Assembly: GCA_030704615.1 (NCBI GenBank)
Contig: CM060731.1
Span: 81,344,001-81,408,000 of the forward strand
Length of the DNA stretch: 64,000 nucleotides
Origin: Takakia lepidozioides
Lineage: Eukaryota > Plantae > Bryophyta
Direction: 5' to 3'
Position numbers and translations under genes: made by a program. The notes beneath the pieces were generated by a model. The model was not told the DNA's origin and made no database searches. It saw only the letters and a program-made list of their open reading frames with translations. Below, one piece after another: positions 1 to 64,000 of the stretch (position 1 is the stretch's first letter; each line of letters begins with the position of its first letter).

Positions 1-5
1 AGCCT

Positions 6-46
6 TGTGTGTGTGTGTGTGTGAGTGAGAGAGAGAAGAGAGAGAG
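6..46 (+). repeat. (TG)n(GA)n microsatellite
   Basis: Visible dinucleotide run at the window start. Confidence 0.9.
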
Positions 47-1302
47 GACGGTGCAGTGTTCAGCAGCCATGGCTCTTCTGCCAGGCCTCATGTTCCCCCA
101 AACTGAGATTCGTCATTGTCTCTTACGATCAAATGAAGCTAGGGATGGATCAGATTATCAAAGCTGCTCTGGAGCAGCTACACAGCAGAAATCTCGAGGA
201 ACATGAATTTGGCATCAATGTTTTGGCATGAACAGAGATACAACTTCCGAAACCCAGAACCTCCTCCAGTTGTGCCTTGTATTCTCACACACAGATCAAC
301 ACACCTAAGCTAGTGTCTGTGCATCAGAGCCAGGCCTTATGAGAACCGAGACTGATGTGCATCATTGTCTCTTACTCCTTGCTACAAATGCACAAGATTG
401 GGTAGTCTTTGGAGAAGAAGAGTCTTGCATTGGTTGCATGCTGCATCAATGCCGGCCTTCGTGTGCCAATACCAGCTTTTACACGAGTAAGCTCAGCCGA
501 CAAAGAACAAGTGAGAAACAGCAGCTAACAAATCTGTAGGAACATCATGTAGGGGTTTCAAGATAACACACACGATGGTGGCTGATTGAACTTCATCCTT
601 ATTGCAATGTAATAATGCCTTGAGAACATTTAACTTGGATTGTCGTACAAACACATATGTGCACTCTCACCAAGCCTCAGCCATCTTGAGGCATACAGAA
701 GCTTTCAGAGCATTTACACAAAATGTACACGCATTAGACTCCTGTGTTCCATTCACCTGAAAGATTGGTGAATATCTAGTTCTCCTGAGGCAAATGGAGC
801 ACAGGAGTCTAACCAGAGTAGGTAGATTATTCTGAGGTTCATCTCAGATGAGTGAAGGAATCAATATCAAAGCACCATTTTATAAGGCGGTACTCTCTGC
901 CTTTCTAGAATGCTACAGATTAGTGTGCTACAATCGTATAAGCTACAAGCTAAGTAAGCATGCCTCATTGAGGTACATCATATGGTATGATATTCCTCAA
1001 GGATGACGACAAAGAGGCAGCATTATTAAGAGGACAGTGCAGCCTGGGAAGCTGACTTCTTCCTCAAACAATCAACCTCTGCTAATGCAGCGGAGGTTTT
1101 CCAACTTGCTATACACAACTATTTGCATCTCTAACCCTATCATGTAAGCAGGGCTTTGCATTCCATAGGCTGTCCGGCTGTCTCCTATTCTTAGTACAAT
1201 ACACATTACCCAAAGTACAAGCCACACGCAATAGCTTGCTTAACTTCTATGTGTCATGGCATGCTCTACATTGTACCTGACACTCTGCATGGCTTTGGCA
1301 GG

Positions 1303-4300
1303 TCACCATGCCAGGCCTGGAAGCAATTGAAGAGTCTGAATGTGATCGAACAGCTGGTAGTCACTATCCAGCAGCAAATGCACTTCGCTAGGGGGGTCCC
1401 CATCCATTGAGATCTCCACATTCCTGCAATGCCACAGTAATTCGAGTGCTATAAAATGTGTGCCCTTAAGAGAGAGTTTGTACTCATTGACTGTCCCTTG
1501 CTAATGTTGGCTACAAAGTATCCTTGAGCGTATGTCCACATGATTCTAGCCCGTCCCAAGCAGATCATCGTATTTCAGCTCATTGAGGCTCAGCCCAAAA
1601 TAGCACATAGCCCTCATGCACAGGAGACAAAACCCGATAACAGGGAATGCAGTGCTGATTGAAGTTGATCTCAGCGCTCTAGCTTGGAACAAATGTAACA
1701 ATAGCTGTGGTTGATCCACTGATGAGAGAAAAGGGCATAGGAGAGAGGAGCAGCGGCCACAAGTCATAGTGAACATCAACGAAGGAGTACTTCGGACTAG
1801 AGGAGCAACTGATATGAAATCCTGCACATGTGAGCAAAGCATGCAATGCTAGACAACCGACAAATGGCGACAATCCTCAAACCAGAGAGTCCTGCCAATC
1901 CTGGTGGCAGACTGCAACAACTTCCAACCAACATTGTTTGAAACACTAAGTGTGCAATGTGTGATGGCAGTATCAGAAACACGGAGAGGTATTCTCATCA
2001 CACATATCTACGAATGATGTACTGCAAGTAATTGATCATCTGGCAGGAATACATGACAGGAAGAGATACTTACGCATCAGGATTTGTCGCAAGCATGACG
2101 AATGGAAGATGCAGATGGTGCAAAACATGTGATCTGTGCTGAGGCACCAAGGGCCTGCAATCACCATTCCTTTCCAACCCCTTCTGAACAGAATTTTGTA
2201 CAACAGATTCCAACAGGTTACTAACTTGACGAATTTCCTCCAAGCTTGCAGTCACTGAGGGGAGCTGTCTTAGCTCTGGCTCTGAGCTCTTCGAGGAATC
2301 TACACAAACAATCTTCGATCTCTTGTTTGGAAATGAAGTAATTGTGTTTTGCAAATCGTAGCTAGCAGAGTTGCTCCAAGGTCTTCGAGTCCTGTGAGAG
2401 CTGAAGTCATTGCTGCCACTTTCACCAGCTATTTGGGAAGGCCAACTCAGAACCTGGTTGCGCTCCATCAGATTTCTCAAGAGCACTACCTGTGATACAA
2501 CAGTGGAGAACACTAATGCAACCGTAAGATAAGACCGCAACAGAGAGGTAATCCATATAAGGAGAATCATTTGCAAATGGGTGGGCACCAGGTAAGAACT
2601 TTTAGATTGTTAACTTAGATACCAATGATTCGATAAATCTTGAACTGTCAAAAGATGGACAACAAAATATCAGTGATTTTGAAGGGAACAAGCATATAGA
2701 GTTTTGCTGAGAGATGCGAAGTACTGATGATGAACTTCACCTGCTGATTGAGAACCTGACATTGCTGTTTCTTTTCCAGTATTCGCTGGATGGTATCCTT
2801 TCTTTCTTTCTGCACAAAAATGCAGAAAGCACCATGATGAGCAGATCATTTCATTTCATTTCTTTCTGCACAAAAATGCCAAAGGGAACTCACAACAATT
2901 TGAGACATTTTGTTCTGAAATTCACTGCGATTAGTTCACCTTTTTAAGTTCAGCAGAATGATCTGAAGAAATAAAAACTTGTCTCCATTTTCTCCTCTTG
3001 ACATCTCTCTTCCCCCATGCTCACAAAAAGGAAGTACATTAATCATGCTCACACTGACGCACACACCATATAACTCCCAATTTGACATGAAAAATAGGTC
3101 CTGAACAAGAAGAAGACCTGGAGGTGCTGTAATTGGTTCATGTGGGTCAGCCATGTGGGCTCATTTTGGCTATGGCCAGGGAAGGTTTGAACACAAGGTT
3201 GACCTAACCATCTGCATATGATACCACAGTCAAACAGGTTGTATGCTATGCTAGTGATCTTGATTGAAACTTACTACTGCTATACCTTATTGAAGATCAT
3301 GTTCAAAGGCAAGGACTGATCCCCCTCTCTCTCACACAAAGGTAGTGTCAGTTACCTCTTGTTCCGCCCAACCTGGGTGTGGGGTCTATGGCCACAAGGC
3401 ACAACATCTTCCGCATACATCCTCTCTCTCTCTCACTCTTGAATCAATAACCAATAAACACAGCAAGTTGATGCTTGTGTGAAGGGCTTTCTAGAGGATA
3501 TCTGGAATACCCAGACTAACTCTCTTTATCAAGGTAAGTCACACTACTGCAGTGAGCCCCTCACAAAGGTAGTTTCTGCTCCCTTTTGTTCTGCCCAAAC
3601 TGGGCGCGGGGTATATGGCCACAAGGCAAACAACGTCTTATGAGTACATTCTCTCTCTCAAATCAATAACCCTGCAGCAACCAGGCTGTCGAGCCTCTGT
3701 GAGCTTAATGGCAGTACCAGGAACATAAGTTTATACCTGCAGCTGAGTTGCGGGGATAAGCCAAACCTGATGGGTGCGAACCCCACAAAGGCTCTGGGAG
3801 GGTTAGTTTCCCACGGGTTCAATGACCGTAAGGCTACGGCAAGCCAAAGTTTGCAGGGAACAGCATGAATACATTCTCTCTCTCTAATGCAAAGCTTTGG
3901 GGTTCACTCAAATTTTCCACCATGCTTTGCAACGTTATTAGGCCTACCTTCTAGTACGTATCTGCCGTGTGGGAAGGCAACTCCAACCATGCTAAGACTT
4001 TAGAATCTATTCAGCTTTCAGTGCTCAAAGAGAGCATGTCAATGTTCTAGAACAGCTAATGTGGCTTATCGGGGCAAGTTTGGCATACCACCCTTGAGCT
4101 CTCAACGGGATGAGTTCAAGGTCAGATGGTGGGGTCAGTTGAATTGCATGCCTAAGACGATAATGATCGACTCTATTTCTTGGAAGCAAAGACCATCCTG
4201 TTAAAGAGGCTAAGTCCTGGCAGAAAAGGGTAGAGGAGATTTTCAAGTACCTGAATATTAGGCAGGAAGAACTGACTCTACTAGATGAAGCTGACTTGGA

Positions 4301-6747
4301 GGCTGAAGTGTCTAAGGCCATGTCGGAAGCACCAAGCAATACGAAACTAGGCATAAAACTTCCCTGAACTTGTTCCCGGTTTGTGACTTGGGTGAGGATC
4401 TTAAGGGTGACCTCAAGGGCCTACCTACCCTTGGGAAATTTAGACTCGGGCAGGGAATCTACGTTTGAACAACAAACAGATGCAGAGGGGAAAGGGAGAT
4501 TGTCAATGCTCCATGTGCAGGCAGCCTAAAGACAATATCTATTTTCTGACAAAATGTCGGGGGTGTTCTCATCAGAGAGCGACCCTCTTCAGGACCATCA
4601 AAAACATAAACCCTGCACCTCTGTTCACCAACTTTCAAAATCTTGAGGCTGAGCCTAAAGCCCTGGCCCTGTTGGGATCTAATTGCTGGGTTGCTCGCAC
4701 ACAGCAGATTGATGCTTGTGTGAAGGGCTTTCTCGAGGAAATCTGGAAAGCCCGAACCAGTTGTTTACACCAAGGTAAGTCCCACGACTGGAGAGAGCCC
4801 CTCACAAAGGTAGTGTCTGTTCCCCCAAACTGGGCACGGGTTTATTGCCACAAAACAACGTATCATGAGCACATTCTCTCTCTCTCCCTCACCCTCAAGC
4901 TACGGCAAACAATGTCTTATGAGTACATTCAACACCCCCCAAAACAAGAGAAATTTTATGAAGAAAACAATTCTGTCCTGACCCACCTACAACATAGGTC
5001 AGTGACACTTGGCATTCGCAGAAGGTGTTATGGCTTAAAGCATTTAGACTAGTGCATCACTCCAGTACAGTGAAATGAGAATCACTAACCGAATTTCAGC
5101 TCCGCCCCTTGGGCTTCTTCTTCCTGTAAATACAGAATGGAGGACACGACCTTCAGAGTTGCATTGAAGGTCATGCTGGACTGATGGTCCCTGAGTGGAT
5201 GTCTCTCCTTTCAGAGGGATTATTTTGGATGAAGTGCCTTGCACGGTGCGGACTAACACACCTGGTTCACAGCAAAGATTGTCAACAGGATTGTATAGGA
5301 CATCAAACCTTGGTTGATTTTGAGAGCATATTCCATATATAGCTCCGCAATAAATATCATTCGGCAATGGTAAGCAGCTGTCCTCCAGCTACAAAGACCA
5401 CAAGTCTCCCCATACACTCCCACAAGGCCTACAGCCAGGACTGTCAAATACATCTCTGTCTCTCAGCTACTGAGACCTATTACACTAGTACTGAGAAAAT
5501 CTCCAGAGCATGATACAGGAGTATGGTTTCAAATCCATTTGGAACGTAGACACAACTCATAGATGTTTTTATTTTCACGCATACAAGGATACCTGCTCCT
5601 TCACACACATTCACCACATCATAAATCCTTCGGAAGGTGGTATTGTGCTTATCCTGCAGGCAGAAACAAAAGGAACTGAAGAGCTATTACCCACCACTGA
5701 TAAGATCTCAATCAACCTCACACCTACATCCAGTCTTTCCAACTCTCAGAAGTCACCTCATTCTTTCGTTGTGAGTTTAATCTCTATCAGAAGACATGCT
5801 CTGCAAGGCAACAGAAACTAGGGAAACAGTAGGAAAGAACAGAGATGAATGCATGTGTAGCAATTCCTGGCCCCCCATACTAACTTGCCTCGCTTTGTAA
5901 ACGCCTACAGTAGAAAGGCGAAGCTGCTCTTACCTTTGCCTCGCTTTGTATCTCTGTAGCCACCTGCAAAATCCAACCGATCGTCCAATTGGCCATGTCA
6001 GTTACCAACACACCTTGAGAAGGTTACTTCGGGTTCACAAACCTCACACTTGTTCTTCATCTCTCCATTGCTCTTGACTGCGCTACCCAGTTTTAAGCAT
6101 GACTTGTATGTAAATAGCTGTCACAGAATTACTGATGTCCACATATATACTGTAGGTCTTGATCAATGTCCTTAACAATTTCAAAAATGTTGTTCTCCCT
6201 CTCCCTCATTGCCACTGCAAGTACTAAATGGAGGGTATGAGTACTGTTATGACAGCAACTTCTCCAGGCTGTTCTGTCTGGCAGGACTGCAGATGCCAGC
6301 CCCGTCAATGGACATAATTGTCGCTCACTCCTGTAGAGAATATGGACGATAAGTCCTGCCAAGGTACGTGACCTGAAGAGCAGCTGCGGGAGGGTTCGTA
6401 TGACAATGCAATGTTCAATCAGCACTCGTCTCTCTCACTCTTGGCCACATACTCGCTCCCCTCCCATCCCCCTAACCCATGTCTTCCTCATTCTCTTCTT
6501 CCTCCCTCCTCTACTACTTCCTTTCACATCCGCCCTCCCTCTGTACCTGGAGCAGGTTGCATGGATTTCCTTGGGCTGCTTCAAGTTTCTTATGAAGAAC
6601 CCTTGCTAGGTGTTTCAGGGGATTTGCTTTAGATCGGCCACAGATTGAACCAGAATCAATCATCGACCCTGCAGATTTACGAGAGACTAGACGGGCTTCA
6701 TCACTGGCTCTGAGAGGTGGTTGAATGACTGTATCTTTCTTGTCCAT
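1303..6747 (-). CDS. DP: Divergent DP (E2F dimerization partner) family transcription factor, 8 coding exons, about 387 aa
   Basis: Manually spliced exons 6747-6547, 5963-5934, 5653-5593, 5261-5090, 3211-3118, 2809-2741, 2489-2074, 1423-1303. All introns are GT-AG with consistent phases (1164 nt total); start context caaccATGG. The protein has the winged-helix DEF box RRIYDVVNVCEGAG, DP-type EIRWLG, a coiled coil KERKDTIQRILEKKQQCQVLNQQVVLLRNLMERN, and the marked-box-like LHLPFVMLATNPDANVEISMD. Confidence 0.85.
3325..4935 (+). mobile_element. Cluster of 5'-truncated non-LTR retrotransposon (RTE/RTEX-like LINE) 3' ends inside intron 4 of the DP gene
   Basis: 3920-4760 translates to a degenerate LINE post-RT region (VIRPTF*YVSAVWEGNSNHAKTLESIQ ... 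CQCSMC ... GFLEEIWKAR). Homologous 3' ends recur at about 3330-3435, 3467-3660 and 4708-4890, each ending in a (CT)n tail. Confidence 0.7.
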
Positions 6748-7928
6748 GGTTGCTGGGTCTTGTATGAGATCAGCTTCTGTTTAAGTGCACCCCGCGAGCA
6801 GGGCCCTTATGCCTGGAAGAACAATTTTTGTGCGTAAGAAGTCTCGGTTCACTTTTCCAATCAATTTTCCACGAGTTTTGGTGTAATTGGCATATGACCT
6901 CAACACAGACACTGATTTATAATATCCGGGCAACCGCAACTTCCATCACTCCTTATGTAAACAGTGACTGTTCTCAACTCGAAAAACTCGTCAATCTTAT
7001 TCTTTGCCAAAGAAAACCACCTGACAAGTGACCAACGTCGTTGGACAGCGAAGAAGCTGTCAGATGCGTTCGAAAGTGAAATTTACTTATGCAGAGTACA
7101 ATCAAGCAGCAATCAACAAGTTTCAGCGCCCTTTCGATACTGCTAAGGACCGATTCCGTAACGTGACAATATATCAATGTGCCCACCGCTGCACAAGATC
7201 GTCTACAAGGCCAAAGATCTCCCCAGTCAGCATTCCACCCATGCACGTCCCCTGATCACGATGATGCAGAAGGTTCTGCAAAATCAAACCTGGCGTAGAG
7301 AGATTGCCATTGAGCAATTCAATGCACCATCATCTACGAGCTCTTTGCATCTCGTCGGTTCTGCATCTTCTCGCTGTGCTTTCTGGTGTCCCTGTCTGAA
7401 AACTAGAGAGTTTTCGTCCACTCTGATATATTCCCGTCGATCCTGATGAGTTCGCGTCCGTCGGATGGTGAATTTCGTCCGCCGGTTCAAGCCTCCGTTC
7501 GTGATCTGGACTTTTCGTCATGGCAGCTAAGTTAAACTTTAAAGGGCACCTCTCCTACGTGGCATGTAACTTTCCATGTCATCAGCTAACTTGAGTTAGA
7601 GGTTCTATAAAGTTAGCTACTGCCATTTACATGTGGAATGCCAAGAATGAGTTGGTGGAAATGGTTCCGAAAAAAATCGTTCAACATTGGAAGGATTGGA
7701 AAAGATCAAGGCCCAACATGTTTGTGTAGGTTTGGTAGGTCCATTGTGTTGGGCCCCTATTTGATTTCTTTCATAACCTCCGATTCCAGTTTTTACAAAA
7801 TCTTCGAATCAAAGAACCTCCAGTTATGAGTTTTTCATATATTTTTCATGGAAAGAACCGGTTCCGTCAATTGTCACTGAGAACCTCAAATAATGGACGG
7901 TTTTCATGAATTATCAATAGGTCTTTGG

Positions 7929-8487
7929 TGTCAAGGACGAGAACATGACTGAACACAAACAAGAGATCAGACTAGAGGAACAAGACTAAACAAGAAGTCA
8001 AGGTCGGCGTGGCCGTATGCACGATGAGTAAATAGGAATCAAGACGATCTTTATGACAATGAACAAGAGTACAAGATATTGGAACACGGCTTGAATACTG
8101 GAATGCTGAAAACTGGACTGGAGTACCAGATACTGGAAACTGGGCTAGAGTACTGGGAACCGGAAACAAGAGTAGCTTGAACTGGTGTTGGCAAGACTGA
8201 AGAGTGTCTAGTCTCGCCTCCTTTATATACTAGCTACTAAGAAGTTCCCTAAGAAGCTAGAGGTTTCTTGATGGAGAAGCTTCCTTAAACAAAGAAGGTA
8301 TCTTGATGGAGAAGTTTCCTCCAAAGGAAGCATCCTGAGCAGTTTCCCAAGTTACTCTTGGTAATTTGATAAACTTCCGGTAACTAATGATAAATCATGG
8401 TAGATCGTGGTAACTTCTGATAATATGGTAATTTGGTAATTTCTGGTATTTACTCCTGGTAAGTTCTTCTGGGCTATGTTCGTGACA
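7929..8487 (-). repeat. 3' LTR of the Tcn1-like element
   Basis: Direct repeat of 14390-15012, starting TGTCAAGGACG and ending CGTGACA. Confidence 0.92.
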
Positions 8488-9109
8488 GCACCCCCTCCAC
8501 TAGCGCCGAGTTCCTCGAGGAGCGGTAAAATCTTGGACTTGCTTAGAGTTGGAGAAAATCCAAAATCCGGCGAATGGTACTTGTCAAGTATTCGGCTCTT
8601 CGTTCTTGACTCAAATGATTTATAGGTCCCTGTAACCATCGATAGTGTCCAACACCTTGAACTTGGGACCACGCAGTGATTTGAGCATTCTGATTTTCGA
8701 AGCTGCCTTCAAATATGATTTTGTTGCCCTCTGGGTCCGAAGCCTCAACCTCCAATAGAATTATCAGAATTCGAGTAGACTCCACTTGCCGTCGTACGGG
8801 GTCCAGACGAGGAAGTACGCGTCGCATTGGTGGCCCATCGTCTCGAGAGCGTCGGTGTGACGTTGAAGGTCGTGAGAGTCAGAACGGCTGATCTGGTAGT
8901 TGGGTAAGTGACAACTCCAATGTATCTGGTTCATGTGACTCCATGCTGCCAATATAAGATACAAGAGTGTTGGAAGTGTAGCTATATATACTGATGTGTG
9001 GTGCTCCTCCCTCCTTTAGCGTGTATCAGGTACATTGAATGTGGAGTCTTCACCTTGAAGCTAACTTGACTGACATCATCGTTGTGACGTCTTATTGACG
9101 TGTAGCTTG

Positions 9110-12100
9110 GGGCTTAGCTGGATATCATTGATGAAACTCTTGGACTTTGTCAGATGCATTGGCGAGGTTGGATGAAGGTTCTCACGTTCATTCGCTGATG
9201 TCGTAACATTTCCAATGTACGAAATACTCAAGATGTTTATACTTGATGCGAGAGTTTAGAACTTCGTCGACTTGATACTCAATTTCCTGATTGACTTCGA
9301 TTGGTAGAGGTGGTACGGAGACTCTCCCTGGAATATTCGATGGATGATACAACTCCAATAATAAAACATGAAAGACTGGATGGATGCGCATACTTCGTAG
9401 GAGTTCAAGCCGAAAACTGACCGGATTTATTTGTCGAATAATTTTGAATGGTCTCGGGCGTTGATAATCCAACTTCCTTGATGGTCGCGATATTTGTATG
9501 TCCCGTCGAAGAAGCCACACACGATCTCCGACCTTGAACTGGGGTTGGAGTTGGTGACGTTAATCTGTATTGTTTTTGAGCTTCCGCGAGGTGGAATATA
9601 AGCTTCTTGTGAATCATAGCAAGATGAGTAGCAAGGTTTTCTGCAGCAGGGCTTCCAACAGTCTTCATGTGGAAAGGGTTTGCTCGAGGATGATGACCAT
9701 AATTGGAAGAAAAAAATAGAGTTTCTTTGGTCGAAGTATGTATAGTGTTATTGTAGGCAAACTCAGCCAATGACAGAAGGTCCGTCCAATTATCTTGGTA
9801 ATAATTTATCGTACAGCGAAGATACTGCTCCAAAATCTTCATAAAACGATCTACAATAACAAGGATTGAATCGGTGGTCTTGGAAATTGGAAGGTCCGTA
9901 ATAAAGTCCATAGACACGGACGATCATGGACCTTTGGGAATGGGTAATGGTTGAAGAAGGTCGTAAGGTCGATGTCATGGTCCCTTCGTTCTAGCACACG
10001 TGTCGCAAGATTTTATAAATTCTTTCACGAGTTTCCACATCTGCGACCACCAATAGTCCCTGGATATCAATACCATTGTTTTGTTGAAACCGAAATGTCT
10101 TGCAACCGGAAGATCATGACATGTTTGAAGAATTCGACGTCGTGTAGGTCTCAGAGGTACATAGAGAAGTCCCTTGAAATAAAATAAGTCATCTTTGAAT
10201 TCGAAGTCGTTTGTAACATGTGGGTTGTCGCGAGGTCGATTTAGTTGACTTCGTAGTGTCGTAGCAAATTGGTCGCTCTTCAGTGCTTCCTGAAGGGCAG
10301 AAGCATGCTACAGTGGCTCACTTTTGTCCAGTCTACTCTAATCTACTCTCATTTTTCATCTTCAAAACACAACAGCTTTGTTTGGAAACCAATTTTTGGG
10401 TGATCTCAAATTGAGTTAAGAACAAAAATAAATTGGAACACCTAATTTGAAATTTCTATGAAAAAAGATATAAATGAAAGTAAACAAGTTTAGACTGGAC
10501 AAAAATTTCGCAAAGTGAGCCAATGTAACTTGCTTCTATCGTGAATCTCCTTTATGATCTCTACATCGTCATAGGTGGACATGGATAACATATTCACTTG
10601 GAGATTTACTGGTTTCAAGATGATGGATTTCTGTTGGTCAAAAGCTGCATCCCCTTCTTTTGGCGCAAGATACGATCGTCGAAAAAGAGCATCTGGTTTT
10701 CCTTGAAGATGTCTGGGACGGTAGGTAATAACAAAATCAAACCTTGCTAGTCACATACTTCATCTCGCTTGACGTCGATTCAAAACACGAGCACTCATAA
10801 AATACTCGAGGTTTTTGTGATCGGTATAGACTGTGATCTGATATTTAGCTCCCTCCAATAGATGACGCCACTCCTCAAAAGCATCGATAATCGCTAGAAG
10901 TTCTTTGTCATGGATTTCATAATTGATCTCCGCAGCGGAAAATTTGCGAGAACGAAAACCAACAGGGTGAAGTCGGTCATCTGTACCGTATTGAGAGAGT
11001 ATCGCGTCAAGTGCAAAGTCCGATGCATCTGTTTAAAAAAGAATGGTTTAGATGGGTCTGCATGTACCAGTATTGGAGTCGTTGTAAATGTCTGCTTCAG
11101 CCTTTCAAATGCTTGGTCAGCCTTCTCGTCTCATACAAATTTGTCCTTCCCTGTGAGTCGTGTCAATGGTGCAGCAATTTTGGAGTAGTTCTTGATGAAG
11201 ATTCCATAAAAATTTGCAAATCCTAGAAAACATTGTATATCTCGGACCGAAGTTGGTTTAATCCACTCGATGATGGTTTGTATTTTCTTCTGATCCATAA
11301 AGGCCTCTTTGTCGGAAATAATGTAGCCCAAAAATTTGACTTCAGATTGGTGGAAGAGACATTTTTCCAACTTGGCATATAGTCCTTTTCCCCTCAATTT
11401 ATCAAGGACAATGCGTACATAGCGACCATGTTCTTCTTCATTCTGTGAAAATATCAAAATGTCGTCCAAATAGATGACTACAAAATCATCTAAAAATTCT
11501 CGAAAGATGTCATTCATCATGTGTTGAAAAATTGCTGAAGCATTTGTAAGACCGAAAAGCATAACACTGTATTTGAAATGTTCATACATTGTGCGAAAAG
11601 CAGTCTTTCATTCGTCTCCTTCTTTTATTTGTACAAGGTTGTAAGCTCCTATCAAATCGATCTTTGTGAAAAAATTTGCTCATCCAAGTTGTTCGAGGAG
11701 TCCGAAAATCAGCGGAAGTGGGTAACGATTTTTTATAGTGACTTTGTTGAGCCCACGATAGTCCACACACATGCGTAACGATCCGTCCTTCTTCTTCACA
11801 AATAAGATAGGTGCTCCCGCGGGTGATTTCGAATATCGAATGAAATTCTTTGACAATTTTTCATCAATGTATTCGCGTAAAGCAACCAGCTCCGTCTGAG
11901 ATAAATTGTAGATCAGGCCGAATGGTGGTTGAGCTCATTCTTGTAACTCAATTGCATAATCATAAGGTCGATGTTCTGGTAACATGTCTGCATTTTTCTT
12001 CTCGAAGACATCCTTGAAATCTTGATATTGAGTGGGTAATGTCGAAATACCTTGGTCTGTTGTGGTTTTGATCGGAGTCGCATAAAGTACAAATGTCGCG

Positions 12101-12598
12101 TCTTTCTTCGTAGCTCTCATGAAGGCTCTAGCTCCAAGAAACAGGGGTTGAATACCTTTGGTACTTTTGCATTTTTGTCTTGCCGAAATTTTTTCATGAT
12201 CGCCAATCGATGTCATGATTATGAAGTACAAACCAAGGAAGTCCAAGGATCACAGGATTCGTTGGAGACTGGATGACATTGAAAATAATCTGTGATGCTT
12301 GATTTTTAAGCTTCACTTCAAGGGGTCGAGTTTCATGGTCAATATTTCCTGATGCTAACAGTCGTCCATCGATGACTTCAACAGGGGCTGAGAATTTCTT
12401 TCTTACGAGCGTTAAATTGTGTTGCTTCACAAAGTCTTTGTCAATAAAACACGCTGAAGCGCCCGAGTCCAAAAGTGCTTCTACGGAGATATCTCGATTT
12501 TGCATCCTGATCTTCACTGGAACTGTGAAACAAAGTACAGGGTCTGGAGGTAGAAAGAGACATTTTTTTGGTGAGGAATTTGGGGTGACCAGCCGCAT
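9110..12598 (-). pseudogene. pol: pol pseudogene (protease, RT, RNase H, integrase, chromodomain) of the Tcn1-like element
   Basis: LLDSGA protease (12194-12598), YLDD RT (11131-11589), SMDFITDLP integrase, and chromodomain EYQVDEVLNSRIKYKHLEYFVHWK. Many stops and frameshifts; the integrase core is internally deleted (IVDRFMK joined to ILEQYLR). Confidence 0.9.
10295..10540. mobile_element. 246-bp MITE inserted in pol
   Basis: Imperfect TIRs of about 28 bp (gggcagaagcatgctacagtggctcact / agtgagccaatgtaacttgcttctatcg) and 4-bp TSD TGAA. Removing it restores the pol frame IIKEIQEALKSDQFA. Confidence 0.8.
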
Positions 12599-12603
12599 GG
12601 TCC

Positions 12604-14351
12604 CTACTGTGACTGGACATCTTCGTTTTCCGACCTCCTCATATCGAACACTTGAGTTGTGCCTCGAGCTTTGAATCTTCTCTTGTTGGGGCAGTTTAAT
12701 GCTATGTGATCATCTTCTCCGCAATAAAAGCATAATTGTCGCGGCCCTTTGTCTTGAGGGCAGGGGGTCGGGACACATGAGGGGCTGCCCCTGTGGTGGG
12801 GGCAGCGGCAGCGATAGGTATGGGGGGCTGAGGCACCCTTGAGTGCCCAAGGCACTCAGGGAAGCGGAGGCGCTCACTAGGTGGAGCCCCGCACACCGGG
12901 TTGCGGTGGGGGTGGCTCCACAAGGGGTGGTGGTAGCTTAGTGGGACTTAGTGGGGGTGGCATAGGACTCACCATGGGGGCGGAGACCTCATGGTGGGAG
13001 TCGTGGGGAGTCTTGGGACTCATCACGGTCCATAGGGGCCGTGGTGAGCGGGCCAAGACTCACCGCGACTCACCACCGGGAATCGAGGTCTTCGTGGTGG
13101 TTCGCCATAAAATGGCATGGCTAGTTGTGAACCCCCGCGGACAGCTACAGAAGTATATAGGGAGTAGTAACCCCGAGAACGGTGCAAGCCCATTGGTGAC
13201 CAAAAACTAGTGAGTAAGCGAGCGAGCCGGAAAGCGACCAAAGAGTGGGGAGCTGTTCCGGACTGCCATCTACCAAAGGGAATTCTCCTAGTCCCAATTA
13301 GGTGGAGGGTTCTAGAGGGAAGCGAAAGGGGACCGTTATGTCCCGGTGAGCAGCCGAAGCTCCAAGTTGGCCCGGCGGCCAGGTTGGGAGTCAGGCGCGC
13401 GCATCAAAGCGAGTAACTATGACTTGAAGGGGAGTTTACCGAATTGAGGTGCGCGACAATAATCCATTCGAGCGCCGTCTTTGTTTTTCTTGTGGCGTCA
13501 ATGGCTTGAATCGGATAGCATCAATTTGCATAGGATCATTACCGGATGTCTGATGGATCTTGTGTTTGGTGCGGTAGTAGCAGCGGCATGGTGCATCGCC
13601 GACCATCCAGATCGCTTCTCTTGACGTCTTTCGAACAAACGATTATCGCATGCAATGACTTGGGTGATGAATTCACTCAGTGTACTCACGTTTGGCATTG
13701 TCAGCAACAAATCCTTTACATCCACTTTTAGGCCACATCGAAACTGACTAATGAGACTCTTCTCATTCCAATCGGGGTTGCACGCAAGTTGTCGAAATTC
13801 GGCAGCATAAACGGAAGCTGGACGTGCTCATTGTCGAAGATTTCGCATCTTTGTCTGTGCAACTCTCTCTCTATCATTGCAAACGTTGCAGTGAACTCGG
13901 ACATGAACGCTTCAAAATTGTATAGTAAATGCGAATTTTTCTCTAATAGCGGTGCAAACCAAGATAGGGTAGTGTCTGATAGAAGAGTGCCCACGAATCC
14001 CACTTGAATACCTTCATCAGGGTAGCGTTGTGGATGTAGTCGTAGGAACAATCGTACTTGTTGAACAAAACCGCGAAATCTTAATCTCGTCCCATCCTTT
14101 GGTTCCCTTGTAATTTGTTGAAGATTTGGAGGAACCGTTGCAGTATGATTTGTTGTAGTATAGACTCGTAAGGTTGAAGATCCATTGTTCGACTCCTTCA
14201 ACTCTGAAATTTGTTGTAGTAAATTGTTGAGAGCGTTGTCAAGATCTTAAAACTAATCAACTTGTAGTTGGGCAGTAGAGGCACGAAGTTCTTGCATCTG
14301 GAGCTGAAGACTCTGCAATGTGGAGACCATTTTCGCAAATGTGTCTTCCAT
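12604..14351 (-). pseudogene. gag: gag pseudogene of the Tcn1-like element, interrupted by a solo LTR
   Basis: FRGFVQQVRLFLRLHPQRYP...LSWFAPLLE retrotransposon gag; CFYCGEDDHIALNCP zinc knuckle. Confidence 0.85.
12737..13458 (+). mobile_element. Solo LTR of the Galadriel-like family seen at 39233-46180
   Basis: TGTCGC...GCGACA termini; 5-bp TSD ATAAT (12732-12736 and 13459-13463); near-identical to the LTRs at 39233 and 45455. Confidence 0.95.
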
Positions 14352-14389
14352 CTTAACTAACTAAAGAACAAATTTTAATCTCGTCAAAC

Positions 14390-15012
14390 TGTCAAGGACG
14401 AGAACATGACTGAACACAAACAAGATATCAGACTAGAGGTACAAGACTAGATAAGAAGTCAAGGTCGGCATGGCCATATGCACGATGAGTAAATATGAAT
14501 CAAGACGATCTTTATAACAATGAACAAGAGTACAAGATATTGGAACACGACTTGAATACTGGAATGCTGGAAACTGGACTGGAGTACCAGATACTGAAAA
14601 CTGGGCTAGAGTACTGGGAACTGGAAACAAGAGTAGCTTGAACTGGTGTTGGCGAGACTGAAGAGTGTCCAGTCTCGCCTCCTATATATACTGGCTACTA
14701 AGAAGTTCCCTAAAAAGCTAGAGGTTTCTTGATGGAGAAGTTTTCAAGATTAAACAAAAGTTTCTTGATGGAGAAGCTTCTTTAAACAAAGAAGATATCT
14801 TGATGGAGAAGTTTCCTCCAAAGGAAGCTTCTTGAGCAGTTTCCCAAGTTACTCTTGGTAATTTGATGAACTCCCGGTAACTTGGTAACTAATGGTAAAT
14901 CATGGTAGATCATGATAAATTACAGTAAGTCATGGTAACTTCCGATAATATGGTAACTTGGTAATTTTTGGTATTTACGCCTGGTAAGTTCTTCTGGGCT
15001 AGGTCCGACACA
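14390..15012 (-). repeat. 5' LTR of the Tcn1-like element
   Basis: Direct repeat of 7929-8487; TATATA box at about 14683-14690 on the minus strand. Confidence 0.92.
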
Positions 15013-15799
15013 TTTGGCGAATCTTTGACGGTTTTGAAACTGGTTATTTCATATCTATGTAACGAGTTGTAATAAGTCTTGCGCCAATTTTTTGTTTTTT
15101 TAGAACCGCGGATGTATATCCACATGACCTTCTTGAAACTGAGTGCAACTAATTCCAGACTTTTGGCTTAAATCTAGACAAAACTTAATATAATTTTATA
15201 TTTAAATTAAATCAAATAATGACAATATTATGAAACAATGAATCAAAATTATATTTGTGAAGTTGCATGACTCAAAATTCATTAATCGTCAAAGTCGAAT
15301 GACATACATTGGATAATACAAAGGATATTAATAAGCACAAGTATCCATAAAACGTCTTCACCAAGTACATTGTCAACTAGTTTGCTATCCCCAATAGATA
15401 TGCGCTATTCTCCGTAGACACCCTAGCTCTGAAACTAGAACGTCTACTCTACACATAAGGCCGGCATTGAGAGGACCGGGTGTCAATCGCAATGACCTAT
15501 TTTTTTGCAATTGCCTCCACGTCGAGTAGCTTGTAAGAATGGAGGTGACTTTGAAAAAATAGATTGTTTCACAAATAAAGAATGTCAGTCTCAAACCCGA
15601 TGGACTTCCGCAAACGAAAAGCCGATAGAAATTCGTGAATATTGAAACATGAATGCAAATGAAGGTGAATTGAAGTATTCAAATCGAAACGGCACACCAA
15701 AATCAAGACTTACTCACAAGAGAATCCGAATCCACGTTAATGAAATATGGAAGAATGTATGAAACCTCTAAAAAATTTCAATCAAAATTTCTCCAAACC

Positions 15800-17200
15800 A
15801 ATCTAATGTACCCCAAAGCTGAATTTTGTTTTTTTATTAATGACTCGCTTCGGATATGAGGTTTTAGGGTATTGTAGGGTAGAAAAAGTATCAAGGAAAA
15901 AAAAAAAATGGACAAGAGTGCAAGCTAGGAACCTATAAAAACTTTTAATGAAATATCCCAATCTTGAATCTATTATACCCCAAAGCTGGAATTTGTTTTT
16001 CTTAATGAGCTTTAAACATGGATACCTATAAGGCTTTAGGGGCATAAAATTTAGGAAAAGCAAAGGTATGAATCACAAAAAATATGCAAAAATATTTAGG
16101 ACCTATAAAATTTTTCAATCAAATACTAACCATTGTATTATATTCCAAAGCTAGAAAAATCAACTTGAACGAACTTTGAAACATTTGAATGAGGTTTTAA
16201 GGTATAGGGTCTGGGATAAGCAAAAGTACTATCAAGTACAAAAGAAATATGGAAAAGTCTTAGAACCTATAAAAACTTTCAAATAAATATCTTGATGACT
16301 CTATTATACATCTAAGCTGGAAAATAAAATTAATTGAGCTTCAAACGTAGAAACTATATTTTAGGGTATATGGTTTAGAGCAAGCAAAAGTATGATGACA
16401 CAAAAAAATGGGAGAACATTTAGGACCTATACAAGCTTTCAATTAAATATCCCTACTACTCTAGTATGCAATCCCAATCTTGGAAAAACGATTTTTGATT
16501 GAGCTTCAAACATTACAAAGATATTTTTGGGATACTGGGCTTAGGCTAAGCTAAAATAATAGATAAGCAACAAATATGAAAGAGTGTTTGGGATCTACAA
16601 AAATGTCATCTAAACATCCAAACCACTATATCTTATCTTAAAGCTTGGAAATGAAAAGTAATACTGAACCATATAAGAAGTAAGGAAGGAAAACAAAAAA
16701 CTCTTGTCGAAGCTGAATCAACGTTCATTAAATAGAGGTTTGTGGGGTATAGGGTTTAGGGTCTCAAGCAGATGTAGTAGTGTATTCAATGAAAAAACAA
16801 TGTGGAAATGTGTTTAGGAGGTTCTATAAAAAATTGCTAGGAAATATCAAACAATTCCAAACATCCCTAGAATTTGGAAGTTTTTAAAGCTTATAAAATT
16901 TCGGAATACAAGCTTTAAACATTAGAAATGACGTTTAAAGTAAAGGGTTTGGGCTTCAAACTTGGACATGAGGTACTAAGCAATTTTGTTAATGAGCTAA
17001 ATCAAACCTATAAATATTTCGATCATATATCACGACCACGCCACCACTCTATTGTACCCCAAATCTGAAAAAATGAATTGAATAAGCTTCAAACATTATA
17101 ATGACGTTTTAGGATAAAGGGTTTGGGATAAGAAACGTACTATCAAGTATAAATAAAATTGGAAGAGACCTTAAAACCTATAAAATTTTCAAGTACAAAC
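15800..17200. repeat. Degenerate AT-rich tandem array, unit about 160-170 bp, about 8 copies
   Basis: Recurring aacctataaaa / ccccaaagctg / gagcttcaaac / tagggtatagggt motifs at about 15930, 16100, 16264, 16423, 16590, 16820, 17005 and 17174. Confidence 0.75.
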
Positions 17201-17399
17201 TTTGTGATGGCCCATATTTTACCTTCCTTCTTTTCTCCTTGACTGATGTACTATGGTGCCATCAGATGCAATGTAGAGAGCTATTGAAAGCTACTCTGAC
17301 ATTCTAGTCTAGATATATTGTTACAAATACACTTTAATTCTTATTATCGTTGATCTTAGCAAAGGCCTAGATGTGCCACCCTAGCGCTGGTCCATTGAC

Positions 17400-18271
17400 G
17401 CCTCGTCATGTGGAGTTAGCTTAAACATGATGCACAATAGTTGAATATGCGTTGGGCATTACTGTGTACTTATATACCAAGTCTATCACTGAATGTCTAT
17501 CTAACAAAGATATGTTGTACTCACATTTTGTTAGCATTCCTGAAGGAGAATGACTAGAATCTATGATACGGGGATTCTAATATGTATAGGTTTGTCTAAC
17601 ATCTGTGGAGCTATAGACATTAAATTGGCCAAAAAACCAGGCAAAATTTGTGTCCCAGCAGACTATTGGAACAAACTCCTTCAAGGTATTTGCGATCACA
17701 CTACATGTTCTGTCGGATGCGTATGTTTGGCACCAGGAGGCATTCATGATGCAACCCGGATGCAACTCATTTTTTAGCCTCTTCATTGAATCGCAAATTA
17801 ATGAATAAAGAAATACTACAACATGATGTGGTGACAATTTCGAGAATAAAAATTCTTATATTGTTGGGGTTTTGCCTATCATCTACTCATCAACTTGACA
17901 AAAGTATTCTCAACTAGGTGGTGTGGCTTGACAATGATACGTATGATATGAATTTGTGCAAAGCAAGAGTACGAATTAAAAATTCTTTTGGACAACTCAA
18001 GAACAGATGGAGGGTGTTGAAGTGCTTGAAATTCTCAGTTCTATATGCGGCTCAAATTATTTTGGTATATGTTGCTTTACACAACTTCGCCAAGATGTGT
18101 GGAGATAAAGCATTAGAAGATCTCACAGAAGGTGGAAACGACTACCCTAATTTGAATGCCAATCTTATTCCTAGATTAATCCATTACAGTGAGAGAATAT
18201 ATAGTATGAGAACAAAATTGATACAAAGTATACTTCTGCAACATTGGGCTGAACATAGATACCATGACTAG
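17400..18271 (+). pseudogene. PIF/Harbinger DDE (DDE_Tnp_4-like) transposase remnant
   Basis: GLSNICGAID (first catalytic Asp region), APGGIHDA, and the C-terminal YDMNLCKARVRIKNSFGQLKNRWRVL...IILVYVALHNF signature. Confidence 0.8.
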
Positions 18272-18699
18272 CATGAACATTTGCATCTTCACTGTATTCT
18301 AAAGTTAGTACAACAAAGTCTTTGGCCATATTTTCTAATTGTCAATGGGAGTCATCACTACAAGGAACATTCAATACATTCACTCTCATTGCAAAGCTCT
18401 TGCCTACTTGTTTTTTAGAGATTCCAAAACTCATACTTTAACTTCATACAAAGGAGCAAAGTTTATCAGAGTTCCAAGGTCCCTAATGGTGTCATGAGTG
18501 CTGGTTTTTTACGTTTGTTTACACTGCAGAATCATGGGAAGAAAATTGATTGGGCTGACTTGTTACAGAGTCGAGCTACCGTTCAGCTGCGATAGCATCT
18601 GGTGTAAAATCGGAGCCCAATAGAGGTTGGTACACCAAGAATTTGTCTTATGCGAATAGCATATATGGAGCATTTGCTCCCACCTGGTTATGATACATT

Positions 18700-19750
18700 G
18701 TAGCTGCTAACTGTTGAAGCATCGCCTGACTTGAAACGTAAGAACAAAGAGTCGGAAACCAAGGTTGGTGTTCAAGAACACTCCCTCAAGTGGAGTCCTT
18801 GGAATGTACGGACGCAAGCTCGAGCAAGACATGGTGGTCAAACATGTAGAGATATGAAAGAATGAACTTTGGGGTATTGGAGGGATGTTGGAAGAGCTGA
18901 AGAAAGAAGAGTTTGCGAAGGTGTTCGCTGCCAAACAATTGGTAGTAGATGTTGCACAAAAGAAAGTGACACATTTGCAATCAAACCTAGAAGATGTCAT
19001 ACATTCTATGTTGAATGAGGTCGCTAAAGACATAGAAAAAAATTATGTACAGTTAGAGCGCCACAAAGAAATTGATATAGGGACTATGTAGTACCATCGA
19101 GCTTATAGAGCATCGCCCGCAAGATCTTAAAGATGTAGGATATTCGCTTGAGGAATTGTCGACCTTATTATCAAGTTCTAACCGTGTCATAGATTATTTG
19201 CACAACAAGCTTGCGGATATCAGGGTGTCATTTGAAAAAATTCATGAGGAGATATGTGACTTGTTGGTGGTTAAGAAAGCACATAACCGAGCTATTGATA
19301 TGTGCACCCTGAATTTCTCAAAGGCAGAAAACAAACTCAAAGTTGCTGCAGATCATGCTTGGAAGAGGCCAAATCAAATATTGCAGGTCTTCAACTATAT
19401 GTCGTTTTTGTGGAGCTATACCTTGAACGATTGGAACAAGGGGAGCCTATGATGGGTAGACCGAAACCTATCGTACACCCTAAGTCCGAATCATTGGAAG
19501 GCCTGAAAGGATCATTGAAGTTCTTCCTTGTTCTATTTGTAAGAGAGATTTTGACGGGGAGACTTGGGATGTTTGGTTGCATCTTGCAGCCACATCTACC
19601 ATCCATTTTGTCTGTATGCTCACTTGGAGAATAGTGACAACTATCTTCAATGCGGAGAGGAGTTCTCTGCAATGTGGAAGAGGTCACATGGCCTTGACAT
19701 TCTGCCACAGAGAATGGATGCAATCAGCCGTGATGTTTTGCTATAAAAAA
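18700..19750 (+). pseudogene. Coiled-coil plus RING-H2-like finger accessory gene remnant
   Basis: Heptad-rich ORFs at 18885-19452, then across a frameshift PCSIC...ASCSHIYHPFC...(Y)LQC. Confidence 0.55.
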
Positions 19751-20296
19751 CACCTACAAGAGGTATATGCTTTCTCCAAGCATTTACGTGTATCAATCTA
19801 TTGCAAATGTCTTTCTTGTTTGGTTCGACATGCTGAAACACTCTAAGCATCCCATGATATGTCCTGATTCTCTTCCAAATGTCATGTCTAATATCCAAGC
19901 TACTCCCGATCGTGTCCTCCATGTTTGCAACAATGGCCGCCACCAACTATTGTTTCCGACGTTCCGACTTGTCATGTACATTAGTTCCATTTGGCGCCCC
20001 ATTCTCCTCACATAGCCTCATCTCTTTTGCCCTAGCTCTTTGTTGTCTCTTCTTAAAAGCTTGAACACTAAGGCGCTCCCTCTCTAATTCCTCGTTGGTT
20101 TCATTACGTCTTATACGTGCTTTACTTGGCCGATGATTTCTACGTCCTCTTGAGACCATCTTTCTAAATATAACATTCCATATTTTTCTTTTTTAAAATA
20201 TTCTACCTAAACCCTACGCTCCACGATTTGCAAAATCGTCTGATTCTCTCATGTCACGTGGCAAATTGTAAGAGGCCAATGTTGTATGAACAAATC

Positions 20297-23105
20297 TGTC
20301 ATGGTTTTAGTCATGGTTGTCTAGAATTACCTACTTCTAGTTAACTAGGACATTTTAGATATTTATATTTATATTTCGTGTGTTGGGACTTCATTTGGTC
20401 TCACATGCCAAGTGAGATGTCGAGCCTCACTTGGGATATGGGGATAGGTTTTCCCCTTGTGAGGATGGAGGAGGCTCATCTTCTTGTAGTTGAGCCTCCA
20501 TGAGCCTCTCTCTCACCTCCATAGCTCTAGGTATTGAGAGGGAGTGTGGTGAGGGCTTTGTAGGGTGGATTCCCTTAGCAAGGGTACCCTTGGCTTGACT
20601 TAGTCTATGTGATTGAGTGGATTCATGAGTGGAGGGTTTCCATTATGTTCACTTTCGTTCTCACTACAAGATCACCTTATGTTTGTGAGTGCGGAGTGTA
20701 AGGATAGTTTTGCACTTGTGTTGGTGTACACCAAGGAGTGAGAAAGCTAGGGAAAGCTCAGGTATCTCACAAGGCTTGCAAGGTGTTGCAAGGGAGAGTG
20801 TGTTTGCATTGCATCAAGGAGGTGGAGAGCTCAAGGAGAGAGCTCTTGAGTTACAAGACTTTGCAAGTATTGCAGGGAGAAAGTCTTGTGTGTGTGGAAG
20901 CAAAGGTTTGAAAGTTTGAGAAGAATGAGCGTCATCTCTTGTATCTCGAGTGTTGTGACAACCATTTGCCAAGGAAGTGGCTTCTATGGTGAAAAGAATG
21001 CATTCAGGTTTTGTAGAAGCATTATTGTGCACCAAGGGTTTGAGAGCTTGGAAAAGAGCTCTTGCATCACAAGAGAAGAATCTTGTATGTGGAGAAGATA
21101 GACACTAGGGTTTCAAGAGCAAGCTCTAGTTGTTCATGGTGTGAAAGAGAAGCCAAAGGGCGGCACATGCTTGGGTTAGAAACACCATAGAAGGAGTACA
21201 ACAAGGATAGCTTGAGGAGCATTCAGTAGCTCAAGAGAAGCTAAGAAGTGGTTGTTTTATCCATGGTGAAATGAAGCCAAGTGGGGTTTCATTTGGTTGA
21301 CAAACAAGCAAGCTAAGGCGCTAGAAGGGAGTGCTTTTGTTAGTCTATGAGTTCTTGGATTGCTCTTGGTGAAGCAAGTGGTTGACCAAGCAAGTGGCGC
21401 ATGTGTGGAACATGCTTTCCAAGTGCGGCTTCTAACTTCAAGCTTGAGGAGAACTAGAAGGTGAAGGGAACAAGTCATTGTTTTGTGTATGAGGTGATGT
21501 TTATGTGGAGCATGTTTTCAGCCCATTGAGGCTTCTATTTTCAAGCCTTGGAGAGCAAGAAGAAAGGAAAAGGACTGGTTTCCACTTAGGTGAAGGAAAA
21601 GCACTTGTAGAGCACATGTTTGAGTTGGGGTTTCAACCTTAAGCTTGAGGAGAGCACGACTCTTGAGCTAGCAAGTGAAGGGACTTGAATCTTCCTCTTT
21701 GCATGAGATGGAGATGTATTGATGCTTGGAGAAGCAACACATAGAAGCCAAGAATGGAGCATGTGTGTGGATGGCCAAAAGATAGCACATGAATGAGTGC
21801 AAGACTTGGTTGTTTGTCAAATGAGGTAAAAAGCTTGATTCTTGAGCTCCAAAGAGAAGTGAAGCTTGTTGTGTGGCAAATGCATTGCTAGGTGAGATGG
21901 AATCAAGCTTGGTTGTGGCTTGAGGTAAAGAAGATCAAGGTGGTTTGCCTTGGTATCTCATAGAAGTCATGGATGCTTGAGGAGAGCAAGCATGAAGCTC
22001 AAGGAAGCCCAAACCCTAGCTTGGAATGCGCAAACCCTAGCATGGGATGCACAAACCCTAGCATGAGATGCACATGAAACCCTAGGTGCATGGGAACAGT
22101 CACCAAAGTGTGGGAACGGTCACTATAGGGTGGGAACATAGTGACATATAAAGACAATATAGGGCTTTCGGAGGATTTTCAAGGGCTTTTTGGAGGATTG
22201 TTTGGGGGATCTTTGGGGTCATTTGAGGAGCTTTTGTAAGGCACTTTGAAGATCTCTTGAAGAGGTATTTGGATGACTATTTGGAGGCCTATTTGCGGTC
22301 CTTGAAGGCCAAGTTTTGGCAAATTTTTGGAGCCTCTCGAAGGCTATGTGGAGGACCATTTGGGGTCTTTGAAGGCCAAGTTTTGGCAAGTTTTTGGAGC
22401 CTTTGGAAGGCTATGTGGAGGACCATTTGGGGTCTTTGAAGGCCAAGTTTTGGCAAGTTTTTGGAGCCTTTGGAAGGCTATGTGGAGGACCATTTGGGGT
22501 CTTTGAAGGCCAATATTTGGCAAGTTTTTGGAACCTTTGGAAGGCTGTTTGGAGGGCTGTTTGGGGTCCTTGGAGGCCGATATTTGGCGAGCTTGAGGAG
22601 TCTTTGGCGACTTGTTGAAGGACTATTTGGGGTCCTCGAGGGCCGAGATTTGGCAGGCTCTTGGGGCCTTGGTGTACTGTTTGGAGTACCATTGTCCAAG
22701 CTTTAGGAGTCTTAGTGAGATTGTTTGAGAGACATCTTGAGGGATCTTAGAGAGTTATTTGAGAGATCTTTGAAAGGTCTTGTCTATTGCTTAAGCAAGA
22801 GAGTGTGGAGATAGGGTAATGGGATGAGAGCATGCTGTGATAGGAATTGCTTTAGTCTCTCTTCCTTATAGTCTTCCACCCTCTCTGTAGACCAAAACCT
22901 TTCCGTAGGTGGAGGCAAGAGTTAGTCCGGGTTTGGGCTGGGGTGTCTTGCAGAAGTGACATTGTGGAGTGTTTTTGGTGTGGGGGAGTTACTGTTTTGA
23001 TTTCCTTGTGCTTGGATCCCCTCCACACATGCATGCTTGACTGTGTGCCATGTTAGTTTTGTGTGGGCGCTTGTTTTCGTAGGAGGTTGGTCCGGATTTG
23101 ATCAC
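20297..23105 (+). repeat. Putative 5' LTR of the DNMT-carrying element (3' boundary uncertain)
   Basis: Starts TGTCATGG; G/T-skewed non-coding sequence; a degenerate PBS-like ggtcaatcctagagc follows at about 23107. Confidence 0.55.
22270..22690 (+). repeat. 67-bp tandem repeat, about 6 copies, inside the LTR
   Basis: Unit ttttggagcctttggaaggctatgtggaggaccatttggggtctttgaaggccaagttttggcaag; near-identical ORF starts at 22394 and 22461. Confidence 0.9.
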
Positions 23106-23499
23106 CGGTCAATCCTAGAGCGTGCTGTCGATGGTGAGGCTGGGGTGCTGACCAGTCAGACCATCATTGTTCTCTTATAGTGAGGCTGGGTTGATGACCA
23201 GCAGACCATAGGAGTGCTTACAATGAATGTAGGTGCAGGTTTATGTTATGAACCTAGTAGTCCAAGCCATAAACTGCAACAGGTTCTCTACCCGGTTACC
23301 TTGTGGAAAGGGGATTAGAGACAGGTTGACAACCGGTTGGGTTGTGAGTTTTAATCCTGGAGGTGCCACTAGTTGCTGAGGGGAGTGCCGGTACGAGCAC
23401 CAGCAATACTAGTGGGTACACAAGACAAGGTGTGCGGTTTAGGCCACCGTCACCTTCAGTATCTTCTGAGAAAGGTTCAGACTCGGAGTCAGGAGGATT

Positions 23500-25882
23500 C
23501 TCGTCGAAGGTGCAAGTCATTTCCATGCCATTGTTGTGGTACATGATGGAGGAGATGTATAGAGCTACCAATGGGCCACGTAGGTATTCTGGAGCTGTGG
23601 GCATCATCGAGCTTGATGACTTCAACAAGAGTTTGAGAGTTGGTGTGATTTGCAACAAATGCGCAATCCACAACTGTTTACGCCCTTTATGGCGCGGAAG
23701 GGGCTATTCCAGCACCTTGAGGGGCCGCCCGTGGATGATTACCATGAATATAGGCGGGGATACGCGGTGGAGATTGAGGAGTGGGGAGAGTACTGGTCAC
23801 CTAACTATGTCTCCCTCACTAGAGGCACAAGGGCAACGGCGACACCAGTAGCTACACAAACATCTCCAACTGCAAGCACTAGTAGTGGGACAAGTGGTAC
23901 AGGAGCTGGGAAATTCACTCAAGCTCCTGCTGCAGCACCAGCACCCGTGCCTGCCTTTAACCCAGTTGTGGAGTTCTTCGAGGAGTTGAGGAGAAACTAC
24001 CAAGGGATAAGGACAGAGAAGTTGCGGAGCTTGCAAGAGTTCCAACGAAGGTCTACTGAGAGTTTGAGGGAGGCTTACACCCGCATGAGGGGCTTGATAA
24101 ACGTAACCCAATGGGTTACATAAGCTCAGGCAATCCAGTTCTGGTATGGGATCCTGGACAAGGAGCTGAGGAGAAGGGTGCGGGATGCAACTCTCCTACA
24201 AGTGGACCAACCCACCTTAGCAATTATGTTTTTGTTGGCAGAGCGGATAGAACTCAATATGGTGGAGGAGCGAGTGGTCATGGTGGGGTCACAACGAATG
24301 AAAAGGCCCATTGTTATGGCTTGCATCCTGAGCTACGGCCAGGCCAGTTCCAAGGGAACAATGGTGGCCGAGGACGAAGCAATGTAGTCCCGAGAGGTAG
24401 AGAAGGCAGAGGTCGGGGTGGAGGTCGTAACCAAAACCAAAGAGCACAAGGTCAGGATCAAGGTCATGACCAAGGCATGGTGGATAGACTTGCCCAGCTA
24501 GAGCAATGTCTTGCTACCTCCTTGTTGCCTTGAACACGTTGGGATAGTGGTTGTTGTTGGCTAGGAGCCCCACTACTCAAGTTGCGCCAGCTCCAAGGCT
24601 TGAAGTTCAAGCCCCACCTATACAACCTCCTATGCCTAGGGAAGACCAGATTGGTATGGGCTTCATATGTGGAGCCGCACTTGCAGGGCCATTGCATGTA
24701 TTGGACTCTGTTGCTGCTGTCACTCGAGCAGCAACGCGTGCTCCTGAGCTAAGAAGAGTAGATATGGATTTTGATCCACAAAGGGGGGAAGCGAGTCGTT
24801 AGACAAGGCTTCCATAGTCCTTCACATTGGCTGAGTCAGTGCCACGTACGCCATCAATGGCACCCGCTCGCCCAAGTGTGTCGGAGGTAGAGCCACGAAT
24901 ACCATTAGGGAGAGTTGGTGTAGCTCGGGAAATACCAGTGGGTGGTGCAGCCAGTACATTGTTAGGAGCGGCTACGGCGGCTCGCCAAGCTCCATTGTTT
25001 TCTGCAATGACCATTGTAATGTCGGGGATTTGGCCAGCTGTTGTGTTCAGACTAGCAGCTAGACTCTGTGAGAGTGGTGATGCATCAGCACTATCTGCAG
25101 AGATAGCTGATAAGGTGCAGTCTATGGATGCTTTGGATTCGAGGGTGAAGTCAGCCACAGCTGCGCCATGGCAAGCGGCAGCTGCAAGGTTGCAGGAGTT
25201 GCCAGCTATGCTAGCCATTGAGCGCAGCATGGTGACTCCTGGGGTAGTCCTGGTGGACAATCAGGATGGAGTGTTTCAATTGGGTGGTCCAACCGGGAGG
25301 AGGTATAGGCCACTGCGGGTCTTGTTGGACTCTGGAGCACAACCATTGATGTTGGGGAGAACAACAATTGCAGGCTTGGGCCTCACAAAGGCGGATTTGG
25401 AGCCTTGCCCTTTCCAAATTCAAACATCTTTGGGTGGTTCAGAGAAGGCGCGAGGGATTACACGCCATGAGCTCTTCATTCAATTGCAGCCGGATCATCC
25501 TACGGACGGCTCAATCATGAGAGCTAAAGCCATTGTTACGGACGCGATGTCCTATGATGTGCTTGTTGGTGGGGCTGTGTTGTACCCCATGGGCTTTACT
25601 TTGGACTTTTGGGAGGAAAGGGCATCCTACAGGCCGGAATGGCAGTCAGGGGATGGTCGACATGCACTGCTCCTAGTGCGATTTATTGGGAATGTAACGG
25701 TGGATCATAAGAACATGATGCCCACATTGGCTGCATTCTCAGGGGTGGTGGCTTGGGGTGGTGAGCTTTTGGAGGGAAATAGCCATGCAGATAATAGGCC
25801 ACCACCTGATGAGGACAAGCAATTGACATACAAGGCTGAGTTGCTTCCTCATGTTCTGTGCATAGCTCATTGTGGAATATAG
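23500..25882 (+). pseudogene. gag and aspartic protease of the DNMT-carrying element
   Basis: Gag-like YQGIRTEKLRSLQEFQRRSTESLREAYTRMRGLI; protease RVLLDSGAQPLMLG and YDVLVGG in ORF 24827-25882. Confidence 0.8.
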
Positions 25883-26040
25883 TTCGGGATTTGCAGCGAG
25901 TGGCAAACCAGTGTGTGCAGCAAGCATGGGAGGAGGCATTTCCATCGGTAGGTGAGGGGAATTCAGTTACATCACCTAGACCTCCTCAATTAGCTCCATT
26001 AGACACAGTGCCTATTATCTGGCAATAACCTGACTCAGGC

Positions 26041-26990
26041 ATTTGTTTGCTAGACCTGTTTGGAGACATGAGCACTGGGCTTGCAAGAGTGTTGCAAGCA
26101 GAAATCAAAGTACGCAAGTACTTGAATGTGGAGAAGAATGAGATTGCTCGGCGTGTTTCCATGCGCCATGTTGCCTTGCTCACACATCAGTATCCTGAGT
26201 TGTTGCCTCTCTCAGCAATTCAATGGTACCAAAAGACCTTGCCAGCAGAGCGGAGGATTTGGATCGGCATGATCCCATTGACTTGGTGATAGGAGGGTGG
26301 CCTTGCCAAGGACATTCACCCGCAGGTCATGGTAATGGTTTGCAAGATGCACGATCGCATCTGTTTTGGGAGATGCTACGGGTGTTGCGTGACTTGCAGG
26401 TGAGGCAAGTGCAACCTCCAGCTTACATCCTGGAAAATGTTCCTCTCATGGGGGATTCTCGGGCTAGGGTTACGGTAAGTGTACATCAGATCCGGTGATG
26501 GATTGGATCGGTTGTATTGTTGGATGCAGCTGCAGTGGGTTTACGGGCACATAGGCCTAGGTTGTGGTGGACCAATCTTGCACCACCAGAGTTGCTCAAG
26601 AGAGCCTATGATTCCATTCAACAGCCACCCAACCTCACGGTTGAGGGCATTTTGGACCAAGGGAGGCAACCACAGAGAGTGCGACATAATGATCGTCCAC
26701 CTTTGGCGGTGGTCAATCGAGTGGGGCAGCCACGTGCAGCCTTGCCTACGCTCATGAGCTTTCCCTCGTCTCATGCTTTTCAAGAAAATGGTCCTAGGTT
26801 GATTTAGGACAGTGTGCTACAACAATTGGTGGAGCCCAATGCGGATGAGCGAGAGCGGGCAATGGGATTTGCCAAGGGCACTACAGTTGTGCCAGCTCTG
26901 TCAGAGGCAGCACGACGCCAGGTGTTGGGTCAGGCAATGGATCTCAATTGCTTGACATGGGTCATTGGCTTGTGTATGGCTGAGCAACGG
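26041..26990 (+). pseudogene. DNMT3-like C5-cytosine DNA methyltransferase domain embedded in pol
   Basis: Motifs in canonical order: I LLDLFGDMSTG (about 26047), IV DLVIGGWPCQG (PCQ at 26301-26309), VI YILENV (ENV at 26433-26441), VIII AHRPRLWWTNL (about 26547), IX ERERAMGF (about 26847), X RRQVLGQAM (about 26913). One frameshift near 26230 and stops at 26496 and 26805. Confidence 0.93.
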
Positions 26991-27539
26991 AGATTGCAAG
27001 CATTGGTGGCTACTTCCGCACTCCCATTGGATATTGCACCATCTCTGCCAACTGGGACGGTGGAGGCAGTGAGTGAGAGCGAGCTCAGGATCATTTGGAG
27101 TGTGCAAAAAACATCCATGACATATGTGGGATGAGATGCGCGAAGAGAGAGTTATTGGATCTCTCAAAGCCAACAGTTATGAGGAGTGGGGAGAGCCATA
27201 CACTGAGGATCAGTGGGAGGCCAAGGTGCTAAGGCTTTTGAAAGAGGTTGACGATGTTCTTCCCACATGATGTTCTCAGGTGGCTATGGCGGAGCAAGTG
27301 GAGGACTACACCACAGTCAGGGTGGGCGGACAAGGCCAAGAGGTTGCTACCTAGCAACCAAAGGATGGGTCTCAGAACTCCAAGCCTTGTGTACCAAAGG
27401 TTGTAGTCACTGAGGACAGCTGGGAACCAGATGTTGGACCTACAGTCACGGGAGGAGAGAGGGGAGAGAGGCGGAGGATCCAGCAATTCTAAGGGCATAT
27501 AGAAATTGCTTTGACTTCGGTTGTGAAGGATTGGTGAGT

Positions 27540-30340
27540 CTGAAGGGCCAGGAGATTCGTATTGATTTGGGAAGTGAACGCCAATTTTTCGAAAGGCCTA
27601 CAAGTTATAGTGATATGGAGAGGTCTTTGATCCAGTCACGGACTATGGAGTGTTTGAAGCTGGATTGGTGGAGTTGAGTGTCAGGCGGTGGAGGGGAGTA
27701 TGCCTCGGCAATGGTGATACCAGCTAAGGAAGGAGGATCTATGGCCAATTGGACGAAAGGAGGATTGTGTGGGGACTACCGTCCTGTGAACCGTCAGACT
27801 AAGTTTGATAGATATTGCCAGCCAACTCCAGAGGGAGATCTTGCTGCATTGAGCAGCAAAGTATTTAGCACATTGACTTGTGATCCGGTTACCACCAGTT
27901 GCCAATCAAAGAGGCTGACAAGCAAAAGACGACATTCTGGGGGATTGACCAACATGAGAAGGATTGCTTGTACCAATGGCGGTTCCTGCCGTTTGGGTTG
28001 AAGAATGCTCCTGCAAAGGTTCAGAGGGTCATGGATAAGATTCTTGTGGGGCTAGACTTCGCTCGGTGCTACATTGAGGAAATCCATCTTTAGTGCTATG
28101 ATTGAGGAGCACGAGGATATTTTCAGATGGTGTTTGAACGCTTGAGAGCGCATGGGTTGAAAATTGCACCCTGGGAAGTGCAAGTCTTCCACAACCAGAT
28201 TGAGTATCTACGCCACATGATATACCTGGAGGATATTGGGTGTTCAGGAAGACGAAGGTAGAGGCCATTGCACGCACATTCCACGCCCCATCGATGTAGC
28301 AGAGTTCGTGCTTTCATGGGGTGGCAAACTACTATTGACGGTTTGTCAAGCAATTTAGCAGCATTGCAAAGGCTCTTACCAAGTTGACCAAGGTAGGTCA
28401 AGAGGGGCAGTGGGAGGAGGAGCAGGAAGAAGCTTTTGAGGAACTCAAAGCTCAATTGACTTTTGCGCCTATTCTAAGGCGGCCTATTCGGGGGCGGTCT
28501 TTTCCAGCTACATACGGATTGGAATATGCCTAGGGATTGGGGCAGTGCTCACACAGGTGGATGATGAGGGAAGAGAGTTGTAGTGGCATATGCAGCCGCT
28601 CGAACATGATTGCCGAGGCGAAGTATAGTTCATATGAAGGGGAGTGTCTAGCCCAGTATGGGCAATGGCACATTTTAGATGCTACCTCTATGGCAATCTC
28701 TTCACCCTTGTCACGATATCACTAACCATTGAAGTGGTTGATGGAGTCAGACAAGTTACAGGGAAGCTTGCACGGTGGGCACTTATGCTTCAAGAGTACG
28801 ACTTCCAAGTGGTGCATCGAGCCGGAATAGTCAACCAGGATGCGGATGGATTGAGTCGCAATCAATGCACAAGTGAGCTGATGATATAGGAGCTCGTTGC
28901 ATGGTGAGACGGACAAGGAGATAGTGCCAGGATGGCACACATCTGCCTTTTTATGCATTCTAGCAATGAGAGCTCAAGCTGGTCCATCCCATGTGATGGT
29001 CATAGAGATAGATGTGGCATGACACCAGAGATCAGTGAGGAGCTTGGTGGTGCTACGGATGTACATGAAGATGCAACAGTGTTGGCATATTTCGTACTGG
29101 AGAGACAGCAGCCAGTGTGACTACTAAGGAGAGAGATCGGATCTACAAACGAGCCAAGAGGTTCAAGTGGGAGGGGACTCACCTACTCCGAGTATGGAAG
29201 GATAGATGAGGTGAGGATTGTGCCTCATCCAACACAGCGAGCGCGATCGTACACCATGCCCATGAGGAGTTGGGACATTTTGGGGTGCGGCGCACTCATA
29301 GTTTGTTGCAATGACAGTATTGGTGGCGGGGCATGCACACGGATAAGCAACAGTTAGTGGCAAGGTGCATGGTGGATTGTGTGCTAGAGTGCCGGCTTCT
29401 TCCAATGCACCTACTCCACAAGTGCATCCTTACCCATTATGGTTTGGCTATCGTTGGAGTCTTGACTTCGCAGGCCCATTGCGCTGACGATTCGTCATAA
29501 CAAGTTGTGCTAGTGATAGTGGAAACATTTCTCCAAATGGATTGAATCGGTGGCATTGCCTGACAAGGCAAGTAAGGGGCTGCATATGCATTCTTAGATC
29601 GAGTGCTTAGCCAATTTGGTGCTCCAGCCGAGGTACTCACGGGACCAGGGGAGAGAGTTTTGGGGGGAGTTTCAGGCTTTGTGTGAGCAAGCTTTAATAG
29701 ATCACCGCATTACTTCTCGGGATCATCCCGCGGCTGATGGCTTGGCGGAGAGAGTTGTTCAAACAGTCAAGAGAGGTTTGCGCAAGTACGATTTGTAGAA
29801 GGGACACCTAGGAGATTGGGACCTTCAGATGCTTGGCTAGCTATGGACTATAGGTTCAGCCACAAACAAGCTTCCACTTGACTCCTTCTCACCTTACTTT
29901 CTTCTCTTCGGCAAGAGCTAGATTGCCTGCATCTATTCGCAGGGAAGACTGCAGTAGTCCTCAACCTTGAGATTCTTGGATGTGTGGACAAGCATGTGTC
30001 CACGGGCAGAGTTGTTCAAGAGAGTCATGCCTATGGCTTTGAGAAACCTTGCTATTGCCCAACACGAGGAACACATCGAGGTTACGCCACTATACGTGGA
30101 GGGGGATATCGGAAGGGTGTTCGGCGTTTCCATCTTGTGAACTTTGTGTATTTGCAGCAGACAATACATACGACCTTGGATGTCACAGCAGGTCGTGTGA
30201 TGTAAGGGTCTGCGGAAGGTATGCTTGCCTTCAGGAGTGTTGATTCTGGAGGGTCGAGATGGCATGGTATGGAAAAACTATCGTGCGCAATGTGCCACCA
30301 TGTCACCTTCCACATGTGGATGGGAGGATAGATACCCACC
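27540..30340 (+). pseudogene. pol: RT, RNase H and integrase of the DNMT-carrying element
   Basis: CGDYRPVN, KQKTTFWG, LPFGLKNAPA, CYIEE (degenerate YIDD), EAKYSSYEGECLA, KLARWALMLQEYDF, HEELGHFG, DQGREF and DGLAERVVQTVK; heavily frameshifted. Confidence 0.9.
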
Positions 30341-30863
30341 TTGCAAGGAACCTGGCAGGGTTGCGTTGCATGAATATGTAGGGGACGTGACTTCCGTGTG
30401 AGCGTGAGAGCGTACGCTCACGCGACAATGACGTGGCGGGAGCGCAGGCTCATACCAGCTGATGTGGCGTGAGCATGGGGTCACGCTGACGTGGCGTGAG
30501 CGTGAGGCTGACATGTCGTTATCCTGCTGACGTGACAGTCGTCTGAATGACGTGGCATTTGGACAACTTGCCAGATGCCATGTCATCAGAAACATATAAC
30601 ACCTACAGCCAAGGGGCCTACAGTCGTGACATTCATTCATCCAAAACACCAAAAATTAAAATGCAGGAACGATTTGTGAAAGCATTTGCATCCATTCCAT
30701 TATTTCGAACGACTACACACAAGAAAGAAACACACATTTGACGATATAATTGGAGGCTGTACTGGCACCAAATATACGAAGGGACATAAAGTTCAAGTTT
30801 CAATTATTGTGAAATCCAGTAATGGAAATTGCAGATGACCAAAGTGAGAAGATGCTATTGCTC

Positions 30864-32350
30864 CTATCCCTGTTGCATAAGTGTATTCACCTCGTTGAAA
30901 CTCATGGGTGCCTGGTGAATGAAGATGTCGCATCTAGGATCACAAACCATTCTATTCAAGAAGATAAAATACAGATTCTTGTAGGGTATAAATTTTCCTA
31001 TCTTTCCCAAACTTGTTGTAAGCATGCCAACAAAATTAGGACAAGTGCAGTTGGGGAAATTTGAAACTGTGAAGTCGTACCAATCGGTCATGCCATAGCG
31101 GATGTGGAGGTCATCATAGTTTAGATTCGTCCATACCCGGGATTTGTGAAAACTTCCGTAGTGCTTGTAACACGACCTTGAAGCATTCGAGCGGATTTCC
31201 ACCTTGCCGAAGTGTTCGACAGTCGGAAGGGAAACGACGACCAGCTTCCCATTTTGTTTTGTTGGCCATGCATCAGCGTTAGGTGGTGGCACTCGAGAAC
31301 TTGCTGAAGTAGAAGCACCTGCATGTATAGAGGGGGCTCGCTGAAGGGAGAAGCCTGCCTCCTCCAACATGACAATCTCTTGAGTTGGAGATGTGTCCCC
31401 ACCTTCACACGCCAAATGCTTGGTGGAGGAGGCTTCATGACCACCGATGGTCGCACGTCCCACGCACGCACCTACCACAGTCGTCAAGGGCAGAACCAGA
31501 ATTAGTGGTCTTAGCCTTGCTTGCCCGTAAGGCTGGAATTAACCAGTGAAGGTCGGAGCCGGAGTGCGGCTTGCCTCTGGATATGGAGGACTTGCACTTC
31601 TCACGATTGGTGGCTCTGATTGCCGTGCACTTCACTCGAGACCCAGCACTGGTGCATTCTATGTGCCAGACTTTGTCATGGCATATGGACTCAACCACAT
31701 TGGGGAGGACGTTCGACTCTTGCACCCCATTGCATTGACAGTGGGAGATGCATGGGTCTGGCTTTCTAAGAAGTTCTTCCGCACTGGACATTCCGGAAAC
31801 AAATCTCTGATGCAATGGAACACGGGAGAGTGGAGAAAGAGTGGAGACGTGTCCCGTCGGCCTATGCGAGTTTGCATCCAAACCAGGAGGGGTGTTCAAT
31901 TTCCGTTACAAGAGCCGATCCTCCCACCCTCCAGATGCGGAAACTCTGGGACACCAGATGAGCTCCCTCCGCACACATGCTGACAGCCTTGACTATCTTG
32001 TTGGGATCCCAATCTTCTTGTAGCTTGCAACATCAACTCAGACTTGTCGGGACCATTGCCACCAATGCCACCCGGCAAGAACTCCCGGTATCTCGTTTGT
32101 TGCTGTAGAGCTCCATTTTGATCAACTTCCCGTCGTTACCGTAAACCTCTCTTTCGAGGAAGACAGTGCCAATCTGGTACTCGAAACGTGTTGCTAGGAG
32201 ATGTTCCTCCTCAATTGCAAAAACATTGTCATCGGCATCTTCAAGAAATAGAACAGGTTTCTCGACAGAGTAAAAATCCACTTCAGAGGAACCCATGCTG
32301 GTGCACGAAAATTTTTGAGCCACTGGAAGCCTCAAAGTGCATAGTCCCAT
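30864..32350 (-). pseudogene. SWIM zinc-finger protein gene, frameshifted
   Basis: YDFTVSNFPNCTCPNF...IPYKNLYFIF (degenerate SWIM CxC...CxH) plus an upstream Cys-rich block WHIECTSAGSRVKC...KC...DDCGRCVRG; ORFs 32033-32350, 31435-31899 and 30864-31487. Confidence 0.65.
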
Positions 32351-32645
32351 GACTTGTGTGTGGATTATTGTTTACAAACGACAGTGGGGATTACAATTCT
32401 GAGCCTTCCGTTAGAGTTCGACACCGCTACTAACGAGGCCATCCTATCATCGTTTTCTATGTCCCAACCGGATATGAAAGGTGAGCTAAACCCAGATATT
32501 GTGAAAAGCTGATTTACGTTAAGAGTCTTCCAAAAACAGTTGTTAAGCAGTTATGGCCTATGTACCGACCCAAGTGAAAGATGGCGGAGACGAACGTATG
32601 GAATCCAATGTCATCCCAACTTGTGGGCACGTGGAACCCGACAAT

Positions 32646-34655
32646 CACTACTACGTTTGGGGGGGGGGGGGGTTTAGCGAGATGCCCCTAGCGACCTCCA
32701 ACCGCCGCGTTAGCGACGGAAATACTATACGGGGGCCTGGGGCGCGCCGGGGCATTTTGCGAAGTCGGGAAGTCGTAGAGACGTCGCAGCAGCGACGTCC
32801 ACTCCGGAACGTCGCTAATTAGCGTTGTCGGGGAATCGCAAACCCCGAGACCCCCCGGCGCGGCACCGGCGGCGACTTGCGACGTCCGGGGATCGCACAA
32901 TATATATTATATATATATAATAAAATTCTGCGACGTTTTTTCTGCGACGGTCGCTTCTGACGTCCGGGGTCGTAAATGCGACCCCCAGACGTCACAGTAG
33001 GGGGACATTTTGAATTAGGTGGGAAAATTTGAATTTAAATTTAAATTTGAAATTTGAATTTCAAAAAACTAGTTGACCATTGACTCGGCGTTGACCACTG
33101 ACTCCGGTTTGTCCAATGGCAGTTCATGCATTGTTCTACATATATTAGGCAATGCATATTTGAACCTAGGACTCCACATTATAACATTTCTAAGGACACT
33201 GCGTACTATCCAATAATATACAATACATCTATGTATCACAAAAGCAGTCCAAGTATTATATACATATCAAGAGTTAGCTCCTAGTGAATACTACTATCTC
33301 AATTTTATCATTGTGTTGCAGATATGCGTACTCTACAAGAGCTCGCACAGGTGGAACTTGCACGAGACTTGTCCCCAGAGTTCTTCAAGAACAAATATCT
33401 ATCAATGGCCTAAGTTTTGCAAAGCTGCATTGCCAACTTATTGTTGGACCAATGGCTATAGGTCTGAGGGCCAAGCCCATGCTCTACAATCTACTTCCAA
33501 AATCAATTTTCCGCGACGCCCCCAGGACGCTGGGGAATCGCAGCGCCGCAGCCCCAGCGACGCATTGCGACGGCCGGGCGCTCTTGCAATTGGCGGAGAA
33601 TCAAAAAAAAAAAAAAAAAAACGTTTTATTTATGTATTTATTTTTAATCCCGGCATTGCGATTCCCCGCCGTCGCAAGAGACGCCCGGGCCGTCGCAAAA
33701 AGCATCGCTGGCTGCGGCGCTGCGACGTCTCCTGGCAATTCCCCGGCGTCGCACCAATAACTTGCTCTACCGCCAGACAATTAGTTCCCCCAATGATCTT
33801 GTCAGCCAAGGAGAGGAAACGAAACTCTACCAAGAGTCCACTGCTCTTTCGACTTCATTTCTTGCGTTAACAGAGCGTGACTGAAGTTCTTAGAGCGATT
33901 GGACAAAATGAGGGAGCCCGGCACATTATTGATGGAACCCTAGCCCTAACTCTGGGTGACCTACTGCACAGCTGTTCTTAGAAAGGTCAACTGCAATCTG
34001 TTCCTCAGGTTCACCTTGGAAAACCATTCAACCTTGCACTAAAGATAGGCTGAGACAAAAGTGTGTGAAACCCTAACTACAACTATACTGGGCACAGTTG
34101 AACTCAGATATTCATGTGAAGCATACAGAAGCAAAAACCCAACAGAAGACGCTGGACCAGGTAATATATCTTCTAGAACGAAAGCTTAGTACATATTGCT
34201 AAAGGTTACTTAGGGAAACCTCATATATAATGATCTGCGACGACCTTCCAAGCATTCCTTTCTTAGATTAGTCCAGCCGATTTTAGGAGTGATTTAGGGA
34301 ATCAAGTTAGAAACTTCTGTGCAGAATTGAACACCATTGAGTATACAAATGATCTCACTTAGGTCAGGTCAAGTTCAGAAACCCTGCTCAGCTGGGAAGT
34401 GAAAATGATTTGATGACTGTTCTTTGGACTTGCCGCATAACAGTGCGTTGGCGGGGGAATGGGATCAGGCCTCTTTCCGGCGACGGCATGGCATCGCAAG
34501 ATGCCCCAACGTCTTCGAGCGCCAGCGTTACGACGCCCCGACGTCGCATGTCCCGAGCCGAGCACCTGTGCGACGCTGCTGCAATCGCAGGGGGGTCGGC
34601 GAATCCGGCGCGCTTGGGGTCCTGGCGTCGCTAACCCCCCCTAAACGTAGTAGTG
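32646..34655. mobile_element. Non-autonomous CACTA (EnSpm) element, about 2.0 kb
   Basis: Termini CACTACTACGTTT(G)n TTAGCGA and TCGCTAA(C)n TAAACGTAGTAGTG; 3-bp TSD AAT; many GCGACG subterminal repeats. Confidence 0.93.
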
Positions 34656-35099
34656 AATGCAATATTGAGTGCAGGGTTGTAGAAAATTCAGCGGAGAACC
34701 AATTGATAGTGCATGTTGTATCACATATGAAGATTTCGAACCGGGAAAAACCGGCAAAAACTAGTCTAATAACTCATCCATCCAAATCGAATCTATCACC
34801 AAGCAATAATACATAATGGCCATACCTATCTAGTTCAAGACGGCGGCCACTGCGAAAAGGACAAAATGCCTTTGCGAGTGGACACGTATGCCCGTGAAAC
34901 ACAAATAACGAGATCGAGGCCCTGGCTGGTACTATCGAAAAACGTCTCGCAGCCAGTAGTTCGTTGATTTTAAAGCTGGAGAGTAGTAGGAGACTGAGTT
35001 CCCAGCAAGAGCGTGGAAGGCGTAGAAGATAGTCTTCTTTTTTTCACTTCAGCGAGAGACAAGAATAAGGCGAGAGAGAGAATGAGAGGTCCAAGCTCA

Positions 35100-37110
35100 A
35101 TATGACGGTGAAGGAGATAACAGAGGAGAGCGTGGCCCTAGTAACAGAGCACATGGCGGAGGAGGACCAGCCGCGCGGAGAAGAAGCTGTGAACGAGAGG
35201 GAGGAAACAGCAGCAACAGAGGGCGACCCTGACAACATGGTCACAGAGGAGCCCGACACCCTTTGAGGAAGGAAGCGATGCCGAAGGGGAAAAGGCTACG
35301 CAGATGGGGATGGACGGCTTGCGATTGTGGCTCAAGCAGAGCATCTGGGAGTGCCCTCCCAAAGGACCGAAGGTGATTCTCTCCTTTCTCTTGATTGTGG
35401 CAGTGGAGAAGACATGAAAATTGCGTTCGTTGACCCACACAGTTTTTATGCCCTCTTTACTTCTGTTTTCTGTGTCAGCATTCTGTGTTAGCATTGTCGG
35501 ATCTGTATGAGGGCTCATAGAAGTGTAGACGACAGAGAGAAGAAATATGGTGCTCCTCAATTCAGACATGTCCTTTCGGGACCTTTCATTCTGCACATAG
35601 CGGTCAACATTTCTGAACGCAGAGACCGAAGGATGAGAGAAGGGCAATGCGAGCATCCCAAAAATTGCGTGTTCTCACACTATCACACCCTGCACTTCTC
35701 TCACGGTTATCAAGAGAGGTGAATGAAGGGAGAAAGAGAACCCCCTCAAAATTGAGTGCGTTGACGCACGCAATTTATGAGGGTTCTTTCAATGCCCTTC
35801 TCTCATCCTTTGGTCTCTGCTTTCCCTAATCTATGAAGAAAGGTCTGGGAAGTCTGAGCAGTGAGAGATGTTTTCAACTTCAAAAATTGAATGCGTTTAC
35901 GGAGCTCTTTTATGAGTGAAGAAATGGGTGCGTTGACGCACTCAGTTCTAGGCAGGAAAGGAGCGAGAACCCCGAAATATATATATATAATTTTATAATT
36001 TTATAATTTTTATTTTTCCGCTTGTGGCCCTCCAAAATTGAGTGCGTTGACGCACACAGTTTCAGAGGGCCACAAACGCAGCTGTGGTTCGTCCCCCTTG
36101 AGTCATGCTTCTGGTTTTGAAGGGTAGTTCATGTTTGCTGCTTGTCTGGACACGCTTACTTCCATTGGGCAAATCAAAACCTTTCACAATTGAGTGCGTT
36201 GACGCGCTCAATTTCAGAGGGTCTGGTACCTGATGTTTTGTTTGTCCTTCCATTTGAAGATAGCTTCCGGTTTTTTTTTGGGGGGGGGGGGGGGATTTCT
36301 CTTTTGGTGTCTGTATGGACATGCCTGTTGGCAGCCAAGAATGGTGGAATGGTGTTAACAGCTTATACCTGACGAAGGGGGACTGTTCGGGACAAATACT
36401 AATCCTCCACTCCGATAAAGGGTAGCATTCTTCTCTTGTCTGCTTCATTTCATTTTTCTGGTCACACATCCAGAATTGAGTGCGTCAACGCACTCAATTC
36501 TAACGGGGTGAAGTTGCACTGTTCTTTTGCCTTTTTGCATGCATTCGCTTATTTGTGCTTCGTGTTGTCTTCAGTGCAGGACCCGCCTTTTGAAGCCATC
36601 TGTCTCGTCAGGGTGCACCCTTCTTGGACTCTTGCTGCAGTGAAGGAGTTCAGGCTTTCATGGGAGAGGTTGTTTCATGAACAAATTACGTGGATTCGAA
36701 TGTCTGTTTGAGAAAGTCGAATGGAAAACCATGGAGGAGGGGCCAAGGAGAAGAGTCAAACTTTTATTCAAACTATTATTGAGACACATTCCCATCCGGG
36801 GGCGTGCATCGTCGACCTGACTCTTGGAACAGGTTTGACATCTCTCATTTGTCGGTCTTTTTTCCTTTAATACACAATTTGTAACATCTTAGTAACACAA
36901 TTGTGTCTTGCAGGAGCTTCGTACCATGCTTGCAAGGCAGCAGGTCGGCTGTGTTGTATGGAAATGGGAGGGGATGCAGCCATTTTTACTGAGCCTCCAA
37001 GAGTTGCAAGGGCCAATGCCTGCCGCCAAAGAGAAGAGAGAGTTGTAGTGCATGTCGATATCAATGAGGGAGATGACAAGGACCTCGTCAACGATTTCAC
37101 ATGTGAGTAA
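35100..37110 (+). pseudogene. Intron-containing N6-adenine/N4-cytosine (beta-class-like) DNA methyltransferase-like gene
   Basis: Exons 36748-36832 and 36914 onward, joined across an 81-bp GT-AG intron, give EKSQTFIQTIIETHSHPGACIVDLTLGTGASYHACKAAGRLCCME. This matches the motif X-I-II block xKPxxLxxxLIxxxSxPGDxVLDxFxGxGTTxxAxxxxGRxxxGxE. Upstream exons are only partly resolvable. Confidence 0.65.
35418..36500. repeat. Dispersed palindromic mini-repeats with core AATTGAGTGCGT-TG-ACGCACTCAATT
   Basis: Copies at about 35750, 35923, 36036, 36188 and 36473; degenerate copies at about 35418 and 35885; related copies at about 48444 and 48541. Confidence 0.85.
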
Positions 37111-39956
37111 GTTCGTTTGGTGTTCGTTTCCCAGTTATAGCATGTGCCCCCCCTTATGCCTTTCACATTGCTAATGCATACATGTAATTTGGGGTGGTGT
37201 AGGATATTGAAAGCTATCCTTTGCACGACACGTCTCTGTTCAGCTCAGCCTCATATGTTCAAGGGTACCACACAAATGCCTAACATTGGTTATGGCGTTC
37301 AAACAAGAAGACAAAGCATGTGTTGCCTAGTGGTTTCGTCAAATTTTTGGTGCACAATGTGAAAGACCTAGAACTCCTCCTCATGCACAACCGATAGCCA
37401 AATTCATCTTCTAATAGGTTGTTACAACTAAGGTATGCTTACAACTAATGACAAGCTTGAACAATTTCAGTGCTCTCTCAGGAGAGATGAGCAGATTGTA
37501 CCTCACTGGCAAGGCGACTAGGTCGCATTTCAGTCCAGTGCCAGTTTAGGGTGGTGATCTGGTGTGTTGCAGGAAGTATGGTGCTTGAAAGGCTCACAAT
37601 GTGTCGACACTGAAGATGAAAGCAAAAGTGGAGCGTGTTGCACAGTGGAATGTTGCAGTAACCAGTGGGAAAAAATAAAAAAATCAAAGATCTGTCTCAC
37701 ATCTGTTGTGTTGTCTTATTCTAGGTTGCTTTCATCAGTATACCTTTCCCCAAATGGTAGACATCATGGATTAAATCTTATCATGTGCTTCATGAGGGAT
37801 TTTCTCCAATTTGTGATGTTTGTACAAACGGCATTGATTGTTGTGCTTGGTTCAGATAAATGTTAGAATGACATCCTCATTCAACATTCATCCACTCTCA
37901 TACATCCACTTTCATCCATATTCGGAGCGTGCTGACTCTCCTTCATCCTCATTACGCCTCGTCGCCCACATATGGTTCCTTATGTGCCGAATGCGCAAGT
38001 CCGCGGCTATAGACACTCTTCTGCCTATTCGGTCCATGGTAATAGGTTCGTGTCTATGGAAATGACGTGGCATCAACCACGCTGGCAAGGTCTACTGACG
38101 TGGCGTAAAGCCCGTGAGCCAACGTGACAATAACTGCTGATGTGGCGTGAGCCTAGCTGCGCTCACGTGCTCACATGCTCACGCTCATACGCTTAGCGGG
38201 AAGCATCCCCCCTATGTGGGCATGTTGGTGGTACCGCGACCATGTTGGTGTGTGACAAATGCTCAAGGGGGTGGCACATGGGATGATGATTGACACCGCC
38301 ACTTGAGGAGGTTCTTAGTGGGAGAATGGTGGTGTGTCCACGATGGGCCTTGGATAGAGGTAGTGGGGCATGACAGTGGTTGGGTTGACAAGTGATCAAG
38401 GTCTAGCTAACGGGAGTTCAAGGGACACCCAATTGAGCCATGGATTGCGGAAGGCGAGTAGTAATGAGGGGCTACTTTTGCACCCGGCCTCTTGATCTAT
38501 TGTCTTCAGATACTGGGACTTGGGCGATTGATGACCAAGCGATGATCGTATTGGGATGGATACTTGTCAGCTATCCGGTGATTAGAGGGACCTAATCACT
38601 AGGCTAGGGGGCGATTGTGATATAGCTTTCTAGGATTGTGTGCTTAGATTGTGTGGTGGACAGCGATGTATGTTGTGGCACGGTGCTTAGGAGCACGATA
38701 GCTGTCATGGTTTTAGTCAATGCTCCATTTCATGGACTTGGCCAAAAGATATACGCCTTTGAAGCGGCCTCATTCAATGCCAAATTAGCTAGCACAGTGG
38801 GTGTCTCAGACCTGGATTTTGAGATGACCCTTGTTTTCTCCACATACTGGTCATCAGACCTTGTGTAGGACTCTTAAGCTCCCACAACATCTTTCCATGC
38901 TCCATTTCATGGACTTGGTCATAAGATATAGGCCCCATTTGGAAGGCCTGCTTCAATGTCCAATAGTTGGGATAGTGGGTGTACATAAAATTTGATATGA
39001 ACCTCTCTTTTTCTCCACATCTTTGTCTTGGACTTGTGTAGGCCTCCCTAAGGCTCCCATAACATCTTTTCATGCTCCATTTCATGGATTGGGTCAAAAG
39101 ATACGGGCCCCAGATGGAAGGCCTCATTCAGTGCGAAATAGTTGTTATAGTATATGTCTCAGACCTGAAACGTGACAAGACCATTTTATTTTTTTTTTCC
39201 CCATATGTGAGTTCTCAATCCTTGTGTAGGCTTGTCGCGCCCCCTTGCCTTGAGAGCAGGGGGGTCGGACACATGAGGGGCTGCCCCTGTGGTGGGGGCA
39301 GCGGCAGCGATAGGTATGGGGGGCTGAGCACCCTTGAGTGCCCAAGGCACTCAAGGAGGCGGAGGCGCTCACTAGGTGGAGCCCCGCACACCGGGTTGCG
39401 GTGGGGGTGGCTCCACAAGGGGTGGTGGTAGCTTAGCGGGACTTAGTGGGGGTGGCATAGGACTCACCATGGGGGCGGAGACCTCGTGGTGGGAGTCGTG
39501 GGGAGTCTTGGGACTCATCACGGTCCATAGGGGCCGTGGTGAGTGGGCCAAGACTCACCGCGACTCATCACCGGGAGTCGAGGGTTTTCGTGGTGGTTCG
39601 CCATAAAATGGCATGGCAGTTTGTGAAACCCCGCGAACAGCTACAGAAGTATATATGGGAGTAGTAACCCCGAGAACGGTGCAAGCCCGTTGGTGACCAA
39701 AAACTAGTGAGTAAGCGAGCGAGCCGGAAAGCGACCAAAGAGTGGGGAGCTGTTTCGGACTGCCATCTACCAAAGGAATTCCACTAGGCCCAAATAGGTG
39801 GAGGGTTAGTGGGGGAGCGAAGGGGGACCGTTATGTCCCGGTGAGCAGCCGAAGCTCCAAGTTTGGCCCGGCGGCCAGGTTGGGAGTCAGGCGCGCGCAT
39901 CAAAGCGAGTAACTATGACTTGAAGGGGAGTTTATCGAAGTGAGGTGCGCGACACT

Positions 39957-39968
39957 TGGTATCAGAGC
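39957..39968 (+). promoter_or_regulatory. Primer-binding site complementary to initiator tRNA-Met
   Basis: TGGTATCAGAGC starting 2 nt after the LTR-terminal CA. Confidence 0.93.
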
Positions 39969-40008
39969 TTAGAGTTCAGTACGCGATCGTCCTTGGGATT
40001 GGCCTCAT

Positions 40009-41697
40009 CATGGGGTCGGGCAAGCCAAAGCGAAAGCGGAACGGCCCAAAAGATGATGATCCTGGTGAGCCCGATGGGGGCGACGTGTCACCGAGGCGGC
40101 CGTTTGAGGGAGCGATGCACGTTTCCGAAAACGAGGCCGCTCAAGAGCGGGAGGAATCCGAGGAGTCGGAGCCCGAGGAATCCTTGAGAGCTCCGACCGA
40201 CCAACAGATGCCTCCCATGCCGGCAGCTTTTGGGAAGGGTTGTTGGCGCAGTTTGGCGGGACGCTGAAAGACGTGTTGAGGGGCTAATGCCACTTCCACT
40301 AAGGGCGAAGTTTAAGGTGAAGCCTAATGAACCAGGCACCTTCGAGGGCGTCCGAAATCGGAAGGCACTCAACACCTGGCTCTTAGAGCTAGAGCAGTAC
40401 TTCCGGGCGGCCAAGTTGAGTGACGAGGATCGGGTGGAAGTGGCTCCCACCTATTTGAGGGGCTATGCTCAACAATGGTGGCAGAAACGCCTTCATGACC
40501 GAGGTCCAAGCCCGGAAACCTTGAACTGGAGTGGGTTCAAGGAATTGATGAAGAGACAGTTTGTGCCCCTCAACGCGTCCTGGCTTGCCCGGGACAAGAT
40601 GAGGAATTTGAAGCAAACAGACGACATTCGGGGATATGTCCAGGCTTTCAATGTGCTTTTGCTCGAAGTCGCGGACATGGCAGAACCAGAAATGGTCTTC
40701 AACTTTGTGGGCGGACTGGCCCCATGGGCCAGGCGGAAGTTGGAGGAGAAGCCACCTAAGACTTTGAACGAGGCAATTGAGAGGGCTGAATGTTTCTCAG
40801 ATGTCCCTAGGGGTGAAAGACAAGGTCGTACGGAGCTGAACCACAAGAAGACCCGGCGGGAAGGTGACTCCTTCCGACCGGAAAAGAAGTGGGATAGGCC
40901 ACGCGGCGACAATGGCACGGAAATCGAAGGGAGGGCCTTCACACGTCAAGGCGGCACCCGGTGCTTCGAAAGGAAAAGCGGGTGGAGCGGCTTATGGCGG
41001 ACAGAAGGTGACCTTTGATGGAGTGTGTTTCAATTGCAGAGAGCCCGGGCACATGACCAAGAAGTGCACGAAACCCCGACAATTGAACATGACTCGGGCA
41101 ACCATGGAGCTGTCGGAAGATACCATCAGTTGCTTGGTGGAAGCGGTAGTCGCCAGGACTTGCAAGGTAGGCAAATATTCTTGTGAGTTGTATCAGGAAA
41201 CTAACGCATTGCGTAAAGGGAGTCACTTATTGTTCGTGGATGGGATAATATCTGGAACTAACGTGTCATTGTTGGTGGACACAGGAGCGTCGCACTCCTT
41301 CATGACACCGGCAACGGCACAAAAGTTGGGACTCCCGACAACTGACGTAGGGGCCTCTATTGAGGTGCGTTCTGCAAAAGGAGAACCGCAATTGGCGACG
41401 AGGTTGGCGTTCGATGTTCCTCTTCAACTGGGGAGTTGGGAGGGACGTGAGAACTTCACCGTCTGCGAGATCGATGGAATGGATCTCATTTTGGGGATGA
41501 CCTTTTTGAGCAAATCCGGAGCGGTCATAGATGGCCGCATGAGGGTAGTCACGCTGCCATGTTGGAATGGTGGCGAGGTCTTACGAGTTTCGGAAACGCC
41601 CAAACCCGTGGGAGGGCGAATAAACCTTCTGTCAGCAAGGAGTGGGCCGTGGAGGAGGCACACGAGCCCCAGTTTTTGCTCTACATTAGAGAAGTGA
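40009..41697 (+). CDS. gag: gag with zinc knuckle and protease (frameshifted in this sequence)
   Basis: [25 protein letters not shown] gag, [14 protein letters not shown] knuckle, LVDTGAS protease. Confidence 0.85.
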
Positions 41698-44550
41698 AGG
41701 GTGAAGGCGATGGAGAGCCGAGCCCAGATTGGATCAAAGGGATTTTGGAGAAATACCATGATGTGATGCCGGAGGATTTGCCAAGCGGCTTGCCACCGCG
41801 AAGAGGAGTTGACCACAAGATTGAGGTGATACCGGGATCGGAACCGCCTGCCAAGGCGCCCTACCGGTTGAGCCACAGAGAGTTGGTCGAGCTGAAGACT
41901 CAGCTCAAGGATCTAATGTCAAAGGGGTACATCCGGCCGAGTAAGTCACCTTACGGAGCCCCGGTGCTATTTGCAGACAAGAAGGATGGGACGCTGCGGA
42001 TGTGTGTCGATTACAGGGCTCTGAATAAGGTGACTATCAAAAACCGGTACCCTTTGCCAAGGATCGACAACCTTTTCGATCGGTTGGCAGGAGCGAAGTA
42101 TTTCAGCCGGATCGATCTACGCTCCGGCTATCATCAAATTCGAGTGGCGGAAGGAGATGAGGAAAAGACCGCGTGCAGGACGAGGTATGGTTCGTATGAG
42201 TTCTTGGTGATGCCTTTTGGGCTCACCAACGCACCCGCGACCTTTAGCACGCTGATGAACAGTCTTTTCCAGGAGTGGTTGGATGACTTTGTGATCGTGT
42301 ACATCGACGACATCTTGGTGTATTCGAAAACAAAGGAGGAGCACCTAGAGCACCTCAAAAGGGTGTTCCAGAAATTGCGAGAATGGAAGCTGTATGCCAA
42401 AGCTTTAAAGTGCGAATTCGGGGTCACAAAAGTGGAGTTCCTGGGGCATGTGATTACACAGGATGGGATCAAAATGGATGATAGAAAGGTGAGGGCGATC
42501 TTGGACTGGGAGCCTCCGACTTCGGTCCCGGGAGTGCGATCCTTCCTTGGACTCGCCTCCTATTATCGGAAGTATGTGAGAAATTTTGCCAAGATCGCGG
42601 GGCCGTTGTCAGACCTTCTGTGTAAATCTAAAGTCTGGGCATGGAACACATTTTGTGGCCAAGCTTTTGCTGAATTGAAGCAGCGGATGGCGGAAGCTCC
42701 AGTCTTGAAAATCCCGGAGTTTGATCGTCCGTTCGAGATACATACAGATGCGTCGGACTTCGCGATTGGGGGTGTACTGATGCAAGATGGACGTCCAGTG
42801 GCTTACGAAAGTAAGCAACTGAATGAAGTGGAGCGACGGTGGCCGACGCACGAGAAAGAGATGAAGGCGGTGGTGCACTGTCTTGAGCTTTGGCGCCACT
42901 ATGTTGGTTCCAACCCAGTAAAGGTGTTCACGGACAATGTCACGGTGAAGTATTTTGCCACGCAGCCCAAGTTGTCCCCAAAACAACTTAGGTGGCAAGA
43001 TACTTTGGCGGTGTTCGACGTGGATATCCAGTACAAACCGGGACGAGACAACGTGGTGGCCAATGCTTTAAGTAGAAAGCAGCAGATGTACAAAGGCGAG
43101 ACGGCGCTCCAAAGGAAGATCCGGAAGGCTTCCCGGAAGGATGAGCTGGCGAAGTCCGTGATGCAGGACTTGAGGATGGGGGTTAAATCGCAGTTTCACT
43201 TGCAAAATGGACTGCTCCGGTATAAGCAAAAGCGTCTCTACGTGCCGAAGGGAGGGATCAGAGATAGCCTCTTGAGAGAATGCCATGATAGCCCGCTTGC
43301 GGGCCACGGCGGAGCCAAGCGCACTGCGGCACTCTTGAAGAAAGAGTATTTCTGGCCCAAACTGAGGGAGGAGGCAGAGGAGTATGTCAAGACATGCACC
43401 ATATGCCAACAAAACCGGAGCGAGTACAAAAAGCAAGCGGGGCTGTTACAACCCTTGCCGATTCCAGAGGGGACTTGGGAAAATGGTTTTCATGACTGCT
43501 ATGCCGCTGTCAAAAGGATTCGATGCAATCATGGTGGTGGTGGATAGGTTCAGTAAAATGGGCCATTTCATCCCCACCAAGGAGACGGCAATGGCACAGG
43601 AAACAGGGCGACTTTACTTCGCCCACGTCTTAAAGCATCATGGAGTCCCGAAGGATATTGTCTCGGACCGCGATCCAAAGTTTACGAGTAAATTTTGGAG
43701 GGCACTTTGGAAGAAGATGGGGACGAGGCTGAAAATGAGCACCGCCTTCCGACCTACGACCGACGGCCAAACAGAAAGAGTGAATTCCGTAGTGAAGCAG
43801 ATCTTGCGGAATTACGTGTCGGCAGACCAAACAGACTGGGTGGAACACTTAGACGCGGCAGAGTTCTGTTATAATAACACAGAACACTCCGCAACGGGAG
43901 TTTCCCCTTTCGTATTGGTCTATGGAAAAGCACCTCTGGTGCCGACAAGTTGGGCCGAACAGGACGTTGAGAAACCGGCAGTAGCGGCAGTACTGGAAGA
44001 ACGCGAGCGTTTGTTGAAGCTCACAAAGTACAACATTGCCAAAGATAGGAAACGGTATGAAAGGCAGACGAATCGGAAGCGGAGGGAAGTGAAGTTTGAG
44101 GCAGGCACAGAGGTCTGGTTGAACATCAAGAATTTCCGACTACCTCCGGAAGTCAGTCCGAAGTTCGTACCTCCGTATGCGGGACCCTTTCGCATTCGGA
44201 AGGTTATGAATGAGGATGTGTATGAATTGGAGTTGCCGGCAAACAGCAAGGTGCACCCAGTATTCCATGTCTCCCTTTTGAAGCCTTACTTCAAAGATGA
44301 AGCGCGTCCGAATCGGCAACAAGTGTTGCGTCCGCCACCTATGCTGTTGGATCATGAAAATGAACCTCAGTACGAGGTGGAGGCAATACTTAAGTCGAGG
44401 AAGTTCAAGAACCGAGAAACGGAGTATCTCGTCAAATGGAAGGGCTATCATCAGGTGGAGGCATCTTGGGTGCGTGCCTCAGAAATGGGAAACGCATCCG
44501 AGGCGGTTGCAGCTTTCGAAGGGCGACCTCAAAAGCGGAAGAAGCGTTGA
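41559..44550 (+). CDS. pol: pol: RT, RNase H, integrase, chromodomain (one frameshift near 43480)
   Basis: [21 protein letters not shown]...[19 protein letters not shown], and chromodomain [26 protein letters not shown]. Confidence 0.92.
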
Positions 44551-46254
44551 TGGGGACATCAACCTTGGAGCATGGGGGAGGAAATGCATGCTTAGCCCGG
44601 CTTAGCTAGCTTAGGAATCCGATTGCAAAAACTTGTATTGTACAAAACGTGCTATAAATGAAATGGCTTCCAAATGTTGTGCGTCCTATTTTGTTTGGAA
44701 TGGTGATGCATGGTATGGTTGGCTAGTGTGTAGAATGCATGCTAGCTTATAAAAGTGGGAGAGGTAAATTGGGTTAATCGTGTGTTTGCGTAGTGCCGAA
44801 ATCGGGTGACCCCCATCCAAGGGGCAAGGAAATTGCGCCTTCTTTGGGAGTTCACGTGCTAGTGCGCACCTGGCGCGTGCGCGTACTATAACTGCGCTAC
44901 CGAGGGGGTTGCCTTGTAGTGCGGGCTAACACGGAAGCTACGTGCTTCTGTTCACGTACTATAATCGTGTAGCCTCGGGACGAAGTCGTAGTGCGGCTTC
45001 GGCGTGTTCCCGTACCTCAGGCCAGCATTCCAAGGCGGACCCAATTGTAATGATTGGGGCGCACGGTTGGTTCAAGGTTATCTTCCTAGTCAAAGAGGGT
45101 TCCAGGTGAACCCTTGCTCAAGGTGATGCCAAAAGCGGCATCATGAGCGGTCGCAAGCAATATTGTTGCAGTAAGGCGATTCGATCCTCGGGGAGGATCG
45201 TTCCTTGGCCTTGAAGTAGGCCAAGAAGAGTGCACTGGGAGGAGCTGGAGAGGCTCCACCCTTGGCCGGGACTTGGAGGAAGTCGGCCGAACTAGCTAGT
45301 GGAGAGTAGAGTCAAGTGTGGGGTTTGATTCTTTGCCATGGGACGCCATGGTACGGAAACAAACTCCTTGATGTGGGACGCCACAACTTGGATGTTCGTT
45401 TCTACAAAATGGACAAGTCGATGAGGACATCGACTCCTTGTTGGTAGGGGTGTGTGTCGCGCCCCCTTGCCTTGAGAGCAGGGGGGTCGGGACACATGAG
45501 GGGCTGCCCCTGTGGTGGGGGCAGCGGCAGCGATAGGTATGGGGGCTGAAGCACCCTTGAGTGCCCAAGGCACTCAAGAAGGCGGAGGCGCTCACTAGAT
45601 GGAGCCCCGCACACCGGGTTGCGGTGGGGGTGGCTCCACAAGGGGTGGTGGTAGCTTAGCGGGACTTAGTGGCGGTGACATAGGACTCACCATGGGGGCG
45701 GAGACCTCGTGGTGGGAGTCGTGGGGAGTCTTGGGACTCATCACGGTCCATAGGGGCCGTGGTGAGTGGGCCAAGACTCACCGCGACTCATCACCGGGAG
45801 TCGAGGGTTTTCGTGGTGGTTCGCCATAAAATGGCATGGCTGGTTGTGAAACCCCCGCGGACAGCTACAGAAGTATATATAGGGAGTAGTAACCCCGAGA
45901 ACGATGCAAGCCCGTTGGTGACCAAAAACTAGTGAGTAAGCGAGCGAGCCGGAAAGCGACCAAAGAGTGGGGAGCTGTTCCGGACTGCCATCTACCAAAG
46001 GGAATTCCACTAGGCCCAAATAGGTGGAGGGTTTAGTGGGGGAGCAAAGGGGGACCGTTATGTCCCGGTGAGCAGCCGAAGCTCCAAGTTGGCCCGGCGG
46101 CCAGGTTGGGAGTCAGGCGCGCGCATCAAAGCGAGTAACTATGACTTGAAGGGGAGTTTACCGAAGTGAGGTGCGCGACAAGGCCTCTCTAAGGCTTCCA
46201 TATCATATTTCTATGCTCCATTTCATGGACTTGGTCAAAAGATACAGGCCCTCC

Positions 46255-47054
46255 GGGTCACTCCCAGTATTTTCAAAACCACGCGAGAACAAATATAGGG
46301 TGTAGTTTATTTTTTTGAGATAAATTTTAGAAAAGCCTTACTTAGAAATAATGGTAGGACAATATCCGTTCACCCAGTTGTTTTTTTAAAATTGTCACAA
46401 AAAATCCAGAGTTTTACATAAAAAAATTAATGTAATAAAAGATTTTATCTACAGAATAATATATCCATCCTTATGAAGTTTCTCATATTTCATCCAACTC
46501 TAATCCATCAGGATGAAATCTTCTCAAAATTTTATTCATTCATCAGACTTATTTGATGAATAAGCCTGCTCTACCAAAATCTGGGGTCCTTCGATTATGA
46601 TGTTTTTGAATTGGTTCTCTAAAGGTAGATGTCACCTGAAGTTCAAATATGATTCCAGTGATACACAGTGGATTGATATTGAGACCATAATCTCAATAGT
46701 GACTATAACATTTGAACCACCTCAGAACTTGTACTCTTTAGATCCAAATGATATTGCGGCTTTGAATGAGTTCGTGGCTAATGAAAATTAAACTTTTCCT
46801 TGGGTCCAACATTTGACTTATGTATGGAATGTTGTTTGTGTGAATAGAAATTTTGAAATTATATATATATATATTTAAATAAAATCTAATTAATTTTTGC
46901 AAAAAACAATTTATAAAAAAATAGGGTATTATGAACCAAAGGGTTTTACAATATTACCTAAAGATAGGGTGGAAAAAAATAATTTAAAAAATATAGCCTA
47001 GTATAAATATACTTTTGTACGCACGTGATATGGAAAAAATACATATAGTGACCC
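46255..47054. mobile_element. 800-bp non-autonomous TIR element
   Basis: Imperfect TIRs of about 45 bp, GGGTCACT...CCACGCGAGAACAAA and TTTGTACGCACGTGA...AGTGACCC; possible 4-bp TSD CTCC/CCCC. It interrupts the 176-bp array and contains a short ORF remnant at 46597-46791. Confidence 0.65.
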
Positions 47055-49451
47055 CCCCGTGCCTTTGGAGAGCCTCATTCAATGCCAAATTAGCTTGCAT
47101 AGTCTCAAACCTAATCTTTGACACCCACGTTTTCTTTCACACACTTGTACTCCAACCTTGTGTAGGCCTCCCCAAGGCTCCCATGGCAGGTACCCATTCT
47201 CCATTTCATGGCCTTGGTCAAAAGATATATGCCAACTTCATAGGGTCTCTTAATTCCAATGCCACATTGGCTTCAGTATGGGGTGTCTCATATCTGAAAT
47301 GCGAAGTGGTTTCCCATTTTTGACACTTACTTCCACTCAAACCTTGTGTGTGCCTATGTAAGGTCTCCATTGCTCCTACTCTTTGCTCAAAATGGTGGCC
47401 TTGGTCAAAAGATACATTCCCCCTTTTGAAGACCATTTCCAAAGGCCAAAGTAGCTTCAATAGGGTCCGCCTCAAACTTGGATATTGCTATGACATCTTG
47501 TTTCTTTTTCTATATCTATACTCAGACCTTGTGTAGGCTTCTATTAGGCTTCTATAGCATATATCCATGGTCCATTTCACGGATTTGATCAAAACATATT
47601 GGACCCCCTTTGAGGGCCTCATCGAATGCTTCAATAGGAGGTGTCACTGACCTGAAATCTGATATGAAACTCTCTTTTTCTTTATAGGTTTGTTGGCAAT
47701 CCTTTGTGTAGGCCTCTTGAAGGCTCCCGTTATATGTATCTATGTTCCAGTTCATGGCATTAGTCAGAAGATGTAGGCAAACTTGTGGGGGGCCCATGTA
47801 ATGTCAAATTAGCTTCAATAGTGGGTGTCTCAGACCTAATTTTTTTTCTTTAGGCCTCCCATTCATGCACGTATCCATGCTCCATTTGATTGAATTCGTG
47901 ATAAGACAGAGGCCCCCTTTTGATGACAACTTCGAATTGTAACGTAGCTTCATTGAGGGGTGTGTCTGTATTGAACACTGATATTACCTATTTTTTTTGC
48001 ACGTACTTGTACATCTTTGGGCCTTTGATTGTAAAAATGTGATTTGGTTTTTACTTTTTAGGTATGGCTTCATCCACCAACACATCAACGACTACTACGA
48101 AAGCGACAAACTTTGTATGGACAAACATTGACACATAGCTTCCCAACGACGCTAGGTCGTGAGACTGTGAGCGTAGGCTCACGTTTGTCCACGTACAAAT
48201 CTGCGCTCACACCACGTCATCAAATGGTAAGAGAACCTATTCACGTGGATATGGACCTAATTACCGTAAAGTAGCATGGGACAACATGGACAACACAGAA
48301 AAAACATCGAATCCTCAATTCATATTCATATCGCTGATGGTTGTAACCACACATTGTGCAACAGATCACACCGTTGTGATCTATTATAAATCACATTGTG
48401 CAACATTGTTGCAATAGAGACGATATGAGAGGGTGCGGGGAAAAAATGCATGCGTTGACGCACACATTTTTTCCAGCAACAAACCCCTCTGTTTTTTTTG
48501 GGGGGGGGGGGAGGGGGGGGGGGGTTTGGTTTGTTGGGGGAAAAATGCGTGCATTGACGTACACCTTTTTTCCATCTAAACCATTATGTTTCTTTACAGA
48601 AAATTACCTCAACAATAGTTTTTGAATCAACATCAAATCAAACATCAAATCATCAAATCATATCAAAACATCAATTCATCAATTCATCAAATCAAAAATC
48701 ACATATGTTGTTCAAGCTCAACTTTTGCCCGCATGTGCTTGAATATGTCAGCAACACATGTACAGAGATTCAACTAGACCAAAAAAAAAAAAAAAAAAAA
48801 AACAAACAAATCAAAACATTTGCCTCCCCAACGACACACTCACTCCTCAACCAATTTTGAATTAAATCGAATTTTAATGAATTCTAAATACATAATTGGA
48901 TTTAGAATGACTATGATTGCGGGTTTTTGCAAGTATAACTTGGCCATGATCAGCCACATCTTGGCTAAAAACTTGAGAACTTCGTAGTGAATATCCTCGA
49001 GTTGCATTGTCACTCCTAAATCCAAAAGGAGAGGAAGGTTGAGAGTTCTCCTTACCCAAAGACCTTGCCAGAGCCTTGAGTCTCATACTGGCTATCACTA
49101 GAATTACCAAAATTGGGCCACATTGAGCCTCTTAGCACATCATTCACCTTGGATGTGAAGCCGATAGGGTGGCCCTTCTCTTCCTCTCAACCCATCCCAA
49201 GATCTCCGCTGCTTGTCTCTTCCAGAGGTAACAAGAATTTGTAGGCTGTGGGAAAGATGGCCAGACAATGCGTGATGGTTTTTTCAAGGCCATCATTCAG
49301 CGCTCCCAACGCCAAAACATCCACTTGCTCAGAAGATGCACCCAAGGAGCGAGCCCATTTAACGACAACAACAGCCTCAACATGTAGATGTCTAGGTGCT
49401 GGGGGAGGCGACTCTTCGGACCCATGACAACAACAAATTGTGGAGATAAGC

Positions 49452-49686
49452 ATTGACAAACGCCGACAGAGCCCCTCACAGTAATGACTTCCCCTCCCTA
49501 GCTCTCCCTTTTAGCCTGTACACTCGCACACAGCCGATAATGAGAGAGACTATGAACGATCTCTGTTGATTGACAACCGCCGACAGAGCCCCTCACAGTA
49601 ATGACTTCCCTCCCTAGCTCTCCCTTTTAGCCTGTACACTCGCACACAGCCGATAATGAGAGAGACTATGAACGATCTCTGTTGAT
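49452..49686. repeat. 117-bp tandem duplication
   Basis: Two near-identical copies starting attgacaa at 49452 and 49569. Confidence 0.9.
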
Positions 49687-51027
49687 GCCTCCTCCACAGG
49701 AAACCAAGCCAGTATGCACTCAACGGACACTCGTAGGAACCTCAACAATGTACGCTCAACGATAACCTGCACACGACACAACGACAATTTGCAACAAGCA
49801 TTAAAGCAAGAGAGACGAAACGCACGCAAAGACCAAATTCGCGCGGAAGAGAGAACAAGAACGGCGGGAGTTGGCACCTTTGACCCCACTCCTCACGAAA
49901 CAACGTAACTTTGCCCTAACAGCGAATTAGGGTAATCTGCAAATCGATCCTGAGACTCCACTTCGGCCCCCATCCTATGACGCAGGTTTTATCAAAATCC
50001 ACCAAAATCTGAAAAAGATATTAATTGTCAAAGACCCCAAATGGCCCATTTTGGGCCTGGTGGTCATTTAAGGGTTAAAATCTGCCTTTGATAAAAGGCC
50101 CCTCAAAAAATATGGTAGCATCCCCTCACCCAATTGAAGTATGACTAAGAAATAACAGCGTATTTGGACAGAAACCAAGTCCATTTGGATCCTAAATAGT
50201 GGTCATGAAGTTTCTCTCAAAACAAAGAACAGTTCTTCAACCACACACAAAACTAGCCCTAAATCGTTGTGTTCTTTTGGCAAATTGCAAGGGGGACAAT
50301 GGTTGATATTGGTAAGACGCTTCTGTGCAAAATTAACGGCTGCAACTCATACATCATAGAAAGTATCGCACACCACTAAGAAGTGCAATGTTACTACAAC
50401 CATAAAAGCAAGATGTGCATGGACTCTTCCGGTTTCCTCTCTTCCTTTCTGGAGTCTCCTTTCAAATTCTTTGACCCTCCCAAGCTTACAAGAAACCATG
50501 GACACAACTTTGTGGAGAATGCGCAACATCAACTTGCACTCAACTCCCAATTCCAATGCACCTGGGCTAGGCGGGAAGTCACTTGGCCCAAACGCATTAC
50601 AAATCTCATTGTTTTTCCAATTGTCACATCTTATGGGATCCCTTTGGCACTGTGAACGTGTTTGATAAATGCCATCAAAATACAATATCTGAAACTCCTT
50701 GATCTGGACTTACAGAGTGGTGGGCTAAGTGGGTCATAATGAAACCCTAATATCACCTTTTTAGGGCTTAAATGCCCAGGGCGCGGATAGGCGGCATGAT
50801 GTGGGGGCTGGTGACCTGCTGCAGCCCGTGCTTGCAGACCCGACTGCCGGCTCCGGATTCCTACGGCCGTCGCTCTGCCCGACCCGACACGACTGCGGGC
50901 AGGGTCGTGGGCGCGACCGCCGCGCGCGGTAGTCCGCAGGTCCCACCCTCGCTGCGTCGCTCTGAAAGGAATGGGCACACGCCTGAGGCCCATGCCTCCC
51001 TCTTATTAATACTCTGCTGGGTCCACC

Positions 51028-52727
51028 ATGTCTGAACCCTCACTCAACGCCAACCAAGGCTGCTCAACTTTGTGTTTCTTCTTCCTTCCCTTTCCTTTCC
51101 TTTTCTTCCTGCTCCTCATCACTGTGTTTCAGCTGTGTGTAACATTTTTGTTGACATCTAGGTAGCGTATTGGGCATGAAGTAGGTGTTGTGCATAAGCT
51201 CTGACGTTGGCGTGTTACAATCGCCCAAATATCACCCTTGCTGTGTAGTTTTTGAGGTGGACAAGAGAGATGGATCCTGAACAAAATTGAAATTTGTGTT
51301 GCAACTTGCAGCTTGCACTTCGGTCACTGAGCAGCCAAAGTGATTGGGGTTTCAATTAAAAATTAGGCAAGGATAGTTGTTTGTCAGGATGGATTGGCTT
51401 ATCGGTCTTTGCTGTGATTTACTACTGTACATACCCCAATATGGCAATCAGTTATTATAATAGTACCTGTTGAAAGGGAATTGTATACTGTAACCACAAA
51501 GAACTTAGAGACCACAGAAACAGCCTTTTGCATTACAACTTTCTGGGCCTCAAGGTTTCATTGAATGATTTGTCCTAAAAATATGTGGCAATGCAGTAGC
51601 AAACAACACATAACTATTTTTGTGAGGACCTTTTTAATGCATTTCTTTTTTTCCCTGACTACCTCAGTCTCTACACATATTCTCCCGTACTTCCTTTCTG
51701 CCAATTATGATGCAATCCTCCAAGCAGTAAAATACTATTAGTGCATGTTCAGTTAGTGCACAATACAGTTGTTGGTCTTTGAGCTGATCCTCTCTGTAGG
51801 AGATTTGCTAGCAAGTTTGAGAGGGCAAATCACTACCTAAAGCATTCATCATCCAAAGGCTTATGTAACTCTGAAGAACCCAGTGGTCATGTTTTGACTT
51901 GTAAAACCTGAACCCTTTGTGAGGGATTGCTGTTTTATCCATAACTCCAATTGCTCCAAAATAAAGAAGAAGTTTGTGGGGCAGATCTATCTTGCACATG
52001 GTCCGAAGTCCGAACAGGATGTTGGAACACTGCGGCTTCCTGGCAAGCTTTCATCAGCTAGCTACTTGTTGGCAGGAAGTTTTGTAGGTAGACGAAAGAG
52101 ACGGCACTCTCTGGATGTCAAATGGCAGGCAAAGGCTGACATGCGTGAGGGTCTGACGTTCATAGGCCCGTGACTCATACACCTTCTGCATGTGCCCCCA
52201 ACGTCTTGCTCACTGCCGTGTGGCTGTTGAAGTTAGCTCTTGGGGGGTTGCTCCACAATGTTGACCTCTTTTACATCACTCACCGTTGTTGGCTCAATAA
52301 CGACTGTCACTTGTCGGTTGCATTGAGCTGGATGATGACAAACAAAATCAAAGAGTCAATTTCTCTACTGCACAGGTAGTCTTCTCGTGTAGCCTTTGGC
52401 AGCTGCTCATCGCAGTGTAATTGCAAGAATCTTTACGGGTATAGTCTGGCATTTTAGTCAAGGTCCAAAAGTTGACGACTCAACCTGGAAAAAGATGGGA
52501 ACTCCTTCGTCACTATGAACTGTAACCTCTCCAGATGGCACAAATGCACTAGATGTGAACTGTCACCTGTCCCAGCTGATAACCCACTGCTCGAACTGGA
52601 AAATGTGCAGTTTGAACGTTTTTCTCTTGGCCACAGCTCTGGCGTTGAATGGTCCCCTCACGTCCTACAGCATCCGCCTGGCAAAGTGGTTGGTGAGGAG
52701 TATTCCGTTCTTGCTGGAGGTGAATAG
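51028..52727 (+). pseudogene. Possible degenerate spliced gene, weakly resembling the C-terminus of D-isomer 2-hydroxyacid dehydrogenases
   Basis: Telo-box at about 50742 and a GC-rich leader; several splice-like sites; ALDVN then, after a frameshift, PVPADNPLLELENV resembles LDVxxxEPxPxDxPLxxLxNV. No intact frame was found. Confidence 0.25.
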
Positions 52728-55700
52728 AAAAATGAAGATAAAGAAAAATGAAAGAAACCGAGACGGGCAGTACTTAGGCAACTTTTTCAGTACATACGTA
52801 GGCAACCGGCGGATCTACATAAGTTACACTGTCCTGTTATGGTAGGGGGCAATCTTCTGCGTGTTCACAATTCGGCACTAGATATACGGTCAGAGCTGAG
52901 CAACCCCACCACAGATAAGGCGTCATTAAATAGCCGGCATCCTCATTTAATGCTCAAGTCCGCTCAGTTTGAACAGACCAGTAGAGTTTTATGATGTGCA
53001 ATATGTTCTGGTCGAGTAATTGACTACACGAAACTACGAGCGGAATTTATGGCCTATTATTAGCTAGCCTTCTGGCGGCCGCTCTGCGAAGAAAAATGAG
53101 ATGTGACAATGAAGACAATGGTCTGGTACAATTCTGAGCAGCGGCCATCTTTGTATCATGCCACTCTGCAGTAATAAAGGCTGCAGAAACTTGGCAGCGA
53201 TGTGACAACGTCGATGAAACAATGGCAGGAACTGGGAAGCTGCCCGCCGACCCAAAGCACTGGTCTGGCCATATGAGGTCTCTCAGTTACATACTAGGTA
53301 CTCACCTCTTACTTAATGGTTGACCTTCCCTCAGACGTCCTCGATGTATTTTCATTGTTGGGTGACACTTCCCTAAAATTTCAGCCATGAGGGACTTGGA
53401 ACTCCCCGTTCTCCAACTTTTACTACGGAAAACTCTTAGTTGTGATAGTTATTAGGTGTGCCCAGGAGATTAGACATTAGACCCGGGACGGCAGCAAATG
53501 TTTTGAGAACGTCACACCCAAAACTTTTGGGTCTAGACTCCAGACTCTCATCACACTCAAGCCGAGGCAAATTTGTCAAATCATGCGTCACTCATTCGGC
53601 AACAACAAATGAATGCCCATACATGCATTCAATGCATGGCTGGAACAAGTAAAGCTGAGATCGCCCATACAGAGTCTTCAGGAGCCCAAACCTGACACAC
53701 TGGGCCCCCCTCCTTCAAAAGCTTCCACTTTCGATTTCAAAGACCCCATACTCTCACTCTCTCTCTCTCTCTCACCAGAGCTCTCAAACCCTCTGTGCAT
53801 CACCTCGCCTCGCTCTTCCCACAACGTGTGTTTGACGCAGGCCCTTGCAGAGCTCTCGACAATATTATACGAGTAGCGTGTGCACTGGCAGCCTGCATGC
53901 AAAACGAGGGTCTGCTCTGCTCTGCCCAACTCACGTTGACTTCATCACTCGTCATCCATATGCGGTTATCCTTCATTCATCCATGTGCGGTACTAAGTAC
54001 CAGGTACAGTACGATCCTACATATGTACCTACAGTCACATGCCAGGGTAGGTACCTACCCGGGCAGGTACCTTTCGTAGCCCTACCAACGCTCCCATACG
54101 TTCCCGTGCCCCGCTGGGCACGTTCCCACGATACCCCGCCTGCAATCTAGGTAGGGCCGCCGGCGGCAATGATGGCCAAGCATCTTCCGTCCGTTCACGG
54201 ACGGGGACGGACGGGAGGCCATCATTCGGACCGATGCTTTATAACGTCCCGAGAGGGTTATCGGCGGTGGCAGGGAATGAGGAGTGCAGTGCGCACTGCG
54301 AGGGATGGTCGAGGTCGAGACTGGCACGACGATTGATTGATGCACATCATTCCGTTGCGGAGATGATGATGCATTTGGCAAGAATGGCATCATTCCAGTC
54401 AATGTGACTCCACTTTTCGAGTCTTGTTCAACTGTCCGGTGGAATAAATCATTTATGTTTCTAGAACGGAATGATTCAGCTGTGAGTCTTAACGTCGTTC
54501 ATTCCATTGGAATGATTCAAGGGAGACTGAATCTGAATGCTGCTACAGTCTAGTGTGCATGAATGTCCTCCACACAGCCTAATTTTCCTGTTTGTCGGTA
54601 TGACAAGGGGATAAGCATCTGAGTCATTATGCGCAGTCTCGTTTGTACCGCAAGTCACTTCATCACTCTCCTTCCCCTACAGCCGGCCGTTCTAACTTCT
54701 CAACGAAGCTACAGTCGTCAAACATTGATAGCCTAGTTTAGGAAATTCGAGATCATAGCGGGGGCGTAAAGATGAAGTTCAAGTATGGTCTGGCAGGCGA
54801 TAAGTTTTCACGTGTTAGCAAAGATCTAAACTGATCGCCAGTTACGCAAACCAGCGGGACCCACGGCTTAAGTCATGGAGTGCGGTCAAGTCCATACATG
54901 TGTTAATTAGCAGTCAACCCACTGCATGGAGCCATTATCTGGGAGGTAAACTTGAGTAGGCCCTGCAGTGCACACACAGGCATCGAGCTGACATTACCTA
55001 TGTGTAGGCAGACTCAACAAGGAATGCCCACAGAAGGCAAACTCAAGTAGGGCACCCGGCACACAAGAAGCCATTATGTGGGAGGCAAACTCAAGTAGCG
55101 ATGCCTACAGGAAGCCCGTTATATGGGGGCTGCTGAACGGACATGCGTACCAGCGCGCGTTACTACTCTGCTCCAGGCCCGCTAATCACTCCTAATCTCT
55201 CATTACTCACTTAGCTGCTATTGGGCAACTAACTGGACATGTGGGTGATACGCGAGGTTCTGTCGTTAGTCATGAGTCATCTAGAAAAGGGTCAGGACAG
55301 AAAATGTGCGGCAGGACCGTGCAGATTTTCTTGTCCAAATATGCGCTTGAAGGACCCGCCAAGATATGAGGTCGATGGTCATGGTTGGCTGGCTATTTGC
55401 GTACACCTATCCTGAGAAGGGCCCGTTTATGAGCTACCTAGTAAATCGTCGTGAGAAGTTGGTCGCAAACATCCAAGGATTCACAATCTGTGATATCACA
55501 CACATTGGAAGTTGCTAGATTGTGAGCTGCAACGTGATCCTCAAGGGCGAGAGATTCCTTAGCGGATAACGCTGAATTTCATGTGGACTCGAGACCAACT
55601 GACACATTGGCCGACCAGTTTTGGGCAGGCAAAGCCCCCTTTCCGGATCAAAACATGCGTGTAACACAACGTCCACGAAGCTTTGGAGATAAGCGATACA

Positions 55701-58700
55701 CGCACCTATTTGTGACGAAGAGTTCTGGACGTAGAACCCACATCTAAAAACTTCAGAAGAACTAATCCCGCAAGATCTTTCCGTTTCATTTGGGTAAGTA
55801 TGTCAGTTAAAATACTAAAAAAATAGAAGTTGTGTGCCTTCAAACTGAATAGTTCAAAACTTCAATCCGGCGTTGAAAGGTACCCAAGTAGGTCCCTGTT
55901 TTTAAGTTCAGAGAAATGCATGATAGTTCGCATCGTTCACAGTGCCACCCCCACAAGCAGTTCACAATGATGGACTTTTATTCTCTGTTTGGATCAGCTG
56001 CAGTTGGTAAAGTGTGGATCAATGCAGATGGGTGCGGCGCAACGGAACTGCAAAGGATCCACACATGGGCCCAGTCTGGAGCAAATAACGAGGCTTCCCA
56101 GATGCCTAATTATATGGTAGGGCGGGCCTTTGGAATCTGCGGCCGAGCGCGTGTTGGAGTATGTGGCCCACTCTCGAGAGTTCGATTATTCTTCCACTCT
56201 TGAATAACTAGGCCGCAGATTAAATGGAGCCCTACTTTTAGAGCTACAGTCGCTAAGATTAACGGGTGAGAAGAAGAACGATGTGGACAGTGAAACCCAC
56301 GCAATGTAAAGTATCTAGTGCCACCTGTGCCCCCCAATCACCATGCCTATTTCAGGTTCTAATCATCACCTACAGTAGGATTTGGGATCGATTATCACAG
56401 TTATCAGTACATAACCTTCTCCAAGTTCCTCAAACATACTAGGCCAATGATTAATCTGTAATCCGAACCGAGAACTACCACAAACAGAAAACCTTGATTT
56501 ATGGGAAGGGTTTCGCAATCCAGGGCACCATCCATGGCGCAGAGCCCAAATCGTTCCGCAATCCCAGAACAGACATCATAACTCATGACTTGTTCCATCC
56601 ACAACCGTAGAATTTCATTCTTGCGATCATGTTTCCTTCCTTCACGGGCGGAATCAAGCTGTAGGGACTAGCCTAGGGACCTACCTAATTTCCATTTCCC
56701 CAGCCACAACGTGATTCAAAACCTGCAGGTTTCCATCATCTCAGCCTCGCACAAACCCACATAGTCAATAACACGCTCCGGTTATATATAGTCCATAATT
56801 AAACAAGCTCTGTTGGCCAACTTAGCAGTTGAAGCAGCAGGCAACATGTAAGTTACTGATGAAGAGGCGCAGCAGAGGTGCAGCAGTTATAGGTGAGCAC
56901 GTCAAGCGTCAAGATCCCTGGTCTCGAGATCTATCATGCGTTGCAGCGCCATTCATCGCCTGGGCAGCGCAGGGCAGCAGGTACAACGAACAGGGTGTAA
57001 AGCCGAAGGTGGTGGCCGTAACTGCCTGCCGCTCTGGGGAATCTAAGGCCTTGAAAGTAACGAGAAATTAAGCGCAGTCACTTCAGTCCACAGTAAAGAG
57101 CCGCCGTCCCTCCCTCCGCTCAGTGTACCGCACTCCAGTCCCACCGCAGTCAACCTCCCTCTCCAACGGGTGTCCTGTCCCGTCCCGTTCCGTCCCGGGA
57201 CTCTGTTGCGGGACTGTTCCTGCACGACCTTCTGGACAGTCAACCCTGGTTAAATGTCAGGGACAGGATTATCGCTCCCCCACACTCACAGGGAGTGCAC
57301 AGGGATTAAATAAAAAACAAAGTGTGAGAGAGGTCACACTGTTTATCCAGAGTTGACTGTAGCCTACTTACTTACGTACACTTTTGTGGGCTGTGGGACT
57401 CTCTCCTTCACTTCGTTCCCATGCAACAAACATTCCCGCCCCATGTTCCTCAGGCGTGGGGTGGGCCTTTCCCTCCCTCATTCCAATGCGGTGGGTGATT
57501 AACGAGGTGAATTTATATCATTCCATCACTGTAGGGTGTGTCCGAGAAGTGGGGGACGTTGTATGGAGATGTGCACCAGAGTGGGACAGACGCATTGTCC
57601 CACAGTGGCCGCATTTTCTTATCCACACAAAGCTCGTTCTCCTCTGGTCCACCACTGCCGCTACAGGTAGTAGGTACCGACACTAAGAATGGAGCTCGTT
57701 AGGACAACTCAAAGCTTCAAAAAGAAAACTAAGGATCAAAGCAAATAGGTACCAATGACCCTTGGCCTCCAGTGGCCGTCCGATGGTCCACAGAAGTGCC
57801 TTTGGGCTTTAACTCACGTGAGCCTGCAGAGAGGAGAAGATGCGAGAGAGTACGAGGGCCCCAGAGAGAGAGAATCCATATTATGTATATCTTAGGTAGC
57901 AATGGCCAGCCATTAAAGGACCTCAGACAAGGGAGTGCCACTTTTCTATATACCGAGCGGGTTACAGAGTCCAAAAGAAACTACTTTATAAAGATACACT
58001 GACTCCAGATCTGCCATGTGGTAGAGAACGACACAAATACTTTATTTAACACCCACACCAACTTGCAGTGCCTCGCTGCAGTCGGTTCAAACCCTCAATG
58101 GAGCGAGGGGGGGATGCCCAGCCCATGATGGAAGAATCAAGCTTAAAATACACATCCCCCACTCAAAGGGAGAGACTCTGCGATGTGTGCACAACCCGGC
58201 AGATTTAAAGCGCTCGCAAATACTCTAAAAACTGCTCCGAGCTCTGATGAGCGAGGAGGTGTCACTCTGGCATGGGTGAAGCGAAGCGAGAAGCCTTGCA
58301 GACGACGTAAGTAGTCCGAGAGAGACTAAAGACTGGAGAGAGACGAGAGCGAGAGACGATGCAGCCATGGCCCGCCCTCTGCGCGCCGCCGCCTGCCAGA
58401 CCCCGACCGTAGGACGGTGCCGTCCCTTGTAGGGCCCTTCCTCGTCGATGATACTTCCATCTTGCAACGAACGACATCCGTTCCAAAACTGGAGCTGACG
58501 AGGACAAGAAACTTTGAATGAACGAGGACAACTATATCTGGATAAGCTATAACTTATATCGTTCCTCGGTTACGGTAACTCACTTCAGTTATGGGCCCCA
58601 GTTTAGGGCCCCCATGCATTATTATTATTATTAGTACTACATTCCCTTTCGACATTATTTCCACGATAGATTGATTCCGCCGCCTGCACTGGCAGCCATT

Positions 58701-59139
58701 TAAAAAAACGAATAACGCGGGATGGCTTCCGTCGCAGAATTCGAACTCTAGACGTCGTGAGCAAGTTCTCGTGTTTAGTAACCGGGTTTAGTGCTTTAGG
58801 GTTTTGACTCACTAACAGAGTAGCTAAACTAGGGCGAACTAAGGGCGAGGAGGGGCGAGGATCACGGGTGGTATGGGAACGTGGGCTGGGTGCGTTCCCG
58901 TGTCTAGAGAGCAGAGTTGTCGGCCGATACCCGGACACGGCCTGTGATTGTGTGCTGAGTGGGCGACCGACCACCACGCTTGCGACCAGCAGACAGCCTT
59001 AACTGTCCCGCTCAGTACCTCTCTCCTTGCCTTCATCAATTGCCTCGCAGCCCCCCGATAACTCAGAGCAGACGAGAGCGACGATCGAGCGAGCATCACT
59101 CTACACTCTGCTCTCGTGCAGAGGTGAAGAGATTGAGGG

Positions 59140-59154
59140 AGAGAGAGAGGGATA

Positions 59155-59191
<37 letters not shown>

Positions 59192-59500
59192 GTTTTGAAG
59201 GAGAGGGCTTTGGAACACATGGTATTAGTGCTGAGTCAGGGAGTGTACTGAGTACTGTCAGTTGAGTGTGTACTGTGCCAGAGAGATCAGCGTCAGAGGG
59301 GAGACGGTGTCAGTTAGGGTGAGAGAGAGTCACTGCGGAACCTGCATTCCGTGGAAGGGTGTCCAGTGCGACAGAGAGAGAGAGAAGGATTAGACACAAG
59401 AATTCATTTGGCCGTAGTCCAATCCCACTTCTTGGTAGGGGAATAGAGTGAGAGAGAGAGACAGAGAGACAGAGAGAGGTCTATAAAGAGAGAGGAGGAC
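59140..59500 (+). promoter_or_regulatory. (GA)n tracts upstream of, or in the leader of, the EPFL gene (possible BBR/BPC GAGA sites)
   Basis: Long GA runs at about 59140-59188, 59373-59384 and 59450-59478. Confidence 0.45.
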
Positions 59501-60165
59501 TTGGACGCTTGAAAGATCCAGCTGAGGTAGTACCATTTGAAGCGGCAATCAGACCGGTGCCCAACTCTGGCCCCGCGGAAGTTTTGAACTGGATCTCTGT
59601 TGTGTTCGGATATCCGTTTCGCGGTCGACACACCCAGTTTTGCAAAAGCTTTGCTGTCGACTGAACATTCATCTCGATTTTGATCACTTGGTAGAGTTGG
59701 ACTGCTCAAATTTAGAGAGGCTTTCCGGGGGACAGTGAGGGACTGCTCGACTTGGGCCATCTGATCCGCAGACCTGAGAATACGTACTATACAGTTGTTC
59801 GTGAACATACGTAGTGTAAAGTGGACACCGAGAACAGATGCCGCAGAGCTCCAGGTGTACAGATTTCCTCCTGCAATGCCATATTACGCGGCGGGGATAC
59901 CTTACGTCCTTTTCGGTTTTGTGGGTCTGACATAGAACAAGGACCATACGCTACACATACGTCGCATTTCTAGGAATCTACCTTAGTATCTCTTCATCAT
60001 TCAAAAGGAAAAGAATTGGAACCACCAGCATTACCCAGGGGAGAAAAGTGTCCATCAATTCGAACCGAGCTGAAGTCACTGCCAGGGCTTTGAACATAAT
60101 CTGCCCGGTTGGAATTCGTTCAGTTTCATTGAGAGCGCTCGGTTGCTCTGTACTTTTTGTGAGAA

Positions 60166-61713
60166 ATGAAGTCTGGTAACGGTTCCAAGTCAGTTAGGCA
60201 AGGAAGGAGGGACAGGGGGAGTTTTAGGATGCCCGGTGTCACAATGTTGTTTTGTTGTATGCTGGTGATGTTGACGATATGCCCCCTCCTGGCGTTTGGA
60301 CGGCCTGCTCCTGGTATGCTTTTGTACCCTTCGGAAATTTGACCCTTATTCCCTTGTTTCTGGGATGTTTGAAAGTTACCTCTAGAGGTGAGCTTCGGAC
60401 CTTGGTAGGTGGGGCGATCTCATTTCAGAAGGGTGAGAACATTGGCGTTTGACTGAAAGAGAGAGAGAGAGGCAGGGATACAGTAGGTATATATATCTCA
60501 GATGTCAGGAGATGTGTACAGCCAGTTGTGAAGCTACATGGTCCATCTTTAGATCTCTCTCACTCCCATCCCCAAAGCGCCAGCGAATTCCGACCAAGTT
60601 ACTCTAAAGTTGTTCGATATACTGTGAAGGATGACAGCCATTTGCTTGGATGTGTGTGCAGTCGATGTATTACCGAACCCGAATCCTACCGCGCAAAGTC
60701 AGTCATGTGATCATCAAGTTGCAAACGGTGTCAAGCAGGAAGCAATGCAGGGTGGTGCCCAGCAATTGCAGGTGAATACTGGAAAGACTAGTGCTTTGCT
60801 CGAACAATAGAAATGGGCTAAAGTGTCCGGGATTACCTGGACATCAGAAAACTGATCGGCCCGCTTAGCTCGGTTTATTATACTCATGAGATTCGCGATT
60901 TACATGGATAAGCAATGCGCGAGAGAGACAGAATTACAAACTCTAGATTGGTCCCAACGTCAACTTGTATGATTATAGTCAGGAAGTGGCTACATCGTGA
61001 CAATCTGACATAATTCGAGATCTATCATCACTAGCGGGAAGCTATAGAGAGAAGACTCCTGCCGAAGCCAGCGTAACTGAGATCACTCTTCTAAACATTA
61101 GGCCATCCTATAATCGAGGAACCGTGGAGTATTCGAGAACGATTTCTGAGCTAGCACGAGCTATTCTGATCGACCATTTTCCGGCTATAGTTAGGTAGTA
61201 ACTCCTGTTTGGCCTTCTTTGCTCTTCTGTTTGACTGGGTATACCTGTCGACCAGTTAACGTTTGGACGGGCTTATACACTTGGTGCCTTAGTTTCTTTT
61301 GGTTTCAGAAGTGCTTCAATAATGTCTGGACACTGCGATCTTTGTTCGAATCCAGTTTCAGTTGGTCAGAGAAGATCGTTCAGATTGTCGCCTAGCTTGA
61401 TTTTTGTTACTGGTGACCTGCATAAGTTGGTGACTGACCAGTTGATCAAATGAAACTCTTGCAGGAAGCAAAACTATCTCAGGCTCAAAAGTACTGGCCG
61501 AATAACAGAGCTCAAAAGGATGACTCAAGCAACAGAAGGTGGCTAGTCGGACCCGGGTCATCACCTCCGACCTGCGTGAGGAAGTGCGGTCTTTGCCAAC
61601 CATGCAAGGCGGTGCATGTGGCCATCGGCAGTCCACATGGGGTTATATCCGAAACCGAGTACTACCCGGAGGTCTGGATGTGCCAGTGCGGCAACAAGGA
61701 TTACCATCCGTGA
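60166..61713 (+). CDS. EPFL: EPIDERMAL PATTERNING FACTOR-like peptide precursor, EPFL4/5/6 (CHALLAH)-like
   Basis: Last exon 61465-61713 encodes [29 protein letters not shown]...[18 protein letters not shown] with six conserved Cys. Candidate first exon 60166-60313 encodes a hydrophobic signal peptide [19 protein letters not shown]. The phases require a middle exon that I could not resolve. Confidence 0.85.
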
Positions 61714-64000
61714 CAACCCAACAACAGCCTTGGCGAATGTAGAAGATGATCTCTCTCCGCCTCTTGCCTCGTGATTTGTAGACCTCGCGTCATGAACCTT
61801 CTGCGGCATCCATCCTCGAGCTAAATACAGCGTTGTATCGAATGTGAGAGTACCACTAGCCTATACATTGTAACATACTTAAAGAAAGAGCCTTAGTATC
61901 AATTGTAAGTTAGAATGAGCTCGGTCTCGGATAGCCTCAAGGTATATATTCAATGTGAAGAAAGATTTCATTGATAGGATGCAATAAGCCGAACGCTGCG
62001 AATCTTTCCGCAAGGGAGTGGTCTTAAAATGCGAGGCATAAATCAAGTAGGCTCAGTATTTCAGCCCCAACTACAGCAGCCCCTAGGTGAAAAGGGGCCA
62101 GGATGAAAAGGCTGCTGGGCAGATCAACATACTTTAGACTAGAGAGTGATTTGATTTCCTGACCAGTGTCTATTAATTACTGTCAGTAAATCTGAAAAGA
62201 CTAAGCTCCGTGTCCTGTAGTAGTGCTCAGAAGCAACTTGGAGACTTTCAAGATCCAACACGATTGATACTTTTGCGGATGTTACAAGTAGCTAGCCTAT
62301 CTAAGGCGGTGAGAGATTAGCTAGCTGTTCAGTCGGGGGCCCTGCTAGTTCCGGGCCACAGAGATAGATCACCTAGAGCTCAGTATGTCTCAGTTGCTCT
62401 CTCTAAAAGTAAAGTTGGTGTGAGAATATTCTCATTGAGGAACTTGGCACAGGGATTCTGGACTGCTTGACTGAATCTGTTTGGTGTAAGTTAACCTTCA
62501 ATGAAGATCAATATCTAATAGGAATATGCTTCGCGCATACATACAGAACAGAGGTAGACTCGAGGTAGATCACTCTTTAGACTTCTGTCATTTCGAACTC
62601 ATGGCCATAGAGAACTCAATGGCCACTAGAGACGTCAAGCAACCTTTGATGAGTACATGTTTCTCCCTCCTCCACTCCCACCCTCCCTCTGCCAGCTGAT
62701 CCACATCTTGTGTACATAGTCTCACAAGAGTGTCACATGTGAGTCAGCGGCCAGCGCGGTGGACTGCTCTGTATACGTACAGCGCGACCAGCTTGTAATC
62801 TTTACGCCAACGTTCTCGACATGTGTTATTTTCCGTTAGACGGAGGGAGGGTACAGAGCAATTTATGATGATGCAAACAATTTTTCGGAAATGTCTGTAC
62901 ATGTGTAGAAGAAGACACTATCAGATACTGCACAAAGTAATTCCATTTAAGTTTACATTACATTACATTGTGAGCTCTGCTTGTCGACTTTGGCTGTAGT
63001 GTAGGTTGCCTCTCGATGTGGCGACCTGGATGAGTTTGCTACGGAAGGCAAGACCAGCAACAACGTTCAGTTCACAAGATATTTTAGAATGTTCTGTGGA
63101 AACTTAGAAGCTCGTAGAGATTTCCAGCAATGGTGTCAGGAAGATGTGAAAAGCCCATTAGTCTTGAGGTATCGTGAAACTAGAGGAAGAAGTGTTGTTG
63201 AACAAGGGGAACTAAAACACAAGTCAGCTTTTTAAGTCAGATTTTGGGTGTAAAGGACAAAAATTTATCGGTAGATGCGCCAGGGTGGTCCTGGCCCCAA
63301 GAGAGCAGACACAGATCAGATACAAGCTGCATCTTTGCAGTTGCGTTATCATTTTCTTGGTAACCGCCCCCTCATTGGTCCTGCTGTTAGCGACATTGTC
63401 TATTTCGTGGTATAATACCTGACTCGTTTGCTTGCTGGAGGAAAAGGCATTGAGAAAAGAGCAAGAGAGAGTCGAGACACTGTTGGGTTGAGTTACAGAA
63501 GTTCGGGGAAACAAGGGGCCACAAGTTTACTTGGCCTGGCCTCATCTACCAAGCAAAGCTTACAGACGAGCCTGTATCTTACCGCGAGGGGATGAAGATC
63601 TATGATATGTACTGAGGCACGAGAAACTTCTCTAGGGGGTGGGGCCCGTCTACTGTCAGTTCATCTGGCAGCGCCTACCCACCAGCTAGTAACCCAACCA
63701 CATCTCAAACTGTTTCTCGCTTGCTGACTCTGCAACATGCTTGTGCTAGAGAATCGTTTCTCCTTCTCAAGGAAAAAGGGTGATGCTTCTCAAATAGGAA
63801 ACATACAGAAAAAAGGTTCCCCTAGCTACTCGGTTATGCCGATTGAAGAAGCTCTAGAGATTCCTATGTTGCTTTTCAGAGCCAGCAGAGAACCACGGAG
63901 AGAAGCAGGTATGAGCTCTATTCCAGAGTAAAGGCACGCATCTCGACGTGCCCACAAGCACCAGCAGCGCCACCTTCACCCCAGTCAGGGCCCCTGTTTT

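Follow-up and report, generated by a model that had tools for sequence, protein, structure and literature searches.

What a retrotransposon gains from carrying its own silencing enzyme has, to our knowledge, been an open question since 2018, in part for want of known hosts with well-developed genetics. The locus considered here, in a window of 64,000 nucleotides of DNA, raises this question for a land plant: a cytosine methyltransferase (DNMT) domain lies there within the coding region of a retroelement. It has to be asked what kind of element this is, whether the enzyme belongs to it, and at which level the enzyme would be produced.

Structure and host of the element

The window copy is a decayed Ty3/gypsy element spanning 20297-38719. 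The initial annotation, which had put an LTR retrotransposon at 24827..28300, was right about an element being there, but its extent turned out to be far larger. All coding and repeat features listed below lie on the + strand. The copy opens with a 5′ terminal repeat, A1 (20297..20650, right edge approximate), whose first seven bases, TGTCATG, are those of the Sphagnum-type family termini; read depth goes up in the bin holding A1. The 5′ leader harbors a 67-bp tandem array (22201..22693) and is followed by a broken gag (23543..24515; PF03732 at E 0.003, under the cut-off), 61% identical to Marchantia P0002 over residues 28-242. Next come the aspartic protease (PR) at 25238..25660, with LLDSGA at 25322 (tblastn; PF13650 at E 0.007, under the cut-off), the DNMT domain (26038..26987), a reverse transcriptase (RT) with numerous frameshifts (27540..28222; PF00078 E 1e-7; tblastn), RNase H (RH; 28456..28859; PF17917 E 7e-8; tblastn) and a DDE integrase (INT) with its zinc finger and core (29246..29912; tblastn, Pfam support being weak here and strong in the relative L028). 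The Pfam domains 3′ of the DNMT are RVT_1 at 27884 and RT_RNaseH at 28638.

The C-terminal part of the polyprotein is a PHD finger split by a later nested insertion, foreign to the family, at 30381..38210. The linker and the initial residues of the finger were located at 30286..30380 by tblastn with L028 ORF2 residues 964-990, and the remainder at 38212..38343 (55% to the L028 PHD, E 1e-8; PF00628 was detected on L028 ORF2). In the same comparison, the part matching L028 ORF2 stops with residue 990 at 30369 and is taken up again with residue 992 at 38212. A Pfam search covering 46 of the 75 ORFs of the insertion gave no match, and neither did a separate one covering four ORFs.

At the 3′ side, a purine-rich PPT-like stretch (38585..38614), closely matched at the same position in L033, L036, L009 and L007, precedes repeat B1 (38615..38700), which ends with CACGATA and corresponds to the Sphagnum-type B repeat in position and end motif. 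Then follow a GC junction and the first 17 bases of A2 (38701..38719); the rest of A2 and B2 are absent from the window. A1 and 38702-38719 are identical at 18 of 18 bases, a match that emerged only at a looser threshold, the initial self-comparison having revealed no LTR pair. Two full LTRs do not flank the coding region. Instead, the repeats are split in the order A-coding-B-A-B in L033 and L036, the 3′ B-A-B part is present in L007 and L009, and the window retains the remnant A1...B1-GC-A2. Thus, the proposed class stands as to the Ty3/gypsy order gag-PR-RT-RH-INT and the DDE integrase, but the terminal repeats are not plain LTRs. TG...CA ends and 4-bp target duplications were found in the relatives L033, L036 and L008; the 3′ end of the window copy is lost. 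No obvious tRNA primer-binding site follows the 5′ repeat in four loci judged by eye.

The tyrosine recombinase of DIRS/Ngaro elements was not found, L028 having an rve integrase instead. Likewise, neither a chromodomain nor the RT grouping of chromoviruses was observed, and the PHD finger stands in place of the chromodomain. Two chromovirus-like elements, also present in the window, fall outside the two layout clades in the tree.

The proposed land-plant host was borne out by the second exon of an EPFL gene outside the element (61453..61713, + strand; PF17181), 77-81% identical to the EPFL proteins of the mosses Ceratodon and Physcomitrium; judging by this marker, the host is likely a moss.

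The methyltransferase domain and its relatives

The six C5-methyltransferase motifs previously reported between the protease and RT were all recovered in canonical order on the + strand: I at 26050, IV (GWPCQ) at 26295, VI (ENV) at 26433, VIII (AHRPRLWWTNL) at 26547, IX at 26832 and X at 26913. The PF00145 profile matched 26199-26495 with 54.4 bits (cut-off 22; E 1.8e-14). The DNMT3-type assignment also held: the 16 best PDB sequence matches were DNMT3A, and the profile E values were 8e-21 for DNMT3A, 1e-9 to 2e-6 for DRM-type enzymes, 6e-8 for HhaI and 7e-6 for DNMT2. For the AlphaFold model of the relative L002 (pLDDT 87), every listed Foldseek match was DNMT3A/B/C (TM 0.64-0.73). Among solved relatives, the domain is therefore closest to DNMT3, not to DRM, HhaI or DNMT2; in the family it is intronless and non-rearranged.

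As suggested earlier, the window copy is disabled. Its DNMT domain carries a frameshift near 26250, premature stops at 26496 and 26805 and a motif I whose second Gly is replaced by Asp; RT and integrase are broken many times. At the same time, the domain is under purifying selection in the family, with dN/dS of 0.09-0.13 in all five pairs among the frame-open L027, L028, L035 and L040, and 0.37-0.64 among decayed Sphagnum-type copies. Between the window copy and six Sphagnum-type loci, synonymous sites are saturated (pN 0.21-0.24). One could argue that the domain has been retained for nucleic-acid binding or particle structure, catalysis being no longer needed, and the domain of Klebsormidium nitens indeed produced no methylation in yeast, a result deemed inconclusive by its authors in the published account (PMC5890265). 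However, the catalytic motifs PCQ, ENV and RxR are conserved in both layouts at an overall identity of 34-48%, and all three patterns occur in 148 of 290 proteins, among which fragments are numerous; we consider a purely non-catalytic role improbable, slightly more so than the other functional alternatives discussed below. The related SymbioDIRS-Dnmt3 domains are described as performing de novo CG methylation in yeast (PMC5890265).

The window copy belongs to an abundant multi-copy family of mosses and liverworts, Sphagnum included. Relatives were found in Marchantia, Riccia, Calypogeia, Sphagnum, Closterium, Mesostigma, Klebsormidium and chlorophytes, and one domain order is shared by 48 of the 62 loci examined (out of 80; L063-L080, 18 weak partial matches, were excluded). 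The candidate L062 turned out to be a bacterial-type dcm, and a search of a viral contig collection yielded no relative of the element. In Marchantia polymorpha, the annotation includes at least six full-length Gag-PR-DNMT proteins that belong to the family.

This distribution bears on the suspicion of a one-off host-gene capture, an assembly chimera or algal contamination. No single contig covers the whole window element, but one contig bridges its 5′ junction with zero differing letters, the annotated Marchantia copies reside on contigs of 21-30 Mb, the domain order recurs across loci, and the DNMT and RT trees concur on the main split. Sister copies carry the intronless domain too, so it is integral to the family as had been proposed. 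Such an artifact or accident is extremely improbable, and for the family as a whole the records from Marchantia, Calypogeia and Sphagnum rule it out.

The supposed link to the Klebsormidium element was upheld. The split repeats are shared, and K. nitens P0246 (KFL_013780020) has PR and then DNMT (40% identity over 235 aa). The record, flagged as partial, ends 12 aa beyond the DNMT domain. In trees built with FastTree and fast IQ-TREE (midpoint root, host DNMT3 not among the sequences), P0246 falls into the PR-DNMT layout group beside the stop-bearing clade (SH-aLRT 85). In chlorophyte relatives, the DNMT sits between RNase H and integrase, and therefore its capture likely predates the Klebsormidium lineage. 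The acquisition is assigned to the K. nitens lineage in the published description (PMC5890265), whereas the relatives in Mesostigma, Closterium and chlorophytes suggest a far older event.

The stop codon between the methyltransferase and the reverse transcriptase

The continuous PR-DNMT-RT pol of the initial annotation had to be abandoned: a single in-frame stop at 27352 parts Gag-PR-DNMT from RT-RH-INT-PHD. No variant at ≥5% was seen at this stop in sister contigs of three DNA runs. Across 44 related loci, the position corresponding to it is a stop in 43 (30 TAG, 13 TAA; the remaining locus has TAC), and the codon that follows is CAR, again in 43; these loci represent about four families, with repeated assemblies among them. 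In this, the family differs from KnitGypsy-Dnmt3, whose domain is described as part of a “Pol polyprotein ORF” shared with RT (PMC5890265). With near-duplicates removed, the Sphagnum-type copies have the stop in 27/28 cases and CAA next in 28/28. The stop is present in all 22 frame-intact spacers, in which no other codon goes beyond three of 22, and the frames of DNMT and RT agree across spacers of 399, 459, 519 and 528 nt alike. In L028, 1369 open codons lead to a single stop followed by 1046 open codons. The end lies 129 aa past motif IX in six annotated Marchantia proteins and 131 aa past it in L001 and two Calypogeia-cluster proteins. Overall, in the stop-bearing clade the DNMT domain closes the predicted ORF1 (Gag-PR-DNMT). 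The stop is not required lineage-wide, since in P0199, P0318, P0319 and P0324 the DNMT continues into RT without it.

In the window, the stop and its context read TAG CAA CCA (27352..27360, + strand), a predicted readthrough site. The sequence UAG CAR YYA is the type I signal of TMV, with readthrough of about 10% (PMC2754532); the identical 9-nt context is shared by the window and five of the 44 loci (L027, L028, L035, L040, L059), and five more have it with TAA. Unlike in TMV, the site here would part Gag-PR-DNMT from RT, and the third codon is CCC or CCT, not YYA, in 33 Sphagnum-type loci (CCC being characteristic of this type). Given the match to the TMV signal, the enzyme would likely be made at the Gag level and RT by readthrough. 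A conserved stem 3′ of the stop was sought as well: z was −2.3 to −3.3 in three of eight sequences and +1.0 in the window, with no two-sided compensatory change, and a readthrough stem was rejected as unsupported outside one family.

The stop might also be bypassed by splicing, with its AG as the 3′ acceptor, or by reinitiation, RT then coming from a separate message or start and the DNMT remaining an ORF1 product. In the Sphagnum-type family, the U-rich upstream sequence TTTTTGCATAG looks like a splice acceptor, and CAA CCC is followed by an ATG, two codons past the stop, which would permit reinitiation; some computed Marchantia gene models, e.g., P0008, fuse DNMT to RT without the spacer. 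However, the pyrimidine tract is absent from L027, L028 and L040, and no Met occurs for 116 codons past the stop in L028 and L040 (L027 and L035 have an early one). Moreover, splicing would require neither CAR after the stop nor a shared frame on both sides. The TAA in 7/28 Sphagnum-type copies is within ordinary G-to-A decay and does not discriminate splicing from readthrough. On balance, bypass by these routes appears unlikely, and readthrough of the conserved stop is the step of the scheme held with most confidence.

Possible role of the enzyme and implications

Under the preferred reading, ribosomes would translate ORF1, Gag-protease-DNMT3, up to the conserved stop, and RT-RNase H-integrase-PHD would be produced by readthrough. 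The methyltransferase, probably freed by the element's own protease and co-packaged, would enter the particle in near-Gag amounts. There, with reasonable though lesser likelihood, it would be catalytically active on the cDNA or at the insertion site, methylating CG sites of the new cDNA. The putative benefit is that a new copy lands pre-methylated and is thereby shielded, or that its own expression is dampened. Taken jointly, from a disabled split-repeat Ty3/gypsy copy to CG methylation of cDNA by a packaged enzyme, this chain has slightly better than even chances.

Alternatively, the enzyme could act in trans after its release, on copies already integrated or on the chromatin of the host instead of on cDNA inside the particle, and the element would thereby restrain its own copy number. 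A Gag-level output would be well above the need of one cDNA, and slower transposition is among the possibilities raised by De Mendoza et al. (PMC5890265). Against this, CHG decay (17-23%) is as strong as CG decay (15-18%) in 30 Sphagnum-type copies; host CMT and MET1 account for both without the element's enzyme, which makes action in trans as doubtful as bypass of the stop. CpG depletion does not single out the element either. Its CpG O/E is 0.48 vs. 0.89 and 0.93 in two DNMT-less elements of the window, but in 9/9 Sphagnum-type loci the flanks (0.25-0.54) are about as depleted as the element (0.54-0.59) or more so.

Among known systems, KnitGypsy-Dnmt3 of K. nitens is the closest by its published description, with the Gypsy domain set, an intronless DNMT3-type domain under purifying selection and DIRS-like split repeats (PMC5890265). 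Compared with it, sequence evidence points to three differences: land-plant hosts, a conserved stop with the DNMT in ORF1, and wider algal relatives. SymbioDIRS-Dnmt3 is described as sharing the DNMT3-type domain and the A-coding-B-A-B repeats (PMC5890265) but has a DIRS tyrosine recombinase, in contrast to the DDE integrase, TG...CA ends and 4-bp target duplications found here. EpiLTRs, as outlined in bioRxiv 10.64898/2026.05.21.726589, are LTR-class elements likewise combining a cytosine DNMT with a chromatin reader; the DNMT of EpiLTRs is the sister of DNMT4, and DAM and a chromodomain accompany it, whereas here a DNMT3-type domain goes with a PHD finger. The Chlamydomonas elements Gypsy-7a_cRei and REM1 also have a PHD finger in the polyprotein; the passages of PMC9940879 describing them name neither DNMT nor split repeats, the likeness being one of description.

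Tentatively, and with less confidence than in the mechanism itself, one Gypsy lineage may have taken up DNMT3 before the chlorophyte/streptophyte split. The domain would then have changed place, leaving its position after RNase H for one after the protease; later, the branch with the land-plant elements would have acquired a leaky stop, shifting the enzyme from the Pol to the Gag level. If so, the particles would hold a large excess of de novo methyltransferase, mosses and liverworts would have a transposon-encoded source of 5mC, and the frame-open Marchantia ORF1 copies would currently be listed as hypothetical genes of the host. The split repeats and the palindromic GACA-GC-TGTC junction would hint at an undescribed route to integrase-ready ends.

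For M. polymorpha, CRISPR and a met1 mutant with derepressed transposons are available; together with its Gag-PR-DNMT proteins, they make the question of benefit testable. The conserved stop provides a concrete prediction on enzyme dosage, and copies of this family may inflate the number of DNMT genes counted in the genomes of bryophytes.

A DNMT3-type domain in a split-repeat element

The six C5 methyltransferase motifs lie where the initial annotation had placed them; they run in canonical order on the + strand, between the protease (PR) motif at 25322 and reverse transcriptase (RT). The domain matches Pfam PF00145 (54.4 bits, E 1.8e-14) and, with its two stops read as X, finds DNMT3A in all 16 of its best PDB matches. 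A profile from 13 frame-open relatives likewise placed DNMT3A first (8e-21), above DRM-type entries, HhaI and DNMT2, and the AlphaFold model of the related locus L002 (pLDDT 87) retrieved DNMT3A/B/C only among the Foldseek matches listed. As had been proposed, the copy is disabled: the frame shifts near 26250, two stops are premature, motif I is changed, and RT and integrase (INT) are broken at many points.

The element begins with TGTCATG at 20297 (+ strand) and encodes gag, protease, DNMT, RT, RNase H (RH), integrase and a PHD finger, the latter interrupted by a 7.8-kb nested insertion (30381–38210) and continuing from 38212. This insertion, probably a decayed DNA transposon and possibly with further nested pieces, carries inverted GGGGA at both ends, subterminal TGACGTGGC-type repeats and a minus-strand ORF (30864–31538) with a SWIM-like CxC motif recognized by eye; Pfam gave no match among the ORFs scanned in the insertion (46 of 75 in one run, four in another). 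Downstream of the PHD finger come a PPT-like stretch and repeat B, and then the dinucleotide GC ahead of repeat A, of which the first 17 bases are left. The last 18 bases are identical to 20296–20313 (18/18), and the copy is truncated beyond them.

The full plan is seen in two related loci, L033 and L036, with 4-bp target duplications: A (~340 bp), coding region, B (~115 bp), two bases, A and B. Locus L008 (5747–14386) has A-coding-B only, with its own 4-bp target duplication, and L011, L015, L023 and L038 also end after the first B; such copies either arose by B-by-B recombination or are shorter products of integration. The B-A junction, GACA-GC-TGTC or a sequence that differs from it by one base, is found again in L028, L035, L044 and L056. 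Its palindromic core is found in both domain layouts (L035:8235; L044:5080; L056:7580; window 38694–38709), being a perfect 16-bp palindrome in L033 (10344–10359), and resembles a two-LTR circle junction with just two spacer bases. The combination of DIRS-like repeats with Gypsy domains is the plan of KnitGypsy-Dnmt3 of Klebsormidium nitens, as described in the legend of Fig. 4c in PMC5890265.

Summed contig depth in DNA run X1, which is not a copy number, reached 61,000–91,000 over the DNMT bins vs 100–185 in the left flank; hence, the domain is part of a highly repeated family. A contig of run X2 spans 19908–20349 without a differing letter, bridging the 5′ end of the element at 20297. For the second exon of the EPFL gene in the window, identity is 77–81% with proteins from Ceratodon and Physcomitrium, 67% with that of Sphagnum jensenii and at most 63% with the named flowering-plant matches (25 candidates), so the host is likely a moss.

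Other repeats accompany the element. A ~175-bp satellite-like array (38717–39118 and 46175–47923) starts at the exact cut-off of the second repeat A, and a young chromovirus-type element (39259–46180), whose LTRs share 97% identity and which has RT, RNase H, integrase, SH3 and chromodomain, is inserted into it. An older Tf2-like element (7929–15012, minus strand; LTRs 85% identical) harbors a solo LTR of the 39259 family at about 12764–13458. A Harbinger-type DDE_Tnp_4 fragment (17918–18271, E 4e-5) falls just under the cut-off.

Distribution, layouts and selection

The domain is matched at E up to 1e-30 by 168 representatives (50% clustering). Named relatives include Marchantia polymorpha, M. 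paleacea, Riccia sorocarpa, Calypogeia fissa and three Sphagnum species among land plants, and Closterium, Mesostigma, K. nitens, Scenedesmus and Monoraphidium among algae; no protein of Physcomitrium, Ceratodon or vascular plants is named among the matches listed (120 of 280, most matches being nameless). Proteins of Sphagnum share 90% identity with the L001 family. Of the 15 members listed for the Marchantia cluster, four have Mp_Vg gene names and thus lie on the V sex chromosome. One protein, P0031 (50% identity to the window domain), sits on a contig of 2.4 kb labeled as from a cyanobacterial-group MAG and is likely a mis-binned plant or algal element.

The architecture table covers 62 of 80 metagenome loci. 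In 48 of them the DNMT is preceded by PR or followed by RT (layout A), in nine it comes behind RNase H or ahead of integrase (layout B), and in five it is seen alone. Named members of layout A are streptophytes, those of layout B chlorophytes, and both the RT and the DNMT trees separate the layouts (SH-aLRT 98.4/99.7 and 94.3/100). The window DNMT groups with liverwort and Sphagnum-type copies (90.3). The trees come from fast methods on reference-projected alignments, the DNMT tree being midpoint-rooted and without host DNMT3; on this basis, a single old capture of the DNMT is likely.

In the frame-open loci L027, L028, L035 and L040, DNMT dN/dS is 0.09–0.13 in five of five pairs, close to that of the protease (0.12–0.15), RT-RH being lower (0.03–0.06). 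Decayed Sphagnum-type pairs show 0.37–0.64; between the window copy and six Sphagnum-type loci, synonymous sites are saturated (pN 0.21–0.24).

The stop between DNMT and RT

Locus L028 comprises 1369 open codons (Gag-PR-DNMT), a single TAG and 1046 codons (RT-RH-INT-PHD) in one frame throughout. At the homologous site, 43 of 44 loci carry a stop, and in 43 of 44 the next codon is CAR. These loci represent about four families, some assemblies being present more than once; after de-duplication, the Sphagnum-type set retains the stop in 27/28 and CAR in 28/28. Across 22 frame-intact spacers, every one has a stop there, and any other codon is a stop in at most three. In the window, TAG CAA CCA at 27352 (+ strand) shows no variant of at least 5% at its nine bases in sister contigs of three DNA runs. 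Six Marchantia proteins terminate 129 residues past motif IX; for two proteins of the Calypogeia cluster and for L001, the distance is 131 residues.

In the DNMT tree, stop-bearing elements form a clade with a support of 98.8, which falls to 69 in the RT tree; this grouping suggests that the stop was gained once. K. nitens P0246 lies beside the clade in the DNMT tree (85.4). In some layout B loci, single in-frame stops separate long ORFs (L057:2207, TGA after the protease ORF; L056:5924, TAG CAG CCC), frames overlap in L049 and L053 has one 3329-codon ORF, i.e., several expression strategies occur within one lineage.

Would ribosomes pass this stop? The TMV readthrough signal is CAR YYA after UAG, about 10% efficient in vivo, and rice gypsy elements already include readthrough candidates (PMC2754532). 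Against readthrough, the stop in Sphagnum-type copies is followed by CAA CCC ATG and preceded by a U-rich tract, a conserved stem is absent, and P0199, P0318, P0319 and P0324 are continuous without a stop. Under readthrough, most ribosomes would terminate after Gag-PR-DNMT, and a minority would add RT-RH-INT-PHD. As in Ty3/gypsy elements generally, the protease would free the domains inside the particle. Such release would leave DNMT in excess over RT, roughly ten to one at TMV-like rates. The simplest target would be the new cDNA, at CG, by analogy with SymbioDIRS-Dnmt3, for which CG methylation was demonstrated; the K. nitens domain showed no activity in yeast (PMC5890265). We consider the whole chain, from readthrough to cDNA methylation, only narrowly probable.

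CpG depletion as a trace of self-methylation failed its own control. Decay at CHG is as strong as at CG in old copies, which points to ordinary host silencing as its source.

Extension of the known system

The literature search, with most subscription journals outside its reach, found no paper placing this family in land plants and none describing the DNMT-RT stop. The survey in PMC5890265 includes Physcomitrella (9 DNMT genes) and leaves Marchantia and Sphagnum unnamed in its three text supplements. Section 8 of a preprint (bioRxiv 10.64898/2026.05.21.726589) mentions "streptophytes (Gypsy-DNMT3)" with land plants unnamed; its supplementary DNMT tree may hold bryophyte sequences. Overall, the DNMT-bearing retrotransposon claimed for a land plant is real and, with relatives in Marchantia, Riccia, Calypogeia and Sphagnum, extends the range of the published system. 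Beyond that system, the family offers a conserved stop, two layouts across green plants and Marchantia copies open to testing.

Follow-up and report, generated by a model that had tools for sequence, protein, structure and literature searches.

The interval from 30380 to 38213 in Takakia lepidozioides is a real transposon-type insertion, and it is probably a cut-and-paste DNA transposon copy that is dead and has lost internal sequence, and that carries the relic of a passenger gene of the amino-methyltransferase class. The window, the whole stretch of DNA that was analysed, is 64 kb long. The element would comprise 5.8 kb of its own DNA and a later 2.0-kb CACTA-type insertion, and it appears to have inserted into a PHD-finger-like coding relic within an older, decayed repeat, leaving ATGT on both sides. 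Two opposed sets of ORFs lie head to head within it, one on the minus strand from 32350 down to 30864 and the other on the plus strand from 35102 to ~37107, as expected from the two divergently oriented genes described in the first-pass annotation. The features are arranged along the window as follows (positions counted from its first letter):

30376–30379, unstranded: left flanking direct repeat ATGT, a putative 4-bp target-site duplication identical to 38214–38217
30380–30600, plus strand: left terminal region with an AGGGG terminus, a degenerate inverted repeat and three TGACGTGGC subterminal motifs
30864–31487, minus strand: 207-aa ORF with a SWIM-like relic, presumed C-terminal transposase remnant (CxC at 31041–31049; the expected CxH reads YKN)
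31435–31899, minus strand: 154-aa Cys/His-rich ORF, possible zinc-finger DNA-binding remnant
32033–32350, minus strand: 105-aa ORF, the 5'-most piece of the minus-strand gene relic, with a frameshift into the next one
32646–34655, unstranded: nested CACTA-type non-autonomous element of 2010 bp with termini CACTACTACG.../...CGTAGTAGTG and AAT/AAT flanks
35102–35372, plus strand: first exon, with an acidic N-terminus and an in-frame TGA at 35264–35266, then ...GYADGDGRLAIVAQAEHLGVPS...; no Pfam, NCBIfam or PHROG match of note
35419–36499, unstranded: seven-site array of a 26-nt palindrome with 12-nt arms around a 2-nt centre, within the intron that separates exon 1 from the DPPF exon
36335–36421, plus strand: exon ...NSLYLTKGDCSGQILILHSDK with a GDC block such as beta-class amino-methyltransferases typically have N-terminally, judged by eye against phage enzymes
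36575–36711, plus strand: exon with the candidate catalytic motif IV DPPF (36580–36591) and a stop at its end (36709–36711)
36745–36832, plus strand: exon encoding motifs X and I (EKSQTF...PGACIVDLTLGTG); a 1-nt shift near 36737–36745 connects it with NGKPWRR
36833–36910, plus strand: frame-keeping GT–AG intron of 78 nt, with a read-through stop at 36868–36870
36911–37107, plus strand: exon carrying on motifs I–II (ASYHACKAAGRLCCMEMGGD...) plus a C-terminal tail
37258–37675, plus strand: captured gene fragment of ribosomal protein eL32 (RPL32), with two exon relics (37258–37394 and ~37571–37675) and an intron-like gap
37975–38213, plus strand: right terminal region with two TGACGTGGC motifs, one TGATGTGGCGTGAGC and the terminus ...CCCCT
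38214–38217, unstranded: right flanking direct repeat ATGT, matching the left copy

The plus strand would encode an intron-bearing passenger gene with its motifs in the order GDC, DPPF, X, I and II. The peptide given by the first-pass annotation can be read from the DNA: NGKPWRR lies in one frame, a shift of 1 nt within a run of Gs leads to AKEKSQTF...DLTLGTG, and a GT–AG intron is followed by ASYHACKAAGR. Motif IV, which that annotation could not securely place, has a candidate in the DPPF tetrapeptide with the GDC exon upstream of it, and this position is a contribution of the locus. By pattern match, without profile support, DPPF is the only DPP[YFW] across the six frames of the 64-kb window, and it lies on the same strand as the X–I piece, ~170 nt upstream. 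The GDC, one of seven in the window, sits ~200 nt upstream of DPPF. No GT–AG pair joins the GDC and DPPF exons in frame, neither exon has profile support of its own, and the GDC exon searched alone gave no profile match. DPPF is an adenine-type motif IV and not the SPPY form that had been linked to 4mC writers at first reading; the form of motif IV alone is insufficient to fix specificity.

The gene is damaged by stops and frameshifts, and ~80 or more codons are missing between motifs IV and X, where 56 codons remain as compared with about 135–240 in four phage enzymes. The complete catalytic core expected between them (motifs V–VIII and the target-recognition part) is absent. Because the gene is broken and most of its catalytic core is gone, nothing here can work. 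The suggestion that such a gene could be a reservoir for 4mC/6mA writers thus fails for this copy, given its stops, its frameshifts and a motif IV–X interval of 56 codons instead of 135 or more. No ParB domain was found in the plus-strand pieces by Pfam, NCBIfam or PHROG, and one may have been lost from this copy; a ParB reading of ...DGDGRLAIVAQAEHLGVP... was dropped for want of profile support. A second xxGSG block in exon 1 (35369–35407) reached E values of only 0.2–2 and was taken as chance. A search of 1.84 billion proteins with the exon at 36911–37107 found no relatives; its output was confined to repeats of bacterial adhesins, regarded as chance matches.

Weak but unanimous matches indicate that the plus-strand gene is an intron-bearing relic of a beta-class amino-methyltransferase. 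The Pfam profile N6_N4_Mtase (PF01555) matched the X–I exon at E=0.0054 over profile positions 164–200 of 221, with a score of 17.2 bits that is below the gathering score of 26.7, and the other exons had no match. All five PDB matches of the X–I piece are beta-class enzymes, the best being DpnA, M.RsrI and M.MboIIA. In phages, tblastn matched 112 records, and nearly all of the best 30 of these 112 matches fall under annotated DNA methylases. A profile made from four phage enzymes, whose seeds were picked by similarity to the X–I piece itself, matched nothing in the window's six frames but that piece, at E=5e-7. The nearest Atlas clusters of the piece are PF01555 (score 0.90), and PHROG DNA methyltransferase matched it at E=0.0053. 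All methyltransferase matches lie below curated thresholds and come from one exon of ~30–37 residues; part of the score stems from read-through into the intron, and the trimmed exon gives no match. The searches were run exon by exon. Each weak alone, the Pfam, PDB, phage, Atlas and PHROG results nevertheless agree with the X–I–II block of beta-class amino-methyltransferases recognized earlier from the sequence, and the best matches are all DNA amino-methyltransferases. The gene shares with M.RsrI, DpnA and M.MboIIA (PF01555) the order GDC, DPP[YF], X (..KP/KS..), I (xxGxG) and II (..GR..E..D). By comparison with the bacterial and phage enzymes, it is broken, contains introns and has a shorter IV–X interval (56 codons as against 135 or more), and its motif I reads LTLGTG, whereas theirs reads PFxGSG.

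The Cys/His-rich ORFs of the minus strand, together with the SWIM-like CxC relic, may be the remains of a transposase that has lost its catalytic core. The SWIM finger described for this strand is not borne out, as CTC is found at 31041–31049 but YKN stands in place of CxH, and no Pfam match was obtained. Pfam returned no match at E≤10 for any of the minus-strand pieces, none for MULE DDE (PF10551) or SWIM (PF04434), and no profile of Pfam, NCBIfam or PHROG found a transposase, SWIM or ParB domain in the element. Word searches found no relatives of the 207-aa ORF, the 154-aa ORF or the DPPF piece, a blank that is weakly informative because the length window leaves out full-length relatives of such short pieces. 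The Atlas search with the 207-aa SWIM-like ORF returned noise only, and single-sequence AlphaFold models of the 207-aa and 154-aa ORFs (pLDDT 32 and 37, respectively) were unusable.

The first large intron of the passenger gene carries the element's own 26-nt palindrome seven times, several of the copies extending to ~40 nt. At ≤3 mismatches, five palindrome sites were observed and none was expected, and all of them fall within this intron of the plus-strand gene. The palindrome pattern had 0 matches in viral contigs. In metagenome contigs it matched one GC-rich bacterial contig, with only a 22-mer in common, which was rejected as chance. Elsewhere in the window, at ~48.1–48.6 kb, a related relic contains a terminal-like motif together with variant palindromes.

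Two further pieces of DNA lie inside the element. The nested CACTA-type element sits between the two divergent genes and has CACTA termini, an inverted pair of 25 nt (92%) and a 3-bp duplication. The eL32 fragment, which the element would have taken up as a piece of the host genome, sits downstream of the passenger gene, before the right terminus is reached. It was matched by Pfam Ribosomal_L32e (PF01655) at E=8.6e-12 (45.7 bits against a cut-off of 25) and by PDB eL32 entries over residues 59–91 (E=1.7e-12) and 98–122 (E=0.004). Judged by sequence, it is demonstrably a piece of a host gene picked up as genomic DNA, with the intron retained, and the locus contributes this proof of host gene fragment capture by the family.

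The termini of the element are AGGGG... on the left and ...CCCCT on the right, the outermost five bases being inverted. Base composition changes at both ends, with the GC skew passing from ~+0.2 outside to ~0 inside the element. Both flanks belong to one G-rich decayed repeat, and the right flank shows, by eye, a PHD-type pattern from the junction onward. The 64-kb window has five TGACGTGGC sites, and each of them is found no more than 180 nt from one or other end of the element (0.32 expected by chance), in the same orientation at the left and right ends; packed in the degenerate terminal inverted repeats (TIRs), motifs of this type may once have been bound by the transposase. The 7.8-kb TIR element of the first-pass annotation stands as to its boundaries and its 4-bp ATGT repeat, whereas the TIRs themselves are weaker than claimed: they are gapped and ~65–80% alike, with degenerate terminal similarity reaching ~190 nt. 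The inverted local score of the ends is 30, as compared with 16.8 ± 2.3 for shuffles. The end-anchored TIR score, by comparison, is the same as the highest among 500 shuffles, and the similarity of the ends in direct orientation (score 36) exceeds that in inverted orientation. These last two results would suit a reading in which no single element exists and unrelated relics lie side by side, with termini and 4-bp repeat arising by chance; the perfect ATGT/ATGT repeat is on its own a 1/256 event, and no second copy of the element was seen within the 64-kb window. We nevertheless regard such a coincidence as very unlikely, since the composition changes at both proposed ends, the TGACGTGGC sites gather there with the terminal five bases inverted, and the flanks on either side share the same decayed repeat.

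Granted a single element, the methyltransferase-like exons might be a host or foreign gene fragment caught by this one copy through Pack-type capture, instead of a passenger of the whole family. The same element has demonstrably captured the intron-containing eL32 fragment, the methyltransferase relic is truncated, with 56 codons left in its IV–X interval, and no relatives were found for exon 5 (36911–37107) or the DPPF piece. Set against this are the filling of the gene's intron with the element's own palindromes, the recurrence of a terminal-like motif with variant palindromes in the 48.1–48.6 kb relic, and the same gene-plus-repeat design in published algal elements, which together make one-off capture quite unlikely. 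A family passenger, which is the reading we favour, would fall into the 'ParB-like / amino-methyltransferase' class of accessory genes that has been described in DNA transposons of algae; that the gene pair and the termini travel together is seen in one copy. On the superfamily, a 4-bp duplication favours Sola, of which it is reportedly a hallmark (Bao et al. 2009), and ATGT/ATGT is such a duplication, present in one copy. Mutator elements make target-site duplications of 8–11 bp, and no duplication of this length was found, the best shifted register reaching 7/9 positions. In this imperfect 9-bp register (30375–30383 and 38213–38221; TATGTAGGG / TATGTGGGC), the empty site is the same; the match past the perfect 4-bp repeat extends to only 2/4 further positions, and the 9-mers abutting the boundaries (30371–30379 and 38214–38222) share 0/9 positions. 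We rate a Mutator-type element, as opposed to a Sola-type one, at somewhat below an even chance. Its SWIM-like CxC relic stands, by eye, in a context typical of Mutator-like transposases, and the extended degenerate terminal similarity, the capture of a host gene fragment as in Pack-MULEs and the 9-bp register all speak for it. The length of the perfect flanking repeat (4 bp, not 8–11 bp) argues otherwise, as do the lack of MULE or SWIM matches in Pfam, a MULE DDE being undetected and the SWIM finger (CxCxnCxH) retaining its CxC only, and the identity of the published brown-alga element with such a passenger gene, which is a Sola1 (PMC12477816). Pfam revealed no transposase domain in any frame, including the DDD transposase of Sola; as Pfam is reported to be without a Sola model (PMC5751038), the missing DDD match is weak evidence. 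The 4-bp flanking repeat is what the locus contributes to the question of Sola or Mutator.

The element had been put down as unclassified, by implication novel, but the same design has been published for algal transposons (PMC12477816; 10.1101/2025.02.11.637652). In the brown alga Ectocarpus, the 21.5-kb Sola1-1_Ec32 carries, opposite its transposase, a gene for a 1104-aa protein combining bacterial-type parts, among them a ParB-like part and an N4C/N6A methyltransferase domain whose predicted product is N4-methylcytosine or N6-methyladenine (Genome Biol 2025, PMC12477816). Like it, the Takakia copy is a DNA transposon whose passenger gene, with its methyltransferase domain, runs opposite to the presumed transposase, and its 4-bp duplication fits Sola. 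It differs in having 5.8 kb of its own DNA, a truncated methyltransferase and a land plant host, and in that a ParB domain and a transposase core are undetectable. In red algae, Plavaka, Mutator and Zisupton elements carry the accessory genes PAG2 and PAG3, which comprise a PF01555 methylase gene and a ParB-like one; the tandem arrays of inverted repeats adjoining the accessory gene are proposed binding sites of its own protein (Petroll et al. 2025, 10.1101/2025.02.11.637652). The red-algal elements and the Takakia copy have in common that a DNA transposon harbours an accessory gene of the PF01555 methylase type. The red-algal elements are distinct, however, in being giant (17–19 kb) and of EnSpm type and in having two genes, a methylase–SET fusion and a ParB-like–2OG oxygenase fusion, whereas the Takakia copy has one gene, with the palindromes inside its intron. 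Divergent ORFs and palindromes in the gene's intron, as in such accessory genes, are present here, and a ParB-like domain was not found. Pack-MULEs are similar in that a host gene fragment (eL32, with its intron) lies inside the Takakia element, and differ in their flanking duplication (8–11 bp as against 4 bp) and in the MULE transposase, which is undetectable here.

Broken, partly deleted and of a design already published for algae, the Takakia copy is in itself an unremarkable fossil, although its family is interesting, and a locus that is dead, truncated and single adds little by itself. A transposon with its own DNA-binding, DNA-modifying gene and likely binding sites for the product suggests a strategy of self-recognition or anti-silencing, as proposed for algae, and land-plant copies would bring this question to genetically tractable organisms, bryophytes for example. 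By analogy with that proposal, the protein of intact members would probably recognize the family palindromes and mark or shield its own element. It seems unlikely, though conceivable, that in intact land-plant members the accessory protein binds these palindromes and writes 6mA/4mC on the element or, as a pseudo-enzyme, shields the element from silencing, and that such transposon genes were a possible source of domesticated host amino-methyltransferases such as Marchantia DN4MT1. Marchantia MpDN4MT1a/b (10.1101/2021.02.12.428880) and bdelloid N4CMT (PMC8885841) are intact host genes for which 4mC activity has been shown. The Takakia relic is like them in being a bacterial-type amino-methyltransferase in a eukaryotic genome, whereas its DPPF is not the N4C-associated form of motif IV that the first-pass annotation had named.

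The insertion at 30380–38213 and its boundaries are taken as real. The GC skew is about +0.2 on either flank and near 0 within, the termini read AGGGG at the left and CCCCT at the right, and ATGT lies immediately outside each end. The 64-kb window contains five copies of the motif TGACGTGGC (0.32 expected), each of them no more than 180 nt from one of the two element ends. Similarity between the two ends exceeds that of shuffled sequence, with local scores of 30 (inverted) and 36 (direct); 500 shuffles gave 16.8 ± 2.3 and reached 27 at most. The inverted repeat is gapped and only 65–80% identical, and the terminus-anchored alignment scores no higher than the best shuffle; the terminal inverted repeats are likewise taken as real, though old and weak. 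The subterminal TGACGTGGC(GTGAGC) motifs (30429–30556 and 38063–38156) share a single orientation, left end and right end alike, and are not mirrored. By eye, the right flank opens with a PHD-finger-like pattern exactly at the junction, and therefore the element interrupted a decayed coding repeat. This Cys/His pattern spans 38215–38340 with two in-frame stops, the transposon lying at its start, and the flanking repeat (about 20 kb to 30.4 kb and 38.2–38.7 kb) shows a strong excess of G in its plus strand. No second copy of the element was found within the 64-kb window.

The plus-strand gene (35102 to about 37107) is a methyltransferase-like relic. The peptide reported by the first-pass annotation can be read as claimed, with NGKPWRR in one frame and AKEKSQTF...DLTLGTG once the frame moves by 1 nt within a run of G. 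A 78-nt GT–AG intron (36833–36910) preserves the frame, takes out a stop and is followed by ASYHACKAAGRLCCMEMGGD; the spliced continuation fits the family pattern (..AC...GR....E..D) over a far greater length than the read-through does. The exon carrying motifs X and I (36745–36832) matches Pfam N6_N4_Mtase at E = 0.0054 (17.2 bits, under the 26.7 cut-off) and the PHROG ‘DNA methyltransferase’ profile at E = 0.0053. All five PDB matches are beta-class amino-methyltransferases (DpnA, M.RsrI and M.MboIIA; E 0.03–1.2). With tblastn, 112 phage records matched, the best at E 8e-3; among the 30 that were listed, almost every match falls under an annotated DNA methylase. NCBIfam gave a weak DNA-methyltransferase match (E = 0.12) and a slightly stronger tRNA-methyltransferase match (E = 0.039), and the nearest neighbours by language-model features are PF01555 clusters (score 0.90). 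A profile of four of the phage enzymes, run against six frames of the window, matched this piece alone at E = 5e-7, a flattering value given that its seeds were picked for likeness to the piece. The intron-trimmed exon alone gave no match, and therefore the intron read-through contributes part of the score. The methyltransferase matches are weak singly, and it is their unanimity that convinces.

Catalytic motif IV, which the first-pass annotation had left unplaced, has a candidate in DPPF at 36580–36591, the sole DPP[YFW] in six frames of the 64 kb. Upstream, an exon with the reading ...LYLTKGDC...ILILHSDK has GDC at 36378–36386, a tripeptide with seven occurrences in all; by comparison with the phage enzyme sequences, this is the usual N-terminal block of beta-class amino-methyltransferases. 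The putative motifs GDC, DPPF, X, I and II follow one another as in the beta class; the probability of their falling in this order by chance is estimated at roughly 1 in 1000 or less, which is an argument from pattern rather than from a profile match. The earlier methyltransferase call is right, and it can be carried as far as motif IV.

In the present copy this gene is dead. An in-frame TGA interrupts exon 1 (35102–35372) at 35264–35266, no frame-keeping GT–AG pair joins the GDC and DPPF exons, and a stop at 36709–36711 closes the DPPF exon, with a frameshift next. Only 56 codons separate motifs IV and X compared with about 135–240 in the four phage enzymes, and therefore most of the catalytic core is absent, either by deletion in this copy or as a family trait. 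Profile searches found no ParB-like domain in the gene. In the frame of exon 1, 35369–35407 reads EGDSLLSLDCGSG and shows a weak alignment (E 0.2–2) with phage methyltransferases at their motif-I block, which may reflect an older second methyltransferase remnant or chance. A 26-nt palindrome is present in seven copies (35419–36499), all of them in the intron that separates exon 1 from the DPPF exon. Its arms are 12 nt long and its 2-nt centre occurs in either orientation. In several copies the palindrome reaches about 40 nt, and five are within three mismatches of the consensus compared with 0 expected.

The minus-strand ORFs start at 32350 and, with two frameshifts on the way, continue to 30864. 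In the last of them CTC, in a context that is SWIM-like by eye, is followed 19 residues on by YKN in place of the CxH of a SWIM finger. None of the pieces matched Pfam at E ≤ 10, word searches and Atlas recognised nothing, and AlphaFold models (pLDDT 32 and 37) likewise yielded nothing recognisable. The SWIM gene proposed earlier is not confirmed, with YKN where CxH is due and no Pfam match at E ≤ 10. The gene totals about 495 codons, too short for a transposase core. We infer that it has suffered an internal deletion, and this would account for the failure of the first-pass annotation to see a DDE domain. Two further features, both missed in the first-pass account of the stretch together with a relic at 48137–48570, lie inside the element:

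32646–34655 (2010 bp), between the two genes: nested non-autonomous CACTA-type element, CACTACTACG termini (reading CACTACTACGTTTGGGG...), AAT/AAT 3-bp duplication
37258–37675: ribosomal protein eL32 gene fragment, two exon relics with an intron-like gap, frameshift near 37296

The CACTA-type element contains an inverted repeat around an A run (33538–33725). The eL32 fragment lies downstream of the methyltransferase relic and internal to the right subterminal motifs; 37293–37394 scores 45.7 bits against Pfam Ribosomal_L32e and corresponds to eL32 residues 59–91, and about 37592–37666 corresponds to residues 98–122, with plant chains apparently among the best matches. It is genomic host DNA captured by the transposon.

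As to superfamily, the evidence points in two directions. The 4-bp flanking repeat, expected by chance alone at 1/256, favours Sola, whose members reportedly make 4-bp duplications (Bao et al. 2009), whereas the case for Mutator draws on the SWIM-like relic and the captured gene fragment. An alternative 9-bp register (30375–30383 and 38213–38221) matches at 7 of 9 positions and predicts an identical empty site, and therefore a single copy does not settle the duplication length; the perfect 4-bp repeat with inverted AGGGG/CCCCT is the simpler reading.

A comparable arrangement is known from Ectocarpus, in which a 21.5-kb Sola1 element carries, opposite its transposase, a passenger gene encoding a ParB-like domain and an N4C/N6A methyltransferase domain (PMC12477816). 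In work on Bostrychia, Plavaka, Mutator and Zisupton elements carry accessory genes of two kinds, PF01555 methylase and ParB-like, beside inverted-repeat arrays, and the protein was proposed to bind and modify its own transposon (10.1101/2025.02.11.637652). Our literature search found no land-plant report of such transposons. The element is real yet a dead, truncated member of this known kind, and the novelty implied earlier gives way to these published algal cases (PMC12477816; 10.1101/2025.02.11.637652). The hypothetical role as a reservoir of 4mC/6mA writers cannot rest on this copy.

The 48137–48570 relic is a short piece of a related element, with a terminal-like GTGAGCGTAGGCTCACG motif (48159–48183), a T-run/G-run tract resembling that at 36266–36296, and variant palindromes (48444–48469 and 48543–48568) that both carry the TGCGTTGACGCA core of the intron palindromes. 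As far as 57 kb, the sequence shows no partner terminus for it. It is the sole hint in the window that termini and palindromes go together in the family. Between the element and this relic lies a fairly intact Ty3/gypsy chromovirus (39233–46180) with gag, protease, RT, RNase H, integrase and chromodomain, and with 728-bp LTRs at 97.4% identity; another LTR related to these (94.9%), either a solo or a partner LTR, occurs at 12736–13458. Tandem repeats of about 177 bp flank the chromovirus (38717–39151 and 46181–47920), which is placed as if inserted into a satellite-like array.
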